Shown one piece after another: positions 1 through 64,000 of a stretch of DNA of 64,000 nt. The translations under genes were made by a program, and so were the position numbers. The notes beneath the pieces are model-generated. The model was not told the origin of the DNA. It searched no databases and saw only the letters and a list, made by a program, of their open reading frames with translations. Positions within the stretch are counted from its first letter, which is position 1. The number at the start of each line of letters is the position of its first letter. The stretch is from Amoebophrya sp. A120 (Eukaryota; Protista; Dinoflagellata). The stretch spans positions 1,936,391 to 2,000,390 of the forward strand of contig CAJINV010000004.1 of NCBI GenBank assembly GCA_905178155.1, in the 5' to 3' direction.

Positions 1-227
1 TCTGGGTCTGGAAGATTTCAAGTTTGTCATGTTTGGGCGACAAGACAGAAAAGTCTATCATGCTTGTTGCGCGACAGCGCCACTTGTTTGTCACGCAACA
101 AGGCACTTTGTCATGCGGATAACGCTAGACATAGTCGACCAGAAACTTGTCATCTGCGCATCATTGTCATTCACATTCGAACATTAGCATCACAACTTTC
201 CGGATCCAGACATACTTGCATTTGATA
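1..227. mobile_element. Introner family A (left end cut by window edge)
   Basis: Starts inside the TIR (tctgggtctggaag) and ends ccagacatacttgcatttgata. Confidence 0.85.
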
Positions 228-3200
228 GTGCCGAAGAGGAGTAGTGCGGCGTCGTCGTTCCGATTACCGTGTGGTTTCCGCCATTATTGTAAAACGACGT
301 TTTCAGGGCGTTCGGGCCGCCACTCCCGGAGTTCATACCGCCGATGCTGCTGCTGTACGATCCACCACCTGCCCCATATCCTCCACCCGGATTATTGTAC
401 GCCCCTGCTCCTCCGGTCGTGGAGGTGGCTGCGTTAACATGACTGGCGTTTGTTCCGTACGGGCCGCCAACGCCTCCCCGGTTCAACAGTGCCGCGTTAC
501 TGTGGTCCACGTTCGTGTTTGACCCGAAGGCCCCGCCGCCGATGCCGCCTTGCAACGAGCTGTGCGGGTTGTAGGTGTTCTGTACCGGCGTCACCGCCTT
601 GGGCTTATCAAAAGGAAAAATCCCCCCTCCCCATATCGAAATGGAAATCTGTGATGCAGGATTTGGGTACACAAATCGGATTTGTCTCGCAGTAAGGCAT
701 CGCAGCCAGATCCTCGGCCTAGGTAGGGGCGTATAGGTCTAGTTGCTTAGCATTGCAAACGGGTGCCCCCTAGGCGCAACAGCATGCCAAATCGCTTTCA
801 TAATGGTGCGGAAGCCTCTGCATCTGTGTTCTTGCAAGACAGACGCGATTTGTGACCTCAAATCAGCAACGCAAATTTCCGGAAACATACCTTTTCGATA
901 TGGGGAGGGGGGATTTTTCCTCAGAATAGGGCTTCCGCACGCCGGCGGTGTCCAGCCCACCAACCGTCTTGTGCAGGGGGACTAGCTATCAAATGCAAAA
1001 ATGTGTGGGTCTGGAAGATTGCAGACTTGTCATGCATATTTCCCATGCCCCGCGAGGTCTGGAATGCAGGACCCAGCATGACAGATTCTGCAAGGTCTCT
1101 ATCATGCCTATCCTGTAAGTATGAGAAATTCCCGGTCATGTTGGTCAAAAAAGGACAACTTTTGGTGATCACGCAACGCAGATTTTTGTGTGACCCACAG
1201 GGCGCATCACAAATTCCACCCTCCCAGACCCAGACATTTTTGCAGTTGATACTAGCTGCACGCCGGGGTGGTACCGGCTCACGTTCAGATACCGCCGGCC
1301 GCCTTTCCCGGAGCCCGTGGACTTCCGGGTTGAGGGCCCGTTGTTGGCGTCGTTCTGGATGTCGTCCAGCAGTTGGTCGAAAAGCGAGCTGTTCTGCGTG
1401 TTGTGCAACGAGGACGCCGGGTTGTTTGCCTGCTGGCCCCCCGCCGCGTTGAAGCCCTGGGAATTGGTCGACACCCCAAACTGGCTCGTGTTCGTGGACC
1501 GCCCGTGCCCGGACCCGCGCGACTTTGCGGACAACGGATTGCTCCGTTTGGTCGTCGACATGATCGGGTGCGGATTTTGCGGTCCTCCGGGTCCTCCTCC
1601 GGGGCCGCCGTTCGAGGTGGTAGAAGCATTCAGCAAGGGGGAAAACAGATTGTTGTCTATCCTTTGTAAAAACGTCCGCACCCCAGAGTTGTCATGCAGA
1701 TTTGCACCGACAGGAACATTTGCGATGCGCATCACCATGAGAGGAATTTCTAGTCGTGTTGTGGTATTTGTAATGCTGTAACCAGGATCAGCAGACGGAT
1801 TTGTGATGCGTTTGCCCTTGCTAACCTGCACTACACTACGGACGGCAACTTGTGATGCATGAGTCCCAAAACTTCTAGGTTTGTGTTGCAAAATCCCCCA
1901 TCTTGACTATGGGGTGGGGATGTTTTTACCCAGGATATTGTCCGAGTCCCCCGTATCGGACGAAAAAAGGGATTGCTCTTCACTGTCCTAGTCCTGTAAC
2001 ACGAAGATCGCAACCGCAAACAGATTGCTTTCTGAGAAAGAAAATCTCCTAAAATGTTGCGTGCTTGTACTCACCAATGGTCGTCCTCGTCTCTCTTGCA
2101 TCTTTTTCTTTACTAGCCGCGAGACCAGGTTGTAGACATCTTTATCTTTGCTGCAGGTCTCAATGCATAATCTATCAATACAGGTTGATTTCCACGAACG
2201 AACAGTGAAGCGCTTTTCTTCTCCACCAGTGATACCCGGAGCTGCTGCTGTTGGGCGGCTTCATTCCTCCGGGCCCCCCGCCGACGCTATGCGGTCCGCC
2301 AAACACCTGCCCGGGCGTCGTGTCAGAAGGGGTGGAGGTGTAGTAGGGCTTCGCCGCGTTTGAAGAAGGGGCAGCTGCATTCTTGTTCGTCGTGCCCTGC
2401 TGCTGCTGCTGGGGCCTTCTCCTCGCGGAGGCCGGCTTCAGGTGCGGATTCATACTGCTGCTTGAACCGCCCCCGGTCGTTATCCTGAGTAAAAACGTAC
2501 CCACACCAGAGTCAGGATGGGGATTTTGCAGCAGAAACCTAGGAGTTTTGGGAGTCACGCATGACAAGTTGCAGTCCGTAGTGTAATGCAGGTTCGCAAG
2601 GCCAGCTGCATCAGAAATCCATCTGCTCATCCTGTTCACAGCATCACAAATCCCAAAGCACGATTGGAAATGGCTCTCATGGGGATGCGCGTTACAAGTC
2701 TGCCTGTCTTTGCAAATCTGCACTACAACTCTGGTGTGAGTACGTTTTTACTCAGGATAGTCGTGGTGCCGCCGCCGAGTGGGGGGCTATTGTGGGGAAA
2801 AATCCCCCCTCCCCATATCGAAAGCGGGATTTGTGTTGCTGTATTTGAGTGCACAAGCCACGTCTGTCTTGCTAGAGAGGACTGCAGACCCATATCAAGC
2901 CTGAGCAGAGATGCTTTGACTTAGGCGCTTAGCATGAGAAGCGTCCGTGATGTTGGCTCAACAGCATGACAAACCGCCTCCATAATGGGACGGAAGCTGC
3001 TGCCCTTGTCTTCTTGCAACACAAACGTGATTTGTGACCTCAAATCAGCAACACACATTTTCGAAAACCTACCTCTTCAATATGGGGAGGGGGGATTTTT
3101 CCTTGCGATAGGGGCTGTAGTTCCCCTGGTGACCGCCGCCTCCTAGTCTTGGCGTGCCCGACAGCGCGGGCAGATTGGCATTTTCGTTGTTCGCGTTCTT

Positions 3201-6200
3201 CTATGCATTGCAAACCAAAAGCATCGGGCTCGTATAATTTGCATGACAATAATTTTCCTCAGCATACAAAGTGCTGACTTATGTTGTGGAATTTGTAATG
3301 CATCATGCCTACGATAATTACTCCGAGTACGATCCTTTGGGTTTTGCAATGCATACGTTACTACTTGGCACGCTCGGCGGCTGATGGCGGTTGAGCACGT
3401 TCATATTTGCGTTTCCCCCTGCTCCGTACCCTCCCATATTATTCCCGTCTGGCGGGGCTGGCGGGTGATTCAAATTGTGTGCGAACCTATCACACGAAAA
3501 ATAAAACGTCTCTTCACTGTGATTATTATTTTTTTACTTGTAGGATCAGGATCTGCGCCGCGCATTTGAGTTTGTAGTCACACGGCATGACCAAAAAACT
3601 ATCAATCAGTATCCACTGCGTAAGGTGCTGTTTCATAGAGAAACAAGAACGCAGCTATTTTCAAAAACTTTGCGTCTTAATACATACATGCGGCTACTAC
3701 TTTCCTTTGACTATGACTTTCACTTTCTTGCATTGTAACAGAAAAAAAAACCTGCGTCTTACAGGCACACTCAATGCATCATGAGTCCGCACGCGGTGTT
3801 TCACACTCTCAGAGAAGCAATTTATTTTTCATTCTTCTTGGATAGAACTGCTGCGGGTTTTGAAACTGGTTGGCGTTCCCGAGCATGGGATTCATGGTGT
3901 TGGAGGCAGCCGTATTGTGACCACTTGCCTGCTATGAAATGCAAAAGTGTCTGGGTCTGGAAGATTCTGAGCCTCGTCATGCACGTTTTGCATGAGCCCT
4001 GATGTCTGTGATGCATGCCCTAGCATCACAGATTTTTTGAGGGCTTTTTGATGCCTATTCCGCATGACAAGTACCCCTACTACCGCGTAGCAAAAATGAC
4101 ACTCCCTTTGCTGCTCATGCAATGCAGACTTTTTTGGAGTCCAAATGTAGCATCACAAGTTGCATGCTTCCAGACCCAGACATTTTTGCACATGATACCT
4201 GCTGCGTGGGCGGTTTCAAATCCTGGGGGTTGGCTGTGAAGTACGGGTGCTGGAGAGTTTGCGTGGACGTGACGCGCCGAGCCGGGTTCCACTGGAGCGT
4301 ATGCGCTGCAAAAGTAGAATCGCAGCGGTACCAATTGCTGTAGTACAGCGTGACAGAACCGGGACTGCTGGCGTCCTTCTATCTTAAAAACTAAAACATT
4401 GACTCAGCATAACAGATTTCACTGATCGTCCGTTGAGCAAACAACACAAAATTTCGCATACACAACAATTTGTTATTGTTGTACTACTACGATACAACTT
4501 TTGTAATTCATAGAGCATTTGCTGCAACAGCTGGATGGCATCTGGCGAGGCATTCGGTATTAGGGTTTCGAGCGGCGTGGGCACAAACTGCGGAAACCGG
4601 AACCCGATCTTGCTGCTCAGCTGCCAGCCTTCCGGCCAGTCCGTCTGCCGGGGAGTACCCATCACGCTGTTTGAAGAATGGGCGGCGAATGTCTATTGTA
4701 CAGAGTGCTGCGAAAACTTCTACTTACCCCGCTCAAGTCAACAAAAAATGGTACTTAAATCAGAAGATCGTCGTCAGCCGTGGCATAGTTTCTACGTGGT
4801 CCTCCTTCTTGCAGCTTTTCAGCAAAAAATTAGAGGGAGCGATTTTTGATGCTTGCAGCAGAAGATCACATTCGATGAATGTCAAAGACTTTGACTTGAG
4901 ATTCCTTCATATAATTTACCTGCAAATTTTGTAGAGTTGATCGGACTCGGAGGAGCCGGGCAGCAGCGTATGAGAGTGCACAAGAGCTCCCTTTCCCCTC
5001 ATTTGATGTCGTACAGCATTGCAATCCCGATCTTTGCCTTGTACGACGCCTGGCCTGCATGACACGCTATTGCACCTGCCACTGCGGAACGTCACTTTTG
5101 CGCGCTTTGTGCTTGTCATGCAGAAACTACATTTCTGTTCTTGTTGATATGATCCTTCTGCTGAGGCCGCACAAATGAGAAGGCGAAGGAATTCCACACC
5201 CTCGTACAGTGGCCGCAGCATGTAGAGCTCGGCCATGATACCCCCGCACGCGTACAAATCTATCGGACTGTTGTAGGTTTGTGACCGCAGGAGCACCTCT
5301 GGGGCGCGGTACCACCTGACAAGGAGTAATCAATCCAATTATTTTCTTTGGAATTTATAGTGTACTTATTTCCATCAACCCTCGATAGGGTTTTGCTTTT
5401 CGTGCGAAGAAGAAATAGTAGAAAAATGGATGTCAATGGAGCATGCTGTTCATTCCTCGTGCACAAACGCCGATCTTCACGACCAATCTTCCAGAACAAC
5501 AATTGTATGCCAACAAAAATCCTTTTACCTAGTCGACACATAGTCCGTGAACGGTGGTCTTGATCGTATTTCCCTCGCCAGCCCAAAATCCGCGAGCTTC
5601 ACCGTCTCTCCGGTAACCAGCAAATTCTCGGGCTTCAAATCGCGATGGAAATACCTTTATTTCGGATTTTTGGATTTTATGTAGTGAGCAGTAAAGAACG
5701 CACCAATAATTTCAGCATACTGACGAGGCACATCGCCCACGAATAACAACCACTTTTTTACGAAGACGGACACAGCTACGCGTGGTCCTGGCACTGATGC
5801 TCTTTTTTTTGTTGTTCCGTTCTTGAAGCAAAAGCGTACAAGTACTTTTAGTTTCATGCAGCACCAGCATGACAAGGAAATTACAAAGCCACAACGACTA
5901 TCAGTAATCCTACGACCGTATCTTTAAACAAAAATTGTCTACCCATGCTTGTGTATGTAGCTGAGGGCGCCGAGTGTTTGGTACATAAGGTTTCGATATC
6001 CACTGCAAATAATGTGTCTCGCGGGTCTGGAACAGCGCTACTTGTACAGCGCTCCTGCAAAGAGTATCTCTATCTGTCAGTCGTGAAATTGTCGTGGTCT
6101 GTTACACTGCTCACGAGACCTGGAATGCATGGACTCACTAGCAAATTATTAAACGCAGGTTTCTTTGCGAGTGCTTGTTTGAAAAATGCTAATAATATCC

Positions 6201-8113
6201 TGTCTGACGAAGAATCGTCCCCTGTCTAGCAATGGGCAGCGTTTGCCCCTTGTGCAGCGCAGACTCGTCTCGTCGTATCATGAACCTCACTACAACGAAT
6301 CAGCTTCAGCATCAGAAATTTGCTGGATCAGTACCCCGGACGAGACTCACACTTATGCTTTGCAATGCATAATCGGATCAGGCTTTCCTTAAACCCCTTC
6401 ACCTTGTCCTTCATCATTTGGTAGAGGTTGTGCTCCATGAACTCAAAAACCTGCATCCTGTGTAAAACCGTACCCTCGCACGTAGTCAAGTAGAAGTCGG
6501 TGTGGAATCTGCTGTAGACAAATCCAGAAGTTCTTTGGGTCTATAGCGTCGTCGTGTGTAGCTACAGTTTCAAAGGCGCATGACAAATGGTGTTGTTACT
6601 CATGATCCTTGCTATGCTTAAAGCGTTCCAAATTTCCAAACGCGCCTGCGATCATGACGTAGAAAAATCCTATCATGGTAACCCCCCTTTGAGAACCGAC
6701 GTTTTGGCCTTGCAAATCTGCACGGAAAATCTAGCGCGGGTACGTGTTTACGCAGCATAACTAGGTGCAATTCGTCATTCTCCCGGATTACCTTACATTT
6801 GAAAATTTCAAGATGAAGATAGATCATGCGTCCCATCAGGAGGTGAAACAAAGAACCCATTATGTTCATACTTCATTTGAGAACTTCCATGTTGCCTTAT
6901 GCAGATCGAACCTACAGCTTCGCGGGTAATACTAAGGAAGCCCACGACGACCAGAGTCTTCATCAAGTCCTCAATCTCGTTCGCACTTCTGTCGCGAGGT
7001 CACGTCAATTTTTCTTGCTTTTTCTTAACATACGTTTCAGCACTAAAAATATCTCGTACCTCTTTCAGCTTCACAATCCCTGGGTGCACCAATTTCCTGA
7101 GCGATTTTATCTCCCGCAGGCTCATGCACTCGTCCCAGGAGTAAAATTTCTATCCTGAGTAAAAACGTCCCCACACCAGAGTCAGCCTGGGGATTTTGCA
7201 ACACAAACCTAGAAGTTGTGGGACTCACGCATCACAAGTTGCAGCCCGTAGTGTAGTGCAGGTTAGCAAGGACAAAGGCATCACAAATCCATCTGCTTAT
7301 CCTGGTTACAGCATTACAAATTCCAAAACACGACTAGAAACGCCTCTCATCGGGATGCGCATTACAAATGTTCCTGTCATTGCAAATCTGCATCACAACT
7401 CTGGGGTGGGGATGTTTTTACAAATGATAATTTCTTCTTCATCTTCTTGATGGCCACCTGCTCATTGCTCTGCTTGTTCTATCCTGATTAAAAACTTCCC
7501 CATACCAGAGTCAAGATGGGAAATCTGCTAGAGAAATCAGCCAGCTTTATTCGTTGTTTGGCATGACAAGTTTGTCCTCGACGTAGTGTGATCCTGTTTA
7601 GCTAGTTCAGAAGCATCACACATCTAGTACATCATGCTGACTATAGCATCACAAATTCCAAAACACGACTAGAAAATGCCTCTCATGGCGCTCCGCATGA
7701 GAAACTTTTTTGGCATTTAGATTTGCATGACAACTCTGGGGTGAGGATGTTTTTACTCAGAATATGTTCCGGGCCTTCATCACGCAACCGAAGGTGCCTA
7801 TGACGTTCTCAAACATCACAATCTCAAGCGCTACAATAGAATCTGGATTTTGTATTGCATGAGGTGGAGCATGACAGACTCGGACAGCATTCCACTTTCT
7901 GCAATAGAAATTTCGCCAGACTGTAGTGCGGTTTGGGACGACTCCGGAACTTGTCATGCGCAATCCGAATCCTATGAGAGTTGGCCAGAGAGATATTAAT
8001 GCACCTCTTGCATCACAGATTTCCATATTTCATTGTAACCGATTTGAGATTGTAACACCTGAGCAGGGGATAGTGCCGTCCCCCAGCATCTTGGACACCT
8101 TGTAGCGCTGCAT
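1..8113 (-). CDS. MAK/ICK-like CMGC Ser/Thr kinase, multi-exon, long low-complexity C-terminal tail running off the window start
   Basis: Reassembled exons: [14 protein letters not shown] (ATG 8113) / FGCVMKARN / [15 protein letters not shown] / [29 protein letters not shown] / [10 protein letters not shown] / [18 protein letters not shown] / [17 protein letters not shown] / [33 protein letters not shown] / [19 protein letters not shown] / [13 protein letters not shown] / GTP..DWPEG. The TDY activation loop is typical of the MAK/ICK family. Confidence 0.93.
606..928. mobile_element. Introner family B
   Basis: TIR tatcaaaaggaaaaatcccccctccccatatcgaaa / tttcgatatggggaggggggatttttcctcagaata; DR gggct. 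Confidence 0.92.
987..1251. mobile_element. Introner family A
   Basis: TIR tatcaaatgcaaaaatgtgtgggtctgg / ccagacccagacatttttgcagttgata; DR ctagc. Confidence 0.92.
1658..1937. mobile_element. Introner family C
   Basis: TIR tatcctttgtaaaaacgtccgcacccca / tggggtggggatgtttttacccaggata; DR ttgtc. Confidence 0.92.
2481..2759. mobile_element. Introner family C (opposite orientation to 1658-1937)
   Basis: TIR tatcctgagtaaaaacgtac / gtacgtttttactcaggata; DR gtcgt. Confidence 0.92.
2788..3110. mobile_element. Introner family B
   Basis: tattgtggggaaaaatcccccctcccc ... ggggaggggggatttttccttgcgata; DR ggggc. Confidence 0.9.
3202..3355. mobile_element. Introner family D (short), DR lost, reads as GT-AG
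   Basis: tatgcattgcaaaccaaaag ... ctttgggttttgcaatgcata; sense strand reads aac|gtatgc...catag|aag with frame preserved. Confidence 0.8.
3933..4197. mobile_element. Introner family A
   Basis: TAT..ATA TIR with gtctgggtctggaag core; DR cctgc. Confidence 0.92.
4969..5206. mobile_element. Decayed introner family F
   Basis: Left end tatgagagtgcacaa..cccctcatttg; DR cagcg/cagtg; removal joins kinase LRPL-LPGSSE. Confidence 0.75.
5997..6371. mobile_element. Old, decayed family A-like introner
   Basis: Ends tatccactgcaaa / tttgcaatgcata retained, interior diverged; removal joins kinase IR-NLMYQ. Confidence 0.7.
6454..6759. mobile_element. Decayed family C introner within a GT-AG intron (6451-6761)
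   Basis: catcctgtgtaaaaccgtaccc ... gggtacgtgtttacgcagcata; sense cta|gttatgc...gatgcag|gttttt joins ELHL-VFEF. Confidence 0.75.
7151..7429. mobile_element. Introner family C
   Basis: TIR present; DR atttc; removal joins KKMKKK-FYSW. Confidence 0.93.
7480..7764. mobile_element. Introner family C
   Basis: TIR present; DR tgttc; removal joins [14 protein letters not shown]. Confidence 0.93.
7799..8072. mobile_element. Introner family E
   Basis: tatgacgttctcaaacatcacaatctcaa ... ttgagattgtaacacctgagcaggggata; DR gtgcc; splits the Gly-rich loop GDGT-FG. Confidence 0.9.
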
Positions 8114-9962
8114 CTTGTTGTGTTGACCACGTCGCGCGGCGAGCACAGGAGATAAAAGGCAAAGACGAAGACGAAAGCGACGGCTGCAATTGAAGTACAC
8201 CAGCAGTCGTGAGAAGTATCTATTAGCTAGCTCTCTCAAGAACCACAAGAACCGCGGGGATGGGACCACGACGTCACAGCGAACGGATTGTGGTCACCAC
8301 TCTTCTACGAGCAGGGTCTTCACCTTACGTAGCGACGCCGGCGCGGCCTGAAGCAAAACTGTCTGCTCGCAGCAACCTCGTCCCGGTGGTCGAGAAGGTC
8401 ACAAGGTAGTCGTTGCTCGTCCCTGCTTCGCAGTAGTGGAACGTTCATCACTAGGAGGTGATTTGCTCCTTCCCTTCATTCGTCGTGCTGACATCAAGCC
8501 TTGGAGGTCCTTTTCGTCTGCATGTTGGCCGGTCGTTGATGACTACAACACGCGATATCCTCGAGTCGCCGCGTCGAGCAGGTTCTTCTTGCACTCCAGA
8601 GGACTGCAGGTACTTACTACTCCTGCCACCAGGAACTACGACGACCGGCAGTGCTCCGATTGACCTCTCGTAGAAGCCGCGCACCAGCACCGGGACGACC
8701 CAGAGCGAGTTTCCTTCGAAGCGTGAAGTGCAACAGGCCGCTGAGACAGTACGTGGTCCACCTGGTTCGCTTGCGTACTATGTGCCGTACTGAGAAGAAG
8801 AAGTACTACAGCTCCACTACCCAACGGTGCAGCAGGACGCTGGCATCAAGGCGTGCAGCTGCGTACAAGATGCTAGTACTTCGCTGCGAAAGAAGATGCA
8901 CCTAGGCGACGAGGCAGCACACCGGTCTCCACTGTGGAATCGGAAGCGCCGCAAAGTAGATTCTTTGCTGTGCAATGAATGCGGTCTCAGCCAGGAGGAG
9001 CAGGATGAAAGAGGGGCGACGTCAATTCATGTATGGTTGTGAAAAAAACCACTCAACAGCACGAAGTGGAAGTCCTGGTGGTCCTTGGAGTAAGTAGCGG
9101 CTGCGCAAAAACAAGTTCACAATAACGAGACCGCAGCGGCCACTCACCAGGCGGAGTTAAAAAAAGATGCACGACTGCTCGCAGGTCTACTCCTTGATAT
9201 CTGCGGACGTCGAGAGTTGGCGGTTATTTGCAGCTGCAGAACTCCACTTTTTTCGGCGAAAATCGTCGCGCATAAGGACACACGCGAAAGAAACACGAAA
9301 TTCTTCCCCTGAGTGTCCGCGTCTCGCTCTCAATAAAAATGGTGTCTTAGTACCGGTAAGCTTAGCGAAACGCGGCCAGTAAGTATGCTTAATAAGTACG
9401 CTCAACTCATCCTGTTTTGCGAGTTTGTCAAAAAAAAACCGCTCCGACTTTCTCGCGCATTCATCTGCCGGAGTCCTCTGCAAGAACTTTCGTTCAACTC
9501 TTCCACTTTGTTTGTCCTCCAACACGATAAAAATTCTCGCTTGATGAATAATGGTGGTTCATTGATTTTTGTCGACGAGGATGACGCTCACGAATGATCG
9601 TGCCGTTAACTACACTCTGTCTCTTGTCCAACGGGCGCATCTTCAAAGTAGTTGCTTGCAGCTACAGACATCGCTGAACATATATTGGGGAGCAGCTCGG
9701 CAAGAGGACATGGAAAGAAGAGAAATCTTGATCTTCACGATCAATCGAAGCAGCGCCCTTACTTTTTATGTCCTTCTGCCGACGGCTCCAGCGTTTTATT
9801 GCGAGAAGAAGTACAAGATCTTGAGTGAACGTGAAGAGCCTGAGGCTGCTGCGTTTACTAGTTCGTTTCTTGTTCCCACGTCCTTGAAGATGTTACACAG
9901 ACTGACCTTTCATCACGAAGATTGATCTTCGTACCGATGAATAAGTAAGTTCTCACTTCTTA

Positions 9963-12900
9963 TCACCCCCTCCAGCACCGGCACTTGTTGCATTTTTGAA
10001 AAGTCCCAACCTTCTCAAAGTCCTCTGCCTTCAGGATCAGTAGACCGGCACTTCTAATAGAAGCACAAATATCAGCCGGTGTGTTGTCGCTCCTCATCTC
10101 GTCCACCTGCAGGACCGGCGAAACTACTTCAGCCCAAACTCTTTCCAGCACCTTCTCTTCCTCAACCAAAGAGGAAAAGAAACCGGTGGCCACACCAGAA
10201 CCTCCAGCGGCCCCAGTGTTTTTACTATCGATCATTTCGCAGCTGCTTGGTCCAGCGAGATGTTGACCATCATCTGTTCTTCCGGATTGGGACTTATTGT
10301 TATTCTCCGATGTAGAAGACATTGAAGCTTTTACTCCCACCCGCAGCTCCGTCGGGAAGAGAAGCGAGGAGCTTTCGGCCCGGGAAAACCCAAATTTTCT
10401 CGTCGTGGAAGCCGATGAGCTAGCTGATTTTCCACTTTGCGAAGAAAACCCGCTTGCGTTCGACTGTGGCGATCGGGCCCCGTCGGTGTTCCGGAATTTA
10501 TTCTTCGGGATGGTCATATAATGCTGCTGCAGCTCTACTTCTCCTGTAGTGCCGTTTTTATTACTTTTTTTCGACGGGGGCGATTTACCCCCTTTTTTGG
10601 GGGTAGAAGTGGCCGCGGAAGAAGATTTCATTTTCTGTTCGTCCAGAAAGAGATCTCCGTAAAACACGTGCAGCCGTCCGTATAGCATCTCGTTTTGCCG
10701 CAAATAGTGAAGGTAAAACGAGGACTTTTCCTCCCGCTCGGTTGCAGCCGCGATCGTGGAGGAAGCCCCATTTGCGGCGACCGTAGAGGTCGTCGAATTG
10801 CTACTGCCAGTACCCCCGCCGCTCCCGTTCTTGTTACTCAGGACACCACCACCGCCAGCACCGGTGGATGGATTATTCGCAGCAGCCATAGGAGCTGAGA
10901 AAAAGTTGAAGCTAACGCATTCAGCAAAAAAACATCAACATCGCAGTCTTCACAGTTGTGCAAGTTCTGCGTCAGAGGACTCTGGAACGAAGAGTTTTTC
11001 TTGTACTACTGCAGAGACACAAGCAAAATTATGCATCAAGCGCGACTCTCTGTGCTGTCTGTGATGCATGTTTACGTGAAAAAATTGTATTGCAGAAGTG
11101 CGCAAAAGCGACTGTGATTCTGGTGTTTTTTTCTTGCATACAATCGCATTGTCAGCGTCGACTACGGGATTGATCAAAACCGAAATATCCACTGCAAAAG
11201 TTGTATCGCACGCGTTTCGAATGACAATACGCATCACAAATCTATGTTCTGAAGGTGAATTGTAACGCATTCCAAATTATGATTATGATTCCACTTAGTA
11301 CTCTGCATAGAAGTCGAGAAGATGTGAAAATTTGCGAAAAATGCATTTGTTCCGACAACGAGAACGAACTGCGGGAAGTTGTACGATACTACTTTTGCAA
11401 AGATGCATATGAAAACAGCTCCAGCAAACTCCACCAGGAATCTAGCTATGGATTGCAAATATGTCTGGGTCTGGAAGGTTGGGACTTGTAATGCGAGCTT
11501 TACATACCTAGAAAATGAATCTGTATTGCATATACCAACAAAAGTCGCAGCCTCTTTTGTACATGCAAAAAAGCAGTTTCTCATGCGGATTGCCTATGAG
11601 GAAGCGTTCTGGAAAGTTGTCATGCTTGGTTGCATTCGGAACTGTTTCCATCATCCACATTTTAGCATCACAAGTTTCCAGACCCAGACATATTTGCATT
11701 TGATACTAGCAGCAGCGTGGTCATGTGTCGCTTGTGCAGCCGTTCCTTCTCCCTCATCTCCTGTTTTATCTCGGCAGCCGTGGGTGCATATCAAATGCAA
11801 AAGTGTCTGGGTCTGGAAACTTGTGATGCTGGGTGGCGTATCATGAGGAGGCCACAAGTGCTGGCTCAGCATGACAAGCTTCTGAGCTTCTAGGTGTTGC
11901 CTATTCTGCATGACAAACTGCGTTTCTGCATGACAGAAAAATGGCGCTCTTGGGTAAGGTGCATGACAGATTTGAGAGTCATGCCAGACAAGCATGACAA
12001 ACATGCACTCTTCCAGACCCAGACATTTTTACATTTGATAGTGCAGCAGCAGATGAACCAGACCCGTTTTTCAGTTTCCCCCCGTTTTTAGAGGATGCTG
12101 TCGACGCACCATTTATTCCGTTTTTCGCGGTTTTATTTCCCATATTCTGCTGCCGGATCCGCTCGATCGTCGTCATCGGGGAAACGTTACTCGGTCGGCG
12201 CATCGACAACAACCCAGACAGCGCGGTGGCGCCCTGTTCAATCAACACGGGGGTTTTGGACGAGGACGCTGTTGTAGTCGCGCCAGAAGTGGAAGACGTA
12301 CCGTCTCTTATGCATTGCAAAAGTATCGTACTCGTACTGAAGATTGCGTTTATGCATTACAAATCTCTTTTTTAAGGCAAATCCGCATTACAAATTTAAT
12401 TTGTAATGCGAAGTGAATTTGATGTAATGCAATTTATACTAAGTAGTGCAATACTTTTGCACAGCATATTTCTCGTTGCACGACCACCTGCTACAGTTGC
12501 GATAGTACCACTCTTCGTGCCACTACCACCACCTGTAGTCGCGACCACTCCGGCGAGCGCAGCCTCGTCAAAAGTCCGCTGTCGTTCGTACCGTTTCATC
12601 GCCTGTTGCAGCGTTGCGGCGAACAGTTTGCATTCCTCCCGAGCGATGTCCTCGATCCACTGCAGGTACTCGATATACCGAAATAAACGCCCTCGTACGG
12701 AATAAGCAGCTACACACCATGTCTAGCAGGACAAACAAAATGAAACATGAATGCCAGCGCCCATAGAGAGCTGCGCCTCACCCCGTACAGCCATGAGAGG
12801 CTGGCAACGCCCGCGGCGCCTGGCCCGCCCGTTCGGTGCGGGGCAATGATGAACAGTTTGCCCCTTTTCCCGACACCTGGGTCATGCCTGCGCTTTTTTG

Positions 12901-15900
12901 CGACCTGCCAATGCCCCGGCCACAAAAAGAGAGGGCAACGTCGAAAGCAAAGCCACGGAAGAACCAAACATCCCCTAGCCCTTTTTCGAGGCAAGCAGGA
13001 CGGAGCGAGCGGCGCTTTCGCGCTTCCATCCTCCCATCCAATTGTGCCAATACGGCACGGGCAGCACCCATGACAGGGAACTGCCCCACACAGGCAAGGA
13101 CGAAGTAAACGAGCACCAGCGCCACCCCATGACTATGTAGCCCCCGCGCAAGCACCAAATAGAAGCCCTGCCCAAGAGAACGGCGGCGCCCACCCCCACA
13201 GGCGATTATACATCGCCGGGCCGCGAAACTTTTTGCGCCCCGCCCTGTCCAAGAAAATCCCGGCCGCCTTACGTTAGAATTAACGACTCGCGGCTGCCAC
13301 CGCGGCAAAAGGCCCCAAAATCCCACGGGTCACTAGAGTCGGCATGCCAAGAACTTGGCTGCCGCGAAATCAGACCTCCACCACAAAGGAACTGCCCCAC
13401 ACACGGGCCCGCCTGCCGCACGCGCCCGGGCGCACGGAGCGGTCGAAAAGACAGCCGGGGTCCGCCCCAGATCCTGCAAACGCTGCGGCCATACGAAGCG
13501 CCCCGGACCCCACGTGCCTGTGCTTCTTAGCCCAGAAACTGCCATCTGCGCCCCATGCGCTTGGCGCGCACCCGAAGCGCAACTGCCGAACAAGGTCGCA
13601 GCTTCAACCGCGGGGCGCAAGGAAACCTCGCCGCGGCGGCAGGAGCGACGCCCGCGCGCGGCCCCCGAAGACAAGGGACCCAAGAAATCTGCCCCGCCCT
13701 GCCAGCCACGCTAATATAGAACCTCCCGAGCGATGTCCTCGATCCACTGCAGGCACTTTTCATGACTCGCAAAAGCCCCCCCCTCTTCGCCGGAAAACTT
13801 CTCCGAACGACTTCGAGGGACAAAAATCGCGCAAATTCGATGAGCTCGCGCGTGCTTTTTCGTTCGAATGGCAGCAGCGTGCGACAGCGGTCAGTAGTAC
13901 AAATACTTGAGCACTATTATCATAAATGTAGTCACTGTAGTTGTTTCTCTTCAGTGCTCCTGCGGCGCCATGGCGCGCCTGAACTTTTTGAGCTATTATG
14001 TCCCGTCTCTCGGGGAACCTCAGGTCTTCGCGAAACGGAGTGAGGCGGCAGCTAGTGCGCATTGATTTCTGAAAAGTCTTTGGCCTTCATTTTGGAAGAA
14101 TGAGCTATCGCACTCAGAAGCGACTTCTCGCTTTTGCTTTTGTTTCTGGATTTTCCACAAACCCGATTGATAACCGGTGGCGCGTCTTCTACAGCCAGAA
14201 GGTAGCACTGACCGGCTACCAATCCCGCGACTGAAAAGTTTCTTCTTTGAAACACAGGTGAGAAGTCACTGACTTCTCAGTTTTCCAAAATTATCACTCT
14301 TGAAAGAGGGGACGAGACTCCGACTCGAGACTGAGAATTTTCCAGAAGTGAGAAATCACTGATTTCTCACTTCTCACTCTTGAATCGGATTCCCAGAGAG
14401 ATAATTTTTGAAAAGTGACCAATCCGATTCCAGAGTGAAAATTTTTGAAAAGTGAGAAATCAGTGATTTCTCACTTTTCAAAAATTCTCTCTCCAGAGTG
14501 AGAATTTTTCAGAAGTGAGAAATCAGTGATTTCTCACTTTTCAAAAATTCTCCTGGGGCCCCGCCTCCAGATTGAGATTTTTTTAGGAGTGAGAAACCAC
14601 TGTCTTCTCACTTTTGAAAAATTCTCCCTCTGGGACTCCGACTCCACTAGAGTGAGATTTTTTTAAAAGTGAGAAATCACTGACTTCTCACTTTCTGCAA
14701 ATTCTCAATCTGGGACTGCGACGCCCGAGTGAGAATTTTTCAGAAGTGAGAAATCACTGATTTCTCACTTTTCGATTTAGGGTTGAGATTTTTTGAGACG
14801 TGAGAAATCAGTGATTTCTCACTTTTCGAAAAGGGGCCCCGACTCAAGAGTGGGAATTTTTTCGAAGTCAGAAGTCGCTGACTTCTCAGTTTGCGAAAAT
14901 TTTCACACTGAGACGCCAGGGTGAAAATTTTTCGAAGTGAGAAGTCACTTTAGGTGGTCGCGCCGTGCTTTGTTAATTTCTCGCTTGGTCTCGTGGTAAA
15001 AACTTGAGGAAAACTAGCGAGATCACTACCCTAGCAGGGGAACAAGGCGAAACGGGTGAAGTTTGCCAGGGCCACTCTCGTGGCCCTAGCAGGTGGCCCA
15101 CGCGCCCGCCCGCCGCTCGTTTGCCAAATTATCGCGCTTCGGTCCCTCGAAGGTCTCCGGGGAAGTTTTCCGGCTATCAATTCTATTAGAGGGGAGCGAT
15201 GTCCTCGATCCACTGCAGGTACTTTTGCTTGATCAGTTGTTCCCTCACATCGATGATCTCTTCCTGAAATTTCCGGTAAACCAAGTGCCGGCTGAAGGGG
15301 GCGGAGTTTGGCGTCGATGGTTTTGCTGTCGTGCTACTTATAATTTCCCCAGTACTTAGTTCCTGAGATGTAGTTGATCCACGCTGGTTAAAAATAACAG
15401 CTGCAGCAGCTTCGTTGACTTATCCTCTGCAAAACTGCCGTACTTCTTGTGCTGTTGTCTGAGTGACGGCTCTTGTTTGACATGTCTGGCAAGAACTCAG
15501 CATAGTAATTCTATGCACATTGCACTTTTGTTTCCTTCATACTTCATTCTGCGAAAACGTATATATTTGCGTTCAACTGTGCGAGAAGTACGACAGTTTT
15601 GCAGTGCATACGTCGACACCTGCTGCACCTATTCCGGCATGATGAAGGTCGTGATTTCCGAGCATCCGCAATTGCAGAGTGGTCCTTGTGGTGGTTCTCA
15701 TCACGTCCCGAATTTGGTTCCGAAACTCCTGCTTTGTGATGTTTTTCAGCCGGCGCAAAACAATGTAATACAGCGTTCGCTTCTGCCGCGGGTTGACCTG
15801 TGGCTGGCTGGCGCCGTGTACTAGGTGTGTTGGTGTACTAGAAGACTTATTTTTTCGTTGGTCTCTTGTTGATTTGCTTCCTCCTTGGCTCGCAACTTTC

Positions 15901-18900
15901 GACGAATCGCGACTGGGCAGCTGCGAGGGCACCGTCGTGGGAGCCGCGTGATGTCGGCTCTGCGACGTTTCTTGCACAGCAGGGAGGGAGTGTTGCAGCG
16001 GGTTCAACGTCATCTCCTGGTTCTGATTCTCAACAATGCGAGGATTTGCATTTGCGTGGTCTACGTCTCCTGTTGCCAGAGCGGGCCCGGGCTCTACTTT
16101 TTTTACAACTTTATCCACTTCGTCATGCAGTTGGTATTCTTCAAAAAGAGCATCCTCCTCTTCTCCATCCGAAGAACTACTGGTCGTTGATATCCTATGT
16201 AAAAACGTCCCAACCCCATCGTCGTCATGCAGGTTTGCGATTACAGGAAGATTTGCGATGCGCGTCTCCGTGAGAAGCGTTTCCAATCGCATTTTGGAAT
16301 TTGTAATGCTGTAAACAGGATAAGCAGATAAATTTGTGATACGGTTGTCCTCGCTAACATGAACTAAACTACGGATTGCAACTTGTCATGCGTGGCTCCC
16401 AAAGGTTTCTGGACTTGTGTTGCTAAGGTCCCAACTTGACTATGGGGTGTGGACGTTTTTACATATGATAGTTGGCAGCGAAATCCTATCGGCCTCGTCC
16501 TCCTCTAGCAAGTCGCTTTGTTCGCCCTCCTCTTGCTCGATCTTCTTGTTCTGGCTGATGTAGTGTATCGCTTCGCCATTTTTAAATTCTACCTGCTCGA
16601 CTTTGTCATGTTTAGTCCCGCCCACTCCCGACCCGGACTCCGCGTCGGAAAAGAACCGGCTAGCCGGGCTACTCCCGCTGTGGTAGCCGGAGGCAAGAAG
16701 AGCAGTCTCCGGGTAGTTGTTCTGTTCTTGGTCGGAAGTGGAATCCTGCCCGAAGCTTCCCTGATGCTGCACCACCACGGTGACGCGCTCTTCCTGTTCG
16801 TCCTCCATCACTTGCGGAGCAACCTGCTCGGCCGATGATCTTCCTTCGGTAGGTGTTAACGCGGACGAATTATTTATCATCTGGTCGCCCTGAGACGAAG
16901 ATGCGAAACCGCTCAAGCCTCCCGTAGCCCGCTGCTTCGCCGCCGAGGAGCCCAACATCAACGACGGCGGCACTTGCTTGCTCGCAGTTCCGCTCAACGA
17001 CCCGAGCATGTTCAACCCTGCTTGTCCGAACGAGGAACCTCCTCCGCCCACCCCAGCACTAGGACTCCCGGAACGGGATTTTTGTAGCAACACCCTGCTT
17101 AGCTGGGTTGTGGACATCGGCAGGCCGTGCTCCAAGTCGAATCGAAAGGATGCGCTGGACATGCCGAACTCTGTGGTCGCGCCCTCCGACGGGCTGCTCA
17201 CCGAAGCCGCGTGTCCGGAGATCATACTGATCTCCGAGTAGACTGCATCCTGAGTAAAAAACGTTGTTAGTGTAAATTTGTGATGCGCAACATGCAAAAT
17301 GATTGCGTCTGTCATGCTTGGCATGCATCGTAGGGTCCATTAAAGGGCGTTTTCGCGTACTATCTGCGCATGACAGGTTTTTGCTGTCATGCCAGACAAA
17401 TTTGTAACGCTGTTCCTCCAAAATAAAAGTTACACCTACAATGTTTTTTTCTTGGATAAACTGCATCCTGAGTAAAATGAACGGGGCCCACGCCAAAGAG
17501 TTACAGTTTTCATATTTCGTAATTAACGCTGCCCAATAGTACAGCAACATGTGTGATGATTTCTCATCCCCATGTTCTTTCAGCATTTGTAAATCTGCTG
17601 TAAGCAGGATGAGCAAATGGCTTTGCCATGTGGCTCCTGTCCGCTTGGTAACCTGTGCTACCGTGCTACAGATACACATACAACAAAGTTGTCATGCGTG
17701 ACTTCTCCCAATAAACCTTCTGGATTTGTGTAGTTGCCGAGCTCCCGACTTGTTGACAGAATTCTATGGGGTGGTGGCAACGAACGTCTTTACGCAGGAT
17801 AGACGGTGGGGAGGAGCTGAGGGGCGGGGATCATCTTATCAAATGCAAAAATGTCTGGGTCTGGGAGATTGCAAGATTTGTCTTGCATATTTTGCATGAT
17901 CCAGAATGCCTGTAATGCATGGCCTAACATCACAGATTTTTAGAGCGCTTCCTCATGCCTATTCCGCATGACAAATGCCATCTCCGCGGAGCACAAAGTC
18001 TGGCTACTCCTCTTACTGGTCATGCAATACAAAATTTTTTCGAATCCAGAGACAGCATCACAAGTTTAAATCTTCCAGACCCAGACACATTTGCATTTGA
18101 TACATCTGGTTGGACAGCAAGTACCCGTGCTGGCCGTTGTACGGTCCGTATCGGTATCCTGAGTAAAAACGTACCCACCCCATAGTTGTAATGCAAATCT
18201 GCATGCTGAAAATGTTTCTCATGCGGAGCCCCATGAGAAGCATTCTATAGTCGTGTTTTGCAATTTGTCATGCTTCAATCAGCATGATATGCTAGATCTG
18301 TGATGCTCCTGAGCTAGCTCAAACAGCACTACAATACGAGTCCAAATTTGTCATGCAAAACAGCCAAAACTTGTGGATTTGTCTAGCCGATTCCCCAACT
18401 TGACTATGGTGTGGGTACGTTTTTACTCAGGATATATTCTGGCTCAAGTTCGCGAACTGCTGCCGCTGCAGTTGCAGTCTGCGGTTGTTCGTCAGACGCT
18501 GGCGACTGATGGAGAACAGAAAGGTGTCGCGAGAAAAAACTGTCGCAGTCTCAGCTTGTGATGCGAAACTTCCTTGCGACTTTTTTTTGTCATGCCCGAC
18601 AACACACACAAGAAGAATAAAAGGGCACTTTGTATATAGGTCCGCATTTTCTCACTCTTGCATCTGACGCATCACAGATTTTGCGTGTCATGCTGAGGGA
18701 ATCTGTAATGGTGAAATTGCAAGGCTTTGACACTGAGACAGTTTTTCTATACGATAAAAGGGCTCGTACCTGTTCCAGTGAAAAGCCGCGATGGTGGAGG
18801 CTTCGGAAATTTCCGGCTCCACAAACGACCTGATCCAGTGCGCCTCAAAGCCGTTGTTCAACATCTGCAGGAGCGCAGTTTGGTCGTTTGGCCTACCGCC

Positions 18901-19974
18901 TCCGAGCAAAAACCCGCCGTAGGTTCGTAACAGGCCGAACCACTGCCGGACCGTCAGGGACGAGCTACAACCGGATTGCCTGTTCGACCCGCTGCCGGAC
19001 AGCGGATAAAGCGGGTTCTGATGTCCTCCTGGATGAAATAGATCATGATCGTTCAGCTGCGACGTACTACGGCTTTTCAGAAAGAACAAGCGCAGGCGGT
19101 CGGCGTTGGATCTCCATTCCAACCCTGGGTCGCTGGTATCCGATATGAACTCGCAGTTGAAAACGTGTTTGGCCAAAGACACGACGACGGCCTGATGTTC
19201 ATTATCATTTCCATTTCCTTCTGGCGCCGGGTTCGGGTTCGCATCTTCTAGTTTCTCATGCACAAAGGCACTCGCTGGAGTTGTACTTCTCCCGGCGGTG
19301 CCGCTACTCGTGTCCACCACAATCGGCTTTCCGCGCAACCGCCGCAATCTGCGTAGTACGAGCTGCGTTGATGGCGCTTGGAAGATGGGATCAATTATGT
19401 CACTTTTGCCCCCCTCGCCGCTGTAAACGAGTACGTTGCAGGTGCAGGCTGCGAACTGGAGGAGAAGCTCCTCTTGCGGAGGCAGGTGTACCACATCATG
19501 CCCTTTAGTGGTCTTGTTCTGGTCGCGGTCTGTTGTACTTTGTTCCATCACACAGTGCAGTTTGTCTGCAGCTTGTTCTACGCCTGTAGCTACTACATCC
19601 CGATTATAATTTTCACCAGCTGTGGTACAACCAGTTTGACGGAAGTAGGCCACGATAAAGCAGACGTTTTTGATGACCGAATATCGGACGATTACTTGGG
19701 CGGTCGCGTCGAGAGCGGCTCCCTGCACTGCTGTAGAAGACGCAGATAATCGACGTCCTACTACAGTGTGGTCCACCAACATCTCCGAAGCTGAACTACT
19801 AGCAGGCGTCGTCAGTGCGTCAAAAGCCTCCTGCGAAAAGACCGCAACCGGGCGGCATTCGAGGTGACTGCACTTTTCCTCAATGGTAGTCGGGAAAATC
19901 GCGCCCGCGGCGTCCACCACTGCCTCTGCTTCACAGAACAACATTTTAGTTCTTTTTTTTGAAGATATACTCAA
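9963..19974 (-). CDS. Large multi-exon hypothetical gene (possibly more than one gene)
   Basis: Long minus-strand ORFs 18688-19974, 16471-17245, 15573-16190 and 9963-10889 plus short exons between introners; frame continuity across 15223 to 12640 (EQLIKQKYLQWIEDIA-REECKLFAATLQQAMKR). No domain recognised; boundaries uncertain. Confidence 0.55.
11186..11409. mobile_element. Decayed family D-like introner
   Basis: tatccactgcaaaagttgtatcg ... cgatactacttttgcaaagatgcata; DR cgaaa/tgaaa. Confidence 0.65.
11447..11705. mobile_element. Introner family A (sister of 63598-63844)
   Basis: TIR present; DR ctagc. Confidence 0.92.
11789..12040. mobile_element. Introner family A (sister of 30403-30652)
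   Basis: TIR present; DR gtgca. Confidence 0.92.
12309..12468. mobile_element. Introner family D
   Basis: tatgcattgcaaaagtatcgtactcgta ... atacttttgcacagcata; DR tctct/tttct. Confidence 0.82.
12671..13721. mobile_element. GC-rich insertion flanked by a ~36-bp duplication of exon sequence
   Basis: cctcccgagcgatgtcctcgatccactgcagg(t/c)act at 12635-12670 and 13722-13757; composition differs from the flanks. Confidence 0.7.
13761..15193. mobile_element. Foldback/TIR-like insertion with internal palindrome array, flanked by a ~33-bp duplication
   Basis: Imperfect inverted repeats 13789-13837 (gccggaaaacttctccg..cttcgagggac) and 15127-15174; third copy of the exon segment at 15194-15226. Confidence 0.7.
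14258..14950. repeat. Tandem array of ~10 palindromic units (core AAGTGAGAAATCASTGATTTCTCACTT)
   Basis: Units extend to ~50-bp imperfect palindromes (gagaatttttcagaagtgagaaatcagtgatttctcacttttcaaaaattctc) separated by short, mostly GC-richer linkers. Confidence 0.92.
16191..16470. mobile_element. Introner family C
   Basis: TIR tatcctatgtaaaaacgtcc / ggacgtttttacatatgata; DR gttga/gttgg. Confidence 0.9.
17246..17458. mobile_element. Introner family G (related to 62915-63133), abutting the next element
   Basis: catcctgagtaaaaaacgttg ... caatgtttttttcttggata; shares tactatct..catgaca..tttt.ctgtcatgcca with 63057-63093. Confidence 0.7.
17464..17801. mobile_element. Decayed family C introner
   Basis: catcctgagtaaaa ... 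ctttacgcaggata; flanks aactg / gacgg. Confidence 0.7.
17837..18102. mobile_element. Introner family A (sister of 29984-30352)
   Basis: TIR present; DR catct. Confidence 0.92.
18155..18434. mobile_element. Introner family C
   Basis: TIR tatcctgagtaaaaacgtaccca / tgggtacgtttttactcaggata; DR imperfect. Confidence 0.88.
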
Positions 19975-20723
19975 ATGAGAGAAGGCAACTGTACTTGAAT
20001 ATGGTAGTGAATAGCGGTCGTGGCGAATACTTACGACGATACTAATGCGATCTTGTAATAGCTTGATACAACCACACGGGAGGCATCTAGTGTTTTACAA
20101 CAAACACAACAAAGGATAACCAGTAACAGAACTATTCTTCGACACTTGAACACAAATTCAAAATCAAAACTGTTCGATGCAAAAGAAGATGCTCAGTAAA
20201 ACGAGACGAGACGCGAGGCGCAGAACGGCGCAGAACTCGACGAATCGAAATATATTCCACCAAGCGACATCAACGACATCTTAACGAAAGTATTCGTCTT
20301 GCGATTTTCGAGAAAAAAACAACAGCTTTCATCTTGGTCCGTCTATAATCTCTCTGCACAACTCGATCTCGATAAGGTTCTTCTCGAGGGTAAAAACGAT
20401 AGCGTGATCATTCTTCATTTGGTCTATTTACTGCCTCGGTTCTCAATTGTAGTTGCCGCCGTGCTTTTACTCTTCGAGAACAAATCATACCGACGCGGAA
20501 AAACTTCTACTATCTCGTGCAGCTTCCAGCTGCATGAAAAGGTATGATTGTTTTTCGTATTCGTTCAACCGGCTTAAAACCGAATGCATTCAACCAAAAA
20601 ATGTATCCGATGGACTCGAGTTGCAAGCAAGAAATAAGGGGGAGACGACCTACTAGCGTTTGCTGCAGTTTGGATCTCGATCTGGTCTGCGTCTGCATCT
20701 GCATGTTCATGAACCATGTGAGA

Positions 20724-23580
20724 CTACAATATTGACGCGGGACTAGACCGATCGGAAAATCGAAGTCCGACAAACATCATCACAGTGCGACACAAAGCAG
20801 AAGAGGCACAACACAGCACAGAATCGGCACGACATGTGACCAGAATGACGTTGAGTGAAATCATGTTGGCGCAGGAGGTGAACAAAAATGCGTGGATCAT
20901 ACGGCAACCTTCCGAGTAAATTCTTCCAAAACAAGAACTTGATTGCAGTTTAATTGTTCCATGATTGCGATTGCGTGGTCCACCATGTTGGGCTCCTGTC
21001 CTAGTGGAAGAACAAACGTGCGTTGCGAAATTGTTGTTTCGATCAAAATTATTGTCGTGGTCTCCGATGAACATCAAACCACCACCGGTGTTAATATTTG
21101 CACCAGCTTTATTAATTTTCGCGGAATTTTTACCTGATGAACTTACCGCGGATTTTTCGTGGTCAAACCTGGAGACGTCCAGGTACACAAACGCCATCGG
21201 ATCGTCGTCGACCACGATTCGATTCGCGTACCACAACCACCCACCGGAGTCGATCCAGTCGAATATGACCTGCTCAAACGTTACAATCTCAAATCGGTTA
21301 CCATAGAGTCTGGAAATCTGTGATGCAAGAAGTGCATGATCTAGGCCAGTCTCATAGAACTGCGCATGACAGGTTCCGGAGTCCCAAACCGCACAACAAT
21401 CTGCCGAAATTTGTATTGCAGAAAGTGGAACGGTCTGCGAGTCTGTCATGCTCATTATGCAAGACAAATCCCAGGCTCTATTGTCACATTTGAGATTGTA
21501 ACGTTTGAGCAGGTCATATCGAAGCTGGAAAATTTCTCGCGCTGCCGCCGACCCCAAATCTTCACGAACTTCCCCACCATGGTCTGGTCTACTTCTTGTA
21601 GTTCATCGGAGGTCCTGTTTTTATCGAGCACCTCTGCGGAGGTTGGATTTAAAAATTCCTTTGTAGTTCCTGCCTTTTCAGGAGGAACAGGTCTTCCTCG
21701 CCCGTTTTCCTCCGGGTACTTCACGTCGAGCACCGCGAGATACTGGTCCCACTTGAATTTCCGAAGCTGTTCCTCCCGCTCGTGTTTGTTCAACCCGGAG
21801 CCCTGCAGCTCCATCACCTTATGAAAGTGCACAAGAAGTTCTCCCCCTGGTCTCATCTTTCATTCGGAATGATAGAGCACGAGCAGGAAGATGAACAACA
21901 GAAATAAACCCAGCGGGAAAGAATGCTAACGTAAGTAGGTACGCGTTTTTCCGCGCAGTAGACTACACGTGTACGTGTTCGTTCATGCATACTTGAGTGG
22001 TGAAGATGTCCTGTTAGCTCTAGAACAAGGATCTACGTTTCACAGCAGGAATTAATTGCGTATTTACGATGAGGACAGTGGGAGATCATTTGTGCACGAC
22101 TCTCGTACGCCCGAAACTCGATTGATTCGGCCATCCGCTCATCCAGCGCACATTGGCGCGGGTGGAAGTGAATGCACTTCGCGACCCCTGTCGTACTAGA
22201 GGGTCTTTCCTGAAGATCTTGTCCTGGGCCTTGACCTTCTTGTCCTCCCCGATTATAATTCTTACATGTGTCCAACACAAATTCCGTGTACTTGTTTCTC
22301 TCTTTCCAAAAAAGCACGAAACCGAACAGATCCGGCAGCTCCCGGGCTGGAACCAGCTTGCTCGCGATCTGGGGGCGAAGGAGGGCGAAGGGGTCGTGGG
22401 GCGGGCACATCACGAAAGGCTGTTGTACCATTTTTTGATGTGGGGGAAATAGACCACGGGGAGGCAGTTCCGATGATGGAGGTCGATCAACATCAAGCTG
22501 TCGTCGTATGCCAGCGACAAGCGGGGTATCGTTTATTTTCCCACCGGTAGCAGCCGCAGGCGTTGTTGTTCGTCCCCTCTCGTGGTCTCCTGTTTGGTTC
22601 TGGACGATCCTTCCTTGACACACCACTGCAGAACCAGCTCCCAAAAGGAATCGTGGCTCGTTGATCTTCAAGGCCGACACCGCGGTACCTCCTTTCATCG
22701 GCTCTTCGAAGGTAGGGTCGTCCTGTGCCACGATGGGAAATCGTGAAGATGCTGCTCTTGACGGCAATGGAGGCGGCACAGGAGCTGCAGGCGCTCCAAC
22801 ACAAGCCCGCCCTGGTGGTACAACACGACCAAAAGCCCTTGATGTCGCAGATTCCCTTTCGACGACCGTGGTGTGTTCTTGTGGACAACGAATTGGCATC
22901 CCTAGTTGAACCTGACGACTCTCCTGGCCGACGTGCGGCAGCGCAACATCAGCAGGCTTCACTCTACAACTGCTGCTGCTGCTGCTGCTACTCCCGCCGA
23001 CAAGAAAATTCCCCTGCTGCAACCTGCAGTGCTGCGGATCCTGATGAGAGGTGGTGGCCCCCGGCCTATGCTCCAGGCACCGTTGCTCTCCGTTGGAGGA
23101 GACGGCCAGACCTTCTCTGCCCGCATGCAGGTCCTCGTGTTGCGCCACGGCAGTTTTATTTTCAGCCGGAGGTGTGTCGCCGCTAGACGGGGGAACAAAA
23201 AGGAGTCGTGGAGCTGCATCTTCTTGTTGCCACCGGTCGTCGACGTGCCCTACCCGACGATTGTCATACTCAAACATTCCACATCCGAGCTTCTGCACGC
23301 GCAGCAGAGATAGAGGTTGATGTGGCGGGCCGGAAAGTAAAGACTGGCCGGATACATTCTGGCTGTTGTCCTCGGGAAGGGCCCCTTGCTTCTGACTATC
23401 GTCCTGTGCTCCTCGCGAAGCAGTAAAGGCTCCACTTTTTCTTGCATCTTGCAAACCAGCCACTTCTTGTTGTGCGGATGTAATCTTTTCATTCTCGCCA
23501 TGCCAAACTTGGCGGAACCGGCCTCGCGAGGGCCAGGCAGGGGGGACAGCGGAAGGGCGGTAGGCGTGGTTGTGGTTCAT
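20724..23580 (-). CDS. Hypothetical protein(s): 515-aa ORF 22033-23580 and a spliced ORF from 21856 to ~20724
   Basis: Removing the family E element joins REKFSSF-DWIDSGGWLWYANRIVVDDDP in frame; whether the two ORFs form one gene is unresolved. Confidence 0.55.
21264..21518. mobile_element. Introner family E (opposite orientation to 7799-8072)
   Basis: Perfect TIR tatgacctgctcaaacgttacaatctcaaat; DR tcgaa. Confidence 0.93.
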
Positions 23581-25039
23581 TTTTCGTCGGTTCTGCCTGG
23601 CTCCTGCAATTCAGTTTTACATCTACTACTTGCATCGCGTAGGATCATCGATCTTGCATCATCAGCATTAGGAACAGCGGACGCAATGGAAAAAATAGGA
23701 ACAAAAGATTTTCGGGAACGGAAAGAAAAGATCACATGTTGAGCAACACCGGTAAAGTTCATCATGGTGCCTCACAGGATGGGGATCTACGTCAAAAACA
23801 AAATAGAATTACTGCTACGACAAAAACTGAATCCGATCGGAGGGCACCTACACTTCGGCTCCATGTATTCCATATTTCAAGCGTCGGTAAGTCGTTTTTG
23901 TTTCCAACAAGAAGAAGAGATCGATTTGCGTTTGGGAGACGAAACACCTACAAGAAACATCATTTCTTTCGCGGAACGTCACCGTCGACTAAACTGCCTC
24001 AACTGAACAGAAAACCCGATTCGCGGGCCATCACTTGCGCTCGCCGCAACCCTACGTACTAGTAGGTAGAAGATGACGATGTATGATCAACAACGAGCCA
24101 GGAGGTTTGAAACAATCCGTCGACTATGTAGTTTTGGCCATAGCTGTGCTTGGCATCTATCTTCTATCTTCGGTGCCAGTACTTGTTGGCATTTGAAAAG
24201 CAAAATATCACGGAAAAAATCGTCAACCCTTTCTGCTGTTGCCAACAGTTTGACTTCTTGCGTCCGTCGCCGAAGTATGCAACACCTCCCTCTGCGTCTG
24301 AATTAACTCGGAGGCAAGTTGCACAACCTCATCGAACAGCTTTACTCACCTGAAGGAGCCGCTGCACATCAGCCCTAAAGCTGCTAGCAGTGCTACGTCT
24401 GTCCGCGCGTGGTGGCGGGAAACGATTTCGTTCTGGTTGCCCGACTTGAGGATTGCGGCACGACGGGGGTACACGTGCAGTGCGGAGATTTCTCGTCAAG
24501 CAAATCATGCGCATAGATGCAGCACATCCAAGTGCGCAATGATGGGCGTCAACATCCACGTCGCGAACGCGAAGATTCGCAGCACTGACTTGCACGACAA
24601 CTTGCTCGGGCGGCCTACCGACTATCTAAAAACCGCGAGCCTGCTCACGAGGACCAGCTGTTGAACACCAGGTGCCTGTTGTTGAATCTTGGTACTTACT
24701 ACCGACGGGCAGCAAGAGCCAAAACGTGCTCGCGGCTCGTCTCGTGCCCCCTCTATCCCAACTTCTACCGCTGCCCGGCTACAGGTGAGCGGACTCCGGT
24801 TTCTGGGAAACCACTTGCACTCCTCCTTCCGAAGAACATCCACCCACACGACCACGTGCCGCACAGCAAGCTGCAACACGCCACATCGAGTACGTACTAG
24901 TCGCGCCGCGGCACACACCAGCACGCCATTTTTACCGCCACCTGTTCTCATCTCTAACACGACCTGGCGCCACCGTCGTGGTGGCTCTCGTAATCCTGGC
25001 GCGAGTCTTGCATCTTACCGTAGTTGTCGCCCGTGATCG

Positions 25040-25250
25040 GTCATCATTTTCCCTTAATGCCGTCCCCTCCACTTCTCCGCGCGTAGTTATTTTCCACCGC
25101 TCTTTTGCCAGAAGTACCTGCTCCTCGATAACTGCTTCGTCCTTCCAATAGACCACTTTGAAGCTGCTGTTGCTGGCTGTCCGCACCCCCTCAACCTTCT
25201 ACCGGCGGCAGCACCTGCTTCCCGTGAAAGTAGTACCAGAGAAACGCGAG
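25040..25250 (-). pseudogene. Diverged copy of the last exon and 3' UTR of the amino-acid permease, lacking the introner
   Basis: Aligns by eye to ~29780-29983 plus 30358-30361; encodes LAFLWYYFHGKQVLPPVEG*. Confidence 0.8.
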
Positions 25251-26307
25251 CTCCTTTCTCAAGATACATCTCTGTCATAACTTCGACACAAAGGAAGAAC
25301 CATTAGATCGCCTTCACACACACTCACCACAACATGAACATGGTGATCATCTTTATTCGATAGATCTCTAAGGTGCTCTTACCTAGATCAAAATATGCGA
25401 ATCCCATATCATTTATCATTGAATGAATTAGTGCTGATCTTCCAGCCGAAAAGTACGTGAGATCGTCGACTACACGAATACCGCAACCATTTTTTACAGT
25501 AGAGGAACTGAGAGCCTCTCCATAGAAGTGTGGCACGCAGTTTCATCTGAGGACTTTCTTTCTTTCTTTCTGTTCTTGCCCGGGCATGGCGTCAATTGTT
25601 TCAAGGCCCTCTAGTCCTGCTCAATATCGTGCTCTTCATTGCTTCTGCTCGTGGATCACCATCATGACTTTTCTGATAAAGTTAAGATTTAATTTTGTAA
25701 ACTGTTCTGCTAAATGTAAGTAGGCTTAAACGAGAAAAACCCTTGCGGGAAAAAAGTGATCGGCTTTTTTTCAAATCTTGACTTGATGAAATATGTTAAA
25801 AAGGTATATATCTGAGGACTTCTTTTTTAATGAAAAAGTAAAAGTTTCGCGCTTCTTCTTCATCGATGAATCCTCCTATTTAGCTCTGCCGGTCCGATTC
25901 ATTGCATCTTGTTCGTGCCCGTGACACCAGTTCGCTCACAATTATACAGATATTTATATACAATCAACAACAGGCCACCAAGGCAATGCAATGTCCCTAA
26001 TGAAACCGAAATATATAAATACATAAATAAACAAGTTTAATTTTAATCATTTTTGTGGTAGTGTTGGTAAAGTGAGGTTGCGTGTTGGGTGGACGTGGAT
26101 GTTTGAGAAATTTGCAAATGGCAAGTTTTTTGGCTTCATCAAAGTCAGTTGGCACAAATTTCTTTCTTAGTTATCGTTATGCTAGAGCGAGCGGTCGGTC
26201 TCAACAAAGATTTCTTCTTCATATTTTCGAATCTACTCGCTGATATACTTTTAGTTTAGTTGTAGTTTGTGCTTGTTTTTCCGACAACAGGTGTGTTGTT
26301 CAGGTGT

Positions 26308-28208
26308 TCAACTAACGCAGCAATCAGAAATGTCGAATGCCTCATCTGCGCCGAGGGGCCGGTCACCATTCAGTCGCCGGCTGCCGGACATCGGCAGGAT
26401 CATCCCCCCAAGGATCACCCCCCTCAAGATGCAGGGGGGGGGTGAGGGGGGCCAGGGGGTGGACCGGGGGCAGGAAGCAAGGGGGCAACGAGCGAGGCCG
26501 GGGGCAGGCAGCCAGGCTACGGGGGGGGGGACAAGGGCAGGCGGGCCGGCGGCAGGCAGACCGGGGGCAGGGCGGGGCGGCGTTGGTATCTGCATGCTGG
26601 AAGGCCTTCCAAGAGGATTCCTGGCTCAAGATGTGCGACAGGCGGGCAGCCACCCGAGGAGGCCCGGAAGCGCCTAGCGCCTCGCCCGCCGAGGCAGCAA
26701 AGGCGGCACAAAGAGCGCGCCCCCCCGAGCGGGAGCACGGCAAACCAACGAAGGGGGGAACGGGGAGGGAAACACAGGGCGGGGGGCGAGGGCGACGAGG
26801 CGGCGCGTGCCTCCGACCCGCAACAGGAAGGGGCAAAAGGGAATCGTCTGGGCCAGCCGTCGCGACGGCGCCGTCGCGACGGCTGGCCCAGACGACACCG
26901 CCGAAACCCTAAGCCCTAAGCCCTAAAACCTAAACCCGACGCCCTTGAGGGGGGTGATCTTGGAAACTTGAGGGGGGTGATCTTATCTTGAGGGGGATGA
27001 TCCGGCTTACGTCCCCACCAGCCCCCATTGTTCCGCTGCTGGGTTGCGTGCAAAGTCGGTGTGGTGGAGGGGATCTCGTCTTTTTCGATTGGGTCCGCGA
27101 TGTAGGTACCATGAGCATCACGGTGTCCTCGTCGGAAGCGACTATTGGGACCGAAACCGATGCCGCGAAATCTCCTCGCCTGTCCTGGCGATGATGTAGG
27201 TGGGGAGGCGATTTGGGAAAGTGGACCACTTGGTTGTAGCAACAACTGGGTGAACGACGTCTCCGCACTGGTCTGCGAATGGGTTCGCATACTGCAGTAC
27301 AGGCCGTGTTCCGCGAAGTCGAGCTTCCCGTCGTTGTTCAGGTCCGCCTGCTTCGGACACACGGCATTCTCCTCTCCGTCCAGCACCCCGTTGTGGTCGG
27401 TGTCCAGCGAGTCGAACTTGATGGTGATGAGCACGTCGCTGCGCGTGACATTGTGGTCCGATGCGAGGTCGGCGACCAGGGTGTCGAAGTGTTCCTGGGA
27501 AGCGGCCGCGATGCTGCCAGCGTGTTTCACCTGCTGAAGGCGCGCCTTGCTGGAGAACAGGGTCTGCAGTTGGGGAACGAGGGAAGTTTGTGCAAACGAG
27601 ACCGGCTGCAGGTTCGACGTGGCGAGAGGTGTGGCTTTACCTGTGGTCGTGTAGCGTACGAGGCTATTGCTCAGAGCGCACAATGAATAATCTTGCGCCA
27701 TTAGCTGATGCAAGACTTTGCTTTCCTATCAAACTTTTTCTGATGTGTGTTTCCATACCTGTGCAGGTCGGAGTCATGGTTGATGATGTCATGAAAATGC
27801 CATACGAATAACTAGATACCTTTGTTCATACTGCCGGTCTTCGGGGACCCCCCCCCCCACGCTGCAACTTCGAGGAAGGCGCTGCCGAGCGGGTGCGGGA
27901 ATCTGCATTAGTATTTTTGCGGAACGTTGAAATAGTTGCTTGGTATGAACATTTAGTTCAGATGAAGTAATCTTTTGGCCGAGCGATACTTACTGCGGCT
28001 GTGCATTATTTTAGTTTTAGCTCTACTTGCATGATTATGAGTTGCCGGTTACCAAAACAATAATACCTTTCCCTTTCGTCATTTCGTTAGCCGCATGGGG
28101 TTCGAGGCTGAACAGTTCCGCATCCTGATCCACTGTCGACTGCACAACGCCTGCTGCAGCCACGGGAAGTGAGAGCAGGAAGGCAACCGCAACAGTAGCA
28201 GCTCGCAT
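26308..28208 (-). CDS. Secreted EF-hand protein (multi-exon; 3' end uncertain)
   Basis: Signal-peptide-like MRAATVAVAFLLSLPVAAAG (ATG 28208); EF-hand loops FDSLDTDHNGVLDGEE and ADLNNDGKLDFAEH in the 27005-27700 exon. Confidence 0.7.
26844..26895. repeat. Perfect 52-bp palindrome with a nested 14-bp palindrome in each arm
   Basis: tcgtctgggccagccgtcgcgacggc|gccgtcgcgacggctggcccagacga. Confidence 0.95.
26904..26937. repeat. Interstitial telomere-like repeats (CCCTAAR variants)
   Basis: aaaccctaagccctaagccctaaaacctaaaccc; TTTAGGG is the plant-type repeat also known from dinoflagellates. Confidence 0.75.
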
Positions 28209-29930
28209 GATGATTTGTTGTTGTAGATTTGTGGACAAATTCGAATTCCTCTCCTCTGCGAAAACGGGACTCCTACGTATCTATAAGTGTACAGTTTTCG
28301 ACGTAACTTTGTTGGGCAACAAGAAAGCGACGGCCCCAACAGAGTTGGGGAAGCAAAGGAAATTGGGGCATTAAGCTGCAAAAAATGTTCCGAAAAGCAG
28401 GTGGTCTCGGCATGAAATGCGGTCTGAAGTTCTACGAAGACGAGGCCTACCCAGAGGACCGCTACTATTGCTCTACCCCTACACGAAAAGCGAGTTTGCC
28501 TGGAGCGAGGCCCCGAAGATAATCAGATATCTTCTAGTACGACTTATGAGAGGCACCAGCGCCAGGGCAAACTTTGGTGAAATGATTAAACAAGACGAAT
28601 ATCGAGTTTTTTGAAACGGACCCGATGCATGTTACAGACACAAAACTTCGCTCGCTATGCAATTTTTAACCCGTGTACGCGACTCTCGCAGGCAAAATTG
28701 CACTCGGCACGTAAAACGAGTATGTTTCCTACTTGCACTTACAATATTCTATATTACGTGCGTCAACAAAGATAGACGACCCGACACAGTCATGATGAAT
28801 TGCATTTACATATCAACCCTCCCGATGGATAAATATCACTGAGAATCAACTTCGTTTTGTTTTTGCTTCTTCAGCTTGAGCTTTGAAAGTGTGAGATATG
28901 TCCGGCTCATATTACTTAATTTGCATCACTCCGAAACATACCACCACGCATTGAGTCTTGTGGCCAAATCTCTCACGTAGCACTGGACACACGCTCCGCG
29001 CGCTGAATGTGAATTCAATTCGCGGACATGAAACAAAGATAATTGGCAGAGTCGGGCTCGGGCAATCCCGATCAAAAATTACTAGTGCTTGATAAGTGAG
29101 AAACCAGTAAGTTCCGCCAAAGTGGCCACGAAGAAAAAACCGTAGAAGTGCTTATCCATATGCTAGGCGAAAACTCCAGCAGGCTTCTCGATTGTTCATG
29201 TCCTGCTGGCCCCAGAGCATTTTCACAGGTCTGCAGTACCGCACGAAGTTTGTGCTGAACTCCTATTCTTTGCTTACTTATCCTACCCAGCAGCCGCTTC
29301 GTCATCAGAATCGATCAGAGTGCGTCCGTGTGTCTTTCGCAAACGCAAACCTCCCAGCGCGGCTCCAATCATTATTTTACCACGACTTCTAAGGGTCCCC
29401 GCGCGTCGACATTTCGACGTGCCCTCCGCAAAAATCCACCCAACCCACAAATTCGCAGCTGGCTATTATCTCCACGCCCTCGGCCGGAGGAGGTCGTGCA
29501 CCAGGCCTACGCAGACACTTTGTCGCGATGCAGCTGACCCTCCAGGTACAACGCCGCTCGTGTAGAAAGGGGAGAGGGAAACGCTCGTGCGCGCTATTGG
29601 TCCACCATCATCTGGCCTGCCGCGCGGTCACTCAAGGACGCTGCGCCGAACAATCCTGCAGATTCATGCGCAGCTGCGTCGCTGTGTGGTTGTGTGGTAC
29701 AACACCCCCAGATCATGCTGTCCAGCAGGTGTGCCCGCGCGTCTGCTGAGGATGGGGTGCTGGCCGCTCTCACGTGGGCCGCTATTTTCCAGTGTGAATG
29801 CCTCCTCCTCCTCCTCGCGGCTTCTGCTCCACCACTTTACTAGCACAAGTCCCTGCTCCTCGCTGCCTGCTTCGTCCTTCCAGTAGACCACTTTGAAGCT
29901 GCTGTATCTATGGCGTTCCTCGCCCCCTCG

Positions 29931-32900
29931 TCAACCTTCTACCGGCGGCAGCACCTTCCCGTGAAAGTAGTACCAGAGAAACGTATCAAATGCAAAAATG
30001 TCTGGGTCTGGGAGATTGCAAGATTTGTCATGCATACTTTGCACCTTGATATACCCGATTCACACTCGGGGGAACTGGAACTTTCGCGAGACCAATGGAT
30101 CATGCATACTCTAAAAATTACAGGCATGATGGATCATGCATACTTTGCATGATCCATAATGCCTGTAATTCATGGCCTAGCATCACAGATTTTTAGAGCG
30201 CTTCCTCATGCCTATTCCGCATGACAAATGCCATCTCCGCGGAGTACAAAGTCTACTCCTCTTACTGGTCACGCAAGACAAATTTTTTTCGAATCCAGAG
30301 ACAGCATCACAAGTTTAGAATCTTCCAGACCCAGACATTTTTACATTTGATAAAACGCGAGGGTGAGCCACGCGAAGGACACGCCGAAGCCCCGGCGCAG
30401 CTTATCAACTGCAAAAATGTCTGGGTCTGGAAACTTGTGATGCTGGGTGGCGTATCATGAGGAGGCCACAAGTGCTGGCTCAGCGTGGCAAGGTTCTGAG
30501 CTTCAAGGTGTTGCCTATTCTGCATGACAAACTGCGTTTCTGAATGACAGAAAAATCGGTCTCTTGGGATGTGCATGACAGATTTAAGAGTCACGCGAAA
30601 CAAGCATGACAAACTTGCACTCTTCCAGACCCAGACATTTTTGCATTTGATACAGCTGTGCCAGCATCAATAGGTTGAAGAACATGCCAAACAGCGCGAT
30701 GAGCGGCATCCCGGGGACCACGTGCTTGATGTTATCGTTTTCCAGTTCCCAGACGCTTATGGATTGCAAAAATGTCTGGGTCGGGAAGAATGCAACATTT
30801 GTGATGCAGGTTTTCGATGACCCATGAGGCCTGGCAAGCAGCGCCTAGCATGGCAGATTCTGTGAGAGTTCTAGCATGCCTATCCTGCATGGGAAACTGC
30901 CTCTCGATTAGGTCAAAAGTGGGCAGCTTTTGGTAATCATGCAACACAGATTTTTACATGATTCAGATTTAGCATGACAAGTTGCTACTTTGTTCCAGAC
31001 CCAGACATTTGTGTATTTGATAACGCTCGACATCGCGACGTGGGTCCCGATCCCGAGCAGAAACACGATCAGCATCGCCGGTTGCCACACCGGAAGTTCA
31101 GCCTCGATGCTGACCGACACGAGCAAGCTCAACACTGCGAAACCAAAAATACCGTAGAAGTAGTGGGTGTGCGTTTCAACATCGGTTTCAACATCATCCG
31201 CCGCTTGTTGGTTTTCGTTCGTGTGTGCTAGTGGGTCGGATTCCAAAGCAGCTCCAACACGATCTTCCGTGGTCCCGGTCACTCGTGTCCTTGTCGTGCT
31301 ACCTTCTCGGGTTGCTGCTCCTGCTGCGACGGCCTCAGAAGTGATCTTGGTCAGCGGTCGTGCATCATGCTGCTGCGTTTTAGCACCTCCCTCTGGTTGT
31401 TGTACGAGTGGCTCGTCCTCTCCCTTTCCAGCCACTGGATACTTGTTGTACTCCCCGTCCTCGTGATTTCTTCCTGCCATCTTCAAATGCAAAGATGAAG
31501 GCGGCTTTCTGGAAGCTAGCACCGCCAGACAGACGAGCGTGAACGCGATCAAGGTCCCGACGGAGTTCACCTCGGCCAGAAACCGGTAGGGAAACAGGGT
31601 GAGCACCGCGGAAAACCCGGCCTGCAGCAGCGTCGTGCCGACGGGCGTGTGCGTTTTGGCGTTCACCTCGGCGCACCAGGCCGGCAAATAGCCCTCCCGG
31701 GCGATGCGCAGCAGCATCCGACTGCTGGACAGCAGGTAGTTGACCGCCAGGGGAAAAATCCCCAGGCACGCGCCGATGGAAATCAGGTCCGACACCACCG
31801 GCGCCTTGTTCCTGGTCAACGCCGCCAGTGGCGTGGGGTCCTCGAGTTTCGTTACATCGCGTCGGAATGATGTTGATGTTGTTGTTGCGTCGGAATAAGT
31901 CATGGCGGAAAGGAACGACGCAAGGAAAGTGCTTGCTGTCGCCACCCCGTCTCTGCGAAGCAGTAGAGAGGTCGAGGGAGAATTCGAGCCCGCGGAGGTA
32001 GAAAAAAAAGGTAAGGAAGTAGAATCTCCGGCTGAAGTAGTGCCATCTAATTGCAGCTCCTGTGCAAGAACGCCAGTTCTCTGATGCACCACTGAGCTCG
32101 CTTTCTCCTGCAGAAACAGCAAAGCCTCGCCTCCCCCGCCGGAGGAGGAAACGGAGTCCAGATCCGCGAAGGCCTTGGCGTCGGTGAGACTCAGAATTCC
32201 GAGCGCGACGGAGAAGTAGACGGCGAAACTCCCGGCCACCGTGAGCACCATCGCGGCCGGGAGCGTGCGCTTTGGGTCCCCCTTCGTCTCCTCGGCTAAT
32301 TGGGCCAAGGACTCGAACCCGATGAAAGCGAAGACGATGATCCCCGCGCCCTCCAAAATGCCGCCCAACTATGAAATGCAAAAGCATCGTAGTATAAATC
32401 GCATGACAAATTCCCGTAGCATGAAAAATGGAATTTGTAATGCGGATTTAGGTTAGGAGGGAAATTTGTAATGCATGACTGCGATTACTACGAGTACGAT
32501 ACTTTTGCACAGGATATCAACCCCGTCGGCGCAAAGTACTTGCCGGGCTCCTCGCTCCATACGCCGACCTTCTCGGGCAGCGACCCGAAGCCGACGTAGA
32601 TGGAGAACGCGATGAAAAGACACAACGCGCCGCCCTTGGCAAACATGCCCGTGTGGTTCACAATTTTGGACATGTCAATGCCGAAGGTCACCGTGGCAGT
32701 GACGATGTATGCAATGCAAATTATATGTCTGGGTCTGGAAGGATGCGAACTTGTGATGCTGCATCTGGATTCTACGAAAATCTGTATTGCATGAACAGTA
32801 AAAGATATCCTGTTTTTGCCATTGCGAGAGGGCGTTTCTCATGCGGTATAAGAATCAGAAAGCCCTCATAAAATCTGTGATGGTATGGCATGCATCACAG

Positions 32901-33960
32901 ACATGAGGACTCATGCAAAATGTGCATGCCAATCTTCCAGACCCAGACATATTTGCAATGCATACGATGGCCCAGAACACAATGGCAACGAAGTCGAAGG
33001 AAACCAGGGCCTCCGGTTTCTCCGGCCCGTGTCCCACGGTGTTGGAAGCTTTGTTCTTCGAGGAGCCAGACGTCAGGGAAATGCCCTGGTGTGGTGATAG
33101 ATTATTGTGTTTGTCTTTTATTCAAATGACCAAGCAGCTTTATTGCAGCTACAACAGATTTTGGCTCTGCGAAAACGAGAAGACCGATGAAAAAAGAAGG
33201 CGAAAGAGATTCGTATCTATTTGTATTCGTGTAGCGCAATGGCCTCTATATCATGTTCAAGTTCAAGTTCATCTAAGTACCTCTATTATACCAGATCGAT
33301 GTCGTGAACCCGTAGTAGCGCCGCACCGGCGGTGTCTTTTCCGTTTCCGTCTTCCACGATCGGCAACACCACGGAGCGGAAGTAGTTGGCAAAGCCCTTT
33401 GCGGACACCGAGAACCCTACCATCATTTCCAAGATCAACGCGGACGCGAGCATGAACGCGGTCTGCTCCCCAAATTGCCGCAGCACGAAGCCGTAGGCCA
33501 CCCCGAGCTCCTGGCCAGTATACGCCGACGCCTCCACGTAGCAGAAGGCGCTCATCAACACGGCAAAGGCGGTGAGCGTGAAGCTGATCAGCACCGCCGG
33601 GCCCGCGGCCAGCACCGCGGGGCCGGACAGGAGAAAAATCCCGCTTCCGATCGTGCATCCCAGTCCAAAGAGGACCAAGTCCGGCAGAGACAACGCCCGT
33701 TTCAACTGGTGCAGCTGCGCGTGCTGATCCTGTTCAAGGTCGGTCTCGGTACCGATGCTGGAGGGCGGGTAGGCGTAGACCTTGCGTTTGTTCTTGTTTT
33801 GCGGCGGGAGGTTTAGGTTGTCATTGACGGTCATGCCACCTCCGCCGGCGTTCGTTTCCTCTTGTGCAGGAACAACCCCCGGTGCTCCATTGAATATCGT
33901 CGTGGCGCCAGTGCTGGAAAGCATATTGCTTTGAGCAAGAGGAACGTCACTGTCAGACAT
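29931..33960 (-). CDS. APC-superfamily cationic amino-acid transporter-like permease
   Basis: LKRALSLPDLVLFGLGCTIGSGIF..AGPAVLISF; GILEGAGIIVFAFIGFESLAQLAEETKGDPKRTLP; SSSRMLLRIAREGYLP; GTLIAFTLVCLAVL; C-terminal VPGMPLIALFGMFFNLLMLAQ-LRRGFGVSFAWLTLAF-LWYYFHG..VEG* after introner removal. Confidence 0.93.
29984..30352. mobile_element. Introner family A with a 90-bp internal insertion
   Basis: TIR present; DR aaacg; extra 30044-30133 relative to sister 17837-18102. Confidence 0.92.
30403..30652. mobile_element. Introner family A
   Basis: TIR present; DR cagct. Confidence 0.92.
30758..31022. mobile_element. Introner family A
   Basis: TIR present; DR acgct. Confidence 0.92.
32370..32516. mobile_element. 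Introner family D
   Basis: tatgaaatgcaaaagcatcgta ... tacgatacttttgcacaggata; DR ccaac/tcaac. Confidence 0.85.
32708..32964. mobile_element. Introner family A
   Basis: TIR present; DR cgatg. Confidence 0.92.
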
Positions 33961-34862
33961 AATGTATGATGTAGTTGCGCAGTCAAAACAAGAATCTGCG
34001 AGTGGGGTCTGTTAAAACGGCGTGACTCCTCAGTTTTGCGCTCGGCGGTGGAGCAGGTCGAGCAGCAACATTTTGATCAGTGAAGTAGAGTCATCTTGCT
34101 TGATTTGGACTTGCTATTCGCGTTCTTCTACCACACTCCCCTAGTTCGTCGTTCCACTTGCTCCGTGCTACGTGCCTCGAATATTCTCTTCTTGTGGAAG
34201 TAAAATCTAACGGCTTCTAGTGCGTATGTCGACAAAACCCAATTTAAATGAACCGTGAAGAACGACGACGAGCCCATTTGTCGGCAGATTACAGCTCCAG
34301 CACTCCCTTATTTCCGCTCGACGAGGCAGCGCTTGTTTTGTTAAGTTGTGAATCACAACCAAAAGCGACTGAAAGCCTCGTAAAAGTTTTGCTCTCGTTG
34401 AATTTCAACTCAAAAGGAATAATTCCTCCAACGCATTCCGCTTGATGCGGCTGGACCAAGAACTCTCTAGGAGTACGTCTCGAAGACGAAGATGAGCTTC
34501 GCAGCAGCAGCTTCAGCTTGTCGAGTTGTCTACTGAAAAAAGGATAGGTAAACAAGTAGGACCACAGTAAAGAGGACCACAAAGCGAAGAGCTGGAAGTT
34601 GAGCACGACGAATACGTCATTTCACAACACAACACTTCCGCGATATCACAGCTCTTGTGCGTATTGAGTTACGACCCCTGCAGAACAACACCGCTCGCTT
34701 CTGCAGTTCGGTATCTCCTTAATTCAGCATGCGCTCGTGGTTCCTGCAGTCACCTCTCGCAACAGCAACCTCCTGGTACGACAGTCTAATCATAAACATG
34801 CAAGAACAGACGCAGTTGATGTTGACCTTGACGCAAGCACTTTTACAAAAGGTGTTTTGTAC

Positions 34863-37800
34863 TCAGAAGAAGTGCTGCAACAGCGGTCCACTGGGTTTGG
34901 CGTATAGGCCCCACACGCTGCCCTTTTCAAATCGCAGATAGCCGCTCTGCTTTTCCGCTCCGTCCTGCGTCGCCTCCGAGTTGTTGTGTACGCGCACCTG
35001 CGTCTGCCAATCCGGGCCGTAAAAGCTGTCCAGCACCTTCTCGGGCTCGGGCGGCAGCCACACCCAAGTGTAGGCGCCAAAGGGCGTTTTGGTGCGGTAA
35101 TCGTGTAGCTCGAACAGTGGCGGATTGATGTCCAGGCGATCGAGCTCCACGCCCGCGAAGGCGGTCCTCGTCCTCGTGGTTCTCTCACTTAGAGCAGAAG
35201 TGGCGCCGGAGTGAAGAGCAGAGAGGCCGTAATTTTTCCTCACCACCGCCGTGTGATTGTGGAACACCGCTTTGTAGGCTGGCAGGAACAGCGTTTTGTT
35301 GACGGCCCCCCGGAGCCGGCTGTTCCGCCCGACCACGCGGGTGGTCCAAAAGTAGGTTTTGGGGTTCAGCTCGATCTCGTGGATCTCGATGAAGGGCGCA
35401 CCGCAGGTCAGCGTTTCCTCGAAATTCTTCGAATTCCGGAACTCCGCGACGGTCCGACTGTAGCGCACCGTGTTCCGCTTGCTGCAGAACCGCAGGCTCT
35501 GCGCCGTCGTGTACAGGTAGGACGTGTGGATGTTCAGACGCCGCAGCCGCTGCACGAAGGCGCTGCCCGGGGCGAACAGGTAAAAGAAGTCCCACGGGAC
35601 TGCGAAGTCAATGTCGATGTCCTGGGGCATGTGGCCACCGTGACGCAGCGCTCCGATCATGCTGCCGTGCGAGATCCACCAGACGGCGCCGAAAAAGTCC
35701 AAGGCGCGGCCCACGTGGTGTACCAGGGAGTACACGGTCAAAATGTCCATCGCCGTGGACTGGTGCTGCAGCGGCGGCCACGAAGGCCCCGCGGGGGGCA
35801 AAGGAACAGCAGGTTGCTCCTGGTTCTTCGGTCTATAATTTTTCGCCGGCGGTCCACCCTTGTGTGCAAGACTATCATCTGAAAACAGAGTCTCGGGGCA
35901 CATGTTCTCTGGGCAAAGGGCTTCGTCAAACAGACCGTGCATGGTTTCCCGCGACCCGGGCTGCGTCACGAGCATGCCGTCCTCTGTCCGCAAAATTTTG
36001 TGGGGACGCCGGCAGTACCGCGCGGGCCCGCGCTGCCGGGCTAACTGCAACTCTCGCTCGGACAGAACATTTTCTTCCTCGCTTGACGAGGATACTGACG
36101 TTGTCGTCGCGTCTGGTCGCATCGATGGAGACGTTTTTGACAACGGCCCGGATAAATCAAATTGGTCGTCGCCAAACTCAATCCCAGCTCTCGCGTCCAC
36201 GCTGGCGCGTGCACACTGCTCCGATAGAAGAGGTTGTACTTCTATAATGGGGACGAAATCTTTTGTCTTGCCATGTTGTACTCTCTGGTCTCGTCCTTCT
36301 TCCTCCAGCATTATCCCGGGCATTTGCGTAAACCGGCGGGGCCACCAGAACGAGTTGCGCAGCGGACGGCCAGCCACCTTGCCGGCGGTGATTTTGCTCG
36401 GATACCGTTGCTGCGGCAGAATCGGCAACTTCTGCACGGTCACCGTGTTCCGTTTCTCGTACAGAGTTGTAATAAAGTCCATTTCATTTTCGGATGAACC
36501 CGCAGGCACTGCCGGAGTTGGATCGTCCGGTACCCCTGGTGCTCCTCCACTTCCTGTTGCCACGCGCCCAGTCGAGATACGAGGAGCCAGCTCCGCAGTC
36601 CTGAACGCCGCCAACTGTCGCGCGAGCTTTTGTTCTTCGTCTTCCAGGTCTGCTGAGCACTGCAAGTGGTCCTCGTAAAATGCGTTTTCGTAAAAGATCA
36701 GCGGCGAGGTTGAGGACGGGATTTGTTCGGTGGCTACGGGTACGGCAGGACTGGAGAGAAGCGCCGTCGTCGTCGTGTTTCCTAGCTGCTGGCCTGGTTG
36801 TGGTCCTTTGGTCGTGACGTCGTTGCTCTTTACCGCATCAGCCTTTGTACTCGTACTCTGGTCGCGGGCCATCGTAGATGAACTTCCGGTCGCGGATTTT
36901 GTGTTCGCGGACAGGTGGGTACTAGTAGAAACAGGTCGCCTAGTCGTGGAAGAAGCTGGTCGACGTTGTGTACTTCTCGTACACAGCGTGCTGCTTGTCG
37001 ACGCGGACGACCATTCATTTTCGCCCGTTCCTGTTCTCTCGCTCTCCCCACCATACAACTTCTCGTGGTACGTCGCCCCGTCGGATTGCACGACGAAATC
37101 CAGCAGCGTCTGCGGCTCCAGCTGATTCGCGATGCCGTTGGTCGGATTGCGCTGGTTCAAAAGAAGAATTTCCCTCCGTCTGCGCGTCGGCTGCTGCAAA
37201 AAGAAGGGCCACTGCTGCAACAAACGCTCGTACCCGCGGTAGTTGGTTTCCGCTGCCGGGTGCCACAATTCTGACTTCTTCAATGTTTTCACAAAGTGGA
37301 CCTCGAAAAAGTCGGGGCTCCGTTCCGGGTCAGCTTTGGACAACGCGTAGCGTGCGATCTGGTCTTTCAGATTTTTCATCTCAGGTCCTGGTGCTTCATC
37401 CTTATCCATTGCATCATTATGCGCGGTGAAGTCGTGTAAACCGGACAGAAGTGCGAAAATCGGAACCTCGTTCACAGACTCACAGAAGTTATCCAGCGGG
37501 TCTTCGGCCACCACGCCCTGCCCTCCGTCGAAAAACGAAAAAGGGCTTGGCCAGGGTGTAGTTTCTTGTTCTACCTTGCTATTCATTTTTCTCGCAGGAG
37601 GTGCGGGATCCACTATTTCGTTCATTTTAGCTAGCGCCGCTGCTCCGGCCCCCGAATCTTCAGCGTTGTTGCTGTACGATCTTCCAGGGTCTGTTTTTAC
37701 CGGTTGTAGTTCATCTGGTTGTTCTACGTTATTTCCCCCCACCGCATCAGTCGTCGTAGTGAAAAAAGAATCCAACATGCCTCCGAAGAGTGACCCCGAC

Positions 37801-39553
37801 GAAGTTGGCGCAGCATCCCCGTTATCTCGTGCCACATTTGCGACGATTTCATCCTTTATTCCACTGCCTGTTCTTCGTGCAGCACGAGAACTTCTCTCTT
37901 GCGTCTCCTCCACCAAAGCCGATGTAGTAGTGCTCGCGGCTGATGTGGTCGCTCCATCTGCTGTTTCATCTTCTGTAGCCGCGACTTGCAACCTTTTTCG
38001 CACCCGCAGAAAGCGTGTCAGGTGCCGCGTGGGTTGTGCATCGAACTCCAAGTCTAGCGCTTGCCATGGTTTCTGTGCGGCGTTGTAGTACCACTTGGCG
38101 TTCCGCAGCTCCCCGTTGCTGACGCCTTCCGTGGCGCCCTTGTTGGGGTGCAGCCCCGACAGGGCCAGGTGCGCGAAGCCGGCGCTGAGTAGACAGACCC
38201 GCTTGCAGGAGGCCTGTTGCACCTCCTGCTGCAGGCGGAGAAACAACTGGTGCGGCCACGTGGCGCTGGGAAGGGAGAAGGGAGGAGGTCCAGCTTTTTC
38301 CACCTCTTCTTCCGAGCCTGGTGTCCTCGTGCTCGCAGTCGTGCTTGTCATCTTTGTCATACTGCACTCCTCGACTCGCCCGTAAAACGGCGCGTTGCGG
38401 TACACCATGGAAAACATGCAGGCCCGGTAGTCGAAGCCGGCGGCCTCGCGGTACAGGTCGAAGATGTCTTCCTCGGCCTGTATACCGACCGAGTTGTCTT
38501 GGACCCCACCGTATGCATTTTAGCAAATGCGTCTAGGTCGTCTGTGGAGGCGGAGGGATGCTTGAAACATCTGTGTGTTGCGTGAGCAGCGAGAGCTGCT
38601 CACTTTTTGCCACACCAAAAAGCGACAACATTGCGAAGACTATATTATCTTGCGAAATGGGTACGAAGAAGTATTAGCAGGTCCTGATCGTGCGGTCGAA
38701 AACAAAAGTGCATCACAATCGCAAAACAAAGCCTTTCTTCTCCAGACGCAGACATATTTGATGTACTTGATACGCCGAACAGGTCGTATATCTGCCCGTC
38801 CCGCATGAAACTATCCGCAGTCTCGTGCGTGGCGCCGATCAGGTAGAAACTGTTGTCAACGTGATGGTCGGAAGCAGGTCGGACATCTTGTTCATCCGGA
38901 GACGCGAAAACGGAAAGCTGCGTCTGTAAGGCTTGCTTCGATAGAGTTGGCGTAAGAACTTCGCTGCTTTGATTTTCACTTCCCGTCGACGCTATCGGAC
39001 TTTTCGCTGTGGTAGTACTTCTCGACCGGACGCCCTGCTGTTGCTGGTGGCCGCCTTTCACCTGCCCCTTGCCGGCGTAGTTGTTCGCGTTTGACGAGGG
39101 TGCTGTCATGTCTCCTGTTGCAGCTGTTGCTTGTTCACTTGCAGACTCACTCCGTAAGGTCTGTATCCGCAGGTCCGCTAGCGCGATGTGCCGGCCGGAA
39201 GCGGGTATCGGGGACAACATCTTCTCCTTCAAGGCAGCACTACCAAAAGCATTCTGCGTAGATGTTGGCGGTGAAGATCCACCTGGTGATGGCGAAGGTT
39301 CGTCTTGTGAGGGTACTTCTCCTACCCCCGCAGCTTGATCGCCCTCTCTTTGCGACGACGTAACGGGACCAGTACTAGTGTGGTTCTCGTCGTCCTCTCC
39401 ATCGAAAAACGTAGACCAGGCCATTTTGGGATACCGCCGACTCAGCCACTTGTGCCGCGGCAACGAGCGGCGCAGGCGGTCGCTGTGCGTCAGGTACAAC
39501 CCGCACAAAGGGTTCACCAGCGCGAAAAAAAACAAGCCGGGCCCCGCCACCAC
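34863..39553 (-). CDS. Large LicD/fukutin-related nucleotidyltransferase-fold protein (start uncertain)
   Basis: WWISHGSMIGALRHGGHMPQDIDIDFAV and PPEPEKVLDSFYGPDW match LicD motifs; the 302-aa ORF joins the 1184-aa ORF in frame (LFG-GVQDNS...ACMFSMVY) on removing 38512-38772 plus one DR. Confidence 0.85.
38512..38772. mobile_element. Decayed family A introner
   Basis: tatgc...ctccagacgcagacatatttgatgtacttgata; DR caccg/cgccg. Confidence 0.75.
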
Positions 39554-39818
39554 GCTCGCGTCCGAAGGTACCTCTGTTTTTGCTTTCCCGAATGTTCCCG
39601 GACAGAGCCAGCAAGTAGAACAATGAATAATAATCGGGATGTTGAAAGAACAGTACTAGTTGTAGAGGAATTTTTGACTCTGCTTCTCTACCATTCAATT
39701 CTGCTTTCCTACGACAAGAATGGTTGTAGTAGAGTGGTCCATTTTTAGACACAAACTGATAGAACAACATGAGTATTCATCATCAAACCCGTTTCATTTT
39801 TACTACACACCAAGTTAG

Positions 39819-41766
39819 CTAGCTGTAAAGTACTTTATCGCGGACGGAAGCAGTAGCTCCGTCTCGTGAGGATCCTGCTGCCGCTGCAGCTGGTATTCTA
39901 CTGCCCGAACTCTCTGTGGACGGCATCACAGCTGCGCCAGAACTTGCAGCTGTAGTACGCGTTCCTGCGAGCCCGCGTAGGAGCGCGCGCGACTCTGAAT
40001 AATTGGTCGCACTCGTTCTACCAGGACCCTGTTCCTTGTCTCCCCGCACCACTACATGCAGCCTCTGAAAGTTATGAACTGCAAAAGTATCGTACTCGTA
40101 CGAATGCATTACAAATTTTTTCAGCATGAGAAATAAAAGTTGTCATGCTGATTTACCTTAAGAAAAATATTTGTAATGCAAGACTTGCATTCATACGAAT
40201 ACGATACTTTTGCACAGGATAAAAGTCCGCGAACAGCAAATCGTGCCAGTTGCTGTGGATCCGGAGCTATCAAATGCAAATATGTCTGGGTCTGGAAGGT
40301 TGGAAGACTTGTCATGCAGGTTTTCCATGACGCGTGAGGTCTGTCATACATGACCCAGCATGACAGATTCTTCTCGACCGCTATCATGCCTCGTCTGCAT
40401 GAGAAACACCCTCTCAGCTTGGTCAAAAGTGGACAGCTTTTGGTAATCATGCAACACAGATTTTTGCACTATCCAGTATTAGCATGACAAGTTCCATTCT
40501 TCCAGACCCAGACATATTTGCAATGCATAGCAGCCAGCGAAACACGTCTTGCAGTGCGGCATGGAAGACCTGGTCCGCCCACAAGCTGCCCAGCCGGTCC
40601 TTGGTCAGGCACAGCGCCTGGATCTGGAGCTCCGCCACGCCCCGCGGTACGCACTTCCACAAATCCTTGACGATCTCCGTCTCGGCGCGCGTCGTGTACT
40701 CCTTCGCACAAATTTCGTCGACGGCAGCAGGAACGAACTGCGCATGCGGACGAAGATGATCCTGGTCTCGTTTTATTTTTTTCCCTGCATTTTTATCGTT
40801 ATCCACCCTGGAAGACGGAGATGAAGATGAACTCGTCAGTGTACTCGTTGTACCATAATTCGGCTTGTGTTTCGTGGTGGCTACAAATATCCTTTGGATC
40901 ATGCTCGCGAGTTCCAGCAACCGTTCGGCCTCCGCTTCGCACACGAAATCGGGGCGGCGCGTCGCATATCAAATGTAAAAGTGTCTGGGTCTGGAAGAAT
41001 GCGCGATTTGTCATGCAGCTTTTCCATGACCCATGAGGTCTGGAATGCAGTACCTAGCATGACAGATTCTGTGCGATCTCTCTCATGCCTATCCTGCATG
41101 AGAAACTCCCTCCCGACTTGCTCAAAACTGGACGACTTTTGGTAATCATGCAACACAGATTTTTGCATGCTTCAGATTTAGCATGACAAATTGCATTCTT
41201 CCAGACCCAGACATTTTTACATTTGATATCGCACTCGCGGTCGCCGTCGTCGCAGCTCCAGCAGTTTCACCCAGCACAGAAGAAGTCGCATTGACCCGTC
41301 GCACCGGCGGGACAAACGGCTTGCCTCTCCTAGGGTGTAGTTTCTTCCCGCGGGTTGTTGTAGGTGTGGTTGTGGCCGCTGCAGTAGCGAGAACCGCCGG
41401 CTCCTTCGCCGCGACGGCAGTGGATGCTGCGGCGCCGGCAGGGGAGGCGCAGCAGGAAAACAAAGCTGCACCATAGAAAAAGAAGACCGCCGATGCGGAA
41501 TAGACGACCCAAGCGACACACGATTTTATATTACGACAAAAAACACACCACACCATGATTGGCACAAGAGCGTCCGAAAACATTTCTTTATCATGATTTA
41601 GTGCGACATTTTTGTCGTTATAACTGCAAATATTTCTGAAGAATGATAGACGCCAAAAGGTACTAGAGGTGAAAGTCGAAAGAGCGTTTTTACAGCTCAG
41701 GAAAATGCTGCCCAAAAGTGACACGATAAAATTTATCGAATCAGGCAGAACTAGAGTGCGCGTCAC
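39819..41766 (-). CDS. Hypothetical protein, possibly secreted, four exons (start uncertain)
   Basis: Hydrophobic stretch AVFFFYGAALFSCCASPAGA followed by exons between three introners; stop at 39819. Confidence 0.55.
40073..40221. mobile_element. Introner family D
   Basis: tatgaactgcaaaagtatcgtactcgta ... tacgaatacgatacttttgcacaggata; DR aaagt. Confidence 0.9.
40268..40529. mobile_element. Introner family A
   Basis: TIR present; DR ggagc/gcagc. Confidence 0.9.
40967..41228. mobile_element. Introner family A
   Basis: TIR present; DR tcgca. Confidence 0.92.
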
Positions 41767-42992
41767 GCTTTACAACAGCATGATTGATAGATATTTTTGT
41801 AAGCAGCCCAACTAGGCAGGAAACAACATATCACGATGCATAGGAGAACGCGACCACATGTATCGAAAATGAACAACTGGACGGACTCCAGCAGCATCCT
41901 GAAGGGCTGGTAGCAATTACGGCGGAGGGAATACGAAAACAAACGATCTGATTTTTGATCGCACTGAGCCGTGGCAGGGAAGGATCCAGAAACATACATT
42001 TGCAATTCAAAAAAAAACGAGTAGATCCTGCGGCTCCTCTTCGGAGGTGGGTTTTTTGCCTCGAAAGGAATAGAGACTTTGCCCCCTTTACCGCGAGGAC
42101 ACCGTCGTCGGAAAATTTTTCCAACAAGAACAGGCAAGCGTACTCCGTTGGTTCGAAGCTGCCCAAACAAGCTTGTCCGGATCGTGAAAGCTCAAATCGT
42201 CACGACGAAAGTAAAATCAAAATAGAACCCTAAAACCATAAACCCGTTCAACCCTTCTAAACCCTTTTCGACGCTGGCGAAGGAACCGGGGCGGAGGCAG
42301 GAAGATGAAAGTAAAAAGTGTGAAGTCAAACAGATTGATTTTTTTCGCAAAAAGTAAATTTTTTGGAATACCATAGCACTCCCCCTCGTCTGGCCCTTCT
42401 TTTCGGCCTCTGCTGTGGAGGAACAGCGGGCTCCTTGGCTTGTTTGTGAACAGAAGTATATTTCAAGTGGCTGTGTGGCAACAATGTGGAAACAATGTAA
42501 CAAGACTAGGCACGATGCCCTAGTCCTCTACTTGAGCAGTCACCAAAACTTTGTTCGTGTTCTTGCTGTACCAATAATAAATAGGCTGTCCAAGTTGCGG
42601 TAATCATTTACCACAACGCCAGGTCGTGTACCTGGTGTACTCAGTCCAATGATAAAACGTACTATTTTTTTGTGAAAAAATCGTCTTGTTCGCGCCATGC
42701 TTCCAGCTTTATTGGTGAAGAAGCGTCGATCCGGCACGCGCAACTACATCCGCATTTTTACATTAAAGTGCGGCCTGCTACTTCACCGTCAGCTTAGGTG
42801 GAGGCGGTGGTGGCGTCTGCATCTTCTCGGTATTATGCTGGGGGAAAATAAACGGAGACGAGGACGTCGGCATTACTTGTACTAGCTGCTGCAAGTACAA
42901 ACATAGTTTGAAAGTTGTCCCAGTCAATAACAATTTTTCATCATCTTCCCTCCTGGAGGGGCAGCAGCGAGTAGCAGAGCCAGACTTCACCT

Positions 42993-45900
42993 CTACTTCG
43001 AACGATTGTCAATAGGATAGTAGAACTGCAGCAAAGCAATCACGACAATGGTGATCACGATGAGGTGCATAAATTGGTACCTTGTTTCGGTTTTTCATTT
43101 TCATTATTTTTTGCAGTCTGCACGACCCATGCAACGAATGACTACGTTCGTCTATAATCCCAATTACTTATTAGTAAGGTAGAATTGTTGGAAAGTACAG
43201 AGAGTAAGTAATTAAAGTACTTACCCTTTCTTCGGTCCTCCGGTCTTCTTTAGCGTCGCGATTTCTTTCTGCAGTTCCGTTTTTCGCTCCGTCAAGGCCT
43301 TGGTGTAGCACTATCGAACACGAAAAATTCTGAGTCAACAGAGCATACAAGGTGGTCGTTTCCTACAAACTTCTAAGGTGCTTGCCTTTACCACACGGCT
43401 GCAGCGTGACGCAGCAGTCGTCGTGTGACACGCATTTATTTAGACTCATGTAGCGATATATCAACAGGCAAGAGATCCATTTGATTTCAACATGCAGAGT
43501 CCACCGCCAGAGATCAATTCCAAAATGAGACCGATAAAGTTGCCATCTTGGCCTCAGAATTTCAGGAAAATATCTCCGCTAGTTCCTCATATTTGCTCTG
43601 CAAATCGCGTGACCTATTGCTGTCTCCCGCCGTGTACCTGTTTTTATTTCGAAAGAACTGTCCTTTGATATTACGGCTACAACAACGCCCGCCTGGTATT
43701 TTTCTCGAAATGCAAAAACCAACCTCCAGAAACAAGAAATTTAGTCTTATGGCGCAATAAACGCATTCTATTCTTTCATCTGGAAGAACTCACACTTATT
43801 TAGCACGTAGCGCAAGACTATACTGTGACTGAGCGGCGTCCAGCGCAGCCTCGGACTTGCCGTTGACATCCGGAAAACAGACGCTTAATTTGAACTCTTG
43901 TATCCGAGTGCGCAAGAACTCCCCATCCCCCTCATGTGTTTTTATGACGAGAGTAGCATCAAATCCTGGCTCTGCCTCTTGGCAGAAGGCTCTGCATCGT
44001 GCCAAGTGCTAGAATGTTGATGCCAATAAACCGTACCTACTACAATGCGGGCACGATATCTTCTTCGAGGATGATTGATATGCAAGAAAAGCTGCGGTCT
44101 CAACTTTCGCTCTCATCTGTTGCTGTCATTGAGCAGTAAGTTCAAATGAAGGGGAAGAGGGGACCTTTGCACTCGCATATCTTGCACGGGCTATGCACAA
44201 GAAACAAAATGTCTGGATCTTCACGCATGTGAGATTTGTTTTTGTTGAAGAGTGAATGACAAAAATAATCATACCCCTCGGTCTTTCTTGTGGTTCTTGT
44301 AGTACGCCCCTGGTTGCAAAATAATGCTCAAAACCAAAATAAAAATCTATGATCGCGTCACAGAATGATCTATGCGTGGGCGGGCAAAGGCATGGTAGTA
44401 TCCAGTGGGAACAATACAACTACACTAAATGACTATTCCTCAATAGAGGACCCCCAGACATCTCGACGCCTCATCCTGGGATACCTGGGCGTCTTTCACG
44501 ATTTGAGGCCAAGCTTCCCTACTACTCAGCGTGTCCTCGCTCGTTGGCGCCGCTTGAACTAGAAACCTGAATCGTTTTTGGATTTCATCGTCATGTCCTG
44601 GTGCTAAAGATGCGTAAAAATTACCGCCTCATGCTCTTATACTTATTCAGTACACTTTTTCAACACGGTGAATCAAGTTCGTTGTATAGACTACGTGTGT
44701 AATACCTGTGTCGGTGGTTTGCAGGTACCTCCTGTAGCCTCTGCAGCAGTATCTGAATCTGCACCGATTATGCTGGGGAAACAAGTAAGAACCAATGCAA
44801 CCTCCTGGGTTTCGTTTGAGTATTATTTCATCTTCCCACTGACATAACGATAAACCAAGAATGGACTCGCATTCATAACAGCAACACACAGAACTCGTGC
44901 AGCTTCTAGCCCCTTCTACACCTAAGGTTCAGACGAGACGTAGAATGAAATGAAGTACACCAGGATCTTCATGCGACATCAATGTGCTTTATTTCATATT
45001 GTTTCCCCAACCTTGAGCACGTTCTGGCTGGGTCGAACCAGGTAGGACTTCAGTGCCGTGGTTTTGACCTATTTATAGTTTGATCGTCGCAATAAAACAG
45101 ACAGTAGTATCTATACAGAGCGACGCGCAGCTACCCTAGAACGATCAAAAAGGTCCTCCTGCAAACGTACTTTAACTTTATTGTATTGTATTGTATTTGA
45201 CCCGCTCTTGTTTCAAACAGAAGCGGTGCTCGCTCTTTGACCAGGCTATACTTGCGATGATCCGTCTGACAACACGGTTGTGGGAGCAGGACGTGCGAAA
45301 ACCCTTCAACGCGACACACGGCCTCAAGTCGTGGAAGCAGAAGGAGAGCAACGTGCATGAAGGGAAATGGGCGCGCTGTGCTGCCCTGCTTCGAGCACTC
45401 GCTCCTTATAGCAGCATTATTCAGAGGGTGCACACCGGGCGCACTAACACAGAATAATTACACTACGTGCGTAGGGAGGTGCGCTTCCAGAGCGGCTCCA
45501 CGGACATCCGGCAATTGCCGGACGGGCAGAATGTAGGGCGCAAGCTGTGGCGGTGGCGGCTCACGCAGGCGGAGCCACCGCCGCCTCTTGCGCCGCCTCC
45601 CGGGAACGGTCTTGCGGCCCCGCCAGGGGGGTAAGGTGCCAGCCGAGGCTTTCCAGAATAGCGCAGGCCCCACCGTTTTCGCCAATCTTCGGCAAGTGCC
45701 GCCGGCTGCGTGCTGCGCACTACGTGGGGCAGTAGGGTTTACGACGGCGCGCCTCCAACCACCAAAACGGCACAAGGCCGCCGGGAGGGGCACGCCATGC
45801 CGGGCCTCCTTGCACACGACGCGGCAACACACTAAAGGGCCCGCCTCGGACTGGTCGGGCGCGGTGTGGCGCTGTGCTGCTCAGGTTAAGCACGCGGACG

Positions 45901-46671
45901 GCCCTCCGCCGTCTCACTCGCCAGGAGCATAGTACAGGGCGCACCAGCTTCCAGAGCTGGGCTCGTCCTCAAGAAGAGAACGCCCACCAGGGTCGAGGGG
46001 GCGCGCGCTGGACTGCGGGCGCCGCCCTACATTACTCACCAGGAGCAGCGGCGTGCTGCCGCTTAGTTTGCGAGACTTGACGCGTCTACCTCAGGTAGGT
46101 AGCGCATCTGGGTGCCAGGCCCTTATCACGACTTCCCTTCCCTCCAGGGGCGGGATACTTTAACTTTATCATTGCAGAGTAAGGTAACTAAATCTTGAAG
46201 TACATTACTTACTTTGAACGCCACATTTGAAGTCGTAGAAGCGTTCGTGAGTGTGAGGTGCGTGACGTGCGTGGTGTCAGCAAAATTCGCATCGAAAGGA
46301 AAAATCCCCACTCCCCATATCAAAACGGAATTTCTGATGCTGGATTTGTGTACACCAATCAGCTTTGTATTGCAGAGAGGCATTGCGGCCAGATCCCCAG
46401 GCTAGGTAGGGGCGTATGGGCCTAGTTGTTCAGCATGGCAAACTGCTGGCCTTTAGGCCCAACAGCATGACAAATCGCTTCCATAATGGGGCGGAAGCTT
46501 CTGCCCTTCCCCTTGTCTTCTTGCAAGACAGATGTGATCTGTGACCTCAAATCAGCAACGCAAATTTTCGGAAACATACCTTTTCGATATGGGGAGGGGG
46601 GATTTTTCCTCTCAATAATTCGTGCCCGAGAACTGGATCTCCCGGGGGGGATCTATCCTGAGCAGCTGCAT
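42993..46671 (-). CDS. VAP (VAMP-associated protein/Scs2)-like: MSP domain, coiled coil, C-terminal tail anchor
   Basis: MQLLRIDPPREIQFSGTN-FADTTHVTHLTLTNASTTSNVAFK / VKTTALKSYLVRPSQNVLKVGE / IQEFKLSVCF / TKALTERKTELQKEIATLKK / YQFMHLIVITIVVIALLQFYYPIDNRSK*. Some internal exons unresolved. Confidence 0.88.
45182..46155 (-). mobile_element. Retroposon-like insertion in a canonical intron, 14-bp TSD and (TACAA)n tail
   Basis: tactttaactttat at 45168-45181 and 46156-46169; ttgtattgtattgtatt at the left end; GC-rich body. Confidence 0.72.
46290..46617. mobile_element. Introner family B (sister of 606-928)
   Basis: Left terminus CAT instead of TAT; DR attcg; removal joins FSGTN-FADT. Confidence 0.92.
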
Positions 46672-48688
46672 TTTCAGATTGATCTCCCGCGCTCGTCAGT
46701 AGATCTGCGATGCAGTCGCTCTGCGAAGCGGCCTGTCGTGCTGCAGATAAACCAGCGTCTTTTCAATCACTTCTACTGCTCTACGCGGCTAGCAAGCCGG
46801 GAGTCAATAGCTTCGCCTCGGTGCTGTGGTCTTCCCTCTGCTTTATTTCCTATAATCTCGCCACGGCTGCGGTGCAGAATGGTCGTGTGATTTTGTTGGT
46901 CGGTCTTTCTTGCCGGCTAACGCGTGATGGTCGAACTCAGGAGAGCAGCTGCAACTTCGTTGTTGAGCCGGAGCAGGTTTTTATGAGCTGAGGATGATGA
47001 AAGACTGTAAATGACACTGGCAAACCTTCTTTCCTCCGAAGCCGCCGAAATTGACTGTAGTACGGAAACGTCGTGGAGGCAAAGGACCAGCCGACCTGAC
47101 CTGCGATATCGACCTCTAGGAACACAAAACCCAGACTTCGTTCGTGTCGCAGCGGCAGAGCACCGCGTTTGATATTTCCCGTTATGAATGATCACGAGTC
47201 GGCCGTGGTTGCGGTCGGGGGGACACGGTTTTTTGTCGTCGCCTGCGCCGATGCTCCTGACAAGCAGATCTCCCGGTCGTCGGTCGAAGTATTTATACTG
47301 CAAGCTTACGCTACCCACACCAGGCTCCTCGTGTGCCTCGCCTCCACGACGAAGGAACGCAGGCGCACACAGTAAAAATGTGCGAAATAAAAATGCACCT
47401 CGACTTCTCCTGCGTGGAGTCCTGCCTGTATCCAAAGGTTGTCCAGCACGTATTTGTTGTACTTCGCCTTTAGACAGGACCACTACAGTAGAAACGTCCG
47501 CGGTACTACAGCGTGGTCTGTCAACAAGAGGTGCATACAGAGCGATGAACAACAAGAAGCGACCGCGTGCCTATCTTGATTTTGTTGCGCTAGAACTAGG
47601 ATCCCCAGGCCCAGACGTCACAGATTTGCAATGGCCGGCCACCTGGTGCTCGAAGATGCCGGCGAGCGAAGAATCAGGAACAATTTTTTGAAATCTCAGC
47701 TGCAGGTAGGCAGTACGTGGAACGCCAACACAATGTGCATGAATTTTTTGTATTGGAATTGTCCCAGTTAAAGACGCATTGCTTGGCTTGTTTTGAATTG
47801 GTTCAACTACACTACCTGGCAAAGATCGCGTACCAACTTCTACTCGTTTTACGCCGCACAGGACAGGTTGTTGTACCTCCGGATGATATTAATTCTTGAT
47901 GGCCAGACTCTTTTTTTCACCCTCTTCAGAGGGCGAGTTTCCATGTTGATTCGGCATCATAGGCTCTGATATGTTTCTCACCGTACTTCAAGCAGAACTT
48001 CTTCGCATTCGCGTACTACAGCACAATGAATACGTGGCGCCACGGCAAGAACGACAATGTGGTAAGTAGATACCTTGCAATGAAGGCAACGACAAGCCTT
48101 GAACAGAACACGTGTAGCATACTAGCGCTTCCAACTCGTTTCGTTGCGGCAAGCTCGTCGTGGTTCCGCCTTGAATTTTCTTTACGTTTTGGTTTCTGAG
48201 AATGATTTCACACAAATAAGTACAATCTATTACTGCGACTTTCTGTACAAGCGTGTTGGACCTCCCTGAGCCAATGCGTGATATCGTGGCTACAGTTTCT
48301 ATTCAAGCAGGTGCATATCGTACAAGTTGTTTCTTTTGTTTGCTCTTTTGGTTTTGGTCCTGGGGGCATATTCACTTTCGTACAATGGGAAAACCGCAAC
48401 TTTTACTTTACTTACTTGGTAGTGTCATCAACACCGCGAGACATTGACAGTGCCACCTCACTATCACCGTTTCGTTTCTCTGTAGTGCGGTATGAATCTA
48501 GTAAATTCTAGTGTCAGGATAGAAGTATCTACAAAAATAGCCACGTAAAATTCGGTGTCAGTCTTTGATCTGATGGTAAGTATTCTTGTTGGGAAGGAGG
48601 TGCGACCTTCCCGTCATAAAAGCCTTTTTTCAGCATCGCGTCTTTTTTTAATTGTCGATTAAATACGTATCACCGCGTATCTCGTGTC

Positions 48689-51600
48689 CTAATTGAACAT
48701 TCGGTCGTCGATGTGAAAGTGTTTCCTGCCCGTCGGCTTTCGTCGCCCCTCGCGCGGGCTGGACAGCAATCCGAGCACCTCTTTTCGCTCCCCCGTCGCG
48801 GCTAGCTGCACGGGAATTTCTTTCACGCCCTGCAGAATCATCTGGCGGCGCCCGGTCTTCTTGATGTTACCGCCCTGCAGATCCTCGGGTTTCTGGCTCC
48901 ACAGGTCCCCGTCTAACAGTGCACAACTCTCCCTCCCCCTCATTTGTATAGCGTGAACGGCAATACAAGCACGTGCAAGAATGCTGGTTTTGCATGACAA
49001 ATTTGCACTGGATTATTCAGCTATTTGGGCTACCAAAACTTGTCATGTTGGGAAGCTAAGGGCTGGGCGTCCCTGTCGTTCTCTAAACCTTTGTTGTCTA
49101 AACCTCGCTACCAAAACTTGTCATGCAAACAGTGCCAAGAGGCAAAGGGTAAGCCTAAACGTAAATTGGGTATTTTGCATGACAAATGAGGGGAAGGGGG
49201 AGTTGTGCACTGTCATACCCCGATGTGGTCGTACGCACAGGCGGGCACGCGGGACTCTTTCTCCAGTTGCCCGTTCTTCTGGGTGATGTCTTTGGCATTG
49301 ATGCCCGCATAGCCGGATTCAGTCGCGAACAGCTGCTGCGGGTGCTGCTTGTGCTGCCGCATCATCGCGGGTTCATCGTCCGGCAGCTCAAAACGCGTGG
49401 TAATGTTGTCCTTTGCAATATGCAATGCAAAAAGAAACCACCTCCCCCCCACCACAAAGTTTCTGTCCAGGAAATTTGTAGGCCTGAAGACAAGTGTGAC
49501 GTGCACAAACCAACGAAAGGCCGTTGATTTTTCGCAGTAGCGCTGTGTCTCATGTTTTAGTCGCGATACAGCAAAACTGGAAACATTCATTGTAGCAGAA
49601 GTCTTGAGCAACATGCAGATACCAGGACTTCTATTAACCCAGACCACACGAAACAAAGATGATGTCATGCGTGATTCCTAGTAGGCCTTCCTGGCTTGCG
49701 AACTACGCAGAGCTCGCATTGGCTTCGCTCCTATTGGCTCGTGTGGGGACGATGGTTTATTTCACACAGGATATGCTACCGGAACATCGATGTCCTCCAC
49801 GCGGCGACGGTAAGCTGTGAAGTAGAGATCGCAATTTTAAAGACGAGCACAGTGTTTGTCATGCGAAACGGGCCTCACAGAGAAACCTATCATGCACACG
49901 CAGATTTCAATTTGTAGTTGTACTTGTAGTATAGTAAACTCTAGTACGGTAGCAGGCTTCCCGCTCATCTACGTTCATCATGTCGCTTCCCAGGTTGCTC
50001 CGCCCGCCTTGGTATGCAATCAAAAACTTCTAGTCTGTCGTACGAGTAAGTAAATCGCGATTTTTACAAACTTGCGCAGGAAGGAGTCATGATGTGCAAT
50101 CAACTATAGAGACCAGATGTTGATCTGCCCCATGCAAAATTGCAGAATTCATTCAAGTACAACGACCCTTTTCTGCACTGGTTATCTTTGGATCCACAGC
50201 GAACTGCAGACCGGACCGGGCCTCCGCGCCCCACAGGAAATCCGGGGTGGCACTCGCCCGCGGCACGCCCACACCGTTGCCGGTGGAAAAGTGGTCGGGC
50301 TTGGGGTTAGCGACGTGCCTCCGCCCGTCGATGCGTTCCGGCGCAGCAGCCTGCTGTGCGGGGTTCGCTAGTTGTACCGCGCGCATGTTTGTGCTGCCCA
50401 TGTTTGAGGCAGAACTCGGATGGGCACCTTGGTGGTCGTAGTGCTTCAGCTCCTTGCGCTCGTAGAAGTGATCGTCCCCGCGAGACAGATCCGGGGAGGA
50501 GGAACCTGGGTTGGTGGTGCAGAGAAAATGAAGAATTCGACGTCTTCTACCTTCACCGTGAGTTGTTCTTCACATCAACTCGCGTTCTTCATATGCTTGT
50601 GCCTGCGCGATGCGAAACAAATTTGTCTGATGGTGCAACGTGCAAGCACACACTCGACGACAAAGAAGTGTACTTACAACTATACCGGTAGCAAAGTGGT
50701 CCGGCCGGCCGTGGACGTGTTTTTTTCCGTGCGCCCCCACGGCGTAGGACGAGCGTGGCGACGAGGGCAGCCCTGCTTCCTCTGGTTCTTCCACCACTGC
50801 CATCCCCAGGGCGAAATGGTCGACCTGCGCCGCCGGAACGTGCTGCAAGAGCTGCTGCTCCCCGCGACTCCAGCGCGCCTTGATTTCCCGCTCCTCGTGT
50901 AAGTCGGCTTTTTTGTGCGCGTGGTGCAGGGAATCCAGGGTGGCGTCGTTGTCCGATGGCAGGTCCAAATTTCGGCTCGTCCCGAACGGCGGCTATGAGA
51001 GCGCACAACTCTTCCTCCCGATTAGTCGTAGCTGTGCAAAATCACAAATCCAGTTGCTGTCTTAGTCTTTCTCTTTCAGCAGTGTTCGCATCTGGAAGCG
51101 TACTACATTCGACATCTGAACTTATCATGATGCACAGGCTCTACATGGTGGTGATGGTATGCTGGGGTTATTATAAATTCGCATGGCGGTTCATGCCATA
51201 CACATGAGGGGGAGGAAAAGCGGTGCACGACTCTCATAGCCGCGTCTGGCTCGCCACATGCTGTTGGCCGACAAGCTCGGTCTGCAGCCGCATGATCTCA
51301 TTGATCAGACTCACTTGCTGACCTAGAGGACATTTAATATTCCATTTATCATGAAAATTTCTTTTCACAGCAAGCAAATAACGACAAAGAACCTCACAGT
51401 ACGTACTTTGAAGTTTCATTGCACGCGATCATGATGCAGCAGGCACAACCTAGTGCTAATCCAAATCGCAGCTGCAAGAAGACGACTCTCCGTGTCAGGT
51501 AAGGTCGGAACTTGATTGAAAAACGGATAATAATAAATCAAAAATCTTCTTTCTTACGTGATTTCGGTTGTGCCTTCAGCCCCGAGAAGTCTTCGAGAAG

Positions 51601-51753
51601 GCGGATTTTGGAGAGGAGCCCGTTCTGGCTCAAGTGCGTTAGCTGATCGTAGGTGAAGATGGGAACTGCGGGCTTGTTTCCCGCAAGCGCCACCGTGGTG
51701 GAAACCGCGGGCGCGGCCGCCTGACCGCTGGATTTTGGACGTCGCTGGTGCAT
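48689..51753 (-). CDS. Multi-exon hypothetical protein with repeated G[RK][RK]H...DH motifs
   Basis: Exons MHQRRPKSS..., LINEIMRLQTEL, HGKKHVHGRPDHF, DGRRHVANPKPDHF, YDHIG-DLWSQKP...GRKHFHIDDRMFN*. Confidence 0.6.
48912..49217. mobile_element. Introner family F with nested 59-bp insertion
   Basis: acagtgcacaactctccctccccctcatttg / caaatgaggggaagggggagttgtgcactgtcata; DR ccccg. Confidence 0.9.
49048..49106. mobile_element. Nested insertion, 19-bp TSD, GCTAAGGGCTGGGCGTCCC motif
   Basis: gctaccaaaacttgtcatg at 49029-49047 and 49107-49125. Confidence 0.8.
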
Positions 51754-53170
51754 GATGTTTGGGTGGACGACGTGCTGCTTCACGACTGCGCGGAGTTGTT
51801 TGTTGCAGTCGTTACTTTTTCTAGACTGACCTAGGCGAGGTGACCGACCTAACGACGAACTTGTTTCGTAAAATCATTTTACACGGGAACTACGGTAAAA
51901 TTTTCAAAAAGAATTTCTAGCCTGATATGTCAAGTAGAGGTAATATTGCTACCTGACCATCGCTGGTGCCCACGAGCTACAACTACGTTCCTTTTGCGTT
52001 TCTTGCAACTAGTTTGTATACAAGCTGCAAAACCCAGAACGACGAACTCCACGATGAGCGGCTGAGAATCGAGTTTGGAGGAAGCACGACAAACTCCAGG
52101 ATCACGATGAGGATGAAGATGAACTACGACCATTCGACTTTTACTTACTCTGCGAGTGCTGATATTGCCAGTGCCAAAACGAATATCGACGACGAGACAC
52201 ATTACAACTTTTTTCCAACGAAGCATAAAGACGGATCGCATTGTAGTATTTTCAGTGGTCATGTTGTTGATTTCCCTTCGATGTGCGATTGTGGTTGTGC
52301 TAGTGAACGCAATGTCTAAGTGGAGTAACGCGATATTAAACACCATGTGCTTTCGTTGCTTCAGAATCTTGACCTTGCGCGAAGATGACCGGCGATCGAA
52401 AGGTCGTGAGGAAAAATAAGTACTTGCCCTATTGCTGGACTTCTATGATTGCAGCATGATCGATCGCGCAACCAGAAGGTATTAGAGCCATTTCCTCGCT
52501 TTCTTGACGTCTGCTCTATGGTCGTGTTCGTATTGCGAGGGTCTTTCCAGCAAGAAGTCGGCGCAATATCTATCAACATCATGGGGTGAAACTTTATGTA
52601 CTTATTGTGGTGCGCATTTTCCCAGGTGAAGTAGACTTGTGGAGTTGCGTCACGAGTGATGGCACAAGCTCCTGGGCGGTCTTGTCAAGAACGACCAATG
52701 CGGCGTGTGGTCAATACCACGGGCACGGGACGGAAGGCATTAAAACAGTAACAGCATGTAGTAGTCAAAGTACTCATGCAACTCGTAGTGTTCATTTCGT
52801 TTAACAATAAAGAAGCTACCTGGTAAAAATTCCATACCAATCATTCGACAATGCAACCTCTTAGTACCTCCCCGGCGATTTTTCCTTCCCCAGCCTCGTT
52901 GCACAAAAATACGATACAATACAACCTGCGCTGTGGCTGCGTGCCCGACGCAAAAATCGTAGTGGTCCTAAAAAATGTTCCAAAGCATGTTCGCCTACCC
53001 AAAAAAGCACAAGCCTTGTACTTACAAACGACATTTCTTCGTGCATGCTCGTCACGCACTGTGCGTTTGTTTGTTGAAAAGCATCCTCATTCTTCCGCTT
53101 CCGTGCGCCAGCTTTCGAAACCGCTGTTGAGTGTCTACGTAGAAGACAATGACAATGTCTCTTCCACCTA

Positions 53171-55717
53171 CTACAACTTCATCCCTGGTTCCAGGTAGTT
53201 CAAAATCCGCGTTCGATCCGCATCTGAAAGCCCGCGGTGCGGCAGCAAGTGTGTCCGCAGAAACTCCCGCTATCGAATGCAAATATCCCTGGATGTCTCG
53301 TGGAAACTTGTGATGCTGAGTGCCAAATCATGAGGACGCCGCAAGTGACAGATCAGCACGTTGACAAGTTTCTGAGCTATGCTAGGTGGTGTCTCTTCAA
53401 CATGACGAACTGCGTTTTTGCATGACAGAAAATTACGAGCTTTGGGGAGTAACGCGCATGACAGACTTGTTGAGAGTCATGCTAGCCGAGCATGACAAAC
53501 TTGCATTCTTTTTCTTCCACCAGAACCGCATGACATATTTGCATTTGATACCCGCTTGCCCCGCGCGATCGACAGAGACACCGCGTCGCGCTTGAACTGC
53601 GTGCGCCCGCTTACCTGAAGCAATTTTATTTTGCTTTTGGTTGCATGAATGTGCAGCATGAGAGCGCATAACAAGATAAATCATCATCATCATCATTTAT
53701 CCTGCACGACACCGCGACAGCACATTGTCGTTGCCAAGCTTCTGTTGATAAAAAAATTGCACAAGAACGATCCTACCTGCGTGAACTGCGGATGCTTGAG
53801 AATCAGTTCGGCGACATCAAAATGCCCAAGCTCCAGCGCCAACGTGAGACATGTGTTGCCCGTCTTCGCCGCGCGGTGGTCAATTAGCTGATGTAAAATT
53901 TTTACACTGGTGTGGATGACAAGGACGTTCACTGTCACTTTGTCGTCAACCAAAATTGATGTTTTGAAGTACTTACCACCGAAAAAGAAACAAAATGCAG
54001 CCAACTAAAAAAGAAGATATAAAAAGATACCTCGAAGCAGGAGGTCGCGAAAAGGTTTTCCTTCGTAGACGCTCCACCTCCTCCTAGGCTGCTATTCGCG
54101 ACGCTTATCCAAGATGACGTTCCTCCACTGCCCCCAGGGCAAGAGGCCGTCGACGCAGCTGCGGTAGAAGTTGTTCCGCCCGATAGAATTATCAGGTATT
54201 TCGCGACCTCAGACTCGTTGTCGACGATGCTCTGCATCAGCAGTGTATTGCCGGTCAGCGGACTCACGTCGTTCACCGACTTTGGGAACTGCATCCACAA
54301 CTTCCGTCCCTCGCGGTACCGCAGAATGGCAGCCCGCATGGCGCGCGGAGCCACGTCGTCGAAAATCCCCTTGAATGGGAAGTTCTCGTCTGCGGAAGGG
54401 AGATATTTCTCCCGTTCTTGTGAAAGAGCGAGCGACTCTTTACCTTGCACACAGCTGTGAGCGTGCGTCGCTGGCCCACTCGCGAGCGCGCCGTCGCTTG
54501 AACATGTTCTACTTGTGGAGCTCGTGCTGGATGGGCGCAGGCCTTCTTGTTGCACTCCGAGATGTTGACCCGTTCTACTTCGCTCAAACGTAGAGGTTCT
54601 TGTAGACGTATCTCCGCTCGCGGCCATCACCAGAACTTCTCGCTCGTCCAAAACCGGAAGCGGCAAAAACGGCGGGGGCGGAGATGATGCCGCTTCCGGC
54701 GGTGATCTAGTCGTCGACGAAACGAGGTGGGCGTCAGCGTCGTCGTCCTGCGTATCAAATTGAAACATCCCCCCTCCCCATCTCAAGACGAAGCTTCTGA
54801 TTTTGGATGGCTAAGGGCTGGGCGTCCCCATGTATACTATACCTAAAAAACTTAAACCATCATCGTCATCGTGAGGTACCGCGCAAGCACGAATACCGGC
54901 GGAGTGGTGACGACCGAAAGGGTCAGGAGACTCACCTTTCCCGGTAAACTCTAGTAGGATTATTTGGACGCCGCAATTTCCAATGCTGTTTAAGGGTCTC
55001 AGAACTTTCCTCTACAGCCTTTGAGTCAAGTTCGTATTAGTCTATAGTCTATATAACTAACTTCGTCAAGACGAAGCTTCTGATGCTGGATTTGCGTACA
55101 CAAATGACGTCTGTCTTGCAGTATAGGATTGCAGCCAGATTCTCAGCCTGTTTAGGAGTGTAAGCGCGTAGGTGTTTAGCATGAGAAAGGCCTGCTCTGT
55201 AGGCCCAACAGCATGAGAAACCGCATCCACAATGCAGCGCACACAACGGCGCTTGCTTTCTTACAAGACAGATCTGATTTGTGACCACAAATCTGCATCA
55301 CAAATTTTCAGAAGGATGCCTTTTTAATATGGGAAGGGGGGATTTTTCTTCACAATACTGCGTGGCTCGACTTCTTGCCACGACGTCGGTCTCGGTCTCC
55401 TGCTGGAGATAAGAACTTTGGCTTATTTGGGGAACAGTTGTAGTCGCGTTTGTTGTTCGCGGTCCCAGACTTCTCATGTTGTTCGTGTGAAGATGATAGT
55501 CCACCTGCTGGTGGTGCGGTTCTTCTTGCACTGGTGGAGATGATGATGACGACGACCCTTGTTCACCTTGTAGCTGCTCCTGCTTCCGCTGCTGACCAGT
55601 ACCTCCACACGTCGGAGTCTGTCTCACGACCCTGTCTACGTCTTCTGGGTGAGGAGAACACAACGGACCCTCGTCCGTGATGTCGGTCAGTGGCGAGTGC
55701 TCCGAGAGTTTTGACAT
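53171..55717 (-). CDS. Ankyrin-repeat protein
   Basis: VNDVSPLTGNTLLMQSIVDNESEVAKYLI; IDHRAAKTGNTCLTLALELGHFDVAELILKHP; FKRDAVSLSIARGKR-EFLRTHLL...GMKL*. Confidence 0.82.
53271..53550. mobile_element. Introner family A (moderately decayed)
   Basis: tatcgaatgcaaatat ... catatttgcatttgata; DR cccgc. Confidence 0.85.
54753..55357. mobile_element. Introner family B with nested 264-bp insertion
   Basis: TIR present; DR ctgcg. Confidence 0.9.
54802..55065. mobile_element. Nested insertion, 19-bp TSD, GCTAAGGGCTGGGCGTCCC motif
   Basis: tcaagacgaagcttctgat at 54783-54801 and 55066-55084. Confidence 0.82.
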
Positions 55718-56080
55718 AGCCGACGAAGCACTGTGCGTCGTGGTGATATACGCTACAAACAAATTGTTAGTGCTTTACTTCCCAGATGAAGTTGGGTCCT
55801 TCACTGGAACAGTGAAATTTTCGTTTGCAACAGCACTGGTGATGCGTTAATATTTCTTGTGCTGTGGGTACGGTACCCCGCGAGGTACTCCTATGCGCGC
55901 GACCGTATCGGGAAATAAATCGCATGACCCACGTAAAGAGTGTAGCATTAGTAGAGAAGTACTTATTCCACCTCACAAAAATTGGGCAGCTACTCCTACA
56001 AGACAAATTTTTCTTGTGTGACTACCTCGTCAGTCGACAGAGAGTAGTACATCTACCCGTAACAATCTGCATTAGGGACC

Positions 56081-59000
56081 TCAAGAGAAGTAAGCTAAGT
56101 AAGCACTTAGTAAAACAAAAATCTGCCGCGGATACGTGGAGCAGGTGGTGGATTTGGTTGCTGTGCTCACCACGCCATCGGACAGCGGCGACTGGTAGCG
56201 CGACACGCGCTTGCTCTTCCGAGACGCGCCGCCTGATTTTGCTTTCATCCCGGAGGAGTGGTTGTGGAGATGTTGATCTGGCGATGGGTGCAGGCTATGA
56301 TTTGTCGTGTAGGATGAAGTCGTCGACGAGGACGAGGATTGATTTCCAAAACCACCGGTTGTAGTTGGGGCGTCCCTGTGGCCGCTGTGCATCAGCTGGC
56401 CTGCTTTCATCTTCTGTGATGAGGCCGAATCGTTCATGGTGGGGCCAGGATTTAGGCTACCCGCAGAAGTGCTAATCGTCCCGCCCTTGGTCGTACTGCC
56501 TCCTCCGCTCAGCAACTGCCCGCTCGCGTGCTTGCTTATCCGTTTCGACATTCGACCGGAGGTAGAAGGCCGCGGCGGGACGACAGACGTACCCGGGTTG
56601 TTCTGCGCAACATTTGTTCCGCGGGTAGATTTCCGTTTCGCCGGGCCCGCACCTGGAATCGAGGAGAGAGAAATTATACGGTCAAAAGATTCTGTACCGT
56701 TAAAAACTGCAATTCAATAATATCGACGCAGACGAGATCAACATTTTTGGTAGACAGATTTACAGCCGCCTGCAAATACAAAAGGAGCACACATGGTCGA
56801 AATAAGGAGCATGATCAAAGGACCTTCATCCCCCGAGTCCTCATCAGAGCTGGTGTCGCTATCGCTCGAGCTCGAAGTGCTGCTCGAGGAGGAGATGGCG
56901 TTCTCAAACGTTGCATTGTTTAGCTGTTACTTAAATTTCTGATGCAAGATAAATACCAAACACGCAGGGTGGGCAGTTGCCTTTGCGATTCTCGCATTAC
57001 AAAAAATTCAGATTATTCGGCAAAGATTCTCTCCATGCCGACTGGCCGTCCTTTGGGAATTCGTCATGCGAAGTAGTGTGGCAGTGGCGGTGGCGCCACC
57101 TAGTGTTATACTTAATTATGCATGACAAATCATGTAACCATCAAACAAAACGTAACAATTCTTCACGTGCATAGAGGAGGAACTGCTCTTCGAGGTGGCA
57201 ACCGAGCTCCGCTTGCGTGGTCCAGCTCCTCCCTGCTGCATGACCGTCCGCGCCGTTTCTTTTTCCGCACCGCCTCGCCCGGAGAGAATCCGATCGAACT
57301 CTGCACTCGCCTGCTGCTCCTGTTGCAGCTTGCTCCGCGCGGTCGCCGCGTTGGCCCGCCGGAGCTCGCTGGCGTCGTCGAAGTCAAAGCACATCTTGCT
57401 CTGTCGGCGCTCCGCCGAGAGCTCGTCCAGGAGGAGGTCCACATCTTCCGGACTTGTTGCCACATCTTCACTACGTCGGGGAGCGGCCTGCAAGAACTCG
57501 TTGCTTTCCTGCTCGCCTCGATGCTCTATCATTTCTTCGTTTTCCGCCGCAGCTCGATCTTCCTCCGCTGCAAGGTCCACAACCGAAAAAAGGTCGGAGT
57601 CGCGTCTTTTGTGCCCTGCTTCCGGAGTTGTTCGTGAAGAGGAACTACCGAAGAACGGCCCGGCACCTGCTCCACCAGGGCCTTTCGAGGTAGTGCCAGA
57701 ACTCCAACAAGAGGTCGCACTTCCAAAAAACTGACTCTGCGACGTCGTTGACTGAATGTGGTCTACTTCTAGCATCTTACTAGTAGTGCCACTGCTGGAG
57801 GTCGTGTGTTGCGCCGTCAAAGTGGTGCCGCTAATGTTCTTCCTCGGAGGTCCGTCAAAATTTTTTGCGTCACAACCTTCTGTGGTCGAGGAGGGCAGAG
57901 GGGCGCTCGAGGGAAAAATGTCCACTTTGCGTGACGAAAATGATCCGTCATGTGGCACGAACAAACCTCCTGCAGCATGCTCGGAGTCCGGATTTGCCAC
58001 GTCCTCGCGGTAGTGTCTGCCGACCTTTATCAAATGTGAAAATGTCTGGGTCTGGAAGCTTGCAACTTGTCATGCTCTCTTTGGATTCCAAAAAAATCTG
58101 TATTGCGTGACCAGCAACAGGAGTCCAGTTTGCGTTACGCGGAGAGGGCATTTCTCATGCAGAATGGGCATCAGAAAGCCCTGTAAAAATCTGTGATGCT
58201 AGATCATGCATTACATGCATCATGGATCATACAAAATATGCATCACAAATCCCAGAATCTTCCAGACCCAGACATTTTTGCATTTGATAACCTTCACGGA
58301 CGGCAGATTTCGCAGCTCCTCGCGTCTGTCAAGCGCTTCGCGGCCGGTCCGACACTTGTGCAGAGTGTGCTTCAAAGTGTTGCCCATCTATTCGAACAGG
58401 TAGATTCACGTCCATTCAGAACTCCGTTGATGTGGGATGAGCAGTATGTAGTAGATGTTTGGCACCAGTTCCGGCGGGTTAATATGCTTCATACGAAATA
58501 AAGATCCGGTGATTATTTTCATCTCAGTACTTACACTAGTCCTGTACTTACTAGCGCCGCCATGGTCTTCAACAATCGGACCGTCGTGCCAGAACCGCAG
58601 GTCGCAATCACGCTTGCAAATCCCCCCACTGGTCGCGACGCCGGGGAGGTGTTTCCTTTGGATAAAGGAACAACAGGCACTGGATTTTTTGTCAACATCG
58701 ACTACACACGAGGAATACAAATAGATACTAGAGAAACCAAAAAGAGCATCAAATAAAGCACGACGACAAACCGGGAACTATAGATAGAAGAAGGATCAGA
58801 AGAACCATTGGAGCACACGTCGCGAGTGGAATCAAATTTCTGAGGACCGGAAGACACAGAGGACAAAATGAGCTCCATAATCATTTCTAAACCGAAGCAC
58901 GAGAAGGCCGCAAACACGACGATGCTTCCCGGACGGAAAGTGGTCATCAGAGGAAGTGCAAAGCGCTTGGGCGTAGTGGAGCTTCACCCTTTTAAGTAAA

Positions 59001-62000
59001 CACCAGACGACACCAGCAGACCTTCACCTTCATCGATGTTGACAAGGCAGAGGGATACTTGTGATATGTGAGTGTTTCTTCATATTCGCTATTTTTGCCC
59101 GAGCGGGGGTCAAGAAGAGAAAGCGCCATGCCTCTGCTGATGTCAGCGTTGAAATGTGTTTCGATCACTTGTTCCTTCGGTCGTTGTTCTTTGTGAGGAA
59201 CAACAGGAGGCACGGTGGAGGTACAAGTTCTTCCAAGTTGTACTAGATCGCCTTAACTGATAAATCGCAAAATATTAAGCGCTCCATCTTGTAGCTTTAC
59301 AACTCACTACTGCCCTCTTCACCGCCTCGTCTTGCCGAGTTTGAGTGTTTCCGGACCCTCGACCGGGTCGCGTCGGTTTCCGCCGGCGGCGTAGCTCTTC
59401 GTGTCCTATGACCGTGCGCATCTCCCCCTCCCCCTCATGTGTCATGCAAAATACCCAATCCACCCCTTGCCTCTTGATGGCACTGTTTGCATGACAAGTT
59501 CTGGCAGCCCAAATAGCATTACGCTCCAGTGCAAATTTGTCATGCAAAACTGGCATTCTTGCTGATGCTTGTATTGCCGTTCATGCTATGCAAATGAGGG
59601 GGAGGCGGAGTTGTGCACTGTCATACGTTCATGTAGCGGTCGATAAAGTCGCCCCCCAGGTTATCAAAAGGAAAAATCCCCCCTCCCCATATCGAAAACG
59701 TATCCGTCTGAAAATTTGTGATGCGCATTTGTGACCTCAAATCCTGTCTGTCTTGCAAGAAGGCAAGTCCAGAAAGCGTTCCGCATTTTTCAGGCGGTTT
59801 GTGATGCTTTTTGGCTCAGAGCATGCACGTTTGTCATGCTAGGCGCCTACGTCAAAACCTCTCGGCTGAGGCTTGCCATATGCCTGCATTCCTCTACTGC
59901 AAGACAAATCTGATTTGTGTATGGAAATCCAGCATCAGAAACTTCGTTTCGATATGGGGAGGGGGCATTTTTCCTCATGATACAGGTTTTTCTCTACGCC
60001 CGCCGCGCCGCCGGGCCCCTGGCCCAGCTCGTGATCCCGCTTCACGTATCCTAAGGAAAAACGTGCCCACGACCCCAGATTCAAGATGGAGACTTTGCAA
60101 CACAAACCTCGAAGTTTTGCGAGTCACGCATTACAAATTGCAGGCTCTAGTGTAGTGCAGTTTAGCAAGAAAAGTCGCATTACAAATCCATCTGCTCATC
60201 CTGTTTACAGCATTACAAGTCCCAAAACACGATCGGAAATGCCTATCATGGGGATGCGCATTACAAATGCTCTTGTGCTTGCAGATCCGCATGACAACTC
60301 TGGGGTGAGGATGTTTTTGCACAGCATATCACGGCCACGGACTTTAGATTTTCGTTTTTCTGCACGACGCGGATGACCTCCGGGGCGTAGGCGCCCATCA
60401 GGCTATGAGAGTGCACAACTCCCCCTCCCCCTCATTTGTCATGCAAAATACCAAATAGAAGCGCTGCTTCGTGGTACTGTTTGCATGACAGATCATTCCG
60501 GAAGCCCAAACAGGACTACTTACACTAGGTGCATGAACTTGTCATGCACAGGCTCCACCGGTGGCGGTGTCTGTATTACTGTTCATGCTATGCAAATGAG
60601 GGGAAGGAGCAGAGTTGTGCACTGTCATACCGGCGCTCCTCCGCCCCGATGCCCGACAGTCCGGTGGCCAGCTTGAAGTCGTGCGGACGGGTGGAGTAGG
60701 CTTTTCCGGTCGCGAGCACTTGTTTCTTTTGGTACGTAAAGTACGCCTCAATTTCCTCCGGCGTGGGCTCCGGGTCCTTCTGGTGAACCAGGTCCCGCCT
60801 GCGGATCCGCTGTCGCGCCGCCCCATGGTGCCGGTCGCTGTGGTGGTGGTGCTGGCCGCCGCGGTGGTCTCCGCGCCCGCACGAACGCGACCGGGGATGG
60901 TCTCCGCGCCCGCGCGAACGCGACCGGTGTCCGCCTCTGGCCGCGCCGGTTTTGTCACGCGGGTGGTCCCGGGTCGCGTAGTGGTCTCTGCTGTCCTGAT
61001 TGTGCCCGCTACTTGTTGTCCCGTGGTGGTCGCGGTGGTACGTCTATCCACATGTTTGCAAAAGCCCTCTCGCAACTTCCTCAGATCTGGTTCTGGTAGC
61101 TCTAAAACAAAATTTAAATTGTATCAACAAGCTCTACTAAGCGGAATAAAAAAAAAAGCAATTTGTCACGCAGCTGGATCAGGTATCAAAATGAGACTCC
61201 ACTTGCAGTGCTGTATTGCAATTTAATATCCGAACGACTGCGATAGTACAACTTTTGCACAGGATAAACCCGCGTCCCGCTCGCCGCGGGGTTCCCGCGC
61301 GGCCCGATGGTGCCCCGTCGACGTTGTCGATACGTGGTTTGCTTCCTTCTCGCTGGCACGTTCGGCGAAATTACCGGTGGTCCTGTGTCTGTTGCCAGTG
61401 GTAGTAGATGATGCGTGGATGAACGAATCATCCTCACGCGCTGCTGGTCCCCCACCTCTTCGGGGTCCTGATGAGGACGAAGCGACAGCCCCACCGGCAA
61501 GCGGATCTTTGCTAGCTCCTTGCAGTATTAACTCCTGCTCGCGCGGCCTTTTCTCCTCGTTTCCTGGTGTAACATTTTCCGTTTCCGGAACCGCGGAGGA
61601 ACATGTCCTCTCCACTTTTTGCCCTTGAGAATCTTCCGCCGCATTTACTCCCGGCGGTGGTGGCGGCGGTGGAGGGGGACCAGAATCAGGACCAGGATCA
61701 GGACCACCTCCTTCTCCTACCTCTATTGGTATTTCCGCCGCTGCGGCTGCTCCACCTGATAGCACAAGCAGATCAACATGTTGCAGATCTCCCGCGACGA
61801 GAGAAGTGCTCGCAGAACTTTTATTTTCCGTCCCAAGACGGTCGCGCAGATGCAGATCTTCCACACCATCTTCCATGAGCACGTCCTCGGCCGGCGGGGG
61901 CGGCGGCGGCGGAGGTGGCGCGGACGAGGCCGACGACCCCATCTGGTCAACGTTATAATAGGTATGCCTAGTGGCAGCAGCATGAGGTTCTTCTACGACC

Positions 62001-64000
62001 ACGTCCTTGCTCGTGCCGAAATTTTCGCCCAATAAAGCAGAAGTAGAGAGTTTTTCTCGCGCGGCGACAGCATTATTTGATTCATCATCGACGAGCATTT
62101 CATGATCCTCTTGCGACGCGGTGGGGCGAGCGGGTGGCTCCAGCCGGTCTGCGTCTGGTTTTGGTTTCTTCACTTCCAGCTCTTCGGATTGAGGTTGTGG
62201 TGCCAAATCTGCGGTAGTTCGGAGGACGCTCATTTTGTGGTCCACCACCGCTTCCTGTCCTCGCGAGTTATCCGTGCTGTTTCCCGTCTCGGTAAGTGGG
62301 TTTCCGTGGTCACCTGCTGCTGCAGGACCTGCGGCTCCAGAAGCAGATTCCGATCGTTTCGGGGCCACCTGGAGAGGTGCCGAAGAGGTTGGGAACAACG
62401 CTTCAACATTCGGTTCTACTTCGATCGGGTCGTCCAACGGAAAGACGATTCTGCCGAGCGGAAATTCCTCGCACACGCCGTCTTCGAGACGCACAAACAC
62501 GGTGGCGCCGAACAGCTCGCGCCGTATCCGGCGGAAAAACGGCCCCCGCCGAGCGAAGTCATGTATGTACTTAAGTAGCGAACCTGCAATCCTATAAGCG
62601 TCTCGCATGTGGACCCAGTTGCTGTTATGAAGCAACATCATTTTCGCATGCTATCAAGCTCGAATCAGGGTCCAAAGCGGCACCAAATTTGTGATGCGGC
62701 TGCACTTGCTAAGCACGCTCACACTGCAAGCCTTGGTTTGTGTCATGCAGAACAGCCAAGCCTTGTTGATCTCTACAGCAGATTCTTTATCTTGACTTCA
62801 GGGCGGGGACGTTTATACGCTGGATATGCTGCTCGCGATGGTCTTCCAGACTGCTGATCTTGCTGTCGTAGCTGAAATCGATACGGTCTGTGCGCGACAG
62901 CAGTCCCGGGTGTCTATCCAAAAAAAATGCTACTTAAGTGGAGCGACTTTCTGTTGCAGGCGATACAAGATCGCTAAGCTTGTCATGCTAACTATGCGTC
63001 ATAGCCTAGCAGAATGCTGAATATGCGTTTCGTACGTGTTTTTACGTAGCTAGTACTACTATCTACACATGACAAATTTTTACTGTCATGCCAAAAGGAG
63101 ATTTCGAACATACGAATGAATTTTTCTCGGATAGTCTCTTTTCGCCGCATATTCGTTGGCAGAAACGATGTGCCCGAAAAGCCAGTCACCTGTTCAAAGT
63201 AGTTTTGACTTCACGACTTTGCTGATTTCTCAGATAAGCGAAATAACATACAATATTAAGTGTGGACTTGTAATACGAGAAGCAAAGCATACATTCTTTC
63301 CCGATCCGGAATATCACCATCAAATCAAGAAGGTATAATTGTCGTGCCAAGAACTCAGGTGAAAGAATGAGAACATCATACAGATCCGACTTTGCGCTCA
63401 GCAATACTGCAGCTCAATAAAATACTTATATTTATACCACTGCTGCATGCTTCGACGCGTTTCCCCACGGCCAGCCACTTCGGGTCCTGCTCCGCCCGTG
63501 CCAAGTGCTCCTTGGCACGGTCGCGCTGCTGCTCCAGCCGCACCAGGGTCGACCCGCGCTTCTGCCGCACCTGGTGGGGGATGCGGGGGAACACGCATAT
63601 GGATTGTAAAAATGTCTGGGGCTGGAAGGTTGGGACTTGTAATGCTAGCTTTCCATACCTAGAAAATCTGTATTGCATAACGAACAAAAGTCGCAGCCTC
63701 TTTTGTCATGCAAAAACGCACTTTCTCATGCGGATTGAGAAAGCGTTTTGGGAAGTTGTCATGCCGGACTGCATTCGGAAGTGTTTTCATCATGCACATT
63801 TTAGCATCACAAGTTTCCCGACCCAGACATTTTTGCATTTCATAACGCAGTCTCCGTCACCGTACCGGTCCTCGAGAAAGAGCCGCTCGACGATCTCCCC
63901 CATAGTCAGGTGTTCGTGACGGCAGAACTTAACCTATGACAGTGCACAACCCCCCCTCCCACTCATTTGTCATGCAAAGTAACTCACCCTTTGCCTCTTG
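56081..64000 (-). CDS. Large multi-exon hypothetical gene(s), 5' end beyond the window; includes an RS/His-rich segment
   Basis: Minus-strand ORFs 61267-62560, 57116-58027 and 56081-56551; continuous frame over microexons (GIGAEERR-MGAYAPEVIRVVQKNENLKSVAV-KRDHELGQGPGGAAGVEKNL-GGDFIDRYMN). No domain recognised. Confidence 0.55.
58028..58289. mobile_element. Introner family A; its DR supplies GT-AG
   Basis: DR acctt (sense AAGGT): gaag|gttatc...gataaag|gtc. Confidence 0.92.
59407..59625. mobile_element. Introner family F, DR degenerate, reads as GT-AG
   Basis: TIR present; flanks tgtcc/cgttc; sense aac|gtatgac...gtcatag|gac. Confidence 0.88.
59662..59982. mobile_element. Introner family B (opposite orientation to 606-928)
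   Basis: TIR present; DR caggt. Confidence 0.92.
60047..60328. mobile_element. Introner family C
   Basis: TIR present; DR tcacg. Confidence 0.9.
60404..60629. mobile_element. Introner family F
   Basis: tatgagagtgcacaactccccctcccctcatttg ... agttgtgcactgtcata; DR caggc/ccggc. Confidence 0.9.
61045..61266. mobile_element. Possible decayed family D-like introner
   Basis: Right end acttttgcacaggata is clear; left end tatccacatgtttgcaaaag is approximate; no clear DR. Confidence 0.5.
62915..63133. mobile_element. Introner family G
   Basis: tatccaaaaaaaatg ... attttttctcggata; DR gtgtc/gtctc. Confidence 0.72.
63598..63844. mobile_element. Introner family A
   Basis: TIR present; DR acgca. Confidence 0.92.
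63935..64000. mobile_element. Introner family F (cut by window end)
   Basis: tatgacagtgcacaacccccc...ctcatttgtcatgcaaa. Confidence 0.85.

Follow-up and report, generated by a model that had tools for sequence, protein, structure and literature searches.

Within the 64,000-nucleotide window of the Amoebophrya sp. A120 genome analyzed here, two introners each carry an insert. The first host, a family F element with terminal inverted repeats (48912..49217), is bounded by CCCCG, a 5-bp direct repeat with copies at 48907-48911 and 49218-49222; its left end reads TCT, which is a mutated TAT. The second, a family B element with TAT...ATA inverted ends (54753..55357), lies between the two copies of a 5-bp direct repeat, CTGCG (54748-54752 and 55358-55362). 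Insert 1 (49048..49106, 59 bp, minus strand) is flanked by 19-bp direct repeats at 49029..49047 and 49107..49125 (plus strand), the left of which ends in TGTCATG. Insert 2 (54802..55065, 264 bp, minus strand) is flanked by 19-bp repeats at 54783..54801 and 55066..55084 (plus strand), the left of which ends in TTCTGAT. Both share a 19-nt motif on the minus strand, 7 nt from the fixed end of insert 1 (49055..49073) and 8 nt from that of insert 2 (54810..54828). In the window, this 19-mer occurs only at positions 49055 and 54810, with 0.02 occurrences expected, and two occurrences were reached in 0 of 100 shuffles. The sequence thus confirms the two inserts, the exactness of both 19-bp duplications, and the common 19-mer, as described in the initial annotation.

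When the insert and one repeat are removed in silico, the hosts align without gaps at the site to two other family F copies and four other family B copies in the window. The direct repeats are therefore true target duplications, and the letters TGTCATG and TTCTGAT belong to the host. The inserts had been described as sharing a start and then diverging; the shared start holds, but plain divergence does not, as both are pieces of one family. Positions 49048-49091 of insert 1 match the initial 44 nt of five longer copies with 100% identity and are followed by 15 extra letters at the variable, probably 5', junction (49092..49106, minus strand), which include a repeat of CTAAACCT.

A metagenome scan with the exact 19-mer returned 11 matches, eight of which are additional copies from a genome that carries these introner families as well. 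The other three (L005, L006, and L010) were excluded, having the motif alone, with no preceding target letters, no junction duplication, and no common body. The copy set therefore comprises ten copies (inserts 1 and 2 plus eight loci), which represent nine independent insertions. Subfamilies with other targets would escape a search by exact 19-mer, and a variant motif is indeed present in loose ends. Both DNA runs contain a joint that reveals an additional 58-bp copy. Viral contigs gave no matches to the 19-mer, and the one viral-contig hit obtained with an 18-mer from the body (L012) is a chance match, otherwise unlike the element. The metagenome copies, together with contigs that are likely RNA, speak against an adapter artifact.

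The ten inserts measure 36, 59, 264, 284, 284, 297, 312, 366, 665, and 720 bp, and their duplications, in the same order, 12, 19, 19, 17, 17, 20, 19, 6, 18, and 11 bp. The fixed 19-bp stagger suggested from the window alone thus gives way to a range of 6 to 20 bp. Nine of the ten duplications span 11 to 20 bp; the exception, at L007, is 6 bp, a length at chance level (0.25). An apparent 5.1-kb duplication-bounded insert at L007 was dropped, with no similarity and no open reading frame past ∼340 bp. The variable end is ragged, with 15 extra letters in insert 1, three in L009, and a target-like copy in L004.

The other end is exact to the base. All ten copies start directly after TGTCATG (eight copies) or TTCTGAT (two copies), so that the insertion point is the same base, TGTCATG^C or TTCTGAT^G, in every case, as the proposed targeting of the introner motif had anticipated. 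These 7-mers cover 7.7e-4 of window positions. The hosts belong to several introner families, and the distance from site to host end varies (48, 40, 49, 107, and 121 bp in L002, L004, insert 2, L011, and L001, respectively); the host ends of insert 1, L003, L007, and L008 were read by hand. In the window, 58 of 74 TGTCATGC sites lie inside repeats, which make up 16.8% of it. A motif of 7 to 8 bp, common to many introner families, appears to be read by a putative retroelement endonuclease, for which the motif forms TGTCATGC and TTCTGATGC, cut at the predicted base, would be candidate nick substrates. It could be argued instead that insertion is random and that copies survive selection only inside introners. 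Because introners are spliced out, copies could plausibly persist in them, and this may strengthen the bias, but survival in an intron needs no single exact base of a 7-mer, and all ten copies have it; random insertion is thus contradicted at the level of single bases, and we regard it as very improbable.

Much the same low standing applies to the idea that one or two old insertions spread solely through transposition of their host introners. Such hitchhiking does happen: L002 and L003 have the same host, insert, and duplication (one difference in 456 nt) within unlike flanks (15 of 60 positions alike), showing that one filled introner was itself copied to a second, unrelated locus. However, the other copies differ in host family, duplication, and variable end, which contradicts this explanation for eight of the ten. 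Insert 2 and L008 even occupy the same site in family B, yet each carries its own duplicated letters, matching on both sides of the insert.

What kind of element leaves one exact and one ragged end? This combination suggests sequence-specific non-LTR retrotransposition with 5' truncation, the minus strand being that of the RNA. The copies have a common end and are truncated elsewhere, at 36 to 720 bp, with no LTRs or inverted ends, and longer forms occur in contigs. The L011 insert (720 bp) is covered throughout in run X1 at a depth of 119 to 808, versus ∼27 for single-copy DNA; in run X2, 6 of its 29 bins are uncovered. Likely-RNA contigs of X3 and X5 continue at least 255 letters beyond its variable end, 30 of which are visible; L011 is thus itself truncated. 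A reading of these loose ends as the end of an open reading frame was withdrawn, as 30 letters leave the frame ambiguous. LINEs make a specific first cut and a looser second cut, leaving duplications of 10 to 20 bp, as described in PMC6895275, and non-LTR retrotransposons have been reported in A120 (PMC7789003). Altogether, we assign a probability of about 85% to the reading that both inserts derive from a single sequence-specific non-LTR retrotransposon family, or from its LINE-dependent derivatives, as 5'-truncated 3' ends on the minus strand, and that they are placed at one precise base within a motif found in many introner families. Insert 1 would then be the 3' end of such an element. This bears out the earlier suggestion of RNA-templated insertion with one fixed end, through the common end and the variable other end.

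In this mode of insertion, an element-encoded endonuclease would nick 5'-TGTCATG^C-3', or TTCTGAT^G for the second subfamily; in the host of insert 1, we infer a first nick after 49047 on the plus strand. The freed 3' end would prime reverse transcription from the fixed 3' end of the RNA, and copying would halt early, at lengths between 36 and over 720 nt. The duplication would come from a second, less precisely placed nick 6 to 20 bp away. The fixed end has only two or three terminal A residues, and a long poly(A) tail is absent.

The polarity could in principle be the reverse: an RNA with a cap or leader would have its 5' terminus at the fixed end and vary at its 3' terminus, and all copies would lie antisense to host genes. 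Intronic retroelements in animals frequently show an antisense bias, which counts in favor of this alternative. However, the boundary is base exact at the fixed end, while the other end has a variable boundary and junk letters, and an exact boundary fits a first nick at the fixed end, that is, at the 3' end of the RNA (PMC6895275). Compared by eye, the fixed end also does not have TCAAG, given in PMC7789003 as the final five letters of the leader. We therefore consider the reverse polarity quite unlikely.

Slightly less likely still is another reverse transcriptase system, such as a Penelope-like element or telomerase-like addition, or RNA-templated break repair. No LINE open reading frame is seen in the truncated copies, and repair, too, can leave ragged junctions. 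Searches of Pfam found no reverse transcriptase or endonuclease among 86 frames (44 of at least 170 aa from the window and 42 of at least 150 aa from eight loci), all from truncated copies in the case of the element, and a 42-residue frame of L011 retrieved no homologues. Against these systems, tandem telomere repeats occur in none of the nine inserts tested, and Rfam, ribozymes included, gave no matches in the window or in the two longest inserts, L008 and the truncated L011. The telomeric origin raised in the initial annotation also falls with this result, since the "telomere-like" letters are single 6- to 7-mers of the element body. Break repair would not yield a base-exact site together with duplications of 11 to 20 bp in nine of ten copies. 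A candidate conserved 3' hairpin was rejected (five weak pairs and no compensatory changes in five sequences).

According to the codon model, the element RNA has the sense of the host gene in all ten copies and so in all nine independent insertions, with motif sites overall split 71:76 (p about 0.0014), which shows a one-way orientation as far as the modeled gene strands go. It is tempting to tie insertion to host transcription. Quite tentatively, a motif-specialized family may nick only the template strand, land in gene sense, be transcribed in pre-mRNA, and leave with the excised introner, whose RNA has target-matching letters behind the element 3' end and could seed the next insertion; filled introners would also spread the element as DNA cargo.

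Does the host gene tolerate the insert? A likely-RNA contig skips 48907-49217, i.e., the family F element plus one repeat, and another joins 54747 to 55358 with no letters between, removing the family B host. The proposed safe-harbor effect is thus supported, as both insert-filled hosts are skipped, each in a single contig; the run behind these contigs is guessed to be RNA, and its sample differs from that of the DNA, so that the template may have been insert free. Of the raw RNA runs, X9 contributed one read and X10 none, too few to bear on splicing. The insert is likely removed from mRNA together with the introner, and with a target inside a removable intron, insertions are probably cheap for the host gene. 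Both hosts have the features of A120 introner elements given in PMC7789003, namely TAT-type inverted ends, short direct repeats of 3 to 5 nt, and removal from transcripts; that paper's account of these elements, where it covers their structure, makes no mention of a retroelement nested at a fixed motif.

The process is not undescribed, as had been supposed, since there are published examples of retrotransposons aimed at a non-autonomous DNA transposon: Tx1 in Tx1D, and Tx1-Mar and SINEU in Mariner-N4_AMi. The target of Tx1 (Tx1L) in Xenopus laevis, Tx1D, is a non-autonomous piggyBac family (PMC4494074, PMC1635306, PMC1950540), and A120 would share with it a non-LTR element whose insertion site is a specific sequence within such a transposon, a location in which little harm is done. 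The likeness rests on the mode of insertion, as no endonuclease or reverse transcriptase is seen here. In contrast to Tx1, the A120 target is a short motif common to many unrelated families of introners, which are located within exons and removed by splicing, and two subfamilies use two motif variants. In crocodilians, the LINE Tx1-Mar and the dependent short elements SINEU-1/2/3 favor Mariner-N4_AMi, and hitchhiking and co-transcription with the target have been discussed for them (PMC4494074). Their copies are likewise 5' truncated at fixed positions, but in a single host family rather than several, and they follow the orientation of the host transposon, whereas A120 copies follow the host gene. 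The Mariner host is not described as an intron where PMC4494074 treats it, whereas the A120 hosts are introners, and Rfam detected no snRNA head, nor a tRNA, 5S, or 7SL head of the kind that marks SINEs, in the truncated A120 inserts. PMC12130899 reports non-LTR-derived introners in A120, regarded there as intron generating; they, too, place non-LTR elements within A120 introns, but the present inserts lie within pre-existing introners.

Safe-harbor targeting, known for rDNA, telomeres, snRNA genes, and DNA transposons, would thus extend to mobile, spliceable introns within exons. Retroelement reading of the 7- to 8-bp motif offers a handle on its role in introners, and the filled introners, at 311 and 610 nt, provide natural probes for the non-canonical splicing of Amoebophrya, which is unexplained. 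From the strict sense orientation comes a clue that can be tested, either to target-strand choice or to the damage caused by antisense inserts. A putative new endonuclease with a short motif could interest work on RNA-based gene insertion.

Insert 2 is a mosaic copy of the TTCTGAT-type subfamily, with all its parts on the minus strand. Its body module (54940..54980) is common to other subfamilies (31/31 to L008; 79% over 39 nt to L004), and its 85-bp variable end (54981..55065) is without a match among the copies compared, with a depth above single copy at 55010. Before the module lies a further nested piece, an 80-bp remnant (54860..54939). This piece is missing from a high-depth form of the element, in which 54859 joins 54940 with four letters between, at a depth of 287 versus ∼27, and it is complete in L008, at 463 bp, between two copies of TTAAACCA.

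Two introners in the window carry a second insertion, one of 59 bp in a family F introner (insert 1, 49048-49106) and one of 264 bp in a family B introner (insert 2, 54802-55065). As the initial annotation had claimed, each is bounded on both sides by exact 19-bp direct repeats, and the two share a 19-nt motif (19-mer) near one end, which occurs in the window only at 49055 and 54810 (0.02 occurrences expected). One frame in the window has 99% identity to a protein labelled Amoebophrya sp. A120 (1 of 4 hits). The hosts, at 48912-49217 and 54753-55357, both have ends that are inverted and a flanking direct repeat of 5 bp, which fits the description of A120 introners in PMC7789003. After removal of the insert and one repeat, each host aligns without a gap across the site with its window relatives (two in family F, four in family B); this shows the 19-bp repeats to be target duplications and the TGTCATG or TTCTGAT letters preceding the insert to be the host's own. 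The possibility of an adapter artefact is ruled out by the further copies described below and by a contig from the DNA run X1 that passes through the insert 2 junction, matching 53490-54823 without any difference and spanning flank, host, duplication, and 22 letters of the insert.

A metagenome scan with the exact 19-mer gave 11 loci (L001-L011), of which L005, L006, and L010 were dropped as copies, the 19-mer being the sole thing in common. The other eight all come from one assembly, possibly of another strain, and seven match window introners by megablast at 81-93% identity. The element starts directly after TGTCATG in insert 1, L001 (312 bp, with a 19-bp duplication), L002 and L003 (each 284 bp, 17 bp), L004 (297 bp, 20 bp), L007 (366 bp, 6 bp, which is at chance level), L009 (36 bp, 12 bp), and L011 (720 bp, 11 bp), and directly after TTCTGAT in insert 2 and L008 (665 bp, 18 bp). 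The site is thus base-exact in all ten copies, at motifs that jointly make up 7.7e-4 of window positions. Duplications of 6-20 bp do not support the fixed 19-bp stagger proposed initially, and the telomere hints offered alongside it also fail. Bodies are homologous, as judged by cross-copy identity: 92-99% inside the main subfamily, ∼70% to L004, and 75-77% over ∼135 nt to L008. There are three head types, TTGGGAA, TTGGAAG, and TTTGGATG, the last paired with the TTCTGAT target in both of its cases. Hosts belong to several introner families, and the distance from site to host end varies. Within the window, 58 of 74 TGTCATGC sites lie inside repeats, which occupy 16.8% of the sequence, so targeting the motif mostly amounts to targeting introners.

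A base-exact end, a ragged variable end, and duplications of mostly 11-20 bp form the pattern of target-primed reverse transcription; PMC6895275 gives duplications of 10-20 bp and a first cut more specific than the second. The fixed end would then be the RNA 3' end, with the element RNA presumably the minus strand in the window and the first nick probably on the plus strand at TGTCATG^C or TTCTGAT^G. Additional letters occur at variable junctions, numbering 15 for insert 1 and 3 for L009, and L004 has a target-like copy there. No reverse transcriptase was present among 86 frames, a homologue search found no enzyme, there was no RNA family match, and a 3' hairpin showed no covariation; the source of the copies may be an autonomous LINE or a derivative that depends on one. 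Altogether, sequence-specific retrotransposition into introners is real here and well supported.

The strand of the host gene at each site was called by a codon model, for which five long frames served as training; the element's inferred RNA has the same sense as the gene in 10 of 10 copies, nine of them independent. Motif sites in the same sequences number 71 sense, 76 antisense, and 33 unclear (binomial p 0.0014, Fisher p 0.003, for a test prompted by the pattern noticed in these same copies). Splice ends (insert 1) and a kinase frame (L002) support the strand call; at L003 and L011 the margin is narrow. Template-strand nicking may explain the bias, as may the loss of inserts in antisense or, where gene blocks are co-oriented, a bias linked to replication.

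Probable splicing of the hosts shows in X3, a run that was guessed to contain RNA. There, a contig passes directly from 48906 to 49218, leaving out the host of insert 1, and a second joins 54747 to 55358 with zero letters between. In both, what is skipped is the filled element together with one copy of the direct repeat, for a sample that differs from that of the DNA runs and whose template may have lacked the insert. The first contig also leaves out introns whose plus-strand ends read CT..AC, so the gene around insert 1 lies on the minus strand.

Sequencing reads from the organism of the window also show longer and variant forms. The 720-bp insert of L011 is fully covered in X1 at depth 119-808 versus ∼27 for single-copy DNA, although depth does not give copy number; in the second DNA run, X2, 6 of 29 bins over L011 lack cover. 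An additional 58-bp copy is visible as a joint in both DNA runs. Loose ends in X3 and X5 (also guessed to be RNA) reveal more copies, the match starting 8-9 letters ahead of the fixed end and including the target motif. One contig from each of these two runs extends at least 255 letters beyond the far end of L011 (30 letters visible), indicating that L011 is itself truncated. Joints in reads on L011 show internal deletions of the element. A one-letter variant of the 19-nt motif with a different body start occurs in X3/X5 loose ends at L011 position 6035; it is a further subfamily, overlooked by the exact scan.

Across host, insert, and duplication, L002 and L003 differ once in 456 nt, but they are unlike in their upstream flanks (15 of 60 letters alike), which suggests that host and insert were copied as a unit; the filled introner likely transposed between unrelated loci. 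Nesting also occurs within the element: insert positions 59-521 of L008 are a 463-bp piece that opens with TCGTCA repeats, a simple-repeat end, and is flanked by two TTAAACCA copies (an 8-bp duplication). Insert 2 retains 80 bp of this piece at 54860-54939, and a form lacking it has depth 287 in X1. A second retro-insertion, into a TTCTGAT-subfamily master copy, likely gave rise to the piece.

The A120 inserts work like Xenopus Tx1 in Tx1D, a non-autonomous piggyBac family (PMC4494074, PMC1635306, and PMC1950540), a likeness in mode of insertion and not a clade assignment. Their mode also resembles that of crocodilian Tx1-Mar and SINEU in Mariner-N4_AMi; safe-harbour targeting is reviewed in PMC6719617. 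A120 is reported to contain non-LTR elements (PMC7789003), and some of its introners have been ascribed to them (PMC12130899). The accessible portions of these two papers make no mention of nesting at a fixed motif, and we found no printed description of it in a search covering mainly open papers and 1 of the 14 supplements of PMC12130899. What is new is one motif serving as target across host families, the pairing of two subfamilies with two targets, the uniform orientation, and the copying of a filled introner as a composite.

The window holds other repeats and genes. An array at 14258-14921 has ∼9 copies of a 43- to 60-bp unit, palindromic at its core, at spacings of 54-104 bp, and a 26- to 32-bp repeat occurs three times nearby (12635, 13722, and 15194). 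A sequence of ∼115 bp appears twice, at 25132-25246 and 29867-29983, 4.7 kb apart, with four exact blocks of 16-29 bp. At 26905-26990, a short telomere-like CCCTAAG/CCCTAAA run is followed by an 18-bp direct repeat and adjoined by a GC-rich palindrome. On the minus strand, an amino-acid permease gene, which served to identify the organism, lies in pieces at 30911-34011, and an intronless frame of 1218 codons with a LicD-family match spans 34866-38519.
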